A stretch of DNA of 64,000 nt from an uncultured Gammaproteobacteria bacterium (GCA_964385285.1 CAYLOJ010000002.1:67246-131245); one strand, 5' to 3'. Shown: positions 1-64,000, counted from the stretch's first letter. Notes: generated by a model not told the origin, from the sequence alone. Numbers and translations are program-made.

Positions 1-1037
1 GTGGTGCTGAGACCAATCCTGCTCTGGTCAGTTACCAGCAACAGGATCTGCTCGCCCCGGTCGTCGAGGGCACCACTGGTGCCTACGTCCTGTGGCGGGC
101 CGGTCTCAATACCGGCTACAACGGAAACGATCTGGCCTTTGGGCTGGGCGGTTCCTATCAAGGGAAGTACTGGTCGAACGGCGGCCAGGATCTGCTCGAT
201 GACGGCAACTTGACGGCCAAGGTTCGCATTCTGCCCAACCGGCGGATCGGCCTCGACCTCAACGGCCGCATCGGACGCGATCGCTACGGCGTCGGCTACG
301 ACACCGAGGCGGTCAATGAGAGTCAGCTCATCACCGACTCCTGGAAGATCGAGGCGCTGCCGACCTATCGGATTGGATGGGCGCTGCCGGTCAGCGGACT
401 CTTCCGCTACCAGGAGCAGGTCTACGATCATCCGACGACTTGGGATAACACCCTGAGTCTAATGACGATCGGCACCTCCACCCGCTGGCAGTTCTTCCCG
501 AAGTCTGCGCTGTGGGCTGAGGGAGGGTACCGCCGCGGTGCATCCGAAAAGGAGGTCGTGATGACCTCTGATGGCGGATACATCAAGGGCGGGTTCGATG
601 GGAATCTGTTCACCCGCATCCAGCTGTTCATGGCCACGGGCTACAACCCGGTGGTCTACAGCGATGGCTCAGTCATCACGGACGCCAATGCGTTCACCTT
701 CCAGGGTGGACTGCGGTATGTGCGTCCGGGGTTGACGTTCAGCGCCGGGTTCTTCCGCGAGAACCGCGACATCTACTGGACCAGTGCGGTGTTGAGCCAA
801 GCTGGGAAGGTGGAGATCGCCTACAAGAACGATAAGTACGACGCTGCCGGTTTCAGCGCAAGCTACGGCAGCTACGACTATCTTCTTTCGGAGTACTCCA
901 CGGAGTGGATCACGCGCGGGTCCCTCTACGTGGAGGATGGCTACAAGCACTTCGCGGTGCGCCTCACGGTCAATTACGACCGCTGGGATGACACTCGCGA
1001 CAACCTCGCGGGAACGCTGGTGTTTTCCGTGCGGTAA
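1..1037 (+). CDS. Partial (5'-truncated) CDS. Frame 3 is open from the window start to the stop at 1037 and encodes a Gly/Tyr/Asn/Thr-rich protein with alternating hydrophobic pattern, possibly an outer-membrane beta-barrel or porin-like protein. Lies in GC-rich DNA.
   Basis: The ORF track starts it at Met 210, but the same frame translates without stops from nt 3 (GAETNPALVSYQQQDLLAPVVEGTTGAYVLWRAGLNTGYNG...). The beta-strand-like composition is inference only. Confidence 0.35.
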   Translation, partial: GAETNPALVSYQQQDLLAPVVEGTTGAYVLWRAGLNTGYNGNDLAFGLGGSYQGKYWSNGGQDLLDDGNLTAKVRILPNRRIGLDLNGRIGRDRYGVGYDTEAVNESQLITDSWKIEALPTYRIGWALPVSGLFRYQEQVYDHPTTWDNTLSLMTIGTSTRWQFFPKSALWAEGGYRRGASEKEVVMTSDGGYIKGGFDGNLFTRIQLFMATGYNPVVYSDGSVITDANAFTFQGGLRYVRPGLTFSAGFFRENRDIYWTSAVLSQAGKVEIAYKNDKYDAAGFSASYGSYDYLLSEYSTEWITRGSLYVEDGYKHFAVRLTVNYDRWDDTRDNLAGTLVFSVR

Positions 1038-1070
1038 CGCTACCAACAATTCAGGAGGTAGGGGGAACGT

Positions 1071-1113
1071 GGGGTCGATGTCTATCAAGATGTCGACCCC
1101 TGTTCTATTTCTG
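1071..1113. terminator. Hairpin GGGGTCGA-(14 nt loop)-TCGACCCC followed by a T-rich run, between the convergent beta-barrel-like gene (+) and pth (-). Candidate bidirectional terminator.
   Basis: Perfect 8-bp inverted repeat at 1071-1078 / 1093-1100, then tgttctatttctg. Confidence 0.45.
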
Positions 1114-1120
1114 TACAGTG

Positions 1121-1633
1121 TTAGTTAATCCAGTCTCGAACCCGCACTACTGTGCTAGCAATCACTTCAGTTAGGATAGTAGCTTCGGCTTTTGAAAATT
1201 TTCCTAAAACAAAATCTGCCGTATCACCCATAGCGCGGTCTGGATCTGTTGGGGCAATCCCTACCTTAAATCGCGCGAACTCTTCACTACCCACATGAGC
1301 AATAATTGATTTAATACCATTATGTCCGCCAGATGAACCTTTTGTGCGGAAGCGTACTGTGCCGAGTGGCAGATCTTTATCATCAAACACTACTAAGAGT
1401 TCGGGGATGGTGACATGATAGTAATCCATCACTGCGCGCACCGCTTCGCCTGAATGATTCATGTAAGTCAGGGGTTGCACAAATAGAGTATCACCCTGTT
1501 TGCTGAGCCGGCATTTTAATTTAGGGTGATCTTTCCAATCGTTAGTAAGTTTATCTAAAATCATGAATCCCACATTGTGTCGGGTATGATCATATGTCTT
1601 GCCGGGGTTACCTAAGCCAACCACTAGCTTCAT
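1121..1633 (-). CDS. pth: Peptidyl-tRNA hydrolase
   Basis: N-terminus MKLVVGLGNPGKTYDHTRHNVGF is the canonical Pth signature, at about 170 aa. Confidence 0.95.
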   Translation of the reverse strand: MKLVVGLGNPGKTYDHTRHNVGFMILDKLTNDWKDHPKLKCRLSKQGDTLFVQPLTYMNHSGEAVRAVMDYYHVTIPELLVVFDDKDLPLGTVRFRTKGSSGGHNGIKSIIAHVGSEEFARFKVGIAPTDPDRAMGDTADFVLGKFSKAEATILTEVIASTVVRVRDWIN

Positions 1634-1635
1634 AA

Positions 1636-3024
1636 CTACTTTTGTTTAGGAATATGTTGAGCGACTTCCAAGTAAATCGGTACACCATCATACGGGCAGC
1701 GGGTACGAATCGCTTTTTCCACCATGTGAATAATGGCTGGAGCCAATGCTTTCGGGCGGGGAGTCAGTAAAATAAAGCGCGGCGGTTTTACATCTAATTG
1801 ATGCAAGCCCTCCAACACTAAATCACGTTTTGGTGTGGCGGCAAAACCAGGGCGACTTTCCTTTGGTCCACGCGATAAAATTTGACGCACAATGCCATCC
1901 AGCTCTTCTTGTTCCATCCAATGATTCTGGTAATCATAAATGCGTTTTACTACATCCAGTACTTGTGTAGTGCGCTGATGCTCAAGTGCAGAAATAAATA
2001 GAATAGGAGTTTCCGGAGAAAAATCGAAGTGACGACTATAGTACTTGAGATACTCATTGATCGTGCTTGGGGTTTTATTTGGAATGGCATCCCATTTGTT
2101 AATGGCTAACATGAAGCTGCGCCCTTTCATTTTAATATAATCCATCAAGGCCTTATCTTGGTGATTAATGTGTTGTTGAGCTTCAATGACATACACCACC
2201 ACATCGGCTCGAAAGATCGTATCTTTCGTTCCTTCCACACTCAACTTTTCTAATTTACCATCTTGACCAGAACCGACACGCGTCTTGCGGCGCATACCAG
2301 CTGTATCAATTAATTGATAAACCTGGCCACCGTATTCCACTAAGGTGTCATGGGGATCACGTGTTGTATGTGGGATTGGGCTCACAATGACACGGTCTTC
2401 ACCAATCAAGGAATTAAACAGTGTCGATTTGCCCACATTAGGCTGTCCCACAATCGCTACTTTCACCGGTTGCAAATCCTCAATCACGCTCGGTACATGC
2501 GGAATTTTCTCCAAAATTGCATCAATTAATTCTGCGGTGCCAGTACCATTTTTTGCCGAGCAGGGGATCAACTCCGCAAAGGGTAATGGAGCAAAGGTAC
2601 TTAAGGCAGTATGGCGACCACGTAAACTATCTGCTTTGTTCACACACACAATCACTGGCACGCCACAGCGTTTTAAGAACAAGGCACTATCACGATCCTG
2701 TGGCATGAGTTCTCCGCGACCATCGACTACAAACACTACGGCATCAGCCTCTTTTAAAGCTACCTCCACTTGTCGTTTAATCTCTTTATCCAAGAGGTCA
2801 TACGCGGACATATCTAAACCACCGGTATCGATTAACTCAAACCCAAACCCTTTCCAGTGCACCATCGAGCGATTTTGATCACGCGTGGTGTTTTCAAGTG
2901 CAGAGACAATCGCTTTGCCTTTATCGGCTAGACGGTTAAATAGAGTAGATTTTCCGGCATTCGTTCGGCCAATCAACACCACCTTCGGATACTTGTTTTT
3001 AATTTGTTTGGCTAGAAGAGTCAT
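1636..3024 (-). CDS. der: GTPase Der/EngA (two tandem GTP-binding domains plus KH-like C-terminus)
   Basis: Two P-loops, GRTNAGKSTLFN and GQPNVGKSTLFN, with the DTGG/DTAG and NKxD motifs in each half. Confidence 0.95.
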   Translation of the reverse strand: MTLLAKQIKNKYPKVVLIGRTNAGKSTLFNRLADKGKAIVSALENTTRDQNRSMVHWKGFGFELIDTGGLDMSAYDLLDKEIKRQVEVALKEADAVVFVVDGRGELMPQDRDSALFLKRCGVPVIVCVNKADSLRGRHTALSTFAPLPFAELIPCSAKNGTGTAELIDAILEKIPHVPSVIEDLQPVKVAIVGQPNVGKSTLFNSLIGEDRVIVSPIPHTTRDPHDTLVEYGGQVYQLIDTAGMRRKTRVGSGQDGKLEKLSVEGTKDTIFRADVVVYVIEAQQHINHQDKALMDYIKMKGRSFMLAINKWDAIPNKTPSTINEYLKYYSRHFDFSPETPILFISALEHQRTTQVLDVVKRIYDYQNHWMEQEELDGIVRQILSRGPKESRPGFAATPKRDLVLEGLHQLDVKPPRFILLTPRPKALAPAIIHMVEKAIRTRCPYDGVPIYLEVAQHIPKQK

Positions 3025-4540
3025 CGTTTCCTACAATAATGATAAAATCGGCTGAACTATCCAATGTGCCATCATCTAAACTCAGCAAGGTTTCGGTTTG
3101 TCGATCCGTAGCTAATGTGCCGTTGGTGCTAGCTACTAACTGATTAGTAGTATCGTCGCTGACAGCAGTATTCAGTTGATAAATAGTAGTGATCGCATAA
3201 TCATTCGTCAACGCATTACCAATATCATCAATCGTATAACCGTCCGCTTCCAAATTTGCGGCCATGGTAGTGGCTAAACCCGCCTTCGTCGTACCATTAA
3301 GCACTTGAATAGTTACAGCATCAGTTGAGGCCCCAGTACTCGTGCCAGTGTCGGTACCACTTGTTGTGGAGACGGTAAGGTCAACTTGAAAGATTTTTTT
3401 TGCGACGGCTTGAATTTCTGAGTAGTCATAGTCACCGGCTACTGGTACAACAATCGATGCGCCTGTTTCCGTTGAACGACTCGTCATCACTAAACCACCT
3501 GGAGAATCATCTACGACCTTATTGATGATGTCATCTGGATTGACCAAACCAACTAGTTCAAACAACCGTGAGATTTCCCACAATTCTAAATTTGTAATCA
3601 TGTGGTCATCCACATCGCTTAGTAAGGTGGAGATGCGTGTTGGGTTGAGTACCGTGCCGGCGGACAATACGTTATCTTTGAATGCTTGTAATACATATTG
3701 TTGGCGTTTGGCCCGAGCAAAGTCACTACTTTCCTCGCTGTAGCTAGGGGAGTTGGGTAACAATTTTCGAATGCGACTATAGATTAAGGCGCGTTCACCA
3801 TCCATATGTTCAGTACCGGCTTCAAATTCAATTGCGCAATAGGCGCCATCTTCTAGGTAGTAGAGGTTAGAGCGTGGGCAGGCGGTCGACATCTCCTTGG
3901 CTCCGTAGTAGCCGACAAAATCGTGATCAATTTGCACATCGACTCCACCCACGTCATCAATTAACTGACGAAAACCAGAGAAATCAATCAAGGCATAGTA
4001 TTGAATGGTGAGGCCGGTGACCGTTTCTACGCTTTTTACAGCGGTCTCCATGCCACCAGCAGCATACGCGTAGTTGATTTTTCGACCTTCATAATAACCA
4101 GAGTCACCCTCACTATAGATTTTTACAATCAGATCACGTGGTAAGGAAAGTAATGCGACCTGTTTGGTGGAAGGTTTGATACTGGCAACCATAATGGAAT
4201 CGGTCAGCGTGCCACCGTCATGCCCATCACCACCAATACCGAGTAACAAAATGTTAACACGATCTTTTTGCTCACCTTTTACTGGATCAGAATGTTTGGT
4301 CACTAATGAACCCAACTGGCTGATTACAGAACCAGAGTCCGATGTGAACCATTGTTTTCCCCAGGCGGCATAAGCTAATAACCCCACGCAGATGGCTAAA
4401 ATCAAAGGAATTACCCACAAACGGTGATCAAACCCGTGGGTCTTCTCTGTGGGGGGTAAAGTAGCGGTATCCACCTCTTGAATGGGGGTGGAATGGATCA
4501 CGACTTTAACTGTATGGGAGGGGTCTGATGATTTAAACAT
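2999..4540 (-). CDS. LytR-CpsA-Psr (LCP) family cell-envelope phosphotransferase with N-terminal TM anchor and C-terminal LytR_C-like Thr/Ser-rich region
   Basis: TM helix (VIPLILAICVGLLAYAAW), then the LCP core LLGIGGDGHDGGTLTDSIMVASIKP...LLSLPRDL. Confidence 0.9.
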   Translation of the reverse strand: MFKSSDPSHTVKVVIHSTPIQEVDTATLPPTEKTHGFDHRLWVIPLILAICVGLLAYAAWGKQWFTSDSGSVISQLGSLVTKHSDPVKGEQKDRVNILLLGIGGDGHDGGTLTDSIMVASIKPSTKQVALLSLPRDLIVKIYSEGDSGYYEGRKINYAYAAGGMETAVKSVETVTGLTIQYYALIDFSGFRQLIDDVGGVDVQIDHDFVGYYGAKEMSTACPRSNLYYLEDGAYCAIEFEAGTEHMDGERALIYSRIRKLLPNSPSYSEESSDFARAKRQQYVLQAFKDNVLSAGTVLNPTRISTLLSDVDDHMITNLELWEISRLFELVGLVNPDDIINKVVDDSPGGLVMTSRSTETGASIVVPVAGDYDYSEIQAVAKKIFQVDLTVSTTSGTDTGTSTGASTDAVTIQVLNGTTKAGLATTMAANLEADGYTIDDIGNALTNDYAITTIYQLNTAVSDDTTNQLVASTNGTLATDRQTETLLSLDDGTLDSSADFIIIVGNDDSSSQTN

Positions 4541-4564
4541 CGGGGGTCAGTATAGCCCGCCTAC

Positions 4565-4593
4565 TTGATTTGTTCAAGGATTTCTTGTATGGT
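4565..4593 (+). promoter_or_regulatory. Candidate sigma70-type promoter TTGATT-N17-TATGGT upstream of the receiver-domain gene
   Basis: -35 at 4565-4570, 17-nt spacer, -10 at 4588-4593; the ATG is at 4605. Confidence 0.35.
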
Positions 4594-4604
4594 AAGCGGA
4601 GTCT

Positions 4605-4994
4605 ATGCAGGAAAAAAAGAAGGTTCTGATCATTGAGGATGAAGCTCCTCTCAGCAAAATCCTTCAGGAGGTCTTCCTGGAGCGCGGTTTTGATGTCGAT
4701 GTTGCTGTCCAAGGTGAAGAAGGTTGGCATAAAACCAAAGAAAATGTGCCAGATGTGATCCTGTTAGACATTATTATGCCCAAGTTAGACGGCTTTGTGT
4801 ACTTGAAGCGTTTGCGGGCCGCCAAGAAATTGGCTAAGATCCCTGTAATCATTCTCTCTAATCTAGGGCAAGAAAGCGATATTGCCGAAGCCCGTGAGTT
4901 AGGTGCCATCGATTACCTCGTTAAATCTAATCATACGATCGAAGCCATTGTGCAACGCGTCGAAGCTATTTTTCATGAATCCAAAATTAACTAG
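4605..4994 (+). CDS. Stand-alone response-regulator receiver (CheY-like) domain protein
   Basis: KKVLIIEDE...DVILLDIIMPKLDG...PVIILSNLG carries the REC-domain acidic pocket and phospho-acceptor Asp; there is no output domain. Confidence 0.85.
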   Translation: MQEKKKVLIIEDEAPLSKILQEVFLERGFDVDVAVQGEEGWHKTKENVPDVILLDIIMPKLDGFVYLKRLRAAKKLAKIPVIILSNLGQESDIAEARELGAIDYLVKSNHTIEAIVQRVEAIFHESKIN

Positions 4995-5514
4995 TGCTGC
5001 CTCCTTTCTCTGGGAAGTGGTCAAGGTAGTCGCCATTTCATTAATGATTGTCTTGCCAATTCGGTATTTTTTGGTGCAGCCGTTTTATGTGAAAGGGTCT
5101 TCAATGGAACCTAATTTCCATGATTATCAATATCTCATTATTGATGAGTTAACGTATCGTTTTCAGGAACCAGAGCGAGGTCAAGTGGTAGTCATGCGCG
5201 ATCCGGCTGATCATAACAAATATTTCATTAAGCGCATTGTAGGTTTACCTGGAGATACTGTGCTGATCCAGAATGGGGATGTCTATTTAAATGGGGATCA
5301 GTTAGATGAGACGACGTATTTGGATTCCAGTGTTGAAACGTTTGCCAGTAATGGCAATGATGAGGTGACATTGGGTAGCGACGAATATTTTGTGATGGGG
5401 GACAATCGTCCAGCCAGTTATGATTCGCGTCGCTTTGGTGCTGTAAAACAATCTGAGTTTGTCGGACGTGTATGGGTGCGGGCGTGGCCATTTACTAAAT
5501 TTGCCATTTATTAA
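4975..5514 (+). CDS. lepB: Signal peptidase I. The ORF opens at 4903, but the likely start is MNPKL at 4975.
   Basis: TM helix, then GSSMEPNF (catalytic Ser box), KRIVGLPGDTV, and the GDNRPASYDSRRFG box. Confidence 0.9.
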   Translation: MNPKLTSAASFLWEVVKVVAISLMIVLPIRYFLVQPFYVKGSSMEPNFHDYQYLIIDELTYRFQEPERGQVVVMRDPADHNKYFIKRIVGLPGDTVLIQNGDVYLNGDQLDETTYLDSSVETFASNGNDEVTLGSDEYFVMGDNRPASYDSRRFGAVKQSEFVGRVWVRAWPFTKFAIY

Positions 5515-5527
5515 TCAGCGTAAGACT

Positions 5528-7171
5528 ATGCCTAAAAAGAAAGTCATGAAAATTGAAAAACCTTCCAAAGCCGTTCCTGCTAAAGCGCCAGCTGCTCCAG
5601 TTGTTGCTAAAAAAGCACGTCGTAAATTTGAACCACCTCAGTTATTAAAAGGGATGAAAGATATCTTGCCAGAAGAGCAATCCTATCGGATGGCTATTTT
5701 GCGCAAATTGGAAGATATCGCCATTGCCTATGGTTACCAGCGCATTGATACGCCTATTCTTGAGCAGGCTTCGTTGTTCCAACGCTCGATTGGTGAACAG
5801 ACTGATGTTGTCCAGAAAGAGATGTATGATTTTGAAGATAAATCGGGTGACCGTGTTGCCATGCGTCCAGAATTTACTGCTTCCATTGCACGCGCTTACA
5901 TTGAACACGGCATGGTAAATCGCACTCAGCCAGTGAAATTGTATACGATTGGACCCTTGTTCCGACATGATCGTCCTCAAGCTGGACGGTATCGTCAATT
6001 TTGGCAATTAGATTTAGAAGTCATTGGCGAAGGCCAGCCCATTATTGATGCTGAGTTAATTGCCATTGGTTATTTCTTGTTTAGAGATCTTGGTTTAGAT
6101 GCCACAGTGCATATCAATAGTATTGGTGATGAGCAGTGCCGCCCACAATACATTCAGACATTGCAAGAATATTTCAAAGCACGCAAAAAAAATCTTTGTG
6201 AAAACTGCAAATTGCGTTTAGCAAAAAACACTTTGCGTTTGTTGGATTGTAAGGAACCTGCCTGTGTTGAAATTGCTCAAGACGCACCACAAATGGTGGA
6301 TCACCTTTGCGCACCTTGCCGTGATCACTTCGTAAAAGTATTGGAGCACTTAGATGAAACTCAGATCCCGTATACGTTGAATCCAAAGATTGTGCGAGGT
6401 TTAGATTACTATTCACGTACGGCTTGGGAATTTTTCCCAGTATTACAAGGTGAAGAACAGATGCAAACGCAATCCGCGTTGGCTGGTGGTGGTCGTTATG
6501 ATACGTTGCTGGGCCAACTTGGTGCTGCGCAACCGGTGCCAGCATCCGGATTCGCCGCTGGTATTGAGCGTTTGATTTTGGCAATGAAGGCAAAAAATAT
6601 TACTTTACCTAGTCTCTACGTTCCAGATGTGTTTCTAGCACAGCTCGGTGCCTCGGCTCAAAAACGGTCGATTGGTTTAATGGAGCAATTGCGTCAGGCT
6701 GGATTTAAAGTCTGGGGAAATCTAGTGAAGGAAAGTTTGTCTGCACAATTAAAAGTTGCCAATAAGTTAGGTGTGCGTTTTACCTTAATCTTTGGTCAGA
6801 AAGAATTGTTGGATGGTACCATCATTATTCGTGACATGGATAGTGGTTCTCAAGAAATTGTAGATATCAAAAAAGTGGAAAAAGAGTTAGCCAAGCGCAT
6901 TGAGAAAGCACCAACTCCCGCGACTCCACGCATCGTCGGTGCCTATGATGCATTGGCTGCGAATATTGAAGAGATTCCAATGGGTCCGGGACATCATAAC
7001 AATCAAGCGCAACAAAATCGCAATGCGAACACTGTAGTGCCTACAGCTGAAGCATCTGAACCTGTTGAACCGCTCGCGGAAGTAATTGAAGAAGCTGAGC
7101 CATTACAATCCGAGTTGCCGATTGATGAACCAGAGGTGGACGTGGATGACAAAGCAGACGATAAAAAATAA
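5528..7171 (+). CDS. hisS: Histidyl-tRNA synthetase with a Lys/Ala/Pro-rich N-terminal extension and an acidic C-terminal tail of about 90 aa. The ORF track starts at a TTG at 5459; ATG 5528 is preferred.
   Basis: Class II aaRS motifs and the HisS-specific regions (MRPEFTASIARAY, GGGRYD, FAAGIERL), plus an anticodon-binding domain. Confidence 0.95.
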   Translation: MPKKKVMKIEKPSKAVPAKAPAAPVVAKKARRKFEPPQLLKGMKDILPEEQSYRMAILRKLEDIAIAYGYQRIDTPILEQASLFQRSIGEQTDVVQKEMYDFEDKSGDRVAMRPEFTASIARAYIEHGMVNRTQPVKLYTIGPLFRHDRPQAGRYRQFWQLDLEVIGEGQPIIDAELIAIGYFLFRDLGLDATVHINSIGDEQCRPQYIQTLQEYFKARKKNLCENCKLRLAKNTLRLLDCKEPACVEIAQDAPQMVDHLCAPCRDHFVKVLEHLDETQIPYTLNPKIVRGLDYYSRTAWEFFPVLQGEEQMQTQSALAGGGRYDTLLGQLGAAQPVPASGFAAGIERLILAMKAKNITLPSLYVPDVFLAQLGASAQKRSIGLMEQLRQAGFKVWGNLVKESLSAQLKVANKLGVRFTLIFGQKELLDGTIIIRDMDSGSQEIVDIKKVEKELAKRIEKAPTPATPRIVGAYDALAANIEEIPMGPGHHNNQAQQNRNANTVVPTAEASEPVEPLAEVIEEAEPLQSELPIDEPEVDVDDKADDKK

Positions 7172-7509
7172 TGGATTGCATCTTCTGTAAAATCGCCAAT
7201 CACGAAATTCCCGCCAAGTTCATTTTTGAAAATGATCAGGTGATGGTTATTCCGGATATTGCACCCAAGGCCAAAGTGCATCTGTTAGCTATTCCAAAGC
7301 AACACATTGCTAACTTGAATGATATTGTTGAAGAGAATAAAACAGTGATGGGCGAGTTGGCGTTAGCCATTGCAAACGTCACTGCGCAGTTAGGAATCGC
7401 GCAATCGGGTTATAAGGTCATTACTAATAATGGCCACGATGGTGGTCAGGCGGTACCGCATTTGCACATGCATGTATTAGGTGGGGAAAAGATTCCTAGC
7501 ATCACCTAA
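7171..7509 (+). CDS. HIT-family (histidine triad) nucleotide hydrolase
   Basis: CIFCKI...HLHMHVLGG histidine triad at 112 aa; its start overlaps the hisS stop. Confidence 0.9.
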   Translation: MDCIFCKIANHEIPAKFIFENDQVMVIPDIAPKAKVHLLAIPKQHIANLNDIVEENKTVMGELALAIANVTAQLGIAQSGYKVITNNGHDGGQAVPHLHMHVLGGEKIPSIT

Positions 7510-7568
7510 ATCTAATGTTGGGGTGCGCGCGGGAGAGAGATGAATCTACCTCCCACGCGTCTGCCCTC

Positions 7569-8441
7569 CTACCAGAAGCGATTGATCGCACTCATGTGTT
7601 CGATCTCCGCTTTGAGGTGCTCTACGAGGCGATCGGTGCACTGTGGTTCCAGCCACCAGCAGTGCGGACTGTCCTCGATCCAGGTCAGCTCGGATCGCGT
7701 GCGCCAGGCGAGCCAGTGCAGCGACCAGCGACTGATCAGTGCATCAGCGGTGAAGCCGATGATGATCCGTTGCCGTTTCTGACCCAGCTCCAGTGCACGT
7801 TGTAGGATCCTCCGCGGCATGAAGTAGGCGAAGAGGAACTGCACGAACAGCCAGGCGCTGTCCGGCTGCTGCACTTGGAAGAACTGGTCGAACCGATTGG
7901 CTGTGCACTGAGTGCCTGCGAACAGGCCCTGGACCATGCCAGCAGGGAACTGCACACTGCGACCAGTCAGTAGGCTACGCACGACAGCCGGGAGGCCTGC
8001 ACATCCGCCGTTCCACCAGAAGCTGGGGTGGAGGCAGATCCAGTACCCGTTGGTACCGGTCGGCGCGAGGTTGATCACGCCTTGTGTGTAGCTCTTGAAG
8101 GTGTAGGCGAGATCATCTGCGATGGCACCCCCGAAAGAGTGTCCCATCCAGATGACCTCCCGGTTGATCACCATGCGCCGTATCAGGCTATTTACATAGT
8201 TGCGTGCAGCCTGCAGTTGGTCACCCAGAGTGGTGCGCCCAGCGTGATCACCGTGCTTGCGCTCGATGATCAGAAACTGGTGTTGGACGCCGGCGCGCTG
8301 CAGCGCTGCAATCGTCTCAGACCAAGTCTCCCTGCCGGTCTGGCAGTAGCCGTGGATGCAGACGATCAGCGGCAACCGTGGGTCGCCGTTGGTGAGCGTG
8401 CAGTCGTAGTCGTTTCCGAGAGTTTCGTTGTCATTGAACAT
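7569..8441 (-). CDS. Alpha/beta-hydrolase (esterase/lipase-like) encoded in a GC-rich island
   Basis: GHSFGG nucleophile elbow (GxSxG). AGGAG RBS 6 nt upstream of the ATG. The high GC contrasts with its neighbours. Confidence 0.7.
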   Translation of the reverse strand: MFNDNETLGNDYDCTLTNGDPRLPLIVCIHGYCQTGRETWSETIAALQRAGVQHQFLIIERKHGDHAGRTTLGDQLQAARNYVNSLIRRMVINREVIWMGHSFGGAIADDLAYTFKSYTQGVINLAPTGTNGYWICLHPSFWWNGGCAGLPAVVRSLLTGRSVQFPAGMVQGLFAGTQCTANRFDQFFQVQQPDSAWLFVQFLFAYFMPRRILQRALELGQKRQRIIIGFTADALISRWSLHWLAWRTRSELTWIEDSPHCWWLEPQCTDRLVEHLKAEIEHMSAINRFW

Positions 8442-8478
8442 GCCGATCTCCTAGTTTGGCACGCACGTTGTAATGGAA

Positions 8479-8506
8479 AGAACAGTATTTGTCAATACGG
8501 CAGATG
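8479..8506 (+). promoter_or_regulatory. Candidate promoter TTGTCA-N16-TATACT immediately upstream of the GATase gene, giving a short, nearly leaderless 5' UTR
   Basis: -35 at 8479-8484, -10 at 8501-8506, ATG at 8523. Confidence 0.35.
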
Positions 8507-8522
8507 TAGTTATACTAAATGG

Positions 8523-9215
8523 ATGAAACCAATTTTGATTATTCAAAACATTACGCGTGAGCAGGCTGGGCTAATAGAGGTTGTCTTCAATGAACAAGAC
8601 ATTCCATTTCATATCCTAGATTTAAGTAAGGAGAGCGTTATACCAAGTAAATTAGAAGAGTATAGTGGTGTTGTGATGATGGGTGGGCCGGATAGTGCCA
8701 ACGACACCACACCTAAAATGCAGAACGCTTTACAGTTGGCTAAACAAGCCTTGGATCTCCAATTGCCTTATTTGGGCATCTGTTTAGGTCATCAGGTATT
8801 AGCGAAAGCGGCTGGCGGTAGAGTAGTGCGTAGCCCTGTTAAGGAAGTTGGATGGAATTACACTATTCAGATTACTCCTACTGGTTTAATCAGTCCTTTA
8901 CTAAAGGATCTGCCAACACCGTTGCCGGTCTTTCAACTACACGGAGAGATGGTAATTACAACTCCCGAGATGCAAATTTTAGCTTCAGGTGAGGATTGTC
9001 CTGTACATATTATACAATGCGGGTCGGCAGCCTATGGTTTGCAGTGTCACTTAGAATTAACAGATGTACTGTATCAGATTTGGCTAGATCAGGATCCTGA
9101 TTTGCGTGCCTTGAATCGTTCACAATTAGAACAAGCATGGCAAACAGCCAAGGTTGAATACACAACCCATGGTAAACAATTAATCCACAACTGGTTGCAG
9201 CAATTTTCTAGTTGA
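8523..9215 (+). CDS. Class I glutamine amidotransferase domain protein. The upstream part of ORF 8028-9215 is antisense to the GC-rich hydrolase and is not coding.
   Basis: MKPILIIQNI...PYLGICLGHQVLAKAAGG carries the catalytic Cys in the G-x-C-x-G context. The GC content shifts at about 8450. Confidence 0.8.
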   Translation: MKPILIIQNITREQAGLIEVVFNEQDIPFHILDLSKESVIPSKLEEYSGVVMMGGPDSANDTTPKMQNALQLAKQALDLQLPYLGICLGHQVLAKAAGGRVVRSPVKEVGWNYTIQITPTGLISPLLKDLPTPLPVFQLHGEMVITTPEMQILASGEDCPVHIIQCGSAAYGLQCHLELTDVLYQIWLDQDPDLRALNRSQLEQAWQTAKVEYTTHGKQLIHNWLQQFSS

Positions 9216-9240
9216 CATTCAAAAAAGTTAGTGTTATAGT
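9212..9240 (+). promoter_or_regulatory. Strong sigma70-like promoter candidate TTGACA-N17-TATAGT upstream of rpsU, possibly the operon promoter for rpsU-yqeY and the giant-gene cassette
   Basis: Consensus -35 at 9212-9217 overlaps the GATase stop; -10 at 9235-9240; a GGAGGTG RBS lies 8 nt before ATG 9306. Confidence 0.45.
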
Positions 9241-9305
9241 CCAAGCAACTTTGAGACGTTCAAAGCTATATAATCTATTCTCTTCACCTGAGGAGGTGAA
9301 AATGT

Positions 9306-9560
9306 ATGCCAGCTATTTCAGTTCGACGCAACGAAACCGAATCAAATGAAAGTTTAGTTCGCCGTTTCGTCCGTAAAGTTCAAGCCAGCGGTAATTTACT
9401 GCTCGTTAAGAAAAAACAACATCGTCAACGCCCCATTAGCAAACGTTTGCAACGGCGTAGCGCCATTTTGCGTTCTGAGTCACGCGAGAAACGTGAACAC
9501 TTACGCAAGATTGGTAAACTCGATGTTCTCCAGGATCGCAAGCGGAAACCCCGCCGATAA
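9306..9560 (+). CDS. rpsU: 30S ribosomal protein S21
   Basis: MPAISVRRNE...LVRRFVRKVQASG...KRLQRRSA matches the S21 basic pattern and size. Confidence 0.85.
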   Translation: MPAISVRRNETESNESLVRRFVRKVQASGNLLLVKKKQHRQRPISKRLQRRSAILRSESREKREHLRKIGKLDVLQDRKRKPRR

Positions 9561-9574
9561 CATAACATTGTTCC

Positions 9575-10018
9575 ATGAGTGTTTTTTCCACGATTCAAAC
9601 TGACATGATCTCTGCCTTGAAAAACAAGGATTCAGTTAAGGTCTCAACACTACGTGGAATGAAGTCGGCGATCCAAAAAGATATTATTGATAACAAGGGC
9701 TCGTCTGATGATGATCAGCGAGCTTTTGTTATACTGAAACAAGAAGCCAAGAAGCGCGAAGATTCCATCACCGCATATGCCGCAGCTGGTCGACAAGATT
9801 TGGCTGATCAAGAAACTGCTGAGCTGGAGATTATTCGCTACTATCTTCCAGCACAAATGTCTGAAGCAGATCTCACGGCGCTGATTGTGCCATTGGTGGA
9901 GGCAAGTGCGGATAAGAATTTTGGTGCCTTGATGAAACAAGCAATGCAGGCAGCCAACGGGCAAGCCGATGGTAAATTGGTTTCTGCGGTGCTGAAAAAA
10001 TTACTGGCACAGCAATGA
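9575..10018 (+). CDS. yqeY: GatB/YqeY-domain protein
   Basis: AIQKD...ILKQEAKKREDSI..Y..AGR.DLA..E..E..II..YLP is the YqeY family pattern. It follows rpsU as in Firmicutes. Confidence 0.85.
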   Translation: MSVFSTIQTDMISALKNKDSVKVSTLRGMKSAIQKDIIDNKGSSDDDQRAFVILKQEAKKREDSITAYAAAGRQDLADQETAELEIIRYYLPAQMSEADLTALIVPLVEASADKNFGALMKQAMQAANGQADGKLVSAVLKKLLAQQ

Positions 10019-13000
10019 AAAAACATACACTGAAACGTGCCATACAACTCTTCGCCATTTCCAGTTTTGGTTGGGTAATCAGTGCCCAGTTTGCCTTTGC
10101 TCAAGTGAATACTGCGTATGACGGGTTTATTTTGGGTGACGCTTCTCCTATCGATATTATTATTGCCATTATCAACTGGACCTTGGCCATTTTGGCGTTG
10201 ATCGCAGTAGTGATTGTGCTCTGGGGTGGGCTCACCTGGATGTTTTCCCAGGGAGATGAAGAAAAAATTAGTAAAGCCAAGGCCATCTTAAGAAATGGCG
10301 TGATTGGTTTGACTATCGTTTTGGCAGCCTGGGGGATCGCCACCTATGTGATTAACCTATTTTTAGATCTAACTGACGCCTCCACAGCTGATTACATTCC
10401 ACCAGGGGACGTTTATGAACCATCCGATGGCTCACCATTTTATGTGGATCATTCTAATCCACGTGATAATGAGGAGGATGTTCCGCTTTGTCATATTGTT
10501 GCGGTCACGTTTTCGTATCCAGTGAATGAAACATCGATTACTGATAATTCATTCCAAGTCACTGTTGCCCAAGATGCCGCTTCGAATCCAGATGGTGGTC
10601 GTGGTAATAATGAAAGTTGTGCGGATGATGTTCAGTGTTTGTCTGGGATCTGTTCGGATAGTGGTGTTTGTTCAGGTGATCGTGTGGAAGGTTCGTTTGC
10701 CTTTTCTGAGAGTGATTATGCTGCAGTATTTTACCCAGCGGCAGATTATCTAGCTGACACCTTGTACGAAGTAGAATTAAGTACCAGTGTCGAAGGAATT
10801 AATCCAGATACCGGTGCTGTCTATAATCTAACCGCTGGCGATCCGAAGCGCATCTTCAATTTCACTACTGGTAGTAGTACGGATGATATCCCACCAAAGG
10901 TTGATGTCACCAGCGTGACTCCATATCCAAGCGATGGCGATACAGACATGTGTTTGAATCCGACGATTCAGGTATCCTTTTCGGAGAGTTTAGATCCAGC
11001 ATCACCATCCGACGAAAATGTTTGGTTGTATCAAGATATCGCAAGTGGCCCGAGTGATAGTTTAAATATTTCCTCCATTCGATTAACCAGTATTGGTGGT
11101 GAGGCAGATGATACGATCGTCACTTCACCGCAACAAGAATTATCTGAATTTACTGAGTACGGTTTGAATCTATATAGTGGCGATTCGACAACGGAAACAT
11201 TTGAAGGTGGAATTTATGATACGTGTGGTAATCCACTAAGTGGTGATTTTGATGATGACATGGAAGGTAGCCCGATTGATGATTTTGCGGACCCAACCTC
11301 AGCCGGGCTGGAGCAGGCCTTCTGCAGTTGTCTATCCGGTACAGATACGTGCAATGTTGCCGTGGGTGCCGATAGTTGTGCAATCGATGCGGACACCACC
11401 TGTACGTTAGATACGACTTGTTCAGATACGAGTGATGATTATGTAGGGTTTTCGTATCAATGGACCTTTACGACAGGGGATGAACCCTATTGTATTCCTG
11501 ATATCGAAACCATTAGCCAAGAAGATTATTACTATAGTGAAGATTTAGCACCCACTGGTGCAACAGGTAGTGAAGATAGCGGCAAAGTATTGCTGACTGG
11601 TAGCTATCTCTATCCATTCTATGATTTAGATTTCACAAACAACATGTCAGCGGCTGGTATGAACTGTTTCGACACAGATCATGCTGCGAACATGTCCTGT
11701 TTTGTCAGTAATGTTGGTAGTTCTATTATTACTGTGCGTACGCCTGTGCCAAGTCAAACGGGTCGTATTAGTGTTGAGAATAACAACGGTTCAGATTACT
11801 CTTCACAATCAGCGATTATTGATTCGCCATTTATCTTAAATAGTTCACCAACGGGCGGTCCAGCTGGGCAATATGTGACCATTCGTGGCAACAACTTTTT
11901 AGATTACGATCCAGAGGATCCATCGAGCAGCCGTGGCCAAGTATTCTTTGATGATGTTGAAGCTGAGGTTTTGTGTACAGATGGTTGGGATGATGATCAA
12001 ATTATTGTCCGTGTACCTGATGGTTTTGCCGTAGATGCACAACCATTAATGCAAGTCATCACCACTGAAGGTCGCTATAGTAACCAGGAGGGATTTGCCA
12101 TAACGGATGGTGAACCGGGTCCTGGGCTTTGTGAAATTGTGCCGAGCTGCAGCGATACAGGATTAGATGACATTACTGCCGTCGGTGAAAATTTTGGTGC
12201 AGATGGCACGGTCTATTTTGATCCGAGTGATGGTGATTATGTGGAAGGTGTCGTGAGTCAATGGGATGTTTACAATCCTACTTATGCTAGCCAAACTGTG
12301 GTGACAGACTCTACTCCTGTGACGGAGCGTGACGTGTACAATTTTACTGCTGCAAACAATGATGGGATTAGTAACGGTTTAGATTTTGAGATTACCTGTT
12401 CAGAGCCACCAAGTTTATTGCAGTATTTTCAATGCGATCTTGAAGCCGATACTTATTATTTGCCGAATCCAACGAATTATTCAGACAATGCCTGTGTGAA
12501 TAGTGTGGTGTATTTTGGATTCACCAATGCGATGGATGATACCTCAGTGGAGAATAATACAGCTGTGTATCGCTGCAATAACGATGATCAATTTGATGAT
12601 AGTGCCTGTACGACTAGAATCGATGGTTCATATGTGTCCGATTATCTGAATGCTGCTTATATCGGTGGAGATAGTGCTGAATTGCTGAACGGCACGCGAG
12701 ATATTGATGCCGACGGCGATACCGATGCAAGCGATGCATACAGCGCGTACACATTCTATCCTGACGGTGGTTTTGCAGCTGGCTACTACTATAAAGTGGA
12801 TGTTCCAATCACGACAACGAATCGTGACGGCGTACAATTAGATTCTGATTATAGTTGGCATTTCCAGGTTCGTGATGACGCTACCAACTGTGTGGCTGAT
12901 TATCTGGCGTTATCCCCGGCCACTGAACGTGTGAATTCCTACGATAGTTACGATGCTTGTATTGATAACACTACTTTTGAAGGAACTAGTTATTCTTTCC

Positions 13001-16000
13001 GCGCTCGTCCAGCTACTGCAGAATGTCTAGTACTAGATGATGCAGGGGATTACGAATGGGAGATTACTCAACCTGCCTCGACGGATATTCTAAAATTTGG
13101 CGATAATGAAACGAGCGGTGATAACCCCGGCACAAGCACTTCAGATACATCTACAATCGGATACAATACGGTCTGTTTACAAGGCGAAGAGGAAGATAAT
13201 GACGGTTTAGCAACTGTCAGTGCTAGCTTGCTGGATCCTGCCGATGGCAGCGTAGCCGCCAGTGACAGTTCAGATGTTGAAGTGGATTTTGGTTATTGCA
13301 CTCAAGATAGTGATTGTTATACCGATTCCTGTCGTGATACTTATTGTGATGCCGTCACATCACACTGTGCACCCGATATTACAAGTTTCACACCAGACAA
13401 TGCTTCCGGAGCTGATGTTGGTCCCGGTGGATGCGTTAGCTTAAATGGCTGTTACTTTGGATCGAGTCAAGATGAGGGTGGTTCCTGCACCTGTACCGAC
13501 TTAAGTAGTGAAGAAACCTGTACGATTGATGAAGGTGGAGTTGCTTGTTTATTACAAGGCGCTATTGATAGCTGCACATTAGGTCAAGATTTTTGTACAC
13601 TCGATAGCACCTGTTCCACCGAATCGGCATCAGCGAATTATGATTTAGGGTTTTTCCGTGGGTGTGATTGTACGACGACAGAAACCTCGCCGCGCACCTG
13701 TCGCGTGGCTGAGGGCGAAACTCAATGTGAGGTTGCTGGCACAGAAACCTGTTCTCCAACCATGACAGCATCGAACGGCACCTATACCGCTGGAGGTAGT
13801 GGTGAGGTCGCATTTGATACGACTACTGCATCCTATCCTTCGACGGTGATCTGTGGAGACGTTTGGGATCAAGATCAAGTGATTGTACAAGTGCCTGCCG
13901 ATGGTTCTGTTGCACCTGGTGACTACGCATTGAATTTAACTAGCTACTACGACTTGAGTGATACATATGGTACGGCATCCGGAGACGCTAGTGATTGTAC
14001 CGTCGGTAGTGATCCAACAGCATGTCTGTGTCGTGTCGATCCAGACTCTGGTCATGAAGGTGATACTAGTGATCTATACGGTGAGAACTTTAGTGTGCTA
14101 AGCGGGCATAACGAAAAAGTTACTTTTGATGGTCCATTAAGTAGGGTTGAAACAGATGGCACTGAGACCTGGGTAGACGATAATGTGATTACTAGTGCAG
14201 TTGTCCCGGATGGGGCGGTTAGTAGCGATGATGGTGTGCAATTGGAAAGTGATGTTGGCGATAGTAATGCACTGGATTATGCGGTCAGTTGCAGCTCCAA
14301 TTTAGATTGCGCAACAGGTTGTTGTAGCGCTGGCCAGTGTTCTTCAGCCGAGATTTGCAATGCATGTGAAAATGATACCGATTGTTCTTATGGACAATGT
14401 GCATCGGCTTGTGTAAGTGGTACTTGTGCCCCTTATATTTATGAGGTTAGTCCAGATACAGGCGCAGTAGGCCAGCCAGTTACGTTCCAAGGTTGCCATT
14501 TAGGAACTTACTATGACCCATCGCTTTACACTCCTGGCAGTCAGGTGACCATAGATGGTATCGTTGCTGACTTAGCTTGTAATGCAACGGATTCTTGGAA
14601 TAACTTACGCGTCATTGCAACCATTCCAGATGGCGTTTTCTCCGATGCAACTACAGACAGTGCCTTAGCACAAATTCAGCAGGTCTCTACGAGTAATGGT
14701 ACTCAAGTTGCTCAATTGAGTAATCAAGTACAATTTAATCGAGATGATAGTTGTTCTGAGGTCAATCTTCCAGTTTTGTGCGATGCGGACCCAGCGTATA
14801 GTCCGGTGCAAACATTGGCAGATAGCGTTGCAAATATAGAATTGAGTGGTGAAAATTTTAATGATGAATCGGATGGCTATTGCACCTGTACAACGGATTT
14901 AGGAGATTGCGATATTGATGAAGGTGGCACCTCCTGCACCGTCAGTAGCTCTACTACCTATTATGTGAATCCGGACTTTAGTTCCGAAACTTGCGCTGAT
15001 GGTAGTGTGGGTGCCGCTACTTCGAATGCGTATAGTTACTACGATGGCACGCTTGGATATTGTGTCTATACAGATCCGGATGACAGTAGTATTACCTGTA
15101 ACATTGCGGTTGGCGCCAGTACGTGTACGATTAGTAGCTCCGATACTTGTTACGCAGATGAAGCTGATCCAACTACAACTTGCACTGCGGCACTATCTAA
15201 TTTTACTGCGTTAGATGGCTCGGTACAGTACTTTGATGATCTAGAGGCCACGATTGATTGGTCTCAATACTATAGTACTCAATATATTACTGACGTTCCT
15301 GAGGGTAGTGAGACGGGCGATGTTCAAGCCATTGCTACGACCTCAGCGGGTACGCAATGCACTAGTAATGGACTGGAGTTTCCGGTTACCTGCTCAAGCT
15401 GTGGCGAATGTGGCAGTACACGCACTAATGCTCTGAACTGTAATTTAGAATATGATCCTGCCTTTGGCAGTTGCACAGCGGACACCACCGGTTTCTGTCG
15501 TGCCAATACGGGTTCCTGCTGTAACCAAACGAGTTGTTCGTATGATTCCAACGTATCCGATACTGAAGATTTAGGTACCTGTGAAGCACAGCCGTTACTT
15601 GAATTTGATGATCAGGACGCCGATGGCATGAGTGACGATTATGAGTTAACGTTAGGTGGTTATGACAGCACATTGCAGGATACGGATGGCGACGGAACCA
15701 TCGATTCTGATGAGAGTGGTTTATTCAACAATAATAATGCCTTAACAACAATTGACTCCGTAACGTATCCTACACCAAATGCCACTGATGTGTGTTCGAA
15801 TGCAGAGATTAAAATTCAATTCAATCAACCAATTACGACCAGTGACGTATTTAATCTAAACGATAATGATGTGACCGCCGATGATCCTGATACGGATATC
15901 GATGAGTCCGTGGTAGATGATTTGTTTACTGATGATGTAGCCCCCGAAGATATTGATTTTACAGACTATATCTATTTGCGTGCAGCCACGGGAGCTGACC

Positions 16001-18255
16001 CACTAACCAATAACACTACCGTGTTAAGTCATATTAGTATTTCTAGTGACGGTACGGTATTAACGCTGGAGCGCAATCGCAACATCGGGTTTAGTCGGGA
16101 TTTTGAAATCATTATCCGCAGTAATGATGCGGTTGTTGGTGGAACAGATCATCACTCAGGAATTGTAGATGCCGAAACCGGTGTCGCAGTTGGTTGCACA
16201 ACAGAAATGGATACGCTTGGCTTATGTAATGAGGGTTATATTCGCTATACCTTCACTACCAGTAGTCGGTCAGTGTATGAAGATAGTTGTGGCCCCTCTT
16301 ATGTATTGTTAGAAGCAGATAGTCAGTCGTTTATGGATAAAGACTATACCTTTAGTGAATCTGGCCAAGAGGAAGATATGAATGCCACCGTTTACGCTGT
16401 AGGTGTGGATGGTTATGCTGACAACGGCTTAACAGATGCCAACAGTGATGGTGTAGATGACGGAGTAGATGATCAACCGATCACTCGTATTGATGATGGC
16501 GTGGATGCTGGTTTTTGGTGGGAGTATGCCTGGGATCCTATTTATGACACCCTAGAAGATTTAGAAGCCGCTGCTTGTCCTGTGGCTGGCATTATCACTG
16601 AGGATGAAGCCGGCAGCTGTAGTTGTGAGATCACAGAAAGTTGTACGATTGCTTTGGGTAGTGAATCGTGCACAACTGGTAATGGCGTGACCTGTTATAC
16701 CGATTCACCGAATGCAGTTTGTGACGCGTTTGATTCAAACTATTCTGCATCCGGTTGTGCTTGTACCGTTGAAGATAGTTGCACAATGTTGGCGGCTGAA
16801 GCGAGCTGCACAACAGACGTGAATGGTACGGATGTAGAGTGTTCTACTGATTCCAGTTCGGCAGTGTGTGACGCAGGTGACACTAATTGGAGCGATGGTA
16901 GCTTTATTGAAGATGAGGCTACTCAAACGTTGACTTCTGATACCCCAGATGCCAACGCGGATAATACCGATACCGTGACCGTGACCGTGACAGGTAGTGG
17001 TTCTGTAGAAGATGGTTGGGGCAATAGCGGCGCCACTACTGATGATTTAACTGATAGCCTGCTCTACGATTTTGTCTACTGCAATCCAGATTATTTAGTC
17101 ACCTACAGCAATACGGCGTATAACTTCTATTGGTCATATTGTCGTGGTACGGATGCACAAAGTGAAAGTTTCTTACCAGAGTTTGACCAGGTCTTTAGTC
17201 GCAGCGATACCGCCATCGATACCGCCTACGGTAGTGATCAAGAATTTATCTATGAAGTAGGATTCAAAGATACACGTGCCGCTACGAATGATCCCACCAC
17301 CAATAATAATATTATTGTCTTGCGGGTTTATCCGAATGACTTAGATGCTGATCTCACTACGCCTGCCGATGCAGTCAATCCGGATCTTTGGTACTTACTT
17401 AACACCAATAATGCTGACGCGCAGACCGCAACCACAACAGTTGATGGGTATGATGCGGTAGAAGTAGGGAATACTGTATATGTCGCTGCCAGTAATTTAG
17501 ATGATACTTCAAGTGTGATTGCGCCGTATGTGTATGTCGTAGCTTACAGTACTGATGCCAGCGAGGAAACGGTGAGCGCTGCCGAGGCTCTCTTGGACGG
17601 CTTCAAATTTAATCGCAATACTACATTGTCGGATGAATGTGCGATTGAAAAGAGTAAATTAGTGGAAGATACTGACCGTGTGACTGATTTAGGGTCAGTA
17701 GCCTATTTACTGAGCGGTTATTACTACAATGATTCCGATGCTAATGACACTGACGATTTCCCAGCTTTGGATAGTGGGTCCTATATTAGTGGTCTAACAA
17801 CATCTGTTTGGCCATCCTGGGCAGATAATCTTGGAGACGAACTAGGACAGGCTCTGCCAACAGATCCAACCAACACATTTAATGATGCCAGTGTTCAATG
17901 TCCGTATGATCCACCAGATTTATCTATTGGTGAAACAGCAGGGACATATTATGACGAGTCTGGTACGTGTTGGGATCCAGTGTTGAAGGATTTCAACGGA
18001 CCTGCAGAATCGCATGTCTACCTCTATCAATATCAAGATGCAGATAACTTCGCTTTGTATTCTAACTTAGAGTACGATGGAACGGGTACGTGGATTAGCG
18101 GTAGTTATAATCCTTGCGATCAGTATGTGGACGGCACTAACGTAGCTACAAGTATTAGTGATTATTCGGATAATGGTTGCAAAACATTTGATTACGCAGT
18201 CGACAATAGTTTGACGACTGATAATACCGTCTATGCCGACCTTTTCGCCGATTGA
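10015..18255 (+). CDS. Giant (2746 aa) secreted, extremely acidic, Cys-rich cell-surface protein. It has a signal peptide, a two-helix T4SS-pilin-like (VirB2/TrbC-type, PF18895-like) N-terminal membrane anchor, multiple IPT/TIG-like beta-sandwich segments, TSP3-like Ca-binding Asp repeats and repeated Cys-rich modules. There is no LPxTG motif and no C-terminal TM segment.
   Basis: Uninterrupted 8.2 kb ORF. N-terminus is MKKHTLKRAIQLFAISSFGWVISAQFAFA, then ...LWGGLTWMFSQGDEEKISKAKAILRNGVIGLTIVLAAWGI. IPT-like stretch (VTIRGNNF...IIVRVPDG). DQDADGMSDD...DTDGDGTIDSDESG. Modules such as CSCLSGTDTCNVAVGADSCAID, CTCTDLSSEETCTIDEGGVACL, CTCTTDLGDCDIDEGGTSCTV and CSCEITESCTIALGSESCTT. Confidence 0.9.
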   Translation: MKKHTLKRAIQLFAISSFGWVISAQFAFAQVNTAYDGFILGDASPIDIIIAIINWTLAILALIAVVIVLWGGLTWMFSQGDEEKISKAKAILRNGVIGLTIVLAAWGIATYVINLFLDLTDASTADYIPPGDVYEPSDGSPFYVDHSNPRDNEEDVPLCHIVAVTFSYPVNETSITDNSFQVTVAQDAASNPDGGRGNNESCADDVQCLSGICSDSGVCSGDRVEGSFAFSESDYAAVFYPAADYLADTLYEVELSTSVEGINPDTGAVYNLTAGDPKRIFNFTTGSSTDDIPPKVDVTSVTPYPSDGDTDMCLNPTIQVSFSESLDPASPSDENVWLYQDIASGPSDSLNISSIRLTSIGGEADDTIVTSPQQELSEFTEYGLNLYSGDSTTETFEGGIYDTCGNPLSGDFDDDMEGSPIDDFADPTSAGLEQAFCSCLSGTDTCNVAVGADSCAIDADTTCTLDTTCSDTSDDYVGFSYQWTFTTGDEPYCIPDIETISQEDYYYSEDLAPTGATGSEDSGKVLLTGSYLYPFYDLDFTNNMSAAGMNCFDTDHAANMSCFVSNVGSSIITVRTPVPSQTGRISVENNNGSDYSSQSAIIDSPFILNSSPTGGPAGQYVTIRGNNFLDYDPEDPSSSRGQVFFDDVEAEVLCTDGWDDDQIIVRVPDGFAVDAQPLMQVITTEGRYSNQEGFAITDGEPGPGLCEIVPSCSDTGLDDITAVGENFGADGTVYFDPSDGDYVEGVVSQWDVYNPTYASQTVVTDSTPVTERDVYNFTAANNDGISNGLDFEITCSEPPSLLQYFQCDLEADTYYLPNPTNYSDNACVNSVVYFGFTNAMDDTSVENNTAVYRCNNDDQFDDSACTTRIDGSYVSDYLNAAYIGGDSAELLNGTRDIDADGDTDASDAYSAYTFYPDGGFAAGYYYKVDVPITTTNRDGVQLDSDYSWHFQVRDDATNCVADYLALSPATERVNSYDSYDACIDNTTFEGTSYSFRARPATAECLVLDDAGDYEWEITQPASTDILKFGDNETSGDNPGTSTSDTSTIGYNTVCLQGEEEDNDGLATVSASLLDPADGSVAASDSSDVEVDFGYCTQDSDCYTDSCRDTYCDAVTSHCAPDITSFTPDNASGADVGPGGCVSLNGCYFGSSQDEGGSCTCTDLSSEETCTIDEGGVACLLQGAIDSCTLGQDFCTLDSTCSTESASANYDLGFFRGCDCTTTETSPRTCRVAEGETQCEVAGTETCSPTMTASNGTYTAGGSGEVAFDTTTASYPSTVICGDVWDQDQVIVQVPADGSVAPGDYALNLTSYYDLSDTYGTASGDASDCTVGSDPTACLCRVDPDSGHEGDTSDLYGENFSVLSGHNEKVTFDGPLSRVETDGTETWVDDNVITSAVVPDGAVSSDDGVQLESDVGDSNALDYAVSCSSNLDCATGCCSAGQCSSAEICNACENDTDCSYGQCASACVSGTCAPYIYEVSPDTGAVGQPVTFQGCHLGTYYDPSLYTPGSQVTIDGIVADLACNATDSWNNLRVIATIPDGVFSDATTDSALAQIQQVSTSNGTQVAQLSNQVQFNRDDSCSEVNLPVLCDADPAYSPVQTLADSVANIELSGENFNDESDGYCTCTTDLGDCDIDEGGTSCTVSSSTTYYVNPDFSSETCADGSVGAATSNAYSYYDGTLGYCVYTDPDDSSITCNIAVGASTCTISSSDTCYADEADPTTTCTAALSNFTALDGSVQYFDDLEATIDWSQYYSTQYITDVPEGSETGDVQAIATTSAGTQCTSNGLEFPVTCSSCGECGSTRTNALNCNLEYDPAFGSCTADTTGFCRANTGSCCNQTSCSYDSNVSDTEDLGTCEAQPLLEFDDQDADGMSDDYELTLGGYDSTLQDTDGDGTIDSDESGLFNNNNALTTIDSVTYPTPNATDVCSNAEIKIQFNQPITTSDVFNLNDNDVTADDPDTDIDESVVDDLFTDDVAPEDIDFTDYIYLRAATGADPLTNNTTVLSHISISSDGTVLTLERNRNIGFSRDFEIIIRSNDAVVGGTDHHSGIVDAETGVAVGCTTEMDTLGLCNEGYIRYTFTTSSRSVYEDSCGPSYVLLEADSQSFMDKDYTFSESGQEEDMNATVYAVGVDGYADNGLTDANSDGVDDGVDDQPITRIDDGVDAGFWWEYAWDPIYDTLEDLEAAACPVAGIITEDEAGSCSCEITESCTIALGSESCTTGNGVTCYTDSPNAVCDAFDSNYSASGCACTVEDSCTMLAAEASCTTDVNGTDVECSTDSSSAVCDAGDTNWSDGSFIEDEATQTLTSDTPDANADNTDTVTVTVTGSGSVEDGWGNSGATTDDLTDSLLYDFVYCNPDYLVTYSNTAYNFYWSYCRGTDAQSESFLPEFDQVFSRSDTAIDTAYGSDQEFIYEVGFKDTRAATNDPTTNNNIIVLRVYPNDLDADLTTPADAVNPDLWYLLNTNNADAQTATTTVDGYDAVEVGNTVYVAASNLDDTSSVIAPYVYVVAYSTDASEETVSAAEALLDGFKFNRNTTLSDECAIEKSKLVEDTDRVTDLGSVAYLLSGYYYNDSDANDTDDFPALDSGSYISGLTTSVWPSWADNLGDELGQALPTDPTNTFNDASVQCPYDPPDLSIGETAGTYYDESGTCWDPVLKDFNGPAESHVYLYQYQDADNFALYSNLEYDGTGTWISGSYNPCDQYVDGTNVATSISDYSDNGCKTFDYAVDNSLTTDNTVYADLFAD

Positions 18256-18895
18256 ACCCACGCCAAATTCTAACTCAGGGGAGCTTGAAGATATCTTTGA
18301 AGATGGCGGCAGCAATCTTTATAATTCGATTCAAACGCAAACTACTGAGCCGGAGTCTTCTGAACAGGATGCTCCAACTTACTCAGTTCAGTCTAGATCC
18401 AATGGGGGTAAGCGCCGGATCCTAATCATTGCCACTTGCGTTCTAGCTCTGCTACTATTAGGTAGTGGTGGGGTGGGATTGTGGCTTTGGCTACAGACCC
18501 GTCCTGCGCCTGATCCAAATCTGATCATCAACAATCCTGTAAATACGAATACGAACACGAATGTGAATACAGAAGAGACCAATACCAATGTGGTCACTGT
18601 TCCGGAAATACCAACCAATACAAACACTACTACCAATACAAACACACAGAACTTTGTTGATGTAGATCACGATGGCCTGTCGGATGAAGAAGAGCTAGTG
18701 GTGAATACCAATCCGAAAAAAAAGGATACCGATGAAGATGGTCTATCAGATCGCGAAGAGGTGAGAGTCTATAACACCGATCCACGTAATCCTGATACAG
18801 ATGGTGATGGCTATAGCGATGGAGATGAAGTGACTAATTTCTATCATCCCAATCACCCAGATCCAAAAAAACGATTATTCGACTTACCACAATAA
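18233..18895 (+). CDS. Single-pass (N-in) membrane protein with an acidic cytoplasmic N-terminus, an Asn/Thr-rich low-complexity linker and three TSP3-like Asp-rich Ca-binding repeats. Overlaps the giant gene's 3' end by 23 nt.
   Basis: TM ILIIATCVLALLLLGSGGVGLWLWL; NTNTNTNVNT...TNTNTTTNTNT; DVDHDGLSDEEE / DTDEDGLSDREE / DTDGDGYSDGDE. Confidence 0.7.
   Translation: MPTFSPIEPTPNSNSGELEDIFEDGGSNLYNSIQTQTTEPESSEQDAPTYSVQSRSNGGKRRILIIATCVLALLLLGSGGVGLWLWLQTRPAPDPNLIINNPVNTNTNTNVNTEETNTNVVTVPEIPTNTNTTTNTNTQNFVDVDHDGLSDEEELVVNTNPKKKDTDEDGLSDREEVRVYNTDPRNPDTDGDGYSDGDEVTNFYHPNHPDPKKRLFDLPQ
18541..18660 (+). repeat. In-frame tandem hexanucleotide-type repeats (AAY-ACR)n encoding an N-T dipeptide low-complexity linker
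   Basis: aatacgaatacgaacacgaatgtgaataca ... accaatacaaacactactaccaatacaaacaca. Confidence 0.6.
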
Positions 18896-18905
18896 CAACA
18901 TTCAT

Positions 18906-20189
18906 ATGGATTTTCCTCAACAGCCCCAAAGTACTACACCATTTCCCGCTGCGCCTCAGCAACCTACCACACCTCCGCCTTTCCCCAATGTGGCTCAGCC
19001 CGGTGGGATGGCTAGTCCGATGATGAATAATGGTCCAATGATGCCGCCGGCAGCTGGCCCCATGCCTGGTGCTACTATGCCACCGATGGGAGCTGTGTCA
19101 CCAAGTTCCACAGTACAGATTCCAATTCAAAGTCATCCAGCCACTTTATCGTCCGACGAGCAGGTTTATACGATGCCTGAGAAGTTTTTGTCTTCCACAG
19201 CCGCTCCTGTCGCGATGCGTCCAAAAAAATCGAATAAAACTGTAACCATTATCTTGGTAGTCCTCATTACGCTAATGATCTTGGCTGCCGTTGGTGGCGT
19301 CCTCTACTATTTCTTAGTGTTATCCAAACAATCTACCACAATCACCGATGCTCAAAATGCCGTTGTGGTGAATAATGCTAATGTAGTGACCAATGCAAAT
19401 AATAGTAATGCCAATACAAACAGTTTGAATCAGAATGGCAACGATAATGCCAATACCAATGCGAATGATAATACCAATACAAATGCCAATGGCAACACGA
19501 ATGTAGTTGCAAATGATAATACCAATACAGTCAATGCCAATACAAACACGAACAGCAATGCGAATGTGAACGCCAATGGCAATACGAATAGTGTTGCCAC
19601 TACCGTAGTTCCACCCAGTGCAAAAGATACGGATGAAGATAGTTTGACCAATGATGAAGAAAAAGTTTGGGGCACAAAGGCTGATCTGCCAGATACCGAT
19701 AATGATGGTTACGCTGATGGTGTAGAAGTATTAGCTGGCTATGATCCGACTAATCCTACCGGTCGTCTGGCTACTAGCGCTTTGGTTGGTACCTTTACGA
19801 ATAGTGAGTATGGCTACACGATGAGCTATCCAAAAGATTGGTTAGCAGAGGCGTTGGCAGAGGGAGATGCGAGTGAGGTGCTATTTACTCCGAATACTCT
19901 TGATCTGACTGGCCAATTTGTCGCGGTCACGGTGACTGCTAATCCGACAGGCCTAACAGCAGTAGATTGGTATACTGATACTGCTAATGTCGATGAAACA
20001 AAAGTTGAAGTGGTCACTAACTTTGCCGGCAAAACGGGAGTATGGAGCGCTGATCGTACTACGGCTTATTATGCAGATTCAAATCATGTCTACGCGGTAA
20101 GTTATCGTTATGGCAGTAGTGATGAACTCTATTTCCCGACAAGTTTTGAGATGATGGTCAAAAGCTTCACTTTAACGGCTGCCAACTAA
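18906..20189 (+). CDS. Paralog-like single-pass membrane protein with a Pro-rich cytoplasmic N-terminus, a TM helix, an Asn-rich hexamer-repeat linker, TSP3-like Asp repeats and a C-terminal globular domain of about 150 aa with no recognisable family
   Basis: PQQPTTPPPFP...MPPAAGPMPGATMPPMGA; TM VTIILVVLITLMILAAVGGVLYYFLVL; NANTNANDNTNTNANGNTN; DTDEDSLTNDEE / DTDNDGYADGVE. Confidence 0.75.
   Translation: MDFPQQPQSTTPFPAAPQQPTTPPPFPNVAQPGGMASPMMNNGPMMPPAAGPMPGATMPPMGAVSPSSTVQIPIQSHPATLSSDEQVYTMPEKFLSSTAAPVAMRPKKSNKTVTIILVVLITLMILAAVGGVLYYFLVLSKQSTTITDAQNAVVVNNANVVTNANNSNANTNSLNQNGNDNANTNANDNTNTNANGNTNVVANDNTNTVNANTNTNSNANVNANGNTNSVATTVVPPSAKDTDEDSLTNDEEKVWGTKADLPDTDNDGYADGVEVLAGYDPTNPTGRLATSALVGTFTNSEYGYTMSYPKDWLAEALAEGDASEVLFTPNTLDLTGQFVAVTVTANPTGLTAVDWYTDTANVDETKVEVVTNFAGKTGVWSADRTTAYYADSNHVYAVSYRYGSSDELYFPTSFEMMVKSFTLTAAN
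19384..19612 (+). repeat. In-frame (AAT-RCN)n hexamer repeat tract encoding an N-A / N-T low-complexity linker
   Basis: aatgccaatacaaac...aatgccaataccaatgcgaatgataataccaatacaaatgccaatggcaacacgaat... Confidence 0.6.
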
Positions 20190-20193
20190 GCGA

Positions 20194-20601
20194 ATGCATC
20201 TAGAAGTGCGCAGAGTCGTGAAAGCGCCATTGTTTACCCCTGCTTTTGCACGCCAGGTACTGCAGGCTGTACGCAAACAGGTGGACTTACCAAAAGCCTG
20301 GAGCGAATTGAGTGTGGTAGTGGTGGGGGATGCAACCATTCGTCGTTTGAACGCTCAGTATCGTCAACAGACTTATATCCCTGATGTCTTGTCGTTTCCC
20401 TACGGACAGGATGGTGGAGAGATTGTGATTGATTATGCCCAAGCCAGACGCCAAGCAGCCCAAAAGCAGGTGGCGCTAAAACATGAATTAGCTTGGTTGT
20501 TGGTCCATGGCATCCTACATGTGATGGGTTATGATCATGAAACGGCAGCTGATGCCAAAGTGATGCGTCCTTTAGAACAAAAGATTTTGCGCTATGTTTA
20601 A
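20194..20601 (+). CDS. ybeY: rRNA maturation endoribonuclease YbeY
   Basis: HGILHVMGYDHE zinc-binding H-x3-H-x5-H motif at about 135 aa. Confidence 0.9.
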   Translation: MHLEVRRVVKAPLFTPAFARQVLQAVRKQVDLPKAWSELSVVVVGDATIRRLNAQYRQQTYIPDVLSFPYGQDGGEIVIDYAQARRQAAQKQVALKHELAWLLVHGILHVMGYDHETAADAKVMRPLEQKILRYV

Positions 20602-20971
20602 GCTAAAGAAATTGCAGGCCAGTTTTCGCTATGCCTGTCAGGGATTGCTCTATGTTTGGCGTCAGGAGCAAAATTTTCGCATTCAGAGCGGCGTTGCCTT
20701 GTTGGTCGTGATTGGTATGTTAGTGTTTCGCGTTACGCTCGGGGAAGCCATTATCCTCACGATGATGATCATCTTCGTATTGGTACTAGAAGTGGTCAAT
20801 ACTATTTTTGAGAAATTGGTAGATATCTTAAAGCCACGTTTACACAGTTATGTTGGGGTAATTAAAGATATGATGGCCGCGACCGTCCTGTTAGCAGCCG
20901 CGGGGTCAGTCGCGATTGCCCTAATGGTGTTCATACCGTATTGCCTCGAATTACTGCAATTGCTACAATAG
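20594..20971 (+). CDS. dgkA: Diacylglycerol/undecaprenol kinase (DgkA family) membrane protein
   Basis: Three TM segments and E..N..FE..VD...P.......KD..AA.VL.AA, typical of prokaryotic DgkA; the ybeY-dgkA adjacency matches Firmicutes. Confidence 0.8.
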   Translation: MFKLKKLQASFRYACQGLLYVWRQEQNFRIQSGVALLVVIGMLVFRVTLGEAIILTMMIIFVLVLEVVNTIFEKLVDILKPRLHSYVGVIKDMMAATVLLAAAGSVAIALMVFIPYCLELLQLLQ

Positions 20972-20975
20972 AGCT

Positions 20976-22229
20976 ATGAGTAAAGGCGATATTATTACTG
21001 GATTAGACATTGGCTCCACCACCATCCGTGTTGCGGTCGGTCAGATGAACCCACATGATAACGAGTTGCACATTATTGGTGCAGCTGAACATCCGGCTGA
21101 GGGAATTAACAAAGGGGTAGTGACGAGCATTGAAGATGCAGTGGCAAGTATTTCCGGTGCTTTAGACAAAGCTGAGCGGATGACTGGTATTCCGATCGAG
21201 CGCGCTTATGTCAGTGTAAATGGAAGTCATATCATCTGTCAGGATAGCCATGGAGTGGTAGCTGTTTCTAAAGCTGATGGAGAGATTCGTGAAGAGGATG
21301 TACAACGTGCCATTGAAGCTGCACAGACAGTGGCTACTCCACCAAATTACGAAATTCTACATGTCATCCCACGACAGTTTCAAGTAGATAATCAAGCCGG
21401 CGTCAAAGATCCAGTCGGAATGACTGGGATTAAACTAGAAGTGGATGCGCAAATTATTCTTGGTTTAACATCACAGGTCAAAAACCTAACGAAGTGTGTG
21501 TATCGTACCGGTACAGATATCCAAGATCTCGTCTTAGGTGTATTAGGGGTCAGTGAGGCTGTCTTAACTAAACGCCAAAAAGAGCTGGGTGTTGCTTTGG
21601 TGAATCTTGGAGGATTAACCACTAGTGTAATGGTGTTTGAAGAGGGCGACATGATTCATACGAAGATCTTGCCGATTGGTTCTGGACATATCACCAATGA
21701 TATTGCGATTGGACTACGTACCTCCGTTGATATTGCTGAGGTGATCAAGGCAAAATATGGTACAGCTGTCCCAGAAGATGTAGCCAAACATGAAGAGATT
21801 GATTTGCGTGAAATTGATCCGAACGAAAATAGTCGAGTATCGCGCAAAGAGGTTGCTGAAATTATCGAAGCCCGTTTAGAAGAGATGTTTACTTTGGTCA
21901 ATAAAGAGCTGAAAGCGATTAATCGTCATGGGATGTTACCAGCCGGTATTGTCTTAACTGGTGGTGGTGCAAAATTAACCGGTATTATTGAAGTGGCCAA
22001 AAAACAATTCTCACTACCGGCAGCTGTGGGCACGGCTCGAAAATTTAAAACTGCGATTGATAAGATTGAAGACCCTGTATTCGCTACAGCTCTGGGCTTA
22101 GTAGTATGGGGTGAAAATTTGGGTGGGGATACTCGCAATTCTGGCGGTCTGGCATCCTTAGCACGATTTTCAGCGGTAGGCGATGCGACCAATAAAATGA
22201 AGAAGTGGTTCAAGAGTTTGCTGCCTTAG
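20976..22229 (+). CDS. ftsA: Cell division protein FtsA
   Basis: Actin-fold ATPase with GLDIGSTTIRVAVG, and the following gene is ftsZ. Confidence 0.95.
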   Translation: MSKGDIITGLDIGSTTIRVAVGQMNPHDNELHIIGAAEHPAEGINKGVVTSIEDAVASISGALDKAERMTGIPIERAYVSVNGSHIICQDSHGVVAVSKADGEIREEDVQRAIEAAQTVATPPNYEILHVIPRQFQVDNQAGVKDPVGMTGIKLEVDAQIILGLTSQVKNLTKCVYRTGTDIQDLVLGVLGVSEAVLTKRQKELGVALVNLGGLTTSVMVFEEGDMIHTKILPIGSGHITNDIAIGLRTSVDIAEVIKAKYGTAVPEDVAKHEEIDLREIDPNENSRVSRKEVAEIIEARLEEMFTLVNKELKAINRHGMLPAGIVLTGGGAKLTGIIEVAKKQFSLPAAVGTARKFKTAIDKIEDPVFATALGLVVWGENLGGDTRNSGGLASLARFSAVGDATNKMKKWFKSLLP

Positions 22230-22262
22230 TAATAGACCTCCTCTGTCTTCGTTCCTCAGACA

Positions 22263-22290
22263 TCTCCTCCTCTTTTAGGAGGAGATTTAA
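22263..22290 (+). terminator. Hairpin ATCTCCTCCT-ctttt-AGGAGGAGAT after ftsA (a second weaker hairpin lies at about 22313-22336). Candidate attenuator/terminator between ftsA and ftsZ.
   Basis: Perfect 10-bp inverted repeat, with a weak T-tract after it. Confidence 0.4.
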
Positions 22291-22420
22291 ATTAGAATGA
22301 TCTCAATTACAACCCCTCTCCAAAAAGAGGGGAGGGGTGGCCGAGAGGCTGGGAGCGGTCTGTTAGAGTAAGTAGTGAGATAGGGTTATTTTTTTATGAG
22401 TACAAATTGTATTCAATGTG

Positions 22421-22449
22421 TTGACTTAAATGCAATAACCCAGTAGTAT
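22421..22449 (+). promoter_or_regulatory. Candidate promoter TTGACT-N17-TAGTAT upstream of ftsZ
   Basis: -35 at 22421-22426, -10 at 22444-22449, ftsZ ATG at 22491. Confidence 0.45.
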
Positions 22450-22490
22450 TCTTATTTGTATAGTTTAGCATTGAACAAAAATAGTGTTAT

Positions 22491-23642
22491 ATGCCTAATG
22501 GTAAATATATGGAAGTAAAACCTGATGTAGAAACCTTTGCCAAAATCTTGGTCGTTGGTGTTGGTGGGTCCGGTGGATCTGCTGTACAACGCATGATTGA
22601 TAGTGGATTAAAAGGGGTGGAATTTGTCGCTGTGAATACGGATGCTCAAGCCCTACACCATAATCCAGCCAAACATAAAATCCATATTGGTAAAAGCACT
22701 ACCCGTGGATTAGGCGCTGGAATGGATCCTTCGGTGGGAGCTAAGGCTGCTGAAGAAACCAATGAAGAGTTAAGCACAATGCTGAAAGGTGCCGATATGG
22801 TTTTTGTGACTTGTGGTTTAGGTGGTGGTACGGGTTCTGGAGCGGGTCCAATTATTGCTCGTATGGCTCGCGATGCTGGCGCCTTAACAGTTGCAGTTGT
22901 CACCAAGCCGTTTGCATTTGAAGGTGCTCAACGCGGTCAGATCGCAGACGGTGCGTATAATGAAATGGCCGATGCAGTGGATACCATCATTACTATCCCT
23001 AATGATCGTTTACTCCAGATCATTGATAAGAAGACTTCATTATTGGAAGCATTCAAAACTGTCGATAATGTGTTATTCCAAGGCGTGCAAGGAATCTCTG
23101 ATTTAATTACTGTTCCTGGCTTAATTAACGTTGACTTTGCGGACGTAAAATCAGTGATGGCTAATGCTGGGTCTGCCTTAATGGGTATTGGTCGTGCAAC
23201 AGGTGAAAATCGTGCTGTGGATGCAGCGAAGGCAGCGGTAGACAGTCCTTTACTAGAATTGAGCATTGACGGCGCTAAAGGCATTCTATTCACCATTACT
23301 GGTGGTCCTAACTTAGGGATGTATGAAGTCAACGAAGCTGCTCGTGTAATTACTGAATCGGCGGATCCATCGGCTAAGATTATTTTCGGCGCCAACGTTG
23401 ATGAAGCCATGGGAGACGAAATTAAAATTACGGTGGTTGCTACCGGCTTCGGTCAGCCAGCGAAAGCGGCTAAAAAAATTCAGGCCGTTCGTCCCAGCCC
23501 ATTTAGTAAGCGAGATGAAGTCGAATCTCCAGTGGCTAGCCAAACTTTCCGCAACAAAAATATTATGGATGAGGCGCCGGTTGATAATTCAGCCGATGAG
23601 GATCTAGAAGTTCCTGCCTTCATTCGGAAGAAGATGATGTAA
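22491..23642 (+). CDS. ftsZ: Cell division GTPase FtsZ
   Basis: Tubulin signature GGGTGSG and the NTDAQAL motif; C-terminal conserved tail (DLEVPAFIRKK). Confidence 0.95.
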   Translation: MPNGKYMEVKPDVETFAKILVVGVGGSGGSAVQRMIDSGLKGVEFVAVNTDAQALHHNPAKHKIHIGKSTTRGLGAGMDPSVGAKAAEETNEELSTMLKGADMVFVTCGLGGGTGSGAGPIIARMARDAGALTVAVVTKPFAFEGAQRGQIADGAYNEMADAVDTIITIPNDRLLQIIDKKTSLLEAFKTVDNVLFQGVQGISDLITVPGLINVDFADVKSVMANAGSALMGIGRATGENRAVDAAKAAVDSPLLELSIDGAKGILFTITGGPNLGMYEVNEAARVITESADPSAKIIFGANVDEAMGDEIKITVVATGFGQPAKAAKKIQAVRPSPFSKRDEVESPVASQTFRNKNIMDEAPVDNSADEDLEVPAFIRKKMM

Positions 23643-23656
23643 ACTCCAAACTAAAC

Positions 23657-23687
23657 TATCCTCGCTAACAAGCGGGGATAGTTTTTT
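23657..23687 (+). terminator. Rho-independent terminator after ftsZ
   Basis: 10-bp stem CTATCCTCGC / GCGGGGATAG (one G-U wobble), 5-nt loop, then TTTTTT. Confidence 0.7.
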
Positions 23688-23784
23688 GATTGGCCCGATG
23701 CAGGATAATGAGAGTGGTCGCCCAGACTATTTTGGTTTATACTTAAGCTGTTAGCTATTATCTATTTGATTAGCATATATCTAT

Positions 23785-26445
23785 ATGAGGAGGATCCATC
23801 CCGTAGCCAGTTTATTAGTCAGTCTAGGCATGTGTTTGGCTGCCGCTCCGGCCTTTGCGGGGGACACCTTTTTTGTAAACAGTGTCGATGGCAACGATGG
23901 CAATAACTGTCGTTCGGCTAATGCCGCTTGTTTAACTATTGCCCATGCGACTGATTTGTTAACGGCACAATCCAAACCGCAAAATAGTGTTTTGAAATTA
24001 TCCGGCACGTTCGCTGAAACGATTTCACTTTCATCAAGTTCTGTAGACACTGATCAACTCCTAGACGGATTGCGCATTACGGCTACGGATACTGATCAAA
24101 AGCCAACCATTGACGGCACTGGTCAGGATTATGCAGTTTCATTGGTTGATATTCATAACGCGACTGTGGATCATTTAATCGTTACTGGTGCGGCCCATGG
24201 TATCAATGTTAGTGGGTCAGGCTCTAACTATATTTCAGATGCTTCGATTCATCATAATACTGTGACTGGGTTAGTGGGCAATCCATCGTTTACCGCTATT
24301 ACATTATCTAATGCTAAGCAGTCATCGGTAGCGCATAATCAGATTGAGAATCAAGCTCAGGTGACAACAGATGAAACGGATTATGTCCTTAGTCGCAGTA
24401 TTTATCTGTATCGCGTGCGTAATTCAGTCGTAAAATCTAATCGTATCGTTGATGTAGGCATTACCAACACGTTGACTGCGGCAGCTTCTCATTCAACCTA
24501 TCTTTACGGTATCTACGTATCGCAGTCCGTGGATATGATCGTTAAGTCCAATGTTGTGCGGCGCTTAACTAATCTAGAAACCAGTACCGTAGCTGGCACA
24601 AGTCAGTATTTGTATACCTACGGAATTTGGACAGGTAGCTCCGCGGATGTCATTGCCAATCACAATACCGTGGATACAGTGACGTCTACAGTTATTGGTG
24701 ATCTCGCAGGAACCAGTGCGTATAGTTATGCTTACGGAATGACACTGACTGATCTTCATGCTGGCGAAGGCACCAACTTGCTTAATCACAATACTATTAC
24801 AGATGTAACGGCATCGGCAAACACGGCAAGTACATATAGCTATGGCACAGGTATTTCCGTCGATTATACACGCACCTTGTCGATGTTACATAATGTCATC
24901 AAACGTGTGGCCGCTACTGCGAGTGGCTCAATTGCGAATGGTACCTATGATGCAATCAGTTACGGTATTAATGGGCCAAATTACAGTAGCGATATCATTA
25001 TTGATGATACGACTATTCGTAATTTAGATGCGAATGTGGACTACTCTGGAAACGACACTAGCGGCTATGCAGTTGTGAAGGGGATTGTGTCAGCCTATTC
25101 TACTGTGCAGGTTGCTAATAATAGTGTGCGTGATCTGGCTTGGTCAATTAATAACCATGCTGCTGCTAACGCAAATGAATATGCTTATCTCTATGGTATT
25201 GATGTTGGCAATGGTGTGCAGGTGGAGATTCTCAATAACACAGTTCGTGACTTAACTGCGAGCTATACTACAACATCGGCCGGTGGCTATTTTGTACCCT
25301 ATACATTTGGAATTAATTCACAGAATGTAGATACAGCTCTGGTGCAGGGGAATACAGTGCGTGATACTGCAATCAGCGTTACCAACAGTGATCCTACGGA
25401 TGCCAGTGTTATCTACAGCTATCTCTATCTGATCAATCTTGGTAGTATTTCAAATTTAACTGCAGCAAATAACGTTCTGCAGGATAATACCATGACTATC
25501 AATGGTGGAAATGCCAATCCGGTCTACAACTACGTCTACGGAATCAATTTAAGCAATTCAGAAGGAACAATTAATAATAATCGTGTATCAGGATTAACCG
25601 CTTCGGCCAGTAGCGTCAATGGGACGGCTACACAATATATCTATAGTTTGAACGCGAGTAGCTTAGGCCAGTTGGTGATGAATAATAACGTAATCAAGAA
25701 GCTGACCGCAACGGTGGATGCCAACAATCCAAGCCAGTATGTATACGGGATTTATATCACGAATGCCAAACCGGTATATGTGAATGCTAATGAATTCAGA
25801 AACATTCAAGCTACCGCTCCATCTAACCAAAGTGTGATCGGTATGTACCTCAATACGGATGTGAGTAACGGTCGTATTTTGAATAACCTTATGTTGGGCA
25901 AGAGCGATTATAGTGGTAGTGGTGATTACATTGGGCTTTATCTACCCAGTGATTCCAATACAGATCTAGATGTCATCAATAATACCTTTGCCAACTGGCG
26001 TTACCCCATCAAATTAGATGGCGGTAAGAGTGTCACATTGAAGAACAACATCTTTGCGGCTATCACAAACACCGGATATGCCATGGCTATTCGCTATGAC
26101 CATATCAATCAAGATCAATTTAGATCCGATTACAACCTATTCTATAATACACTTGGGAAAACTCGGGCGATCTATGACACGGATGCAGCTGCTGAGATAC
26201 ATTTCGGTGATTGGTCAAATGCCGGTGGTTCCTATGGTTACGATTTGCATTCGCTCTATAGCAAACCAAGACTAACTGCGAGTGGTCGTTTGAAGTCTAA
26301 TTCTAAGGCGCATGACCGCGGTACCGACAATTGGAATTATGCAACAGACAGTCTTGAGTATTCCTTGATCAGTACAGATCTGAATGGCACAGCACGTCCA
26401 GGTGGTGATGGCCAGGTTGATATTGGCGCTGACGAGCAGGAATAG
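23785..26445 (+). CDS. Secreted right-handed parallel beta-helix (PbH1/pectate-lyase-fold) repeat protein, 886 aa, with a roughly 45-aa periodic 'Y-x-Y-G-I ... N-x-V' repeat
   Basis: Signal peptide MRRIHPVASLLVSLGMCLAAAPAFA. Repeats NHNTVTG / HNQIEN / NSVVKSNRIVD / NHNTITDV. The motif (STYLYGIYVS, SQYLYTYGIW, SAYSYAYGMT, YAYLYGIDVG, VYNYVYGINL, QYVYGIYIT) recurs 10 or more times. Confidence 0.8.
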   Translation: MRRIHPVASLLVSLGMCLAAAPAFAGDTFFVNSVDGNDGNNCRSANAACLTIAHATDLLTAQSKPQNSVLKLSGTFAETISLSSSSVDTDQLLDGLRITATDTDQKPTIDGTGQDYAVSLVDIHNATVDHLIVTGAAHGINVSGSGSNYISDASIHHNTVTGLVGNPSFTAITLSNAKQSSVAHNQIENQAQVTTDETDYVLSRSIYLYRVRNSVVKSNRIVDVGITNTLTAAASHSTYLYGIYVSQSVDMIVKSNVVRRLTNLETSTVAGTSQYLYTYGIWTGSSADVIANHNTVDTVTSTVIGDLAGTSAYSYAYGMTLTDLHAGEGTNLLNHNTITDVTASANTASTYSYGTGISVDYTRTLSMLHNVIKRVAATASGSIANGTYDAISYGINGPNYSSDIIIDDTTIRNLDANVDYSGNDTSGYAVVKGIVSAYSTVQVANNSVRDLAWSINNHAAANANEYAYLYGIDVGNGVQVEILNNTVRDLTASYTTTSAGGYFVPYTFGINSQNVDTALVQGNTVRDTAISVTNSDPTDASVIYSYLYLINLGSISNLTAANNVLQDNTMTINGGNANPVYNYVYGINLSNSEGTINNNRVSGLTASASSVNGTATQYIYSLNASSLGQLVMNNNVIKKLTATVDANNPSQYVYGIYITNAKPVYVNANEFRNIQATAPSNQSVIGMYLNTDVSNGRILNNLMLGKSDYSGSGDYIGLYLPSDSNTDLDVINNTFANWRYPIKLDGGKSVTLKNNIFAAITNTGYAMAIRYDHINQDQFRSDYNLFYNTLGKTRAIYDTDAAAEIHFGDWSNAGGSYGYDLHSLYSKPRLTASGRLKSNSKAHDRGTDNWNYATDSLEYSLISTDLNGTARPGGDGQVDIGADEQE

Positions 26446-26459
26446 GGTATACTACCGTT

Positions 26460-26930
26460 ATGCGTTGCCCAGCTTGCTTACACGATGAAACTAAAGTGCT
26501 CGATTCTCGAGACATGGATGAGGGTATGGCTACACGGCGTCGTCGTGAATGTCCAAAATGCGATTTTCGGTTTTCCACTAAAGAGCAGGTTGAAATTTTG
26601 AATCTAAAAGTAAAAAAAACGGATGGTCGTTTGGAACCCTATTCAACCGATAAAATTACTCGGGGCTTACACATTGCCTTAGAAAAACGGTTGAAAGACG
26701 AGGAACGCTTTAAAAAACTCGTGGCAGGTATTGAACGTGATATTCAAATTGCTGCCAAAGCAGATGCTATTGAATCCAAGGCAATTGGTGATATTGTTAT
26801 GCGGCATCTGAAGAAAATTGATAAAATAGCTTATATCCGTTTTGCTTCGGTCTATCAAGACTTTGAAGACCTATTAGCATTCCAAGAAGAGGTGGAACGT
26901 TTAATGACCAAACGTAAGAAAAAAGCTTAA
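26460..26930 (+). CDS. nrdR: Transcriptional repressor NrdR (Zn-ribbon plus ATP-cone)
   Basis: MRCPACLHDETKVLDSRDMDEG...RRRECPKCDFRFSTKE. Confidence 0.9.
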   Translation: MRCPACLHDETKVLDSRDMDEGMATRRRRECPKCDFRFSTKEQVEILNLKVKKTDGRLEPYSTDKITRGLHIALEKRLKDEERFKKLVAGIERDIQIAAKADAIESKAIGDIVMRHLKKIDKIAYIRFASVYQDFEDLLAFQEEVERLMTKRKKKA

Positions 26931-26946
26931 GGCATCATTCACCACT

Positions 26947-27519
26947 ATGAAAATGCATAAAAAACCGTCCAAGCAACGCAATCCCAAGAAAAACTTAGGC
27001 TATTTGCATGTCTATACAGGTGAAGGTAAAGGCAAAACCTCAGCTGCTCTCGGTGTGTTATTGCGAGCCGCTGGTCAGGGGCATCGGGTATTAATGATTC
27101 AGTTTTTAAAGGGCCATAAAGATGCCGGTGAATTTCTTGCCTTTCAACAGTTAGGGGATAATGTGGAGATTGTGCAATTTGGCCGTACGGATCTTACTTC
27201 CTTAGAGGCTGCGCAAGCGGTTGATGCCTATTTTGCAGTGCAGGGTTTGAACTATGCGCGTGAAGCACTACGCGGTCGTCGGCGTCCTGACTTATTGATA
27301 CTGGATGAAGTCACCGCAGCTGTTCATCATGGCTTATTACCAATTGAAGCATTGGTAGATTTCCTTGAGAATCGCCACCGCAATACCGAGGTCATTTTGA
27401 CGGGTGTACAAGCCCATCCAGCCCTATTAAATATGGCTGATTTGGTTACGGTCATGTACCCTGCCAAGCACTATTTTGAGAATCAAAACTTCGAACCACG
27501 CATCGGCATCGAGCACTAG
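26947..27519 (+). CDS. cobA: Cob(I)alamin adenosyltransferase, CobA/CobO/BtuR family
   Basis: VYTGEGKGKTSAALG (P-loop), IQFLKG, LILDEVT, VILTG ... ADLVT..P.KH.F......GI are family motifs. Confidence 0.85.
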   Translation: MKMHKKPSKQRNPKKNLGYLHVYTGEGKGKTSAALGVLLRAAGQGHRVLMIQFLKGHKDAGEFLAFQQLGDNVEIVQFGRTDLTSLEAAQAVDAYFAVQGLNYAREALRGRRRPDLLILDEVTAAVHHGLLPIEALVDFLENRHRNTEVILTGVQAHPALLNMADLVTVMYPAKHYFENQNFEPRIGIEH

Positions 27520-27558
27520 AGGTTATCCACAACTGACGCGTGCTGATTTGGCTATACA

Positions 27559-27605
27559 CCACAACCTATTGTGGTATACTGAATTTCCTACCACAATATA
27601 TAGGG
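27559..27605 (+). promoter_or_regulatory. Two tandem NrdR-box-like palindromes about 31 bp apart in the nrdJ 5' region, overlapping a TATACT -10-like element. A GTTAGC...GCTAAC stem-loop follows in the 5' UTR at 27604-27633.
   Basis: Box 1 cCACAAcctaTTGTGg (27559-27574); box 2 aCCACAATATATAGGG (27590-27605). Compare the NrdR consensus acaCwAtATaTwGtgt. Confidence 0.5.
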
Positions 27606-27676
27606 TTAGCTCAGTTCTGCGGAACGGCTAACAGCAGTAGTAATATAGCCATTATCAATCATTTATTAACGCCAGT

Positions 27677-29987
27677 ATGTACAAATTAGAGGGTCTTGCT
27701 AAAGACGTTTTCTTCGATCGCTACGCTTTAAAGAACGACAAGGGTCAGCGTATGGAAGATACACCAGAAGAAATGTGGCACCGGGTCGCTAAAGCGATTG
27801 CCGAGGTTGAAAAAACGGATGCCAAAAAGCAAGAATGGGAAGAGAAATTTTATAGCATTTTGAATGGGTTTGATTTCATCCCAGGCGGCCGTATCTTGAC
27901 TGGTGCAGGCTCCGGAGTCCCATTGACCCTCTATAACTGTTTTGTAATCCCATCACCGGAAGATAACCGTGGTGGTATTTTGGATAGTGTGAAGTTAATG
28001 GTAGAAATCATGAGTCGTGGCGGTGGCGTGGGTGTAAACTTGTCATCCATTCGTCCACGTGGGGCTTATGTAAAAGGGGTGAACGGCACTGCTTCTGGTG
28101 CAGTTTCCTTTGGCGCTCTCTATTCCTTTGCTACTGGTCTGATTATTCAAGGCGGTTCTCGTCGTGGTGCTTTGATGTTGATGTTGGACTGTGATCATCC
28201 TGATGTGATGGAGTTCATCACTGTCAAACGTACAATGGGTCAAATTACGAACGCCAATTTATCGGTCTGTATCTCTGATGCTTTCATGGAAGCAGTCAAA
28301 GCGGATGCGGATTGGGATTTACAATGGAAAGGCAAAGTCTTTAAAACGATCAAAGCACGTGAATTATGGAATTTGGTCTGTGAATCAGCTTGGGCATCTG
28401 GTGAGCCAGGTTTGATGTTTAAAGAACGTTACAATAAAGAATCCAACTCTTGGTATTTTGAAGATATTATTGCAACCAATCCCTGTGGTGAACAAGGTTT
28501 ACCAGCTTGGGGCGTGTGCAACCTAGGAGCTATCAATGTCGCGAATTTTGTTAAAGAAGATGGTACGCTTAGGTAAAGTGGTTCGTATCACCATGCGCTT
28601 CTTAGATAACGTAGTGGATACCACAGACTACTTCTTCCCGGAAAATGAGGCTGCACAGCGTCGCATTCGTCGCACTGGTTTAGGCACAATGGGATTGGCC
28701 GATGCCTTGATCAAAATGAAAGTGCGATATGGTACTCCAGAATCATTGGAGATCGTTGAAAAAATGCACCAAGTGATTCGCGATGAAGCCTATATTGCGA
28801 GTTCTGAAATTGCTGCTGAAAAAGGTGCTTTCCCAGCCTTTGAGAAAGATAAATATCTACAAGGCCATTTCATTCAACGTTTACCTAAGGCTATTCAGGA
28901 TCTGATTGCTCGTAACGGTATTCGTAACGGTGTGTTATTAACACAAGCTCCAACCGGTACAACTAGTATCTTGGCTGGTGTCAGCTCTGGTATTGAGCCC
29001 GTTTATGATTTTGCGTTCCAACGCAAAGATCGTTTAGGCGTACACACTGTCTATCATCCTTTATTCAAAGCTTGGAAAGATGCTCATCCAGATGAGGAAG
29101 AAGCCCCAGATTATTTTGTGAACGCTAAGCTGTTGAGCCCAGAAGAGCATGTGCGCATGCAAGCTTCTATTCAACGCTATGTAGATTCCAGTATCAGTAA
29201 AACCGTGAACGCTCCTAATAATCATACTCAAGAGCAGGTTCAAGAGTTGTACATGAAAGCGTATGATCTAGGCTGCAAAGGTGTAACCTATTTCCGCGAC
29301 GGTTCTCGTAGTGAAGCTGTATTGACCAGTCTGGACGATGTGAAGAAAGAAGAGGCCAAGAAAGCTAAAGTCGATAATAAAGAGGCGATTATCTCTCCGC
29401 GCTTACGTCCAGAAAAAGTTGCTGGAATCACATACAAAATCAAGACTGGTTACGGCACCATGTTTGTCACTGTGAATCATGATGAAGAAGGTAAGCCATT
29501 TGAAGTGTTTGCCACAATTGGAAAAGCGGGTGGTGTCTTCGCTGAAGAATCTGAAGCTATCTGCCGTTTAGTCTCCTTGGCTCTGCGTGCTCGTATCCCA
29601 CTGCCTACTGTGATTGAACAGATTAAGGGCATCCGTGGACCTATGCCGATCTTTGGTAAGGGTGGCATGATTCTCTCGATTCCAGACGCGATTGGTCAGG
29701 TGTTAAGTCAGCATATCCTCGATTTAGAAGCTAAGCAGACTCCTGCTCAGCAAGCAGAAGAGGCTGAAAAAGAGGTAGTCCGTATGCAAGCGCAAACTGA
29801 AGCTTTGGTAGAAGATGCTGCCGCTGCTACGGTCAAAAAAGCAGAAGGTAAATACAAATTGATCTCGGCTGGTTCATCCGTGGCTAATACAGGTTTCTCT
29901 CCAGAATGTCCAGAATGTAGTAGTATCATGGCGATGGCGGAAGGCTGCCTCACCTGCTTCAACTGCGGTTATTCCAAGTGCTCCTAA
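27677..29987 (+). pseudogene. nrdJ: Adenosylcobalamin-dependent (class II) ribonucleotide reductase NrdJ, split into two overlapping ORFs (27677-28576 and 28536-29987) by a frameshift near 28562-28576. It is either a real pseudogene or a sequencing/assembly indel.
   Basis: ORF 1 ends ...AINVANFVKEDGTLR*. The +1 frame continues with GKVVRITMRFLDNVVDTTDYFFPENEAAQRRIRRTGLG. The combined length of about 770 aa matches class II RNRs, and the C-terminal Cys-rich zinc ribbon is present. Confidence 0.85.
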
Positions 29988-30028
29988 ACTAGTCTGACAC
30001 CCCCTTCCTAACTTAGGGAGGGGGTGAT

Positions 30029-30622
30029 ATGATCCGTCCTATGAATACATTTAATCGCAAAAATATCTTACTAGCGCTTGGATTAGTGCTATTGGGCGCA
30101 GCTGGCCGCATGCTATTGCTGGCATATCCAAACGTAGAAACCTTAACAGCTGTATCCATTTTGGCCGGGGCATTATTGGGTCCATATCTGGGTTTGGCAG
30201 TTAGTCTATTCAGCGTTGTCGGTTCCGATATGATGATCGGTAATACGAATATCTTGCTCTACACTTGGAGTGCTTGGGCAGTGATCGGTATCACCAGTGC
30301 GGCGTTAAAACGTCATCAACGTGGAAATGTTCAAGTGTGGATGGATAGTTTGAAATTTACCGGCTTTAGTATCGTCAGTACAGTATTCTTTTATGCTTGG
30401 ACAAATTTTGGTGTCTGGCACCTCTCTGGTTTGTACCCACATACCTTAGCTGGCCTGGAGTTGTCGTACATCAATGCCTTGCCATTTCTGCGTAATCAGT
30501 TGTTAGGTAACTTACTGATTGTTCCGGTTGTATCCACGCTCGTGTTATCTGTAATCAAATATCTGCCAGTAGTCTTATCGCAACCCAGCCTATTATGGCG
30601 CCAGTCACGAAAGACTCTCTAA
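30029..30622 (+). CDS. Small polytopic membrane protein (about 5-6 TM, 197 aa). ECF-transporter S-component-like. Given its position, a possible cobalamin or precursor uptake component.
   Basis: Hydrophobic helices throughout. Preceded by a hairpin (29994-30022) that includes its GGAGGGGG RBS. The proposed function comes only from context. Confidence 0.55.
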   Translation: MIRPMNTFNRKNILLALGLVLLGAAGRMLLLAYPNVETLTAVSILAGALLGPYLGLAVSLFSVVGSDMMIGNTNILLYTWSAWAVIGITSAALKRHQRGNVQVWMDSLKFTGFSIVSTVFFYAWTNFGVWHLSGLYPHTLAGLELSYINALPFLRNQLLGNLLIVPVVSTLVLSVIKYLPVVLSQPSLLWRQSRKTL

Positions 30623-30831
30623 TCGGAGATGTCCTGTTAGAGCTGCCAGAAGCCCAGGAGATTATGATTAAGTATTTTGGTGAGCAGGTGGCTTGCACGT
30701 TTTGTCCTGGTCAAGCGTTTGATACCTTTGCCATGATTGCGGAACTACATGGGGTGGAAGAAGATGCCGTCGATGCGATGATCGCGGAAATGAATCAGGT
30801 GATTCAGTCGGTTGAGACTGTTGTGGATTAG
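30595..30831 (+). CDS. DUF1858-type small redox-disulfide domain protein (hybrid-cluster-protein-associated family)
   Basis: TKDSLIGDVLLELPEAQEIMIKYFGEQVACTFCPGQAFDTFAMIAELHG matches the DUF1858 pattern with its C-x2-C-P-G motif. Confidence 0.7.
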   Translation: MAPVTKDSLIGDVLLELPEAQEIMIKYFGEQVACTFCPGQAFDTFAMIAELHGVEEDAVDAMIAEMNQVIQSVETVVD

Positions 30832-30855
30832 TCCAACCGCTTTGTTCAGTCAATT

Positions 30856-30889
30856 AAAATAGCCACGTACGAAGGTGCGTGGCTATTTT
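30856..30889. terminator. Bidirectional rho-independent terminator between the convergent DUF1858 gene (+) and glnA (-)
   Basis: AAAAT-AGCCACG-(10 nt)-CGTGGCT-ATTTT. Confidence 0.6.
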
Positions 30890-30908
30890 GTTTAGGAGTA
30901 ACTAGATA

Positions 30909-32348
30909 TTACAAGGTGTAATATAGTTGGAATTCATGTGGATGTGGGCGTAAGCGCACTTCATCCATCTGATCCGTTTTCATCTTCATGAAGTTGGTCA
31001 GGAACTGATCCGTAAATACCCCGGTCTGAGTTAAGTAATCATGATCTTCTTCTAAGGCAGCGAAGGCTTCATTTAATGAAGATGGTACAAATTTTACTTT
31101 ACTCTTTTCAGCAGGGGAAAGGTCAAATAAGTTCATGTCCATGGGCTTGCCTGGATCCAGTTTACGTTTAATGCCGTCTAATCCAGCTAAGAGCATGGCA
31201 CTAAAGGCTAAGTAGGGGTTAGCAGCGGCATCACCTGAACGGAACTCAATACGTGTTCCAGCTGGGGTTTGATCGTAGATTGGAATACGCACGGCCGCCG
31301 AGCGGTTGCGCTTGGAGTAGGCCCGTACGACTGGAGCTTCATAACCAGGAGTCAAACGTTTGTAGGAGTTGGTGGTAGGCGCAGCAAAGGCGAGGATCGA
31401 TTTAGCATGGTGCAAAATACCAGCCATATAATGCATTCCTAACTCACTCATACCCGCATACCCTTTTTTGTCGTAGAAAAGTGGAGTGCCATTTTTCCAG
31501 AGCGATTGATGGCAGTGCATACCTGTACCATTATGACCAAAGAGTGGTTTAGGCATAAAGGTGACTGTTTTGCCACAGCGAGCGGCGACATTACGGACAA
31601 TATACTTATAGAGCATCACTTGGTCGGCCTGTTTAACCATGTCTTGAAACCGAATATTAATTTCCGCTTGGCCGGGAGCACCTACTTCATGATGATGGCG
31701 TTCTACGACAATACCGGCACGTTGTAGCTCTCGTACCATCTCACTGCGGAGATTATGGAATTGATCCATCGGTGGCACGGTAAAATAGCCACGTTGATTT
31801 GGCACGCGGAAACCTTGGTTACCACGTTCATACGGCGTTTTGTTATTCCAAACGCCTTCGGCAGAATCAATCGACAAGCTGGAATAGTGATCATTACTAC
31901 TGTATCGGACATCTTCAAAAATGAAGAACTCAATTTCTGGGCCAACATACATAGTATCCGCCAGTTTGGTTGAGCGCATATAATCCAGCGCTTTGCGAGC
32001 AATGTAGCGAGGATTATTATAGTATTCGTTCACCTGACCAGTAATCGGGTCCATCGGGTCGGCAATAATCGAAAGGGTAGGTACGGTGGTGAATGGATCG
32101 ACGAACGCTGTACTGGGATCAGGGATCATGACTAAATCGCTTTCTACGATGGTCTGAAAGCCGGGGATACTAGAGCCGTCAAACGCCACACCTTTTTCAA
32201 AGACCGATGGCGTAAACATATCCATGGTCAATGTAACCGAACGCCAGCGACCTTCTAGGTCAGTAAACTTTACATCAACCATCTCAATTTTGTTTTTTTT
32301 GCACAGTGCCAGCAGTTTAGTAACGGCTGCTGAAGACGATTGACTCAT
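30909..32348 (-). CDS. glnA: Glutamine synthetase type I
   Basis: 479 aa with GS beta-grasp and catalytic-domain motifs (FDGSSIPGF, GPEIEFF, NPYLAFSAMLLAGLDGI). Confidence 0.95.
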   Translation of the reverse strand: MSQSSSAAVTKLLALCKKNKIEMVDVKFTDLEGRWRSVTLTMDMFTPSVFEKGVAFDGSSIPGFQTIVESDLVMIPDPSTAFVDPFTTVPTLSIIADPMDPITGQVNEYYNNPRYIARKALDYMRSTKLADTMYVGPEIEFFIFEDVRYSSNDHYSSLSIDSAEGVWNNKTPYERGNQGFRVPNQRGYFTVPPMDQFHNLRSEMVRELQRAGIVVERHHHEVGAPGQAEINIRFQDMVKQADQVMLYKYIVRNVAARCGKTVTFMPKPLFGHNGTGMHCHQSLWKNGTPLFYDKKGYAGMSELGMHYMAGILHHAKSILAFAAPTTNSYKRLTPGYEAPVVRAYSKRNRSAAVRIPIYDQTPAGTRIEFRSGDAAANPYLAFSAMLLAGLDGIKRKLDPGKPMDMNLFDLSPAEKSKVKFVPSSLNEAFAALEEDHDYLTQTGVFTDQFLTNFMKMKTDQMDEVRLRPHPHEFQLYYTL

Positions 32349-32474
32349 AGGGGATGAAGCCTAAGTAGTTAGATTAAAGACGCATAAAGAAAAAAATCTC
32401 CTGCCCGCATCATGCGAGACAGAAGACACCAGTGTCTTTGGGTGTACGACGTTGTACGAGATTAGTATAGCAGC

Positions 32475-33158
32475 CTATAACGATAGTGCAAGCATGATCG
32501 CTTCCGCCACCTCTTTCATCGTTTTTTTGGTATCCATCGATTTTTTTCGGATCAAACTATAGGCAGCATCTTCAGTGATTTGTTGTTGTTTCATCAATAG
32601 CCCTTTGGCCTTTTCAATCACTTTACGTGTTTCTAACGCTTCCTTCAGCATGCGCGTTTCTGAGAGCAGTTTGGCATTAGAAATAGCCCCACCTACTTGA
32701 GTGGCGATGGTGCGCAATAAGGAAAGGTCTGTTTCACTATGCTGTCGTTTTTTGCGGTGCTGCACATTAATGACGCCCACTAATTCATCTTTAAAGGTAA
32801 TGGGGATGGATACGAAGGCTTCCCAACGATCTTCATCGACATCTAAGTGCGGAATAAATTTATAGCGGCTATCTTGGTACGATCGCTCCGTCAACGCGAC
32901 CAGTTTGCGTTGTTGTGCTACCCAACCCGTAATGCCTTCACCATAATGCATCGCTACTTTGTTGATCATTTTAGGATGCGGAATTTTGGAAGCCTTCAGA
33001 ATGAGATGATCATCTTGTGCAAGATAAATTAAGCAGGAGTCCGCCTTCATTGTTTCAGACACAAGGTCAACCACTTGCGTTAATACCTCGTCTAAATTTA
33101 AATTGTAACTGATGGTTTCAGTGATCCGTTCTAACAGTTGCAATTGTTGTTTGAGCAT
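32475..33158 (-). CDS. GAF-ANTAR RNA-binding antiterminator-type regulator
   Basis: N-terminal GAF domain and C-terminal ANTAR (ETRKVIEKAKGLLMKQQQITEDAAYSLIRKKSMDTKKTMKEVAEAIM). It lies directly upstream of glnA on the same strand. Confidence 0.85.
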   Translation of the reverse strand: MLKQQLQLLERITETISYNLNLDEVLTQVVDLVSETMKADSCLIYLAQDDHLILKASKIPHPKMINKVAMHYGEGITGWVAQQRKLVALTERSYQDSRYKFIPHLDVDEDRWEAFVSIPITFKDELVGVINVQHRKKRQHSETDLSLLRTIATQVGGAISNAKLLSETRMLKEALETRKVIEKAKGLLMKQQQITEDAAYSLIRKKSMDTKKTMKEVAEAIMLALSL

Positions 33159-33206
33159 GGCGCTATCGTAACCTATTTATCTTGAATACTCAAGGCTGGA
33201 AATATG

Positions 33207-33860
33207 CTAAAACTGGCTAGCCAATAGCGGATGATCGAGCTCACTCCAGCGGCCCTGAGCAGCAATTTTGCCCTCTTCTAAAATCATTGCCGTATCACTC
33301 AAATAACGTGCCTCCGGAAGATCGTGTGTAACATACAACACAGTGAGTTGCTGTGTAGTGACGATCGTTTTGAACCACCGTACCAACTCAACCCGCGTAA
33401 TGCTATCGAGAGCCGAAAATGGCTCGTCACACAATAATAATTGCGGTTGATAACTGAGTACACGTGCTAACATGGCGCGTCGCTGTTCACCTCCACTGAC
33501 CGCATTAGGATAACGGTTGGCTAGATGAGTGAGGTGACAGTGCTCGAGCAGTGCTTTGGTCCGCTGCTGTTGAACGGTTTTGGGCAGATGTCGGATACGC
33601 AGTGGGTAGGCGATATTTTCACTGATGGTGAATTGAGGGAATAAGGTAAGGTGTTGTTCTAAGTAACCGACTTGATTTGCAGTGTAGCCAGCGATGCTGC
33701 CCGTGTAAGATTCTAATCCGGCGACACAACGTAATAAACTGGTTTTTCCAGAACCAGACCGGCCTAAGATGCTATGGATACCAGGTGATAACGCAAAACT
33801 AAGATCATTTAAAATGGGATGGGGACCGTAGAAAAATTTAAGATTGGCGACGGTGAGCAT
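33207..33860 (-). CDS. ABC transporter ATP-binding protein
   Basis: Walker A GRSGSGKTS, signature LSGGEQRRAML, Walker B LLLCDEPFSALD. Confidence 0.9.
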   Translation of the reverse strand: MLTVANLKFFYGPHPILNDLSFALSPGIHSILGRSGSGKTSLLRCVAGLESYTGSIAGYTANQVGYLEQHLTLFPQFTISENIAYPLRIRHLPKTVQQQRTKALLEHCHLTHLANRYPNAVSGGEQRRAMLARVLSYQPQLLLCDEPFSALDSITRVELVRWFKTIVTTQQLTVLYVTHDLPEARYLSDTAMILEEGKIAAQGRWSELDHPLLASQF

Positions 33861-35229
33861 ACGCAGAGTAATGAATGATCAGTTGTAAGAGGAAGAGTAC
33901 TATGAGTAGCGTGATCAGTGCCAGACCACCCACTTGATAGCGGTAGCTGCCAAACAGACTGTAAGTGACTTGCATGGCAGTAGGTTGTGCATTGGGAGTC
34001 AACAGACTAGCTAGGGCAATATCGCCCAGGACCAACACCACGCCGATCGATAATAATTGACGCATGGCCGGCCATAACCACCGCCACTCCAGGTGAAGCT
34101 GCTGCCATCGATTTGCACCTAATATTTTGGCGGTTTCCAGTAAAGCGGGCGGTAGTTGACTATATCCACTGTGAACAAGATAACTGCCAAGTGGAAGTAA
34201 GCTGATACAGAGCGCGGCTGCTAGACTACTTAAACCTTGTCCAAAGTAAGTGAGCCACAGGGCAGCAACGGTGACGGGAGAGAGTGTCAGCAATAGAAGT
34301 GTCCAGTTACGCGCTCTTCTCAGCAGTACGCTGAGGATAATGCTTATGCTTAATACTACGAGCATTAGCAGTAAACTGCGCAGTAAACTTTCACCAAACT
34401 GACTGCGCCACAGAGTTTCTATAGTTGTAGTGCTAGTGTGCAGAGCGATGTGTGTGATTAGGCTAAGTAGTGGCGCCAGGAGAGCTAGTGTGGCCAACCA
34501 ACGCAGGAGCATTACACTGTGGATTGGACGCAGAGTACTGGGCACAAAGTGTTGTGTAGGTGTGGGTAGGGAGCGTATTACGATGAGGATAGGTAATACA
34601 AAGATCAAGGTTTGTACAATCGCCACACCTAAGGCTAATTCGGGTTGATGCAATAGTTTAATCTGTTCGTAAAGCCAGACCTCAACTGTTTTCGCAGTGC
34701 TGCCACCGAGTTGCAGCGGTAGGGTAAAACTGGTCCAGCAATAGAGAAAGATTACTGCGCCTATCCCTAGGACGGTACCTTTTAATTGTGGCCACCAAAT
34801 GGTCTGCATGATCTGCCAGCGAGAGGCACCTAAAAGGCGCGCGGCCTCCTCGGTGTGCTGTGATAGGCGTGCCAAGGTCGCGTGGGTGGCTAAATAAGCC
34901 AATGGAATATTATAGTAAAGATGGGCCAAAACGACTGCCGATGGGCGATAGAGTAATTGAATTGGGGGTAAGTGCAACGCATGCAGCAGTGTATTTAGAT
35001 CACCGGCTTGACCGAACAGTTGAACAAAACCGGTACTCACGAGTAATGGTGGTAAAAATACTGGCAGGGTACAGAGTGCCGACCACCAGCGCGGGGTGAT
35101 AGCTTGGTAACGCCGCTCCAGTAATGCAAAGCCTGAACCCAGTAGTAGGCTTACCGCGGTGACAATACTACTTTGCCAGAGCGTGAACTTTACTATTGGC
35201 CAAAGATCCCATTCCATTGATTTAACCAA
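33838..35229 (-). CDS. ABC transporter permease with two fused transmembrane domains (FbpB/ThiP-like, of the iron(III)/thiamine/spermidine importer type)
   Basis: 463 aa with about 12 TM helices and two EAA-like loops; overlaps the ATPase and SBP genes. Confidence 0.85.
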   Translation of the reverse strand: MVKSMEWDLWPIVKFTLWQSSIVTAVSLLLGSGFALLERRYQAITPRWWSALCTLPVFLPPLLVSTGFVQLFGQAGDLNTLLHALHLPPIQLLYRPSAVVLAHLYYNIPLAYLATHATLARLSQHTEEAARLLGASRWQIMQTIWWPQLKGTVLGIGAVIFLYCWTSFTLPLQLGGSTAKTVEVWLYEQIKLLHQPELALGVAIVQTLIFVLPILIVIRSLPTPTQHFVPSTLRPIHSVMLLRWLATLALLAPLLSLITHIALHTSTTTIETLWRSQFGESLLRSLLLMLVVLSISIILSVLLRRARNWTLLLLTLSPVTVAALWLTYFGQGLSSLAAALCISLLPLGSYLVHSGYSQLPPALLETAKILGANRWQQLHLEWRWLWPAMRQLLSIGVVLVLGDIALASLLTPNAQPTAMQVTYSLFGSYRYQVGGLALITLLIVLFLLQLIIHYSAYAHRRQS

Positions 35230-36161
35230 GTGGTGTAATTACTATTGATTTGCAGATCAGTCAGTGATCGTAACTGATCCGGTGTTGGCTGAATCAGTTG
35301 ATCATACGCCGCTGGCACTGTCGCGTCTTCTTGAATAGGGAACATCCACTGTGTGGTGGCAATTTGATTCTGCACGGAATCGGTCAGTAGATAATAGATA
35401 AACTGTTGTGCAAGCGTGGTGTGATCATCACGCGTGATCGCCACATACTCGGTTTGCTTAAGATAACCATCACTAATCGGTACGGCTCGATAACGATCTG
35501 TCCCTTCTTGATCAAGGTGATACGCTGGGCTAGTGACATAACTTAACACAATCGGTGCTTCTCCATTTAAGAAGAGGGAATAGTATGCGGTGTTCCAATC
35601 TGGAGTTACGGTGAGTACTTGTTGGTGTAATGCCTGCCAAAACTCAGTCGTATCATCGCCAAATACTGCCTGACTCCATAGCAATAACTGTGTGCCCGGA
35701 GAGGACAATCCCGGTTGTTCAATAATAATTTTATTTTTGTATGCAGGGTCTTGCACTAAGGCCTCTAAACTGATCGGTTGATCAAATTGAATCGCTTCAC
35801 TGTCATAGACAAAATCCACATAGCTGTAATCGAACGCAGTGGAATCGTAAAATAGTCCGCGGTTATCAAAGCGGGCTAAATCCGTATTATCCATCCCCAA
35901 CACAAGGTCTGCCTGTGGATCGGATTGTTCAGACACAAGCTGATTCATCATCGCGCCAGTGTCAGGGAAACTGACAATGTTTAGTTTCACGTTATTCGCA
36001 GTTTCAAATTCGGGTTGAATTTTGGGAAGTAGACCGTAGTCTGCCGCCAAACTATCATAGGTATATATAGTCAGTGTGGCCGGCGCATTGATAGGCGTTG
36101 TGCTAGTTTGAGTACAGCCTGTGAGGGCAATTAAACTGCAAATGATGAGTAGTTTTTTCAT
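35193..36161 (-). CDS. ABC transporter substrate-binding lipoprotein (FbpA/TbpA-like). The ORF extends to 36236, but the likely start is MKKLLIICSLIALTGC at 36161.
   Basis: Lipoprotein signal with lipobox LTGC; periplasmic-binding-protein-like sequence. Confidence 0.8.
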   Translation of the reverse strand: MKKLLIICSLIALTGCTQTSTTPINAPATLTIYTYDSLAADYGLLPKIQPEFETANNVKLNIVSFPDTGAMMNQLVSEQSDPQADLVLGMDNTDLARFDNRGLFYDSTAFDYSYVDFVYDSEAIQFDQPISLEALVQDPAYKNKIIIEQPGLSSPGTQLLLWSQAVFGDDTTEFWQALHQQVLTVTPDWNTAYYSLFLNGEAPIVLSYVTSPAYHLDQEGTDRYRAVPISDGYLKQTEYVAITRDDHTTLAQQFIYYLLTDSVQNQIATTQWMFPIQEDATVPAAYDQLIQPTPDQLRSLTDLQINSNYTTWLNQWNGIFGQ

Positions 36162-36172
36162 AGGTATTAAAT

Positions 36173-36196
36173 AAAAAATTCCCTTAAATAGGGAAT
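36173..36196 (-). terminator. Hairpin ATTCCCT-taaat-AGGGAAT with an A/T tract. On the minus strand it lies just after the sigma-factor gene and before the SBP start codon.
   Basis: 7-bp perfect inverted repeat at 36178-36184 / 36190-36196 with AAAAAA at 36173-36178. Confidence 0.45.
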
Positions 36197-36290
36197 ACAA
36201 CAAGCAGATACTCGCTGTGATTCCCTTCGCTGGCATTACCCAGATCAGGTGTAAAGGATATCTCTCAGCCCAGCAGTTGCATGGGCACTC

Positions 36291-37394
36291 CTATACAGCG
36301 GTGTTACTATAGCGAGCGGATTGTTCCTTGGCAAGTTTGGTTTCCAATTGATCCTTGCCACGAGCAATACGGACACGGACCGTATTTTCAGGTTCCTGAT
36401 TTTCTTTGGCAATTTGCGAACCATTCAATCCATCCACCAGATGGCGCAATAGGGTTGTGCGTGTGGCGGCATGATCTAACGACTGAATCAACTGAACTGC
36501 AGCAGATCGATCTGTTCGGATAAGCGTATCTAATCGTGGAGTAATGCTATGCAGTTCGGGAATCTCCCCACCCATGTGTTCTGCCAAGATCCGACGATAG
36601 CGTGATAATAATAAACCAACTGCGTTTGGACTACGCTGCAGTTGGGTTGCAATTTCTTTGATCGGTAAATTATCAATTAATTGCAGGCGCAGTGCTTCAG
36701 CAGCGGTGGCGTTTGGAAGATCACGAATGGCTTGTTCCAAAGCCAAACGATCACCGGTTTGGGCATCGACTGCTGCAGGGCTCAAGACGGTATCTGCCTC
36801 CGTCACTAATGTTTGTAGTCGCAAACGGGCGCGGCGGACGATGGTACGGACAGTAGCCACTGGCACACCTTGTTCAGTGGCAATTTCATCTGCCGTTTTT
36901 TCATGCAGGTAATACGCATCAATCATCGCTATTTTTTGCGGCGTCAATTCATTGGCTAACTGCTGGCGGGCACGCTGATACGCCTGGAGTTCTTCATGCG
37001 TGATTAATGCATCCACGGTAGTGATCTCATCGGCAGTTAAGTTTACGAGGGCATCTGGATCGCTCGAAGCATTGCGGGGGGATTTTATGTGATCCAGGGC
37101 GAGGCGTTTACTGATGGTCGTCAGTAAACCAGGTACGTTACTATCGACCTTTAACTGTGTACGGCGTTCCCAGACCTTTTGAAAGGTTTGTTGTTTGATC
37201 TCATCTGCTATTTCAGTGCGTTTCACGATACCTAAAGCTGTGCGCCAAACGATCGCTGAGTAGCGTTCATAAAGGCGATCAAAAGCCGTCTGGGCAATAC
37301 TCTCATCCGCATTTTGCAGAGCCAAGACTAGCGTTTGTAACTCTTCAGTCGGTAGAACCGTTGGACGTTCATTGGCATTACGAACCATGAGCAC
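36291..37394 (-). CDS. Sigma-70/ECF-family sigma factor with one sigma-2 region followed by three tandem sigma-4-like HTH domains (unusual architecture), of intermediate GC
   Basis: Region 2: FDRLYERYSAIVWRTALGIVKRTEIADEIKQQTFQKVWERR. Three sigma-4-like segments: LTPQKIAMIDAYYLHEKTADEIATEQGVPVATVRTIVRRARLRL; LPNATAAEALRLQLIDNLPIKEIATQLQRSPNAVGLLLSRYRRIL; TLLRHLVDGLNGSQIAKENQEPENTVRVRIARGKDQL. Confidence 0.75.
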   Translation of the reverse strand: MLMVRNANERPTVLPTEELQTLVLALQNADESIAQTAFDRLYERYSAIVWRTALGIVKRTEIADEIKQQTFQKVWERRTQLKVDSNVPGLLTTISKRLALDHIKSPRNASSDPDALVNLTADEITTVDALITHEELQAYQRARQQLANELTPQKIAMIDAYYLHEKTADEIATEQGVPVATVRTIVRRARLRLQTLVTEADTVLSPAAVDAQTGDRLALEQAIRDLPNATAAEALRLQLIDNLPIKEIATQLQRSPNAVGLLLSRYRRILAEHMGGEIPELHSITPRLDTLIRTDRSAAVQLIQSLDHAATRTTLLRHLVDGLNGSQIAKENQEPENTVRVRIARGKDQLETKLAKEQSARYSNTAV

Positions 37395-37520
37395 AGTGTA
37401 GTAAATAATTGATATCCTCTCAAGATATTCGTATGAATATCTGGATAGGACAGTGGGCGAGGGTACATGTGTACACCTCGCCCCGACCTTCCCCGAAGGG
37501 ATGATCGTTCCTCCTGTCTT

Positions 37521-38961
37521 CTACAGGTACAGGCTGCCGGCGGAGAAGTCGCCGCGGCCGTGACCCTCCACAGTCGCGAGGGCGGCCCAGAACGAACCGG
37601 GGCGGATCAGCTCATCCCAGCTCAGCGGGAGGTGGGACCGCAGGAACTGCTTCGGATCTGCGGCCAGCAACTTGCGGGCCGCTTCCTGCCAACGCCCGAT
37701 GAGACGGGCGTGGCGCAAGTCCACGGCCCAGAGACGATTCGAGTCGTCCACCGGAAGGTCCACCCGACGGATCTGCTCGGTGATCTCTTCCACCGACACC
37801 TGCGTGGCATCGCCGAGGCGGGCCGGGCAGAAGAAGTGGTCGGTGACCACGGGAATTCCCAGGCCGGGCAGATTGACGCTGAGCATGTTCGTGATGTCGC
37901 CATGCTGCGAGACCTTCAGGTCGTCCGCGATGCCGGCAGCGAGCGTGCGGGGCGTGAAGCCCAGCAAGCGCGCTACCAACAGTTCCCAGAGCTCCACCGT
38001 GAGGTAGGGGCCCAGGTTGCTGAACGCCACCGAGTGGACCTGATTCACTTCCGAGAGCTTCGTCATCTCCTTCACCAGGCGCTGACGCTGGCCGTAGGAG
38101 GTGGGCTCCGGGTGGAGATCGGACTGGATGTACGTGCCACTCCGAACGAAGAGGCGCATCATCATCTCGATGGCGGCGCCAGCCACGGCTTCCGCCGAGA
38201 CGACCTCCATCATCCCAATGCAGGTGATCGCGATCGTCTCTTCGAGGCCGAACTGGCCGTTCTCGCCACAGCGCACGCCGACTCCGGTGTACTCGCCGTC
38301 CAGCTGGAAGGCGACCGGGTGCAGCGCGTGCTTCGGCAAGAACTGGCTGAAGGCCATCTGCGGAACGGCGTTCCCGACCGTGATCGGACCGTGGAACGGA
38401 GTTTCGAAGCCGATCATCCCGCGGGGGACGACCCGCCCGACACGCCGACCAGGCGTCCGGCCGAGCAGGTCGAGCTGCCCGCCGTGCACCGAGGCGGCGA
38501 GGTTCTTGCGGATGAGACCGGGTGCGATGTCCCCGTTGCTTGCCTCGTTGTGGGTGAAGCCGAGATTCATCCCCATGCCGCCGGTGGCCACCGTGCCGAT
38601 GTCGATCCAGGGGATCCCGGACCGCACGATCGGCTCGATGACACCGAAGACGTAGTCGATGACGTACTTGGCGATGTCACCCTGCTTGGAGGCAAGGCTT
38701 GCGATGTTCACGCTGTCGATGATGGCGATCGGCGTGAACCGGGCCACCAGCTTCTGCATGAACTGGGGGTTGAAGACGTCCACCTCCGGACCCGTGACGT
38801 ACTCGACGCCGGGGAGCGGGATGGGGTGGGGCCGACGGTCGACCACCACCGGCTTGAACGGAGACTCAGTGACCCCCGGGAAGGAAACGGCCTGGAGCTC
38901 ACGCACGATGGCGTGACCAACCAGACCGGCACCTCCGAGGATCAGAACGGTTCCGAGCATG
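37521..38961 (-). CDS. NAD(P)-binding Rossmann-fold protein of 480 aa, possibly saccharopine-dehydrogenase or homospermidine-synthase-like; function unresolved. GC-rich. The ORF extends to 39149, but the start is at MLGTV (38961) with a GGAGG RBS.
   Basis: N-terminal VLILGGAGLVGHAIVREL dinucleotide-binding motif. The overlapping plus-strand ORF 37467-38987 is Arg/Pro-rich antisense. Confidence 0.55.
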
Positions 38962-39067
38962 GAACCTCCCTTACTCTGGATTGTTGATGAACACACGCAG
39001 ATCAAAGGCATCTGCGCGGGAACATTCTGCTGATTTAGTTGTAATGTGTCAAGGGCAAATGATGCGT

Positions 39068-39934
39068 CTATTTCTGACACTGTGGACAATAATGGGTGCC
39101 CCGACCTGCGCAACGGGTTTTCTTGATGATGGCTTTGCACCGACTGCACGGTTCACCATCACGATCGTAGACTTTGCGTTTATTCCAGTAGGATCCAGTT
39201 TTACCATCCACTCGGTAGTAATGACTAAAACTAGTGCCACCTAATTGGATGGCTTCTTTCAAAATATCTCGACTCGCTGTAAACACGGCTTTACGTTCCG
39301 TAGCAGTGAGTGTGCCAACTCGGCGCATCGGTTTTACTTTGGCTTGCCAGCAGATATCATCGGCATAAATATTTCCGATACCAGCGATTGCTTGCTGGTT
39401 TAAGAGTACGGCTTTCAAACTCGTATTTTTCCGACGGCGTAAAGTGTTTTCAAAATAGTCTAAGGTAAAGGTCTTTTGAATGGGTTCAATTCCAAGATCT
39501 TTGGAGATAAAATACTGTTCAATGTCAGAAGAAGAATATAGTTCTACATAACCAAATTTCCGCATGTCATTAAAAAAGAGTTTACTCTTATCACTCAGAG
39601 TGAATTCAACTCGCGTATGGTGATTTGGTAGGTTGGTTTGTTCTTTACCCATGGTGTGCCCACCTAAAAATTTGGGCTGTTTGTCTTGATATAGCAACTG
39701 ACCAGTCATTTTGAGGTGAATCACAAAACCGTAACCAGACTTTAAATTGATTACCAGCCATTTGGCTTTGCGCTCCACACTGACAATCTTTTTAACTAAG
39801 ACAAATCTCTTAATTTCAGCTGGTGTACCCTTAAATTTTTTCTTTTCGTAAACTTTAAGATTCGTGATCGTTTTACCAACAACGTATTTTCTTAGGCCAC
39901 GGGCAACTGTTTCTACTTCTGGTAATTCTGGCAT
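39068..39934 (-). CDS. mutM: Formamidopyrimidine-DNA glycosylase (Fpg/MutM). The ORF runs to 40048, but the start is at MPELPEVE (39934). Low-GC gene between two GC-rich genes.
   Basis: N-terminal MPELPEVETV (catalytic Pro2/Glu3), H2TH domain, C-terminal zinc finger CSRC...CPQC. Confidence 0.9.
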   Translation of the reverse strand: MPELPEVETVARGLRKYVVGKTITNLKVYEKKKFKGTPAEIKRFVLVKKIVSVERKAKWLVINLKSGYGFVIHLKMTGQLLYQDKQPKFLGGHTMGKEQTNLPNHHTRVEFTLSDKSKLFFNDMRKFGYVELYSSSDIEQYFISKDLGIEPIQKTFTLDYFENTLRRRKNTSLKAVLLNQQAIAGIGNIYADDICWQAKVKPMRRVGTLTATERKAVFTASRDILKEAIQLGGTSFSHYYRVDGKTGSYWNKRKVYDRDGEPCSRCKAIIKKTRCAGRGTHYCPQCQK

Positions 39935-40010
39935 CAAAAAAGTATAGCATAGAAATGACAAAGCCCAGGTCCTCCACGGCTGGGCTTGTCCTCCTTGAGT
40001 TGTGGTTGTT

Positions 40011-40964
40011 CTACTTGCGTCGCCATGTCCGGTCGGAGGCGTTCTCACTCGCGTAGAAGCGGTTCAGCCATCTGGCGAGTACGGTTGGGTCCTCGTCGAA
40101 GCGACTGAGATCACCGCCACGGGCGAAGAACCTCAGTGCATCGGTGATTTCGTAGACGGTCGCGCGAGCCTGGCCGTTGATGTATGGCGCGAAGTTGCGC
40201 CAACCCTCAGCGTTGTCAGCGCGCAGTGCGACATTCACCCAGTAGACACCGACCTCACTGCCACGTGTTGCGCTCAGCAGTTCGAGGGTGCCCAGGTAGC
40301 GCGGGGGCAGTTGTTGCTCCCACTCCGCTAGATCCGGGATGGTGTCGGCGAACTTGCGTCTTGCCTCGGCGAAGCGCTCGGGCGTATAGCGCTGATCCGG
40401 GAGGATGACGATGGCGATGCCGCCTGGAGTACGCTTGGCCCGTGCCACTACGCGTTGCACCTGGTAGCGAAACCACCACCGCGCGAAGCTGTGCAACTTG
40501 CGCTGCAGCTGCGGCCAGCGCTTCCAGAGCGACCACTCATGAAAGCGAATTGCGAAGATCGCCAGACCTAGTCCCCACAACCCCCAACCCATCGGGTTGA
40601 AGATGTGCGAACCTTTGAGGACGAAGGCGATACGCCGGCTGATGTACAGCCCGGTGATGTACGCTACCGTCCAGGTCAGGATGGTGGGTGGATGCTTGAA
40701 CAGGACGATCTTGAGTCGATTGTCCTGCCGATATTCACCCGTGAAGTTGAATTCCCAGTTGAAGTTGATCGGGCGGAAGCACCAGTCATTGACTTGACGT
40801 CCCCACCACCAGGGCATCTGACTTAGCGGATGATAGGCTGTAAACCAGCCCATCGTTAGGCGCCAGGTCAACCCTCCAAGGAAGGCGATGATGCCCTCGA
40901 CGAGAGTGAGGAGAGCGAACCGCACGGCATACTGCCAGGGGTTCGGATTACGAGACGTCTGCAT
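40011..40964 (-). CDS. GC-rich hypothetical membrane protein with N-terminal TM helices and a cytoplasmic C-terminal domain of about 150 aa. Likely start MQTSRNP at 40964 with a GGAGG RBS.
   Basis: Trp-rich hydrophobic segments; no recognisable family. Confidence 0.5.
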   Translation of the reverse strand: MQTSRNPNPWQYAVRFALLTLVEGIIAFLGGLTWRLTMGWFTAYHPLSQMPWWWGRQVNDWCFRPINFNWEFNFTGEYRQDNRLKIVLFKHPPTILTWTVAYITGLYISRRIAFVLKGSHIFNPMGWGLWGLGLAIFAIRFHEWSLWKRWPQLQRKLHSFARWWFRYQVQRVVARAKRTPGGIAIVILPDQRYTPERFAEARRKFADTIPDLAEWEQQLPPRYLGTLELLSATRGSEVGVYWVNVALRADNAEGWRNFAPYINGQARATVYEITDALRFFARGGDLSRFDEDPTVLARWLNRFYASENASDRTWRRK

Positions 40965-41023
40965 AAGACCTCCGGGTTGTGGAAGAGCATAAGGCTGCTG
41001 CAGAGTAAGGAGTATTGCCCGGA

Positions 41024-41052
41024 TTGTCAATGCAAAGATCACATGCTAAACT
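41024..41052 (+). promoter_or_regulatory. Candidate promoter TTGTCA-N17-TAAACT giving a near-leaderless transcript for the 41063 gene and the helicase-nuclease gene
   Basis: -35 at 41024-41029, -10 at 41047-41052, ATG at 41063. Confidence 0.4.
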
Positions 41053-41062
41053 AGTTTTCATT

Positions 41063-41407
41063 ATGGTGGCTAAACCCAAAACAGTTAAATCGACACGCAA
41101 GAGCGTGCCAGGAAAAAAATTTAAAGAGGTGAGTATTGTTGAATTTTTAAATGTAAAAAAAGTTGAACGCAAAACGGACTTAATGCGTTTACTGACCCAC
41201 GTTGTTCAAAATTACACGAAAGACAAAGCCGTGTTGGTGCAGGCCAAAACAACCGTCAATACCATTGAGTACCGGGTTTTGAATAAACGTGTGGCATTGG
41301 CATTGGCGACACACGCGCAGGCAGCCTTCAAACAACATCATCCCACCGTTACTGTGACTACGCCAAACGACAGTGCCTATTGTCGCATTGTGGTTGAATT
41401 TAATTAG
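41063..41407 (+). CDS. Hypothetical small protein (114 aa) with a Lys-rich histone-tail-like N-terminus (likely start MVAKPK)
   Basis: AKPKTVKSTRKSVPGKKFKEV is followed by a domain of about 90 aa with no recognisable family; it is co-directional with the helicase-nuclease gene 20 nt downstream. Confidence 0.5.
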   Translation: MVAKPKTVKSTRKSVPGKKFKEVSIVEFLNVKKVERKTDLMRLLTHVVQNYTKDKAVLVQAKTTVNTIEYRVLNKRVALALATHAQAAFKQHHPTVTVTTPNDSAYCRIVVEFN

Positions 41408-41427
41408 TTTGAATCGTTTTTAATTTT

Positions 41428-44406
41428 GTGGCCGTTGAATTGGGTGCTGAATATTCAGTTCAGTATCGACTGCTGAACGCAGAACAACGCCGGGCTGTTG
41501 ATCATGTCGATGGTCCGATGTTAGTGTTGGCAGGAGCAGGCACAGGCAAAACGCAGATTATTGCTTTGCGGATCGCCCAGCTATTGCAAACTCAAGATCT
41601 TGAGCCCCGTAATATTCTCTGTTTAACTTTCACGGAAAGTGGCGTACAGGCCATGCGTGCACGCTTAGTTAACATGCTGGGTGCCACCGGCTATCAGGTG
41701 CGTGTACACACCTTTCACGGGTTTTGCAATGAAGTGATCTCTGAGCATCCTGAGGTGTTTTTAGCACAGTCCGCATTAGCAGCAGTATCCGACTTAGATC
41801 GCATCACCATTTTGGAGGAGATCATCGCAGACTTACCGGTTGATCATCCGCTGAAACCGTTTGGAGCTCCAGATTTTTATGTACCGGATTTACTTCGGGC
41901 GATTCAAACGTTGAAGCGAGAAAATATTTCATCCGAAAAGTTAACTGAGTTAGTAGCGGCGGGTGCAAAATTGGCCGAAGCTGAACCTATAGATAGTAAA
42001 GATAAACGGCGTTTAGCGGCTTTACAACGCCAAGTGCCTAAGCAGCAAGCTTTAATTGAGGTGTATCAACTCTATCAAACTAAGCTGCGCGAGCGTCAGC
42101 AATATGATTATGAAGATATGTTGCTCTACGTGATTAAGGCCTTTCAAGAACATCCGGATTTACTGGCTGATTTTCAAGAGCAATACTTATATGTATTGGT
42201 AGATGAATATCAAGATACGAACGGTGCGCAAAATGAAATTGTACATTTGTTAGGCGCCCATCAAGACGCACCAAACGTTTTTTTGGTGGGGGATGATCGT
42301 CAGTCGATCTATCGTTTCCAGGGGGCGGCTGTAGAAAACATCATCTTGTTTCAACAGCAGTATGGAGATGCCGCGGAGTTGGTGAGTCTCAAAGAAAATT
42401 ATCGTAGTCAACAATGGATCTTAGATGCGGCCAGTGCAATGATTCAACACAACCAATACAGCTTGGCGCATTATATTCCGGAGCTACAAACGGATCTGCA
42501 CGCGGCGCGTGAGTTGCCCTTAGCAAAAATCGAATTAGCGGCGCTCAGTTCTACAGCTACGGAATTGTTCTGGGTAACGCAACGGATCAGCCAGTTAATA
42601 CAATCCGGCGTGGCCCCACAGGAGATCGCAGTGTTGTTTCGTACCAACGGAGATGGCGAGGCGATGCGTGATGCCTGTGTGCGCCAAGGCATCCCTATTC
42701 AATTATCCGCCGGTGGGAATATCTTGGCCGATCCATTGATTCAACAGTTAATCCGTTTATTCCGTTTCATTGGCAGTAGTGGCAATGCGGAGGACCTCTT
42801 CAGCATCGCCCATTTTAGCTGGCTACAGTTGCCGATAGCTACGGTCGCACAATTAACGTATCAGGCAGCCAAAGCCAAACGTTGGCTATGGGAAGAATTT
42901 CAAATGTCTGATGATCCAGCGATTACTCAATGGACAACTAAACTACTCGAGTGGCGTACACAGATGCACAATCAGGTATGCACTCAATGGTTTTCTAAAG
43001 TGGTTGAGGAATCAGGTTGGTTACAATCCGTGATGCATACTGAACATAGCTTAGAGCATCTCAATCGTTTACAAACTCTGTTTCAAGCCATTCAAAATTT
43101 GTGTCGCGTAGACGTGACGACAACGATTAAAGAGGTCTTAGAATATTTAGACTTACTGCAGAAGCACGATCTCATGCTGGAAGAGTCACCGCTGCAAACG
43201 CAACTGCGTGCCGTGCAATTAATGACTGCACATCGGGCGAAAGGGTTAGAGTTTGCTCATGTCTTTATGATTCGCTGTCAAGATAAAAAATGGGGGAATG
43301 TGCCAGATCGTGCCAAGGTAAAATTACCGGAGGGGATTATACAATTACCGCCCGATGAAACCGTTGATATCAAAAATGAAGATGAACGTCGTTTGTTTTA
43401 TGTTGCCATGACGCGCGCTAAGGAACATCTCTACATCAGTCACGCCACCCATTCAGATACTGGTCGTGCTGTTCTGCCCAGTCAATTCATTGCGGAATTA
43501 CCAGTCGACATTATCGAAGCGGCAGCAGATGTCGCCACCGTGGAAGCAGAACCACAAGAGCGTTTATTGCAGGTCGGTACCGCACACGCTGCAGAGCCCA
43601 GTGCGGATTACCAGGCATTCGCCCAAGGTCTACTTGTCGATTATCGGATGAGTGCGACGCATTTAAATGATTATTTAGAATGTCCACGCCTGTTCTTTTA
43701 TCAGGATCTTTTACGTGCTCCGCGCGCGGCTACCCGTGCGGTCGGTTTTGGAATTGCCATCCACAACGCATTGCGTTTTGCCAGTGAACAATTTAACCAA
43801 ACTCAAGTGCTGCCCGCATTCGAGGAGGTCTGGGTAGTGTTCGAAGCAGACTTGCAAAAACAACTACTATCAAAAACCGATTATGCCGATAGTTTGGCAT
43901 TCGGGAAAACTACTCTCCAGCAATATTATACAGAGCAGTCCGCAGGGCTAATGCATAATCATTTTCCTGAAAAAGATTTTAGACCTTACCGTGTAGAGGT
44001 CGATGGTGTACCGTTAACCGGCAAGATCGATGGTATTGCGATTCAGGATGAGGCCGCCAAGTTAGTGCACGTCATTGATTATAAAACCGGCAATCCAGAT
44101 AATAAGAGCAGTGATTTAGCCGCAGGTGGCAACTATCATCGTCAGTTATTGTTTTATAAACTACTCTGTGATCATGCCAAAGGGTTTGGGTACACTGCAG
44201 TGTCTGGCGAGATAAACTTTGTGCAGATCAGTAAACAGAAACAAACCTATATCAAACGAGAATATGAATTTACTGAAGACGATGTACAGCGTACGCGCGA
44301 GGAAATTAAGACCGTTTATCAACATATTCAGCAGTTAGATTTCTTACAACCAGATCCTGCGGATCTCTGTGGGGAATGTACCTGGTGCACATTATTAAAA
44401 ACTTAA
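41428..44406 (+). CDS. UvrD/PcrA-family SF1 helicase fused to a C-terminal PD-(D/E)XK (RecB/Cas4-like, Cys-cluster) nuclease domain; an AddA-like single-chain helicase-nuclease
   Basis: Walker A VLAGAGTGKTQ, motif Ia LCLTFTESG, motif II VDEYQDTNGAQ, VGDDRQSIYRFQGA, and a second RecA-like domain. The C-terminal nuclease has the D/E-K core and Cys residues (...ECPRL... DLCGECTWC). Confidence 0.9.
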   Translation: MAVELGAEYSVQYRLLNAEQRRAVDHVDGPMLVLAGAGTGKTQIIALRIAQLLQTQDLEPRNILCLTFTESGVQAMRARLVNMLGATGYQVRVHTFHGFCNEVISEHPEVFLAQSALAAVSDLDRITILEEIIADLPVDHPLKPFGAPDFYVPDLLRAIQTLKRENISSEKLTELVAAGAKLAEAEPIDSKDKRRLAALQRQVPKQQALIEVYQLYQTKLRERQQYDYEDMLLYVIKAFQEHPDLLADFQEQYLYVLVDEYQDTNGAQNEIVHLLGAHQDAPNVFLVGDDRQSIYRFQGAAVENIILFQQQYGDAAELVSLKENYRSQQWILDAASAMIQHNQYSLAHYIPELQTDLHAARELPLAKIELAALSSTATELFWVTQRISQLIQSGVAPQEIAVLFRTNGDGEAMRDACVRQGIPIQLSAGGNILADPLIQQLIRLFRFIGSSGNAEDLFSIAHFSWLQLPIATVAQLTYQAAKAKRWLWEEFQMSDDPAITQWTTKLLEWRTQMHNQVCTQWFSKVVEESGWLQSVMHTEHSLEHLNRLQTLFQAIQNLCRVDVTTTIKEVLEYLDLLQKHDLMLEESPLQTQLRAVQLMTAHRAKGLEFAHVFMIRCQDKKWGNVPDRAKVKLPEGIIQLPPDETVDIKNEDERRLFYVAMTRAKEHLYISHATHSDTGRAVLPSQFIAELPVDIIEAAADVATVEAEPQERLLQVGTAHAAEPSADYQAFAQGLLVDYRMSATHLNDYLECPRLFFYQDLLRAPRAATRAVGFGIAIHNALRFASEQFNQTQVLPAFEEVWVVFEADLQKQLLSKTDYADSLAFGKTTLQQYYTEQSAGLMHNHFPEKDFRPYRVEVDGVPLTGKIDGIAIQDEAAKLVHVIDYKTGNPDNKSSDLAAGGNYHRQLLFYKLLCDHAKGFGYTAVSGEINFVQISKQKQTYIKREYEFTEDDVQRTREEIKTVYQHIQQLDFLQPDPADLCGECTWCTLLKT

Positions 44407-44407
44407 G

Positions 44408-45781
44408 ATGAAACGACCTTACCACATTATTGTAGTTGGTGCCGGCCTGGCAGGCCTCGGTGCTGCCTATGAACTCACAAAACATCCCGCATACCGTGTC
44501 ACTGTGCTCGAGCAGCGTGATCGTGTAGGGGGGCGCGTCTATGCATTACCCGTCGAGAATCAATTAGTCGACTTTGGTGGTTTTATTATCTATCCTTGGT
44601 ATCGACAGTTTCATCGTATTTTGGATGAACTCAAGATCAATGATCAATTAAAACCGATTCCACCGCAACAGATCTATTATCAACTCGGCGATCAAGGTGA
44701 GTATTACGCGCAAGACGAAATCCCGTTTTTAAAAAAGGATACTGCGCTGCTCGGATTAAAAATGGCGATGCCAGTGTTTCAAGCGCGTGATGTTGCAGCC
44801 CCGGCCTTGGATAGTTTTGATTATATGACCGGTGTTGAGTTTTTTCGAGATGCGTTGAATCAACCTGACCATGCCGGGCTCTACGAAACTTATACCGACA
44901 CTGTAAATCAAGGCTATTGTTACCCGCCGGCTGCTCAATTTAAAATGGCATTCATGGCACCATTTATCTTTAAGAGTCGATTCTACGGTGATGTGTCTTC
45001 GGCATCCTATTTATCTGGCGGCAATCAACTACCCCTTGCACTCGCAAAAGCCATTCAACACGGTGATCATACCATTCGGCTAAATACCACAGTGACGGGT
45101 TGTTCTGGTAGTGTCGTACATACTACGGATGGCGATCTCAATGCGGATGCTGTCATTTTCGCGCAGAATGTAGATCAGACTGTCTACCAAAGTGTTTTGC
45201 CCGATGTAGAGATCAACTGTAGTTATACGCAGTACTATGCTGTGACGATCGAACTATCGGCTGCGCCAGTAGTGAATGGTGATGCGAAGTGGGGTGGGGT
45301 ATTCTATCGGCCAAATCATCAACCCCTGCAAGTGGTCTCTTCAATTCATTTGCCGATTCTCTATGGGCAGCGTTTAGAACGTTACGTCACGCTCAATATT
45401 GTGAACCGCCAACCGAACGCTCATATTTTATCTGCGGATGAACTACTGAGTACGCTACAAGCCGAATTAGCCGAGCTATTTCCTGGTGTTACAGTGAAGC
45501 GACTATTTAATGTGATCTACTGGCCACAGACGATGCCGTTAGCCGATGAGGGATTTGTCGGTACTATGCGTGAACGCCAAGGTAAGTTGGGCCACTACTT
45601 TGCAGGAGATTGGTTAGGTGCTCCTTCGATGGAAGCAGCTTTAATTACCGGTGTCCGGGCAGCCGAACAACTGATGCAAGATACCTTAGTACAGTACGAT
45701 AAAGAAAAAGGCGGCCGGTTATCAGAGGCCTATCAACGCCTAAATAACAAAATCACCGGTATGTTACCGGTGCGACGCTGA
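44408..45781 (+). CDS. FAD-dependent oxidoreductase (amine-oxidase/phytoene-desaturase-like Rossmann fold)
   Basis: IIVVGAGLAGLGAAYEL...VTVLEQRDRVGGR dinucleotide-binding motif; C-terminal FAGDW...GAPSMEAALITG. Confidence 0.8.
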   Translation: MKRPYHIIVVGAGLAGLGAAYELTKHPAYRVTVLEQRDRVGGRVYALPVENQLVDFGGFIIYPWYRQFHRILDELKINDQLKPIPPQQIYYQLGDQGEYYAQDEIPFLKKDTALLGLKMAMPVFQARDVAAPALDSFDYMTGVEFFRDALNQPDHAGLYETYTDTVNQGYCYPPAAQFKMAFMAPFIFKSRFYGDVSSASYLSGGNQLPLALAKAIQHGDHTIRLNTTVTGCSGSVVHTTDGDLNADAVIFAQNVDQTVYQSVLPDVEINCSYTQYYAVTIELSAAPVVNGDAKWGGVFYRPNHQPLQVVSSIHLPILYGQRLERYVTLNIVNRQPNAHILSADELLSTLQAELAELFPGVTVKRLFNVIYWPQTMPLADEGFVGTMRERQGKLGHYFAGDWLGAPSMEAALITGVRAAEQLMQDTLVQYDKEKGGRLSEAYQRLNNKITGMLPVRR

Positions 45782-45953
45782 CTACACTTTAGACTGGGTC
45801 ACTTTGATTTTGTTGATACCCGTTACAATCTAGAGCTACTCCTTTGCGTTAGGCCACTGGCCTCTTGCAAAGTTCGATCGTAGCTATTGCGAGTCGAGTA
45901 CAAAGCTATACTAACATAGGCAGGTATTCTTGTCTAGTGCTATACTAGTCCAC

Positions 45954-46751
45954 ATGAGTAAAACTATCTTAATTACTGGGGTTTCCAGTGGAATTGGCAA
46001 AACAACAGCTCAGTATTTTAAAACTAAAGGATGGAAGGTCATTGGCACAACTCGCTCGACGTCTACTGATCCGTTGATCTATTCGTTAGAGGTCACTGAT
46101 GCTGCTGCCACTCAACAATGCATCGATACCATTGTCGCTGAACATGGCAAGATCGATGTGGTGTTGAATAATGCCGGTTATGGTTTGTATGGCGCTTTTG
46201 AGCAATGCAATGATGAGGATGTGCGCAAGCAATACGAAGTGAATGTTTTTGGTACGATGAATGTCTGTCGTGCGATTTTGCCACATATGCGCGGGTGGGG
46301 TGCCGGAACGATCATCAATATCTCATCGATTGGCGGCAAGTATGTCATTCCGTATTATGGTGTTTACAACAGTACCAAGTTTGCCGTGGAAGGGTTTAGC
46401 GAAGGCTTATGGCATGAAGTCAAACCCTTTGGGATCAAAGTAAAAGTGATCGAACCCGGTGCAATTGATACTGGCTTCTATAATAAATCCAAACAAGAAG
46501 GGAAATTAATGGCCATTGCTGCTGGTTATAAACAGATGTCCGATAAACTATGGGCGCAATATGCGGGCGCTGGTCAACATGGTTCCGCTCCGGAAGTAGT
46601 GGCAAAGGTAATTTATAAAGCTGCTACTAGTAGTTCCAAGCGTCTGCGTTATGCAGCAGCACGAGATGCGCATATCAGCATAGCGATCATGAAACTATTA
46701 CCGCACCAAATTGGTTTATGGCTCGCCAACCGCGCTACCGTTGGCCGTTAA
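45954..46751 (+). CDS. Short-chain dehydrogenase/reductase (SDR) family oxidoreductase. The ORF opens at 45930; the likely start is MSKTIL at 45954.
   Basis: TGVSSGIG cofactor motif, NNAG, and catalytic S...YxxxK (YNSTK). Confidence 0.9.
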   Translation: MSKTILITGVSSGIGKTTAQYFKTKGWKVIGTTRSTSTDPLIYSLEVTDAAATQQCIDTIVAEHGKIDVVLNNAGYGLYGAFEQCNDEDVRKQYEVNVFGTMNVCRAILPHMRGWGAGTIINISSIGGKYVIPYYGVYNSTKFAVEGFSEGLWHEVKPFGIKVKVIEPGAIDTGFYNKSKQEGKLMAIAAGYKQMSDKLWAQYAGAGQHGSAPEVVAKVIYKAATSSSKRLRYAAARDAHISIAIMKLLPHQIGLWLANRATVGR

Positions 46752-47551
46752 CCATCGGTTTAATCTTTGCGGTGATCATTGCAGTTTTGATTGTAACTGC
46801 AACATGGTCCGTTCGAGCGCTGTTTAAACGGACTGTATTTCAACCTTCCACGTCAGTCGTTAATGATCTCGATGCTTTTGGTTTACACTATTCTCAGCTA
46901 ACATTATCCACCGGTGAAACTGTGCAGGTTGTTGATCATTTGGTTACCGATAGTCCCTATATCATTTTATTTTTTCACGGCAACGCGGGCAATATCAGTA
47001 CAAACGTTGGGATGATGCATTTGCTAGTAGCGATGGGCTATAGTTATGCATTAATTGATTACCCAGGCTACGGCATGAGTACTGGACATCCTAATGAGAG
47101 TAATCTATACGCCAGTGGAGAAGCGCTGTATCAGTTTGCTCAAGATCAGGGTTATCAGCCCGATCAAATCATTATCTTTGGACAATCTTTAGGCGGTGGT
47201 GTGGCGGTGGAACTGGCACATGATCAACCGGCGCGCGCCTTGATCATCATGAGTACATTAGCTTCTACTGATTCCGCCATTCAGGATAAACAGTTGGCGC
47301 CATGGGTGACTTGGCTAACATCGAATTGGTTTGATAACGCAACAAAAATTCAAAACGTGCAAGCGCCTATCTTATTAATCCACGGTACCGCAGATGAAGT
47401 GTTGCCATTTCATCAGAGTGAGTTATTACAGGCTGCAAATGCTAAGGCCACCTTACTATCCGTTAAAGAAGCAAATCACCATAATGTTATTGATGTTTAT
47501 GGTCGAGAGGCACTGGCATCGGAGATTGATCGATGGATCTCTAACCACTGA
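46718..47551 (+). CDS. Membrane-anchored alpha/beta-hydrolase (S9/S33-like)
   Basis: N-terminal TM segment; GQSLGGGVA nucleophile elbow; downstream HGTADEV with the catalytic His region. Confidence 0.8.
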   Translation: MARQPRYRWPLTIGLIFAVIIAVLIVTATWSVRALFKRTVFQPSTSVVNDLDAFGLHYSQLTLSTGETVQVVDHLVTDSPYIILFFHGNAGNISTNVGMMHLLVAMGYSYALIDYPGYGMSTGHPNESNLYASGEALYQFAQDQGYQPDQIIIFGQSLGGGVAVELAHDQPARALIIMSTLASTDSAIQDKQLAPWVTWLTSNWFDNATKIQNVQAPILLIHGTADEVLPFHQSELLQAANAKATLLSVKEANHHNVIDVYGREALASEIDRWISNH

Positions 47552-48315
47552 CGATGCGCTGCGACGTCATGTACACGTAGCCAAGTAGCACCATGGGTGA
47601 CGGCTACGTCGTGTGCTGCCAGAGTACCGGGTAAGCGATCGGCTACATCTGCACCGGTCAGTTGACCAATAAATGATTTACGGGAAGCACCAATCAGTAC
47701 GGGGTAGCCTAGTTTAGTGAACTGGTTAAGCTTTTTTAAAATCAGTAGATTGTGTTCCACTGTTTTCCCAAAACCAATCCCTGGGTCTAAAATAATCTTA
47801 TTTTTTTTAATGCCAGCAGCTAAAGCCAGTTTAATTTGTTGTTGGAAAAATTTTGTGATTTCAGTAATGACATTGGTATAACGTGGTTGTTGTTGCATGG
47901 TTTGTGGTTCGCCGAGCATATGCATAATCACTACTGTGCATTTTGTTTTTGCAACCAGGGCGCGCATTTCAGGATTTCGTAAACCGGTAATATCATTCAC
48001 CCAAGTAGCGCCTGCTGCGATGGCTTGCGCTGCTACCTCTGGTTTATAAGTATCCACAGATAAAGGAGTCTGCGTTTTTCGCTGTAATCCTTGGATGACC
48101 GGAATCACGCGGTGTAATTCATCAGCCAGCGTTACTGGTACAGCGCCTGGTCGACTGGATTCGCCGCCAATATCAAGTACCGTTGCGCCTTCAGTCACGA
48201 GTTGCAATCCATGGGCAATAGCCGTTTTACTGGTAATAAATTTGCCACCATCGGAAAACGAATCCGGGGTAACGTTCACGATGCCCATCAATTTTACCTC
48301 ACTGCGCTTCGACAT
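47497..48315 (-). CDS. folP: Dihydropteroate synthase
   Basis: GIVNVTPDSFSDGG and the pterin-binding TIM-barrel motifs. Confidence 0.95.
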   Translation of the reverse strand: MSKRSEVKLMGIVNVTPDSFSDGGKFITSKTAIAHGLQLVTEGATVLDIGGESSRPGAVPVTLADELHRVIPVIQGLQRKTQTPLSVDTYKPEVAAQAIAAGATWVNDITGLRNPEMRALVAKTKCTVVIMHMLGEPQTMQQQPRYTNVITEITKFFQQQIKLALAAGIKKNKIILDPGIGFGKTVEHNLLILKKLNQFTKLGYPVLIGASRKSFIGQLTGADVADRLPGTLAAHDVAVTHGATWLRVHDVAAHRQWLEIHRSISDASASRP

Positions 48316-49072
48316 AATCGTTGAACAATCCGATTAAATCCTGTGTCACCATGCCGGGTTTGCCATTGCCGACTAAGCGCTCCTCAATTTGAACCACTGG
48401 TACCACACCAGTAGATGTTTGTGTTAAGAAACATTCATCGGCCATTAACACTTCGTCTAGGTAGATACGTTTCTGCTTCACTGTGTAGTGCTGTTCCGCT
48501 AACTGAATGATGACATTGCGCGTGATGCCGGGTAGAATGGCGTGACGCGGGGTATAGATGACATCATCTTTGACATAATAAAAATTGGCTTGCGCACATT
48601 CGTACACCTCTTTACGATGATTAATCAACAAGGCGTCATGCTGCTTACGCTCAACGGCTTGCTCGTGCGCCAAGTATTCTTGAATGCGGGCTAAACTCTT
48701 AATGCCTGGTTGGTTACGTTCTAATGTATATAAACCCACGGTCACGCCTTTCGTCAGCAGGTGGGGTGCTAATACTAGTGGCTGAGATAAAATGTAAATG
48801 CGTCCCGGAGCCGCAATCAGTTTTAAGCGTAGCTCGTCAGTGCCGGTGCAGTGTGCCTGCAACCATTGAGTTAGCAAGGTATTGCTAGCACTAATGGAGA
48901 GTTGAATGCCTTCAGCAGATCGGCGCAAGCGTTGTAGGTGGGCAGTTAGTTCAAACGGTTTTCCATGATAGGTGCGAATGGTTTCAAAGACTCCATATCC
49001 ATAATTAAATTCCACCTCTGTCCCTGTAAGAGTAATGTGCGGAATAAATTCCCCATTCAGTGAGATGTTCAT
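48299..49072 (-). CDS. pabC: Fold-type IV PLP enzyme; aminodeoxychorismate lyase by operon context (could be a class IV aminotransferase)
   Basis: Fold-IV pattern (FETIRTYHGKPF...RL..S). It sits between pabB and folP. Confidence 0.75.
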   Translation of the reverse strand: MNISLNGEFIPHITLTGTEVEFNYGYGVFETIRTYHGKPFELTAHLQRLRRSAEGIQLSISASNTLLTQWLQAHCTGTDELRLKLIAAPGRIYILSQPLVLAPHLLTKGVTVGLYTLERNQPGIKSLARIQEYLAHEQAVERKQHDALLINHRKEVYECAQANFYYVKDDVIYTPRHAILPGITRNVIIQLAEQHYTVKQKRIYLDEVLMADECFLTQTSTGVVPVVQIEERLVGNGKPGMVTQDLIGLFNDYVEAQ

Positions 49073-50103
49073 AGTAGTGAACGTAGTATAGCAGCTTTAT
49101 CCAAAGTTTCCTGATATTCGAGTTTGGCGTCTGAATCTAGGGTGATTCCACCTCCGACACAGTAAGTTAATTGGCCATGGTCGAGTTGAGCTGTACGAAT
49201 AGCAACATTGAATTCGGCATGTTGGCGGCCCGCAATGTAGCCGATAGCTCCACAATAGACACCGCGTGGCTGTACTTCTAATTGCGTTAACAGTTCAACA
49301 GCACGTAATTTGGGTGCTCCTGTGATGGAAGCAAACGGTAACATGGTTTTGATCACCTCCAGGGTACTGGTACGCGGATAGCGCTTGGCTTCGATCTCAG
49401 CTTGAGCTTGCCAGACCGTTTTGTACTTAATGAGTCGTCGTGCCTGGCGGACGCGAACACTACCCGGAATAGCAAATTGTGCTAAATCATTACGGGCTAC
49501 GTCGATGATCATATCTAATTCTGCTCGATCTTTAACACTCTTCAGTAGTGCTTGTTTTTGGCCAAGACCGACTGGTCGAGTGCCCTTGATCGGTGATGTT
49601 TCAATGTGTGTACCAGTGATGCGTAGACCCAGTTCTGGAGAGTTACTGACGAGTTGAATATCTGGGGTATCAATCAATGCACTATATGGAGTTGGTTGCC
49701 GTTTTACGAAATGCTGTAGTAACTGCTGTGGAGTCGCGTTGGTCTTCGCTGTTAACGGGTAACAGAAATTGGCTTGATAGATATCTCCAATTGCCAAGTG
49801 TGCTTTGAGATCCTTCAGTTTTTGTTGATAGGCAGTGTAGGATAGACCTTTGCATCGACTCAGTTGAAACGGAGTTGAATCCGTCAGGCGACTTAGCGGT
49901 ACAGCTTCCAAGCGATTGAATATTCCAAAGTATACGTCTTGTTCATAACTAATGTAGCCAATCGCTACTTGTTTAGCAGCCTGGCGTGAGGAGAACCATC
50001 GTTCGAGGTCTTGCCACTGCGTCAGTATTTGTTGTAAGCCGACACCTTGCCATGCCCGCTGGCCGTCGATCAACGCAAACTGGTAGTTTGCGTTAGTGGG
50101 CAT
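49069..50103 (-). CDS. pabB: Chorismate-binding enzyme, aminodeoxychorismate synthase component I (short form lacking the N-terminal domain)
   Basis: GAPKLRAVELLTQLE...GVYCGAIGYI and the C-terminal VGGGITLDSD, which are chorismate-utilising enzyme motifs. Confidence 0.8.
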   Translation of the reverse strand: MPTNANYQFALIDGQRAWQGVGLQQILTQWQDLERWFSSRQAAKQVAIGYISYEQDVYFGIFNRLEAVPLSRLTDSTPFQLSRCKGLSYTAYQQKLKDLKAHLAIGDIYQANFCYPLTAKTNATPQQLLQHFVKRQPTPYSALIDTPDIQLVSNSPELGLRITGTHIETSPIKGTRPVGLGQKQALLKSVKDRAELDMIIDVARNDLAQFAIPGSVRVRQARRLIKYKTVWQAQAEIEAKRYPRTSTLEVIKTMLPFASITGAPKLRAVELLTQLEVQPRGVYCGAIGYIAGRQHAEFNVAIRTAQLDHGQLTYCVGGGITLDSDAKLEYQETLDKAAILRSLL

Positions 50104-50680
50104 TGATCAGTTTCAAAAATTCACTACGCGTATTCAGCTGGCTTTTGAATAAGCCGCGAAACGATGAGGTAGTCACAATCGTATTCTGCTTTTCGACGCC
50201 GCGTGCTTGCATGCATAGATGCTTGGCCTCTAATACAACACCAATTCCTTTGGCTTGGAGCGCTTGATCTAAGAAATCTGTAATCTGCGAAGTGAGGCGT
50301 TCCTGATTTTGAAGCCGGCGAGCAAAAGTTTCAACGACACGGGGTAATTTAGATAACCCAATAATTTTTTTATCTGGAATATAGCCAATATGGGCCTTAC
50401 CTTGAAAGGGTAATAGGTGGTGCTCACAGGTCGAGTAAAAATCAATTTCCCGACAAGTCACCATTTCATCATATTGCTCACTATCAAAAAAAGTCAGTAG
50501 GCTAGTGGGTTCTACGGTATAGCCGCTAAATAGAGCGGCGTAGCTTTTAGCGACACGCCGAGGCGTTTCTAATAAGCCCTCGCGATTCGATTGAGGATCA
50601 ATTTCTTTTAATAGTTCGGCAATTAGTGCTTCAACCCGTGATGGATTCATAGAGATCTTGTAAAAATACTCGTTCGGCAA
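50093..50680 (-). CDS. folE: GTP cyclohydrolase I
   Basis: STCEHHLLPFQGKAHIGYIP...IGLSK...QERLT are canonical FolE motifs. Confidence 0.95.
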   Translation of the reverse strand: MPNEYFYKISMNPSRVEALIAELLKEIDPQSNREGLLETPRRVAKSYAALFSGYTVEPTSLLTFFDSEQYDEMVTCREIDFYSTCEHHLLPFQGKAHIGYIPDKKIIGLSKLPRVVETFARRLQNQERLTSQITDFLDQALQAKGIGVVLEAKHLCMQARGVEKQNTIVTTSSFRGLFKSQLNTRSEFLKLINAH

Positions 50681-51038
50681 ACCCTGGATGTGGTAACACT
50701 AGGGCATAGCCGTGGGGCGTTATGGTATCAAGTTTCCCCCCATTCCACAAGACAATGTCTAAATCGATTTCGCGATTACCCCAGTGCTCACGATTTTGGC
50801 GGCCAAGCTGCTGTTCAATGGTTTTTAAACAATCTAAGAGCTCACCGGGAGGGAGTTTAGTTTGAAAAACGATCAGTTGATTCAAGAACAGTTGATCAGC
50901 AGCACCAAACGGTTTGGTTTCGATCACTTCAGACGATCGGGTAATACTACCCAGTTGTTCTAAGGCAGTGCAGGCTTGTACTAAATACTGGGCACGATCA
51001 CCTAAGTTACTACCAAGTGCGAGATAATACTTATGCAT
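50631..51038 (-). CDS. folK: 6-hydroxymethyl-7,8-dihydropterin pyrophosphokinase (HPPK)
   Basis: YLALGSNLGDR ... WGNREIDLDIVLW pattern. Confidence 0.9.
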   Translation of the reverse strand: MHKYYLALGSNLGDRAQYLVQACTALEQLGSITRSSEVIETKPFGAADQLFLNQLIVFQTKLPPGELLDCLKTIEQQLGRQNREHWGNREIDLDIVLWNGGKLDTITPHGYALVLPHPGFAERVFLQDLYESITG

Positions 51039-51375
51039 TGTAGGTGACGGACGATGTATCGGTTTCCCACAATTGTACTGTAGTAATCGGACAGTGTGGT
51101 TTGAGCTGTTCGTAAATCCATTGGGCGACTAGTTCACACGTAGGGTTGGGGAAACGATCATTTAAATTTGTATGATCTACTAGATCGAGTACGTGTTGTT
51201 TGACCAGCTGTTTGAGATCAATGAAATCGATGGCTAAATCATCACTATTCAGTGGAGCAGAGACAGTGACGAGTAATCGATAGTTATGTCCATGCAAGTT
51301 CTCACATTTGCCATGATATTTGGTCAAAAAATGAGCTGCTGAAAAACTGAATTCTTTGCTAACGCTGAATGGCAT
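51031..51375 (-). CDS. 6-pyruvoyl-tetrahydropterin synthase family protein (QueD/PTPS paralog). Its position in the folate operon suggests a PTPS-III-type replacement of FolB.
   Basis: FSAAHFL...HGKCENLHGHNY zinc/catalytic motif at 114 aa. No folB is present in the operon. Confidence 0.85.
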   Translation of the reverse strand: MPFSVSKEFSFSAAHFLTKYHGKCENLHGHNYRLLVTVSAPLNSDDLAIDFIDLKQLVKQHVLDLVDHTNLNDRFPNPTCELVAQWIYEQLKPHCPITTVQLWETDTSSVTYNA

Positions 51376-53335
51376 AAAAGAAACTTAGAGATTGAGCCAT
51401 CGAATTAAATAGTTGACGGTCGGCTTCCGTTAATCCGGAATCACGTTGCACGGTTAGAAGATAAACTTTGTTTTGTGACAAGACAGCATAGACATCACTA
51501 TAATCGTTACCCGTAGCAATCCGTCTTACTTCTAACGGGGCTGATGGTACAAAGGCAGGAGCTTCGGTCGCTGCATCTGGTTGATTAACACTTAGCCATT
51601 GCTCGAGGGTAACTCCGGGTGCTTCATACGGTTTGATAGTGATTCCAAAGGTTGTCCAGGAGGTAGTGGAAACAAATTCAGTTTCTGGTGAATAAAATAA
51701 TACCGTATCGTCTGGTAGTACTTTATTACTTAAACTCTTCGGTACTAATACGACATAATTACTGTTGGCATAGAACTGCGTTTCGGTTTGATGCGCTCCC
51801 AACAAAGCCAAGACAGGGTTCGGATTAAAATCTCCAAATTTAGAATAAACTAGGTCACCCACAAAATGATAATTCGGGTTTTCAGGTTTAACAGTCCGCT
51901 GACCAATCGGATGATGTTTATTAATGACAAATAGCTGTTCAAGAGGCATATGCAGTAGACTATCTAGGATGGAATCAACCGTGCTGGCAGACACGGCCGG
52001 TACTTCCCATAATGGTTTACCATTAGTGTCATTCACTACTACCGTGATTGCAGGTACGTCAGGCAATACGGCAAAGGATTGCAAAATAATCTGTACAAGC
52101 ACCAGTTCCACGGGTTCAGTGACAACTGCGGGATCGTAAGTAAAGCTCACAAACAAGCCATCATCGGTAGTCGTGAAGCGGTAAGATGACAGATCGATTG
52201 GCCACTGTTGTACAATCGAACGCTCCATAGAATTATAACGCTCCCAATCTTCTGCGGTGACAGTGAATGGGGTCGACGTAGTGGGATCACTATTGGTATT
52301 AGTACCCGGATCTGTATCAGGAGTGAGAGGTGTTAAGACAAATGGTCCGTTGCCAGCCGCATAACCGAAGGGAATCAGTTTGCCGGGTGCAGTTGCTGTG
52401 AATTGTTGTACTAGCTGATCATAGCGGTTATAAATATAAAATGTGTTGCGCCATGGGTGATGGAATAAAAATTGACTACCATCTGCAGACCAAATGACTC
52501 GGGGAGTACCTACCTTATCTAAGACAGGATGGCGTTCAGTGATGGCGCCATTACGATCTACTACTACCACGGTTGGGTTAAACGGTTCAGGATTAGCATC
52601 GCTACTGGTAATGACAGCACCAAATTCATTCAATGTGATCCAAGTTAAGGAGTGGAATTGATGAAAAGCGATGCTGATCGGAGTGTGAATTTCCGCCCCT
52701 TCTAAAGTGAGAGTAATAATTTTTGTATCGTTGGCCGTGAAGGCTACTTCCGTGCTGTTTGGTGAAAATGTAAAGTTACCATAATGGACATTAGGTTCAC
52801 CTTGATAGAGTTCAGTATCCGTTCCTGTAGTGAAATCAAACAGATGGACACTTTCGGTGTAATCCTTGCGACTCAAGAAGACTAAATAGCGTTCAGTGCT
52901 ATCCACCGCCAAGGCTGGTTCAAAACCGGTAGCGTCCGTAGGGACAGGTTGTTGACTCAGCGTGCCCATGATTTGGTCTGCCGATGGGCCATGTTGGGTG
53001 ATGGTCTGGTTGGCGACGGTATACCAGTGTTGGGTTGAGGGTAGATAATTACTAAACTCAGTCGGTAGGGATTCGTCGAGGCGCTGCAGATTTTTTTCGA
53101 CAGTGTTGCTACCATAAAGAGCAGTGGAGGAGTCATTGAGGCTGATGAATAGCAGTAAACGATCGGTAGTATCAAACCAAGCGGCGCGTTCTGCTGCAGC
53201 TTGTTCAGCCTGTTGTTTAGCCAGATCAGCAGCTGTGGTATCCACGGGATGGGCAAATTTGCGCCATGCTAACAAGCCGCCCATCACAACGAGGGCAAGA
53301 ATCAAGATGGCCAGTAGCCAGCGGCGGAAGTTCAT
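51359..53335 (-). CDS. Membrane-anchored beta-propeller-like (TolB/PD40-like) protein and first gene of the folate operon. The likely start is MNFRRWLL at 53335.
   Basis: TM anchor LLAILILALVVMGGLLAW; repeated beta-strand blades (YLVFLSRKDYTESVHLFDF, VAFTANDTKIITLTL, RVIWSADGSQFLFHH). Confidence 0.55.
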   Translation of the reverse strand: MNFRRWLLAILILALVVMGGLLAWRKFAHPVDTTAADLAKQQAEQAAAERAAWFDTTDRLLLFISLNDSSTALYGSNTVEKNLQRLDESLPTEFSNYLPSTQHWYTVANQTITQHGPSADQIMGTLSQQPVPTDATGFEPALAVDSTERYLVFLSRKDYTESVHLFDFTTGTDTELYQGEPNVHYGNFTFSPNSTEVAFTANDTKIITLTLEGAEIHTPISIAFHQFHSLTWITLNEFGAVITSSDANPEPFNPTVVVVDRNGAITERHPVLDKVGTPRVIWSADGSQFLFHHPWRNTFYIYNRYDQLVQQFTATAPGKLIPFGYAAGNGPFVLTPLTPDTDPGTNTNSDPTTSTPFTVTAEDWERYNSMERSIVQQWPIDLSSYRFTTTDDGLFVSFTYDPAVVTEPVELVLVQIILQSFAVLPDVPAITVVVNDTNGKPLWEVPAVSASTVDSILDSLLHMPLEQLFVINKHHPIGQRTVKPENPNYHFVGDLVYSKFGDFNPNPVLALLGAHQTETQFYANSNYVVLVPKSLSNKVLPDDTVLFYSPETEFVSTTSWTTFGITIKPYEAPGVTLEQWLSVNQPDAATEAPAFVPSAPLEVRRIATGNDYSDVYAVLSQNKVYLLTVQRDSGLTEADRQLFNSMAQSLSFFYAIQR

Positions 53336-53381
53336 GGCGGCAATTATACCATTATTTATTTCATTATGGTAATGTACTGTT

Positions 53382-54497
53382 ATGCCTGAATTAATTGAAG
53401 AAATCAAGCAGATGCTCCAACGGATCGCCATCATTGGTGAGCAGTTGAATGTGGCGGGTATGCAAGCTAAGGTAGCGGCCTTAGAAGTGGAGATGGCTCA
53501 GCCAGAATTTTGGCAAAATCAGAGTCATGCTCAAACGGTTAGTCGTACCGTGAATGATTTACGGAAAGAGATCGCTACTTGGGAAGAACTGCAGAAGCAA
53601 TTGGGTAACTTGCAAGAGATGGCTGAACTCAATCAGCAAGAAGGGGATCTTGAATTAGCCAAAGAACTGCACGCACAATTTGCAGCTGTACAGAAACAAT
53701 TTACGGATTTGGAATTTCACCTGCTCTTTGGTAAGGAACATGATGATGCCGATGTTGTCTTGACGATCCATGCAGGCGCCGGTGGTGTCGACGCTCAAGA
53801 TTGGGCAGAGATGTTGATGCGCATGATCATGCGCTACTGTGAGGCAAAAGCATTTGGTGTGAATGTGTTAGATCTTTCTCGTGGCAATGAAGCTGGAATT
53901 AAGTCAGCCACGATGGAAATTACTGGTCGCTTTGCATATGGCTACTTAAAGAGTGAACACGGTGTGCATCGCTTGGTACGACAATCACCCTTTAATGCCG
54001 ATGCGCTGCGCCAAACCTCTTTTGCGTTAATCGAAGTCTTGCCCGATCTTGGAGAGTCTTCACCGATTGTGATTGCAGATGATGAAATTCGGATCGATGT
54101 CTATCGCGCTGGTGGCAAGGGTGGCCAAGGTGTGAATACAACTGATTCCGCTGTGCGTATTACACATTTAGCGAGTGGGATTGTGGTGACCTGCCAGAAT
54201 GAACGGTCGCAGCATCAGAATAAAGCGGCAGCCATGAAAATTTTGAAAGCCAAATTAACGCAGCTGCAACTCGAAAAGGATTTAGCCGAGAAGCAAAAAT
54301 TACGTGGTGAGGTGACTTCAGCCGATTGGGGGAATCAGATTCGTTCGTATGTGTTACATCCCTATAAAATGGTGAAAGATCATCGCACCAATCATGAAGA
54401 GTCTGATCCTGAAGCTGTGCTGGATGGCAAGCTAGAAGGGTTCGTGGAAGCCTATCTGCGCTCCACTGTGGATGCCCGTGTAACGAACGATATTTAA
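53382..54497 (+). CDS. prfB: Peptide chain release factor 2 (intact ORF with no programmed +1 frameshift)
   Basis: SPF stop-recognition tripeptide (RQSPFNAD) and the GGQ motif (AGGKGGQGVNTTDSAVRITH). Confidence 0.9.
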   Translation: MPELIEEIKQMLQRIAIIGEQLNVAGMQAKVAALEVEMAQPEFWQNQSHAQTVSRTVNDLRKEIATWEELQKQLGNLQEMAELNQQEGDLELAKELHAQFAAVQKQFTDLEFHLLFGKEHDDADVVLTIHAGAGGVDAQDWAEMLMRMIMRYCEAKAFGVNVLDLSRGNEAGIKSATMEITGRFAYGYLKSEHGVHRLVRQSPFNADALRQTSFALIEVLPDLGESSPIVIADDEIRIDVYRAGGKGGQGVNTTDSAVRITHLASGIVVTCQNERSQHQNKAAAMKILKAKLTQLQLEKDLAEKQKLRGEVTSADWGNQIRSYVLHPYKMVKDHRTNHEESDPEAVLDGKLEGFVEAYLRSTVDARVTNDI

Positions 54498-54549
54498 ATT
54501 TAGCTCGTCAATTGACTTCAGCCTGAAAATATTGCATGCTTAGTGCCAT

Positions 54550-56466
54550 ATGTGTGGCATTATCGGTTACATCGGTAAACAACCAGCCAGTCCAATTATC
54601 ATGGATGGCTTAAAACGCATGGAATACCGTGGGTATGATTCCGCTGGTTTAGCTGTGGTAGAATCGGACAGTATCGCTTGCCACAAAAAAGAGGGTAAGC
54701 TCGGCAACCTGCAAACTGAATTAGCGAAATATAATTTAACCGGTTCCGTAGGAGTGGGTCATACCCGTTGGGCTACCCATGGCAAACCAAGTGACGTCAA
54801 TGCGCATCCGCATCATGATTGTCAGGAAGAGATCTACCTGATTCATAATGGCATTATTGAGAATTATCACGATATCAAAACAGCATTACTGGCTAAAGGG
54901 CACACCTTTTACTCTGCTACTGACACAGAAGTATTGGTGCACTTAATTGAAGAACATCATAAGACATTATCTTTCGAAGAAGCATTTATTACGGCGTTGA
55001 ATGAAGTGGTGGGCACCTACGGCGTGGTCGCTATTTCGAGTAAAGAGCCTCGCAAGATTATGGCGGCTCGTCTGGGAAGTCCGATGATTCTCGGGATCAT
55101 TGGCGATGGCGAATATATGGTCGCTTCCGACGTAGCAGCGATCATGAAACATACACGCGAGGTGATCTATCTTAATGATGGCGAAGTCTGTGTGCTCACT
55201 GATGCGGGATATGAACTGAAAGATCTGAAAGCTCAAGCGGTTGAACATACCATTCAAAAAGTAGATTGGGATTTTACGCAAGCGCAGAAACAAGGCTATG
55301 AACATTTCATGTTGAAGGAGATCCATGAACAGCCTGATGTCTTAATGAACGCCTTGCGCGGCCGCATCAAACAAGAGGAGGGTTTGGCCCATATGCGAGG
55401 GTTTATTGAACAAGCTGAGCGTCTGCAAAACACTAATCGTGTGATTATTGTAGCGATGGGCACAGCATTATATGCCGGCCAGGTAGGTGAATACATGATT
55501 GAAGAATACGCCGGCATTCCAGTAGAGGTAGAATCTGCCGCAGAATTTCGTTATCGTAAACCGATTATCGATGAACATACTACGGTCATCGCCATTTCTC
55601 AGAGCGGTGAAACAGCCGATTTAATTGCAGCGGTTAAGGAATCCAAATTAAAAGGCGCCTTAGTACTTGGATTAGTGAATGTCGTTGGCAGTACTATTTC
55701 ACGCGAGGTCCATGCGGGAGCCTATTGTCACGCTGGTCCAGAAATTGGCGTTGCTTCTACCAAAGCGTTCATGGCGCAATTGACGATGCTATCATTGGTG
55801 GCGCTACAGCTAGGACGTCAGCGCGGTATGAGTGTAGTCATGGGTCAGCGTATCGCTAAAGAGTTGCTAGCGTTGCCTGAAAAGATTTCTCAAATTTTTA
55901 AACAAGAAGAGGCGATTCAAGCCTTAGCCAAGGAATATAGTCAGTACCATGATTTCTTTTTCCTTGGCCGCAAATATAATTATCCGATTGCCTACGAAGG
56001 TGCTTTGAAATTAAAAGAGATCTCATATCTGCATGCGGAAGGTTATGGCGCAGGTGATTTAAAACATGGTCCGATTGCCTTGATTGATGAGCAGTTTCCG
56101 TCCGTTGTGATAGTGCCACAAGATAGTGTCTACGAAAAAGTGATGAGTAACTTACAAGAGATCAAAGCCCGCAGTGGTCGCGTGTTAGCGATTGCTACGG
56201 AAGGTGATACTCATATTAAGGAGATCGCTGATGACGTGATCTATATTCCCAAGACACTCGAGATGCTAACACCATTATTAGCAATTGTGCCGTTACAGTT
56301 ATTTGCCTATTATGTGGCTAAAGAATTAGGCCGCGATATCGATCAGCCACGCAACCTTGCCAAATCGGTTACAGGAGAGGAATCGAAGCACATAGAGCGC
56401 TACCAACTGGGGCGCTTTTTGTGTATTCTGCCAATTTTAAACTCCATCGGTCTCAGTTGGGCTTAG
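54550..56466 (+). CDS. glmS: Glutamine--fructose-6-phosphate aminotransferase, with a C-terminal extension of about 30 aa beyond the usual ...AKSVT(V)E end
   Basis: N-terminus MCGIIGYIG (Ntn Cys) and two SIS domains. The extension spans a terminator-like hairpin AGCGC-(11 nt)-GCGCT-TTTTT at 56396-56420. Confidence 0.95.
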   Translation: MCGIIGYIGKQPASPIIMDGLKRMEYRGYDSAGLAVVESDSIACHKKEGKLGNLQTELAKYNLTGSVGVGHTRWATHGKPSDVNAHPHHDCQEEIYLIHNGIIENYHDIKTALLAKGHTFYSATDTEVLVHLIEEHHKTLSFEEAFITALNEVVGTYGVVAISSKEPRKIMAARLGSPMILGIIGDGEYMVASDVAAIMKHTREVIYLNDGEVCVLTDAGYELKDLKAQAVEHTIQKVDWDFTQAQKQGYEHFMLKEIHEQPDVLMNALRGRIKQEEGLAHMRGFIEQAERLQNTNRVIIVAMGTALYAGQVGEYMIEEYAGIPVEVESAAEFRYRKPIIDEHTTVIAISQSGETADLIAAVKESKLKGALVLGLVNVVGSTISREVHAGAYCHAGPEIGVASTKAFMAQLTMLSLVALQLGRQRGMSVVMGQRIAKELLALPEKISQIFKQEEAIQALAKEYSQYHDFFFLGRKYNYPIAYEGALKLKEISYLHAEGYGAGDLKHGPIALIDEQFPSVVIVPQDSVYEKVMSNLQEIKARSGRVLAIATEGDTHIKEIADDVIYIPKTLEMLTPLLAIVPLQLFAYYVAKELGRDIDQPRNLAKSVTGEESKHIERYQLGRFLCILPILNSIGLSWA

Positions 56467-57758
56467 CGGCTTGGCTGTTATTTATGGCCGGGGTCGCGCA
56501 GTGGCCCTGGTTGAGCTTATATGTAGGAAGCTGTGTGGTGGCTGCTTGTTATCAACGTACGCAACGTTGGCTGGTATTACTATTGCTCTGTGTGGTCGGA
56601 GGGGTTGGTTCACTGCATTATACTAGTTATGTAACTCCGACGGTTTATCAAGACGGAGTTGAATTTGCGGATGTCGTCATCGTGGATCGCTTGCCGGTTT
56701 TACATGATGGCAAACAACGGTTAGTGGTCATTACGGATAACGGGGAACATCTGCAAATCGATGCAGATCTTTATCCGGCATTTGCGTATGGTGATCGTGT
56801 ACAATTAAGTTGTACAATTCGTTTGCCTGGCCTCATTGAAGGTTTCGATTACGGAAAATATTTGGCCCGTTACCATATCTCAGCACTGTGTGACGACCCT
56901 ACGTTAGAGTTCATACAATCCCAGCAAGGTAATGCATGGATTAGTAAAGTATATTGGTTGAGGAATACCTTAAAGCAGCGCGTCGAACAATTGTGGCCAG
57001 AGCCGATGGCCGCATTAATTTTGGGTGTCCTGATTGGCGAGCAAGATACAATTCCACAATCGATCTATACCGATTTTCAACGCGCTGGAGTGGTGCATAT
57101 TTTAGTGGTTTCCGGCATGCATGTTTTAATTTTGGTGCAGTTGTTAAAACGCTTAACTAAACAGTTGCCGCGCTCGGGGCAGTTGGCAGTAATTATCGGT
57201 GTGCTGGTAGCGTTTTGTGTGTTGACCGGTTTTTCTGCCACAGTGATTCGAGCAACCGTGATGGGTTCGATTCCTTTGCTTGGAATGTTTATTGGTCGGC
57301 CACATCGAATTCATCTAACCCTGGCTTGGGCAGCCGCGTTAGTCACGGTGTTTAATCCATATATTCTCGTGCATGATGTTGGCTTTCAATTATCGTTTTT
57401 AGCGACTCTGGGTTTAGTTTATGTGACACCACATGTGCAACGCTTTACTCAGTGGACTCCTGAAACGTTTAGTCTTCGTGAAACGGTGACCACCACGATT
57501 GCTGCCACCACCACAACCGCTCCGTGGATTGCTCATATTTTTGGGACATGGTCGAACGTAGCATTGCTGGCTAATATCATTGTCATTCCTATTTCGAATT
57601 TAATGCTGTCTGCAGGAGCAATGATTACCGGTTTGTCTTGGGTGTTTCCAAATGCTGCTCAACCGTTGGCTCAATTGTTAGGTACGGCAGTGGCGTTGAT
57701 GATTCAGTATGTTGCGTGGTGCGCACATTTACCTCATGCCTATGTCCAAATTTTCTAA
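56421..57758 (+). CDS. comEC: ComEC/Rec2-family competence-channel protein covering the DUF4131 and Competence TM domains only. The GTG at 56421 is a possible start; the ATG at 56484 is an alternative.
   Basis: LILGVLIGEQDTIPQSIYTDFQRAGVVHILVVSGMHV is the ComEC competence-domain signature, among multiple TM helices. Confidence 0.75.
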   Translation: MYSANFKLHRSQLGLAAWLLFMAGVAQWPWLSLYVGSCVVAACYQRTQRWLVLLLLCVVGGVGSLHYTSYVTPTVYQDGVEFADVVIVDRLPVLHDGKQRLVVITDNGEHLQIDADLYPAFAYGDRVQLSCTIRLPGLIEGFDYGKYLARYHISALCDDPTLEFIQSQQGNAWISKVYWLRNTLKQRVEQLWPEPMAALILGVLIGEQDTIPQSIYTDFQRAGVVHILVVSGMHVLILVQLLKRLTKQLPRSGQLAVIIGVLVAFCVLTGFSATVIRATVMGSIPLLGMFIGRPHRIHLTLAWAAALVTVFNPYILVHDVGFQLSFLATLGLVYVTPHVQRFTQWTPETFSLRETVTTTIAATTTTAPWIAHIFGTWSNVALLANIIVIPISNLMLSAGAMITGLSWVFPNAAQPLAQLLGTAVALMIQYVAWCAHLPHAYVQIF

Positions 57759-58578
57759 ACTATTATTCACGATCGCAGCCGGTGCGTTGTTATGTTGGTG
57801 GTATCAGCAGCAACAACCTGGTAGGCAAACAGGACCGTTCATCGCTTTTTTAGATGTTGGGCAAGGGGATGCCAGTTACATTCGCACCAGCAGTGGGGCA
57901 GACATTTTAATCGATGGTGGACCAGATCGCAGTATTCTGGAGCAATTACCGAAAGTGATGCAACCCGGTGATGACGCCATTGAATTAATATTGTTAACCC
58001 ATCCGCATGCTGATCATCTGAATGGTTTGATCGAAGTCGCTAAACGTTATCAAGTGAAGCAACTCGTAATCACATCTTTGCCTCCCACCAGCTCTGCGTA
58101 TCAAGAATTACTTCAGCGGTTAAATGCACAACAGACGGAGCAGTTGGTAGTGGCAACAGGTGATCAGATCAGGCTAGATGAACAAGATGTTTTAAAGGTT
58201 TTATATCCGGCCGCTGGTGAACCGCTTGAGACTTTAGACACCAACGATACTTCGTTGGTCGTAGAGTATCATCATCACACCGCTACAGCGGAAATGATTA
58301 CACTATTTACAGGTGACGCCGAAGCTTATGCCGAAACAGCTATGATGGAGCGGGATGTGTTGCAAGATGTGGATCTTTTAAAAGTAGGGCATCATGGCAG
58401 CAATACTTCTTCGAGTGCTGCCTTTTTGGCAATTGTCCAGCCAGAACTCTGTGTGATTGAGGTAGGTGAAGGTAATTCCTATGGTCATCCCAAACCAGAA
58501 ATTCTCGAACGCTTACAACCGTATTGTGAAATTAAGCGTACGGATCAAGCGGGGAATATCGTGATTGACCTAAACTGA
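57709..58578 (+). CDS. Metallo-beta-lactamase-fold domain protein corresponding to the C-terminal domain of ComEC, encoded as a separate overlapping ORF. The likely start is MSKFSK at about 57742, overlapping the comEC stop.
   Basis: LDVGQGDA...LLTHPHADHLNGL...KVGHHGS; an N-terminal hydrophobic anchor. Confidence 0.75.
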   Translation: MLRGAHIYLMPMSKFSKLLFTIAAGALLCWWYQQQQPGRQTGPFIAFLDVGQGDASYIRTSSGADILIDGGPDRSILEQLPKVMQPGDDAIELILLTHPHADHLNGLIEVAKRYQVKQLVITSLPPTSSAYQELLQRLNAQQTEQLVVATGDQIRLDEQDVLKVLYPAAGEPLETLDTNDTSLVVEYHHHTATAEMITLFTGDAEAYAETAMMERDVLQDVDLLKVGHHGSNTSSSAAFLAIVQPELCVIEVGEGNSYGHPKPEILERLQPYCEIKRTDQAGNIVIDLN

Positions 58579-58698
58579 CGGATTTCGTATACTATTGAGC
58601 GTGCTCATTTAGTTTTGGAATTTAGTGGTTGGTATCCAATCTGGATTACTACTAGGTTCGAAAATTACAGGGTGCGTTAATCACCAATCATACAATTT

Positions 58699-59895
58699 AT
58701 GCGTACTGTGTTTACGTCCGAGTCGGTGACCGAGGGTCATCCAGACAAAATGGCAGATCAGATTTCTGATGCTGTGTTAGATGCGATTTTAGCGCAAGAC
58801 CCAAAAGGTCGAGTCGCTTGTGAAACTTACCTGACCAACGGTTTTGCTGTGGTCGGTGGAGAGATCACGACCTCCTCGTATGTCGACGTGCCAAATTTGG
58901 TGCGCTCGGTTATTAAAGATATTGGTTACACTGATTCTGAATATGGTTTTCATTGGGAAACATCCGGAGTGATGGTGGCGATCAAAGAGCAATCCACGGA
59001 TATTGCCATGGGTGTGGATAGTTTCAAAAAAAATAAAGCGGGTGGAGTGGCAAAGGAAGATCTCGAAAATCTTGGTGCAGGTGATCAAGGTCTAATGTTC
59101 GGTTATGCCTGTGATGAAACCAAAGAGTTGATGCCATTGCCGATTGTATTGGCACATAAATTAGCTCGTCGCTTAGCCGAGGTGCGTAAAAAAAATATTG
59201 TAAAAGGTTTACGTCCCGATGGTAAGAGTCAGGTAACTGTGGAATATGAAGGCGATAAGCCGGTGCGCGTGCGTTCTGTCCTGATCTCTTCGCAACATAA
59301 TCCCGATGTAAAGAACACAGTTTTACGTGCCGCGATCATTAATAAGGTGATCAAATCCGTGATTCCAAAGAACTTGTTAGATAAAGATACCTTATTCTAT
59401 GTGAACCCAACTGGTCGTTTCGTGATCGGCGGTCCACAAGGCGATACCGGTTTAACTGGCCGTAAAATTATTGTGGATACGTACGGTGGTTATGCACGAC
59501 ATGGTGGTGGCGCTTTTTCTGGAAAAGATCCTAGTAAAGTGGATCGTACCGGTTGCTATGCTGCTCGTTGGATTGCTAAAAATATTGTCGCTGCAAAATT
59601 AGCTACTCGCGCTGAAGTCCAGGTGGCTTATGCGATTGGCATGGCCAAACCATTATCCGTGCGCGTAGATACCTTTGGTACTGGAAAAATTGATGACGCC
59701 CTATTAGCGGAAGCAGTTCAAGAGGTGTTTGACCTGCGTCCTGGTATGATTATCAAAGCCTTGAATTTACGTCGTCCGATCTATCGCCAAACTGCGGCTT
59801 ATGGTCATTTCGGTCGGAACGATTTGAAACTGCCTTGGGAAGAAACTACTCGTGTCAACGCTTTGAAAGCAGCCGTGAACAAAAAGTTACGCTAG
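58699..59895 (+). CDS. metK: S-adenosylmethionine synthetase
   Basis: [25 protein letters not shown] and [15 protein letters not shown]. Confidence 0.95.
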
Positions 59896-59896
59896 G

Positions 59897-60856
59897 ATGC
59901 CTGTTCTCGTCTCTGGTTCCATCGCATATGATCGCATCATGGATTTTCCGGGTAAGTTCTCGGACCATATTCTACCTGGAAAAATCCATAATATCAGTAT
60001 TAGTTTTGCCTTAGATACCTTGGCCATTAAATATGGTGGCACCGCTGCTAATGTAGCGTATTCGTTAGCATTACTAGGCGAGAAGGCAACCGTGGTTTCT
60101 AGTGTTGGTAAAGATTTTACCGATTACGCTGTTTGGTTGAAGAAAAAAGGTATTCGCTTAGAAGGTGTTCATGTGGTGAACAGCGATATCTGTGCAACTG
60201 CGCACATTATTACCGACAAAGGAGATAGCCAGATTGCTGGTTTCTACTTTGGGGCGATGCGGGTACCAGCTTTGAAGCAAGCTAAAGTGAAACGAGCAGT
60301 TGCTGCTTTATTAAAAAAACCAAAAACCGTTGGTTTAATTGGAGCGGGGAATGTGGATGACATGTTGTTAGCTGCTCAAGCCTATCGTAAAGCTAAAGTG
60401 CCATTTGTCTTTGATCCGGGTCAACAAACTCCCTGGTTAAGTGCTGACCAATTCAAAGCCATTATTAAAGGTGCACATACGTTGATTGTGAATGATTACG
60501 AATTAGCGCTCGTGCAGAAAAAATTAAAAAAGGATTTGAGAGTGCTCGAACAGTTGAAGCAATTAGTGGTAACGCGTGGCGAAAAAGGGGCAGACTGGTT
60601 TGTGAGTGGAAAAAAATATACCATGCCGACTGCCAAACCGAAGAAAGTGGTCGATCCAACCGGGGCTGGTGATGCTTACCGTTCCGGTGTACTATTAGGC
60701 CTGTTGCGGAACTGGAGTATTGAACAATCTGGTCGCGTGGGCGCGTTAGCGGCTACCTATGCCATAGAACAATACGGTACCCAAACGCACAGTTATACCA
60801 AGCAGGAATTTATCAAGCGCTATTACCAAAGTTACAAACAAAAAATAATATTATAA
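59897..60856 (+). CDS. PfkB-family carbohydrate/nucleoside kinase, likely adenosine kinase given the metK/ahcY neighbours
   Basis: C-terminal [12 protein letters not shown] PfkB signature and N-terminal GG dipeptide region. Confidence 0.75.
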
Positions 60857-60878
60857 CCATTATTGTTGCATACAAAAT

Positions 60879-62135
60879 ATGAAGTACGATGTTAAAGATC
60901 TGAAATTGGCCACCCAAGGCAAACAGCGCATTGAATGGGCAGACCATGATATGCCAGTATTGCGTGATTTACGCGCTCGCTTTGAAAAACAGAAACCTCT
61001 GAAAGGGATGAAGATGTCTGCCTGTCTACACGTCACGGCAGAAACCGCTAACTTAGTCCGTACGCTCAAAGCCGGTGGAGCCGATGTCGTACTGTGTGCC
61101 TCTAATCCATTATCCACTCAAGATGATGTGGCTGCGGCTTTAGTAAAGCATTACGACATTCCAGTATTTGCCATTACTGGTGCTGATCATAAAACGTACT
61201 ACAAACATTTGAAAGCTGCGGCTGCTCATAATCCTAATGTTACGATGGATGATGGAGCGGACTTAGTGAACTTGATTTTGAAAGAACGTCCTGATTTACA
61301 CAACAAAATTGTCGCTTCCATGGAAGAGACAACTACTGGCGTCATTCGGTTACGCGCCATGGAAAAAGATGGTGTCTTAAAATTCCCTGTAGTCGCCGTG
61401 AATGATGCTAAATGTAAACATTTCTTTGACAACCGTTACGGTACAGGTCAATCCACCATTGATGGTATCATCCGCGCCTCGGATGTGCTGTTAGCTGGTT
61501 CGACCTTTGTGGTGGCTGGTTATGGCTGGTGTGGTCGTGGCTTAGCCGATCGCGCTCGTGGTATGGGTGCTAAGGTGATCGTCACGGAAGTGGATCCGGT
61601 TAAAGCGTTAGAAGCCGTCATGGATGGTTTCCGCGTGATGCCAATGGCAGAGGCTGCCAAAGAAGCGGATATTATCTGCACTGTTACGGGTAATATCAAC
61701 GTCTTAGATAAACGTCATTTCAAAGTGATGAAAGACGGTGCCATGATCTGTAACTCGGGTCATTTCAATGTAGAGATCAACTTGAATGATTTAAAGGCCA
61801 TGAGTAAAAAAGTTAGTCGCGTCCGTGAATTTGTGGAAGCCTATGCTTTGAAATCCAACAAAACTATTTATGTCCTTGGCGAAGGTCGCTTAGTGAACTT
61901 AGCGGCGGCTGAAGGTCACCCTGCTTCAGTGATGGATATGAGTTTTGCTGTGCAGGCCATGACGACTGAATGGGCTGTGAAGAATCATAAATCCCTCACG
62001 GCTAAGGTGTATGATGTGCCAGATCATATCGATGATAATGTGTCGCGTTTGAAACTGAAAACCATGGGAGTGAAGTTAGAATTACTCACCAACGAACAAC
62101 GGAAGTATCTGGCTTCCTGGGAAATGGGGACTTAA
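60879..62135 (+). CDS. ahcY: Adenosylhomocysteinase (short, archaeal/bacterial-type, about 418 aa)
   Basis: Substrate-domain motifs (HMTIQTAVLIET-like ...[12 protein letters not shown]), NAD-binding GYGWCGRG, and the C-terminal region. Confidence 0.95.
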
Positions 62136-62159
62136 GATAACCCATCGTTAGAAAACAAT

Positions 62160-62189
62160 AACCCCACACTGCAAGTGTGGGGTTATTTT
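62160..62189 (+). terminator. Strong rho-independent terminator after ahcY
   Basis: AACCCCACAC-tgcaa-GTGTGGGGTT followed by ATTTT. Confidence 0.8.
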
Positions 62190-62357
62190 GATAGGGAGAT
62201 ATTTTATTTGAAAGCCCTTTCGTCCTTGTTCTTATGAACTGGACTCATCAGTTGAGGTATTACCTCAAGAGGGTGGTGAGCGGAGTCTCGTGGTTGGATC
62301 GGCGCGCAGGGCGTCGAACACAACACGATGAGACTCACACTCAGTACCCTCTACACA

Positions 62358-62750
62358 CTACTTCTTGTAGCACCCGACGCGAATGCCGCCATACCGATCA
62401 CCGGGCAAGGCATTGACTTCGATCATGCCAACCCCGGTTTTTACAGGCCTTGGACATTGGTTGTCCCAGGCAGTGGCGGCCGCAATGGCACGGTCGTAGG
62501 CGAGAGATTGACCCTCGTCAACTTCTGCCTTGCCCCAGGCCGATGGAATGCAGGTGTAACCCTGCGCCTCCATGGCCTTGAGTTGACCACACAACTCGGA
62601 GAAGCTGTGGGTCATGGGGGCTCCCTGCCTTGCGATCAGCGCGGAGTTGATGAAGTAGGCCTGATCTCCCTGCGCGAGGAGTTGGATGGACTCCTCAGCG
62701 AAGGCGGTGGAGAGGCAAGAGACGAGGACAACTGAGAGCAAACGGCGCAT
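62358..62750 (-). CDS. Small secreted protein (signal peptide, 4 Cys, about 130 aa) in GC-rich DNA; possibly a DUF1311/LprI-like periplasmic protein; family not established
   Basis: MRRLLSVVLVSCLSTAFA signal peptide. AGGAG RBS 5 nt upstream. The ...AWDNQC... tail is loosely reminiscent of DUF1311. Confidence 0.55.
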   Translation of the reverse strand: MRRLLSVVLVSCLSTAFAEESIQLLAQGDQAYFINSALIARQGAPMTHSFSELCGQLKAMEAQGYTCIPSAWGKAEVDEGQSLAYDRAIAAATAWDNQCPRPVKTGVGMIEVNALPGDRYGGIRVGCYKK

Positions 62751-62777
62751 GGGCGCTCCTGAGGAAAAAGATGAAAT

Positions 62778-62927
62778 GTTCTTCGCTTGCTGTACGTGGA
62801 CAGAGTAAAATCAATCCAGATACAGCAAGCAAAGAACTGTAGTGTGTAGAGAGTTGTTAAAGAACGATCACGGAAATAATTTATTTCCGTTCAGTGACGC
62901 TTTCGATTAAGAACGCATCACTGAACG
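62778..62927. repeat. Cluster of three inverted repeats in a GC-rich intergenic region: 17-bp arms (62778-62794 / 62821-62837, 1 mismatch), a perfect palindrome CGGAAATAA-T-TTATTTCCG (62871-62889), and 13-bp arms (62888-62900 / 62915-62927, 1 mismatch)
   Basis: Read directly from the sequence, between two minus-strand genes. Confidence 0.6.
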
Positions 62928-62999
62928 GGACGGGAGCGGTGACTGTCGACGTGAATGCTTGCGCATCCGTGTCGAACCTTGTCACCGTTCCCGGTATCC

Positions 63000-63515
63000 C
63001 TAGTCACGTTTTGGTGCGATGGCGAACACTTGCCGACGCCGGAATTGGGGCGTCAGGCTGATGAGCAGACCACCACTCTCTGGGCGCTCGATCGCGAGTT
63101 CACCGGCCGCTTCGAGCGCCTGTAGCGCATCGAGGATGTTGCCGGTGTCGAGACTGGATTGCCGCTCATCCAACCAGTGGAAGAACGGCTCGAACCAGAA
63201 CGACTGCGGACGACCCATCTCGACGTGGTAGGTGCTGATGTGCCCGGCCAGGATGGAGCTGAGATCACCGCCATGGCTCTCGAGCATGCGGAGGCGCTTG
63301 TAGTCGCGCCAGTTGTCGAGGGTGCCGCGGGCGAAGATCGGGGTGGCGATCAGGTACGGGATGCCGATCAAGAGCAGGATGCCCCAAGGCGCACCGAACG
63401 ACACCACTGCCCACACCGCGAACCCGAGCGCGAAGGTGCAGAAGATCGTGACCAGGAGTGCTCCGACGAAGCGTGCGAGTGCGGACCAGGAAGAGGACGA
63501 GAATTGCGTGGGCAT
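63000..63515 (-). CDS. Hypothetical two-TM membrane protein (171 aa), GC-rich
   Basis: Hydrophobic helices LLVTIFCTFALGFAVWAVVSF / GILLLIGIPYLIATPIF; GGAGG RBS 10 nt upstream. Confidence 0.5.
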   Translation of the reverse strand: MPTQFSSSSWSALARFVGALLVTIFCTFALGFAVWAVVSFGAPWGILLLIGIPYLIATPIFARGTLDNWRDYKRLRMLESHGGDLSSILAGHISTYHVEMGRPQSFWFEPFFHWLDERQSSLDTGNILDALQALEAAGELAIERPESGGLLISLTPQFRRRQVFAIAPKRD

Positions 63516-63848
63516 GTGAATTAGCCTCCAAGGCTTGGTGAAGTGTGACTAGGAAGTTGGAAAAGAGCGACTGACTACTGCATTATCCCGCGAATTACCT
63601 GGTTTGAAACTAGGTCAAATGGGGATAGTTCACTGAACTCGAGTGAGCTCAAAATGAACGTATCAGTATAGATCTGCTGCTGAATTTGTTCAGAGCTAAA
63701 AAGTGCATAACTAAAAAATAACCAATCATTATTGGGTATAACGTATCCTATCCACTAGTCAGTAACTAGAAACTTACTGATCACTGCATAGGCCGGGAGA
63801 GAGGAAATATTCAACTCTCATCCCGGTGTCCTCCGCGGACTACTGCTA

Positions 63849-64000
63849 TCAGTTCGTCGTCAACAGATAGACCCCGAATCGGCCGATCGCACCGGCAATG
63901 AGAGCGGTGATGACCAACACGATGTTGATCCCCACCGCGCGAATCAGCCAGCCCGGGCCCTCCAGGACCTCCTTCAGGGTAGGCATGCCAGCCAATCCGA
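63849..64000 (-). CDS. 3' end of a GC-rich membrane-protein gene that continues beyond the window (...KEVLEGPGWLIRAVGINIVLVITALIAGAIGRFGVYLLTTN*)
   Basis: Open minus-strand frame to the window edge, with a stop at 63849-63851. Confidence 0.3.
   Translation of the reverse strand, partial: GLAGMPTLKEVLEGPGWLIRAVGINIVLVITALIAGAIGRFGVYLLTTN

Follow-up and report, generated by a model that had tools for sequence, protein, structure and literature searches.

Single-gene GC-rich islands in a low-GC genome of Candidatus Kerfeldbacteria: possible long-resident accessory genes under G/C-favouring retention

Introduction

Anomalies of base composition are routinely read as recent horizontal transfer, or as contamination of a metagenome-assembled genome that has to be removed, and under the amelioration model, reportedly put forward by Lawrence & Ochman in 1997, acquired genes drift towards the composition of the genome that holds them. 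The effect reported for GC-biased gene conversion in bacteria is a modest shift in GC3 of recombining core genes. The process is described as a bias of fixation towards G/C, acting at all codon positions and tied to genes that recombine (Lassalle et al. 2015, PMC4450053). In genomes of the Patescibacteria, or candidate phyla radiation, accessory genes and genomic islands have been reported, and ancient transfers escape detection because their composition has been assimilated (PMC12455944). Our search of the literature brought up no account of GC-rich genes persisting in such genomes.

The DNA analysed here, a stretch of 64,000 nucleotides called the window throughout, belongs to the genome (45% GC) of an ultra-small, uncultured bacterium. 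It carries at least seven GC-rich islands (A to G) of one gene each, which resemble these systems in part. Like acquired genomic islands they have atypical composition and codon usage, sharp boundaries, accessory functions and a patchy distribution, whereas they differ in being single-gene and in lacking tRNA genes, flanking repeats or an identifiable donor. As the amelioration model has it, the corresponding genes of other genomes or contigs (numbered L033/L034, L028/L030, L036/L037 and L113) drift towards genome composition; in the lineage of the window and its sister genome L116, however, the atypical composition has outlived speciation and the near-saturation of synonymous sites and is not decaying. 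With GC-biased gene conversion the islands share a flux that is balanced at high GC in C and D, over codon positions 1-3, and a divergence of D that disagrees with that of its flanks, but their GC3 gap is about 0.4, single accessory genes alone are affected, and the enrichment stops at the start codon. The transfers treated in PMC12455944 concern the same organism group; the window islands are old, yet still compositionally conspicuous.

Results

High-GC runs were defined in 100-nt windows, and the sequence outside them has 44.9% GC, the background from which the seven islands (57-66% GC, GC3 0.71-0.87) stand out. Their GC3 lies 9-14 SD above that of 34 background genes (0.418±0.033), each of them corresponds to exactly one coding sequence, the chosen frame having the top GC3 in each case, and the lysine share, K/(K+R), ranges from 0.14 to 0.42 in the islands and reaches 0.54 in the background, low values being typical of high-GC proteomes. 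The sharp, gene-sized jumps of GC noticed in the preliminary description are borne out by the 100-nt profile and by the GC3 of the individual genes, as is its picture of an AT-rich mutM (40.8% GC, GC3 0.38) lying between two GC-rich genes. Its placement of a sigma-factor gene in a GC-rich island, on the other hand, was mistaken: this gene, for an ECF-type sigma factor with extra sigma-4-like domains (36291-37394, minus strand; orthologue in L030 37% identical), is outside every island at 48.6% GC and GC3 0.43, and the island begins near 37441 rather than at 36290. Nor do positions 62230-64000 form one GC-rich block, as they consist of three separate small GC-rich genes with AT-rich spacers between them. 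The strong ribosome-binding sites and junction hairpins that it mentioned were found again, in the form of GGAGG or AGGAG before B to F and of a hairpin downstream of A, of C and of D.

Upstream of B, C and D, in AT-normal DNA, there are TTGACA promoter-like sites of the sigma-70 type, and the enrichment in GC ends at the start codon, the 5′UTR being of normal GC. No tRNA gene was found in the window, and no integrase gene was seen among the ORFs scanned, which are part of those of the window. Repeats at the island flanks do not exceed in length those of shuffled sequence, with the exception of one 10-mer that is not conserved in L116.

Island A (1-1100, plus strand; 60.5% GC, GC3 0.79) has a coding sequence that crosses the left edge of the window and stops at 1037, GGAGG and a hairpin lying downstream of the stop codon. 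Its full product of 390 aa has a signal peptide and mainly beta strands, without a Pfam match and with only two relatives among 1.84e9 cluster representatives; its structure model was unusable (pLDDT 28). Island B (7481-8460, minus strand, a run of 59.4% GC) holds a coding sequence at 7569-8441 (290 aa, GC3 0.76), predicted by PF12697 to have an alpha/beta-hydrolase fold (51.7 bits against a cut-off of 26.3, E = 2.3e-13) and preceded by the promoter-like site TTGACA-17-TACAAC in AT-normal upstream DNA. Only three homologues of B were found, and the one that was read, in L032, has GC3 0.845 between flanks of 44-49% GC. At the other end of the window, and all on the minus strand, are island E (62221-62780, a run of 57.1% GC; coding sequence 62358-62750, 130 aa with a signal peptide, GC3 0.71), island F (62901-63560, a run of 60.9% GC; coding sequence 63000-63515, a membrane protein of 171 aa, GC3 0.81) and island G (63849-63986, an ORF of 45 codons with GC3 0.83, for a putative small membrane protein). 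Neither E nor F matches a known family.

Island C (37441-39020, minus strand, a run of 64.9% GC) has the most extreme gene, at 37521-38960 (479 aa, 65.7% GC, GC3 0.87). The N-terminus of its product is probably Rossmann-type (extended SDR-like), with the GxxGxxG motif LILGGAGLVGHAIV and a weak Epimerase match of 16.8 bits that is below the cut-off. Its C-terminus is a putative PF27054-type domain, which is annotated in every close homologue as well as in the distant family and is missing from the Pfam scan of C itself; no close solved structure was found. The promoter-like site TTGACA-17-CAGAAT (39024-39052, minus strand) lies in DNA of ordinary GC, and the terminator hairpin at about 37441-37475 is accompanied by a GGAGG (37510-37514) directly past the stop. 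Both junctions, the promoter, the 5′UTR and the terminator are common to the window and L116, and the approximately 110 nt from the promoter-like site to the ATG are roughly 90% conserved between the two. Comparison of the two loci shows that C has been inherited in place since the two genomes split.

C has 13 close homologues, and those of their contigs that could be read have 42-47% GC, except for L006, which is in a contig of about 52% GC; some of these contigs carry domains typical of the candidate phyla radiation. The homologues are above background GC in their own contigs (GC3 0.51-0.93 between flanks of 42-47% GC). One gene that nests inside the C clade, L038 (47% identity to C), is flanked by 72% GC DNA with an old-yellow-enzyme fragment, and the distant members of the family belong to the high-GC Gemmatimonadota/Longimicrobiales. 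C is found in at least six different genomic contexts and is missing after mutM in L028 and L030. This spread over at least six contexts and GC3 values of 0.51-0.95 resembles an amelioration series following several transfers.

mutM/fpg (39068-39934, minus strand) lies between C and D, and served as the anchor for synteny comparisons. Island D (39941-41020, minus strand, a run of 59.1% GC) has its coding sequence at 40011-40964 (317 aa, GC3 0.75); the open frame reaches 41042, and the homologues begin at the ATG at 40964. The product is a predicted multi-helix membrane protein with the conserved motif AFVLKGSHxFNPMGWGL, it matches no known family, and its structure model was unusable (pLDDT 43). 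The promoter-like site upstream is TTGACA-17-TACTCT, and 3′ of the stop there is a conserved non-coding element (39950-39996, minus strand), made of GGAGGACA, the hairpin AGCCCAG...CTGGGCT and TTTGTCAT, which is nearly invariant across four genomes and is probably a terminator.

Only six other homologues of D were found among 5.8 billion proteins. The three that were read at locus level (L028, L030 and L116) are at the same locus in Kerfeldbacteria-type contigs, so that the order UvrD-like gene, small gene, D, mutM is kept in four genomes, the window included, with GC3 of the homologues at 0.73-0.79. Across the two clades the flanks of this locus have a pooled fourfold identity of 0.32, against about 0.26 at saturation; the comparison shows that D has descended at a single locus across two or more levels of speciation. 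D itself is 58% identical between the window and L116, where its flanks are 83-89% identical, and 79% between L028 and L030, where they are 89-90%. Wherever island gene families were examined in related genomes, their GC exceeded the background.

Whether such composition is decaying or retained can be read from the substitutions (S for G/C, W for A/T). On the window and L116 branches, the fourfold changes of C are 14 S>W, 10 W>S and 42 S>S, a pattern that departs strongly from simulated neutral amelioration (chi-square p 8e-8 to 1e-16) and less so from a stationary GC-rich one (p 0.004-0.056), AT to GC changes being commoner than the stationary model predicts. On the L033 and L034 branches the ratio S>W:W>S is 38:3, and the contrast between lineages gives Fisher p = 0.0025 for S>W:W>S and 1e-6 for S>S:S>W. 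At codon positions 1+2 the two directions balance in the window/L116 lineage, with 57:55 in C and 50:49 in D, against 82:50 in L033/L034, and GC at twofold sites is 0.89 in C against 0.29-0.30 in the flanks. Neutral amelioration predicts a fourfold GC of C of at most 0.77 when dated by its own identity (0.476), or at most 0.66 by the clock of the flanks (0.34 pooled), whilst 0.85-0.86 is observed; with C's own divergence as the clock, the excess over neutral decay from an all-GC start is only about 3 SE. For D the flank clock predicts about 0.65 and 0.73-0.74 is observed, even though its window-L116 fourfold identity of 0.303 against 0.300 amounts to full saturation, with GC still at 0.73. In L028/L030, D changes much as in ordinary decay (13:4 at fourfold and 10:3 at twofold sites). 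Statistically, then, and on small counts (68 parsimony-polarised changes in C and about 35 in D, at sites close to saturation, drawn from two genes out of seven and from a single sister genome with a contig that stops 83 nt after C), C and D evolve in the window/L116 lineage at an equilibrium of GC-rich composition that extends over all three codon positions. The same families, by statistics on similarly small counts, are losing GC in other lineages.

Discussion

At an identity of 90% or more, the adenosylhomocysteinase of the window falls into one cluster with a protein labelled Candidatus Kerfeldbacteria, and one homologue of D bears the same label. The interpretation that we favour, and to which we give an even chance of being right, is that the islands are long-resident, lineage-restricted accessory genes of Candidatus Kerfeldbacteria, with an ancient entry followed by a retention that favours G/C. 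Each island would be a complete local transcription unit, consisting of a sigma-70-type promoter-like site, a strong ribosome-binding site, a GC-rich coding sequence and a hairpin terminator, and the products would mostly be secreted or membrane proteins, in addition to two enzymes. We infer that the families first entered from high-GC bacteria, long ago, and for C, with one clade member beside 72% GC DNA and distant relatives in high-GC phyla, an ultimately foreign, high-GC origin long ago is plausible. In this lineage the genes would be subject to a fixation bias towards G/C, most likely GC-biased gene conversion at fast-evolving, recombining accessory loci or, alternatively, selection that acts directly on how GC-rich the DNA or mRNA is. 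The balanced high-GC flux at fourfold, twofold and 1+2 sites fits gene conversion, but would equally follow from selection on GC content. Translational codon selection of the ordinary kind is unlikely, since the 34 other genes have almost no spread in codon bias and the bias is also present at positions 1+2. The end of the enrichment at the start codon is, in itself, a point against simple tract-wide gene conversion. Signs of movement or decay weigh against the favoured interpretation too: the many contexts and wide GC3 span of C, the nested C-clade gene beside 72% GC DNA, the decay-like changes of D in L028/L030, and the mismatch in divergence between D and its flanks. Somewhat short of an even chance, in our estimate, is the further possibility that these orphan accessory genes, most of them for the cell surface, are held at a second, much higher compositional equilibrium (GC3 about 0.75-0.9 versus 0.42) by a bias that is specific to gene and lineage, and that outlasts synonymous saturation.

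One or a few ancient acquisitions could also have been followed by purely neutral, slow amelioration, in which case the islands would be undecayed relics with no force retaining them. The cross-clade fourfold identity of D (0.41-0.45) and its GC (0.71-0.77) do fit decay from about 0.96, there is net loss of GC in D of L028/L030 and in C of L033/L034, and the homologues of C are graded continuously over GC3 0.51-0.93. Such a history is nevertheless unlikely, given that the changes of C on the window/L116 branches are dominated by G<->C exchanges with a balanced GC<->AT flux (the neutral pattern being rejected at p about 1e-7), that positions 1+2 are likewise balanced, that the flank clock underpredicts the GC of C (observed at 0.85) and of D, and that D is fully saturated between the window and L116 at 0.73 GC. 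We consider it quite unlikely that GC-rich alleles are continually refreshed through homologous replacement from a high-GC pool (host, plasmid or other replicon), and just as doubtful that the divergence between the window and L116 accumulated outside these genomes, as refreshment would have it. A stationary divergence dominated by G<->C exchanges is what would be expected from evolution inside a high-GC genome, the disagreement between D and its flanks makes allele replacement possible, one C-clade gene is in a high-GC context, and a related contig carries a competence gene. Yet the AT-normal promoter, 5′UTR and terminator of C are common to the window and L116, so any replacement would have to stop at the ends of the coding sequence; among 5.8e9 or 1.84e9 proteins, none turned up as a high-GC homologue of A, B or D, and a search for viral, plasmid or phage relatives of the islands returned no such carrier.

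The preliminary description had read the islands as candidate transfers from a high-GC host into an episymbiont, in which case the composition of the donor would not have been ameliorated yet. This finds some echo in the donor-like composition (GC3 up to 0.87, low K/(K+R)), the absence of C after mutM in L028 and L030, the C-clade gene flanked by 72% GC DNA with the old-yellow-enzyme fragment, and the distant relatives of C in high-GC Gemmatimonadota. No donor was found, however, A to D being near-orphans, with 2-6 relatives for A, B and D in billions of proteins, and B, C and D have their nearest homologues in related candidate-phyla-radiation contigs of 42-47% GC (about 52% in one case), where these too exceed the background, L038 being the one exception; that the best matches of the GC-rich genes should be in close relatives of similar genome GC is the outcome named beforehand as speaking against the proposal. 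Where relatives of B and D were read at locus level their contexts are low-GC and of candidate-phyla-radiation type, D is at the same locus in four genomes with flanks near synonymous saturation, C shares its promoter, 5′UTR and terminator with L116 at a fourfold identity of 0.476 (0.406 by chance), and the sigma-70-type promoter-like sites of B, C and D are in AT-normal DNA. Recent transfer is thus left unsupported and, for the islands as a whole, very improbable; for C and D it is already contradicted.

It is next to impossible, finally, that assembly or binning inserted pieces from a high-GC organism into a contig of low GC, for which nothing but the sharpness of the GC jumps speaks. A Logan contig (SRR12487046) is 100% identical over 38182-40517, crossing both mutM junctions; since it may come from the same sample as the window, it shows the agreement of a second assembler only. 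Four further genomes or contigs, which stem from different sequencing runs, have the same architecture, contigs of other runs and a GenBank genome assembly having an AT-rich mutM preceded by a GC-rich D, in one case also with C after mutM. Junction sequences are conserved between genomes, and every island consists of exactly one gene, equipped with a promoter-like site, ribosome-binding site and terminator of its own. The claim of real integration rather than chimerism holds up, as independent assemblies reproduce both junctions and architecture.

For C and D, neither of the routine readings of anomalous composition holds, these being old, vertically inherited and locally regulated genes. If the retention favoured here is real, composition-based detection of transfer and bin-cleaning tools would mis-date or delete such genes, and the amelioration clock would be unsafe to apply blindly. 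Candidate-phyla-radiation genomes would then provide a compact natural setting in which biased gene conversion could be told apart from selection on GC, an old problem in the evolution of bacterial genomes. If the reading of two equilibria is true, a small genome runs two stable regimes of base composition side by side, and atypical composition gives no date for a transfer. As predicted secreted or membrane orphans accompanied by two enzymes, the island products could plausibly have a part in what happens at the cell surface of an episymbiont.

Composition and content of the GC-rich islands

A 500-nt GC profile combined with 100-nt segmentation resolves six sharp high-GC blocks in the window (1-1100, 7481-8460, 37441-39020, 39941-41020, 62221-62780 and 62901-63560), with 57-65% GC against 44.9% for the remainder, and thus bears out the abrupt, gene-sized jumps claimed in the preliminary description; positions 63849-63986 form a seventh, small GC-rich gene. 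Each block holds a single open reading frame whose third-codon-position GC (GC3) is 0.71-0.87, as opposed to 0.418±0.033 in the 34 other genes, which places the islands 9-14 SD off. None of the islands has a frame of higher GC3 than the one chosen, and for the first four genes (A-D) the frames are confirmed by protein-level homologues. Amino-acid usage differs as well, the lysine share of lysine plus arginine, K/(K+R), being 0.14-0.42 in the islands versus 0.54 in the background. Enrichment sets in at the start codon and ends past the 3′ hairpin, and fourfold sites of the background are 52% GC. The composition anomaly is real. The housekeeping gene mutM (39068-39934, GC3 0.38) does lie between two GC-rich genes, C and D, as had been described, whereas the sigma-factor gene at 36291-37394, earlier counted as part of an island, is of ordinary composition (GC3 0.43). 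Strand bias was discarded as a clue: the minus strand carries six of the seven islands, but these lie in clusters and do not count as independent cases, and in contig L007 the C homologue has the same orientation as the GC skew.

Gene A (from the window edge to 1037, plus strand) encodes a protein of 390 aa in full, with a signal peptide and mostly beta strands, and has two relatives in 1.84e9 cluster representatives. Its signal peptide and all-beta, alternating-residue sequence (full protein P0145) recall outer-membrane beta-barrels, and our impression from the sequence is of a resemblance to a barrel of that type; the lineage is generally thought to have no outer membrane, and a beta-barrel there would be odd. 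B (7569-8441) is an alpha/beta-hydrolase with three homologues. C (37521-38960) is a Rossmann/SDR-like enzyme, with 13 close homologues at 42-69% identity, which carry PF27054, and a distant family at 25-28%; comparison with solved structures gave weak Rossmann matches only. D (40011-40964) is a multi-helix membrane protein of no known family, with six other homologues in 5.8e9 proteins. E (62358-62750), F (63000-63515) and G (63849-63986) are small secreted or membrane proteins, with no family match for E and F. Structure models of D (pLDDT 43) and A (pLDDT 28) were too poor for a fold search.

Upstream of B, C and D alike, DNA of normal GC contains a perfect TTGACA box and a 17-nt spacer, and B to F have GGAGG or AGGAG ribosome-binding sites. 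A Shine-Dalgarno-like GGAGG is also found 0-20 nt past the stop of A, B, C and D (1054, 7553/7569, 37514 and 39994), and again in homologues of the Kerfeldbacteria clade (L116, L028, L030 and L032), while in other lineages the C homologues end instead in an ordinary terminator of hairpin plus T run. Nearly all C-clade genes end in TAG, namely the window copy and 8 of the 10 homologues listed, irrespective of GC3 (the tally names L116, L006, L005, L033, L034, L035, L007, L037 and the window).

The organism and the neighbouring genes

The adenosylhomocysteinase of the window falls in the same 90%-identity cluster as a protein listed by NCBI under Candidatus Kerfeldbacteria, a name also borne by one D homologue, and domains typical of the candidate phyla radiation occur nearby (T4SS_pilin in the window, DUF5671/DUF5667 in related contigs). 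The T4SS_pilin domain is N-terminal in a 2,746-aa protein (10015-18255, plus strand) that also has a Big_5 Ig-like domain; giant surface proteins of this kind are common in candidate-phyla-radiation genomes. There are no tRNA genes within the window, and the sole Rfam match, unrelated to the islands, is a TPP riboswitch (RF00059, 36205-36302, minus strand; 61.6 bits, where the gathering score is 54.3). It overlaps the start coordinate of the preliminary description, has no bearing on the GC islands, and precedes an operon for a solute-binding protein and a permease (about 33838-36236, minus strand) that presumably take up thiamine.

The sigma factor (36291-37394, minus strand) is an ECF-type protein of 367 aa, with one sigma-2 region and three sigma-4/HTH-like stretches, and has an orthologue near mutM in L030 (9503-10627, 37% identity). 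In the 5′ region of mutM (39934-39960, minus strand) a TATACT box, kept as TATACT or TATAAT in relatives, ends about 7 nt before the ATG without a ribosome-binding site, as if mutM had little or no leader.

Junctions and inheritance in place

The suggestion that the islands are an assembly chimera proved wrong. A Logan contig (SRR12487046, a run that may be the window assembly's own source) is 100% identical over 38182-40517, spanning both mutM junctions; the order UvrD-like gene, small gene, GC-rich D and AT-rich mutM recurs in L116 and L117 (from SRR32119618/-645), L030 (SRR22387934) and L028 (a GenBank genome assembly); and the junction sequences themselves are kept between genomes. GC-rich C follows mutM in L116, the sister genome of the window, as well.

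By their flanking genes of ordinary GC, the four syntenic genomes fall into two pairs, the window with L116 and L028 with L030, with identities of 83-90% for the UvrD-like protein and 89% for MutM within pairs, and of 62-63% and 80% between them. Flank fourfold-degenerate-site identity is 0.32 between pairs and 0.34 between the window and L116, where complete saturation would give ~0.26. D keeps one and the same position in each of the four genomes; its window-L116 identity is 58% compared to 83-89% for the flanks. It is followed 3′ of its stop by a 45-nt non-coding element, consisting of GGAGGACA, the hairpin AGCCCAG-CCGTGGAGGAnC-CTGGGCT and then TTTGTCAT (window 39950-39996, minus strand; L028 8212-8260; L030 8014-8062; L116 5939-5995), that hardly varies among four genomes with nearly saturated synonymous sites. 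A plain terminator would not call for such strong conservation; GGAGGA occurs in both the 5′ arm and the loop. Between C of the window and C of L116, promoter and 5′UTR agree at ~90%, and the 3′ end is conserved too, with the post-stop AAGACAGGAGGAA and the stem of the terminator. Therefore C, lying after mutM with these regions kept in both genomes, predates the window/L116 split, and D, in the same slot in four genomes with its near-invariant post-stop element, predates the deeper one. Flanking repeats or target duplications at the islands did not exceed chance; the 10-mer GCCCCGACCT, at 37480 and 39098, is not kept as a repeat in L116.

Homologues in other genomes

Recent transfer from a high-GC host, the other origin proposed earlier, is not borne out either, as the best matches come from close relatives of similar GC, the very outcome that the preliminary description had set beforehand as refuting it. 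Contigs with C homologues are 42-47% GC (~52% in L006), and the homologues stand out within their own contigs too, with GC3 of 0.77 in L033 (flank GC 0.42), 0.92 in L035 (0.46), 0.93 in L007 (0.47), 0.61 in L034 (0.43), 0.54 in L036 (0.43) and 0.52 in L037 (0.44), and of 0.79 in L005 and 0.535 in L113, where the whole contigs have a GC of 0.45 and 0.44. D homologues have GC3 of 0.73-0.79 (neighbour genes 0.36-0.50), and a B homologue 0.845 between flanks of 44-49% GC. Distant members of the C family match the GC of their own genomes. No mobile carrier was found in viral-contig scans (B, C and D), in a plasmid search (C) or in a phage DNA search (36000-41500).

L007, a 335-kb contig of ~44% GC background labelled 'uncultured Gammaproteobacteria', a label that looks doubtful, has several GC-rich islands (12772-14103, minus strand; 8987-9622; 11453-12142), so that the pattern extends beyond the genome of the window; a POT-family peptide transporter (~64% GC) adjoins its C homologue. 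In two unrelated contigs, L005 (3242-4255) and L031 (10215-11048), the C homologue adjoins a glutamate-cysteine-ligase family 2 (GCS2) gene, itself GC-rich in L005 (GC3 0.64), and in L031 a glutamine amidotransferase as well. The adjacency to GCS2 may reflect a functional link.

Direction of compositional change

If such genes were simply drifting towards the background, their GC should have fallen with divergence. The window and L116 copies of C are 0.476 identical at fourfold sites (n=206; chance expectation 0.406), which implies ~0.5 substitutions per site per lineage. Under a neutral amelioration model with background fourfold frequencies (52% GC), starting from a donor-like composition (that of L038, a C-clade gene) or from all-GC, the predicted fourfold GC is 0.72-0.77, and at most 0.66 by the flank clock, against an observed 0.85-0.86. 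The excess is ~3 SE on the gene's own clock and more on that of the flanks. Taken alone this test is only moderately strong, and it is the polarised substitution pattern that carries the argument.

With L006 as outgroup (S, G or C; W, A or T), C on the window and L116 branches shows S>W 14, W>S 10, S>S 42 and W>W 2 at fourfold sites, S>W 6 and W>S 3 at twofold sites, and S>W 57, W>S 55, S>S 34 and W>W 20 at positions 1+2. On the same branches D shows 11, 5, 19 and 2 at fourfold sites (in the same order), S>W 6-7 and W>S 5-7 at twofold sites, and 50, 49, 25 and 8 at positions 1+2. For C in L033 and L034 the counts are 38, 3, 15 and 2 (fourfold), S>W 16 and W>S 2 (twofold) and 82, 50, 13 and 13 (positions 1+2), and for D in L028 and L030 they are 13, 4, 10 and 0 (fourfold) and S>W 10 and W>S 3 (twofold). 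Simulations that include parsimony bias give expected S>W / W>S / S>S fractions of 0.48-0.65 / 0.09-0.22 / 0.21-0.33 for neutral amelioration and of 0.23-0.32 / 0.06-0.11 / 0.57-0.69 for a stationary GC-rich process. The observed 0.21 / 0.15 / 0.62 for C in the window and L116 rejects the neutral pattern (p = 8e-8 to 1e-16) and is near the stationary one (p = 0.004-0.056), the misfit being due to extra AT->GC changes. Retaining and decaying lineages differ significantly (Fisher p = 0.0025 and 1e-6 for C, 2e-4 for C and D pooled), so amelioration acts on these families elsewhere and is counteracted in the window/L116 lineage.

Discussion

The islands can be read as orphan accessory genes that are old and have been passed on vertically, and whose composition, foreign in type, continues to be maintained in the window/L116 lineage. 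We put the odds of active retention at about even, because the evidence for it is statistical and comes from two genes with small counts.

As to what might hold the composition, translational codon selection was rejected as the main cause, given the tiny spread of background GC3 (SD 0.033) and a bias that extends to codon positions 1+2 and amino-acid usage. GC-biased gene conversion, acting at fast-evolving, recombining accessory loci, would account for the bias at all positions, for its lineage specificity and for the mismatch in divergence between D and its flanks, but an enrichment that stops at the start codon is not easily explained by it. Boundaries that coincide with the transcription unit would fit selection acting on transcript or DNA GC content, a speculative alternative. 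Continual import from a pool of high GC is made less probable by the untranslated regions of normal AT content that the genomes share and by the failure to find a donor.

Where the genes came from is a separate matter. Distant relatives of C occur in the high-GC Gemmatimonadota/Longimicrobiales, and L038 (GC3 0.95), preceded by ~900 nt of 72% GC DNA with an old-yellow-enzyme fragment, nests within an otherwise candidate-phyla-radiation clade. Its contig (Ga0180429_10087226) is only 2.1 kb long and may come from an organism of high GC or represent a recent insertion. Together with the presence of C in at least six genomic contexts, this makes an ancient foreign origin of C, followed by movement among these genomes, plausible. 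Our search of the available literature found no description of a persistent GC-rich-gene pattern in candidate-phyla-radiation genomes. The islands of this window seem to be an unusual case, one that neither an assembly chimera nor a recent host-derived import fits.
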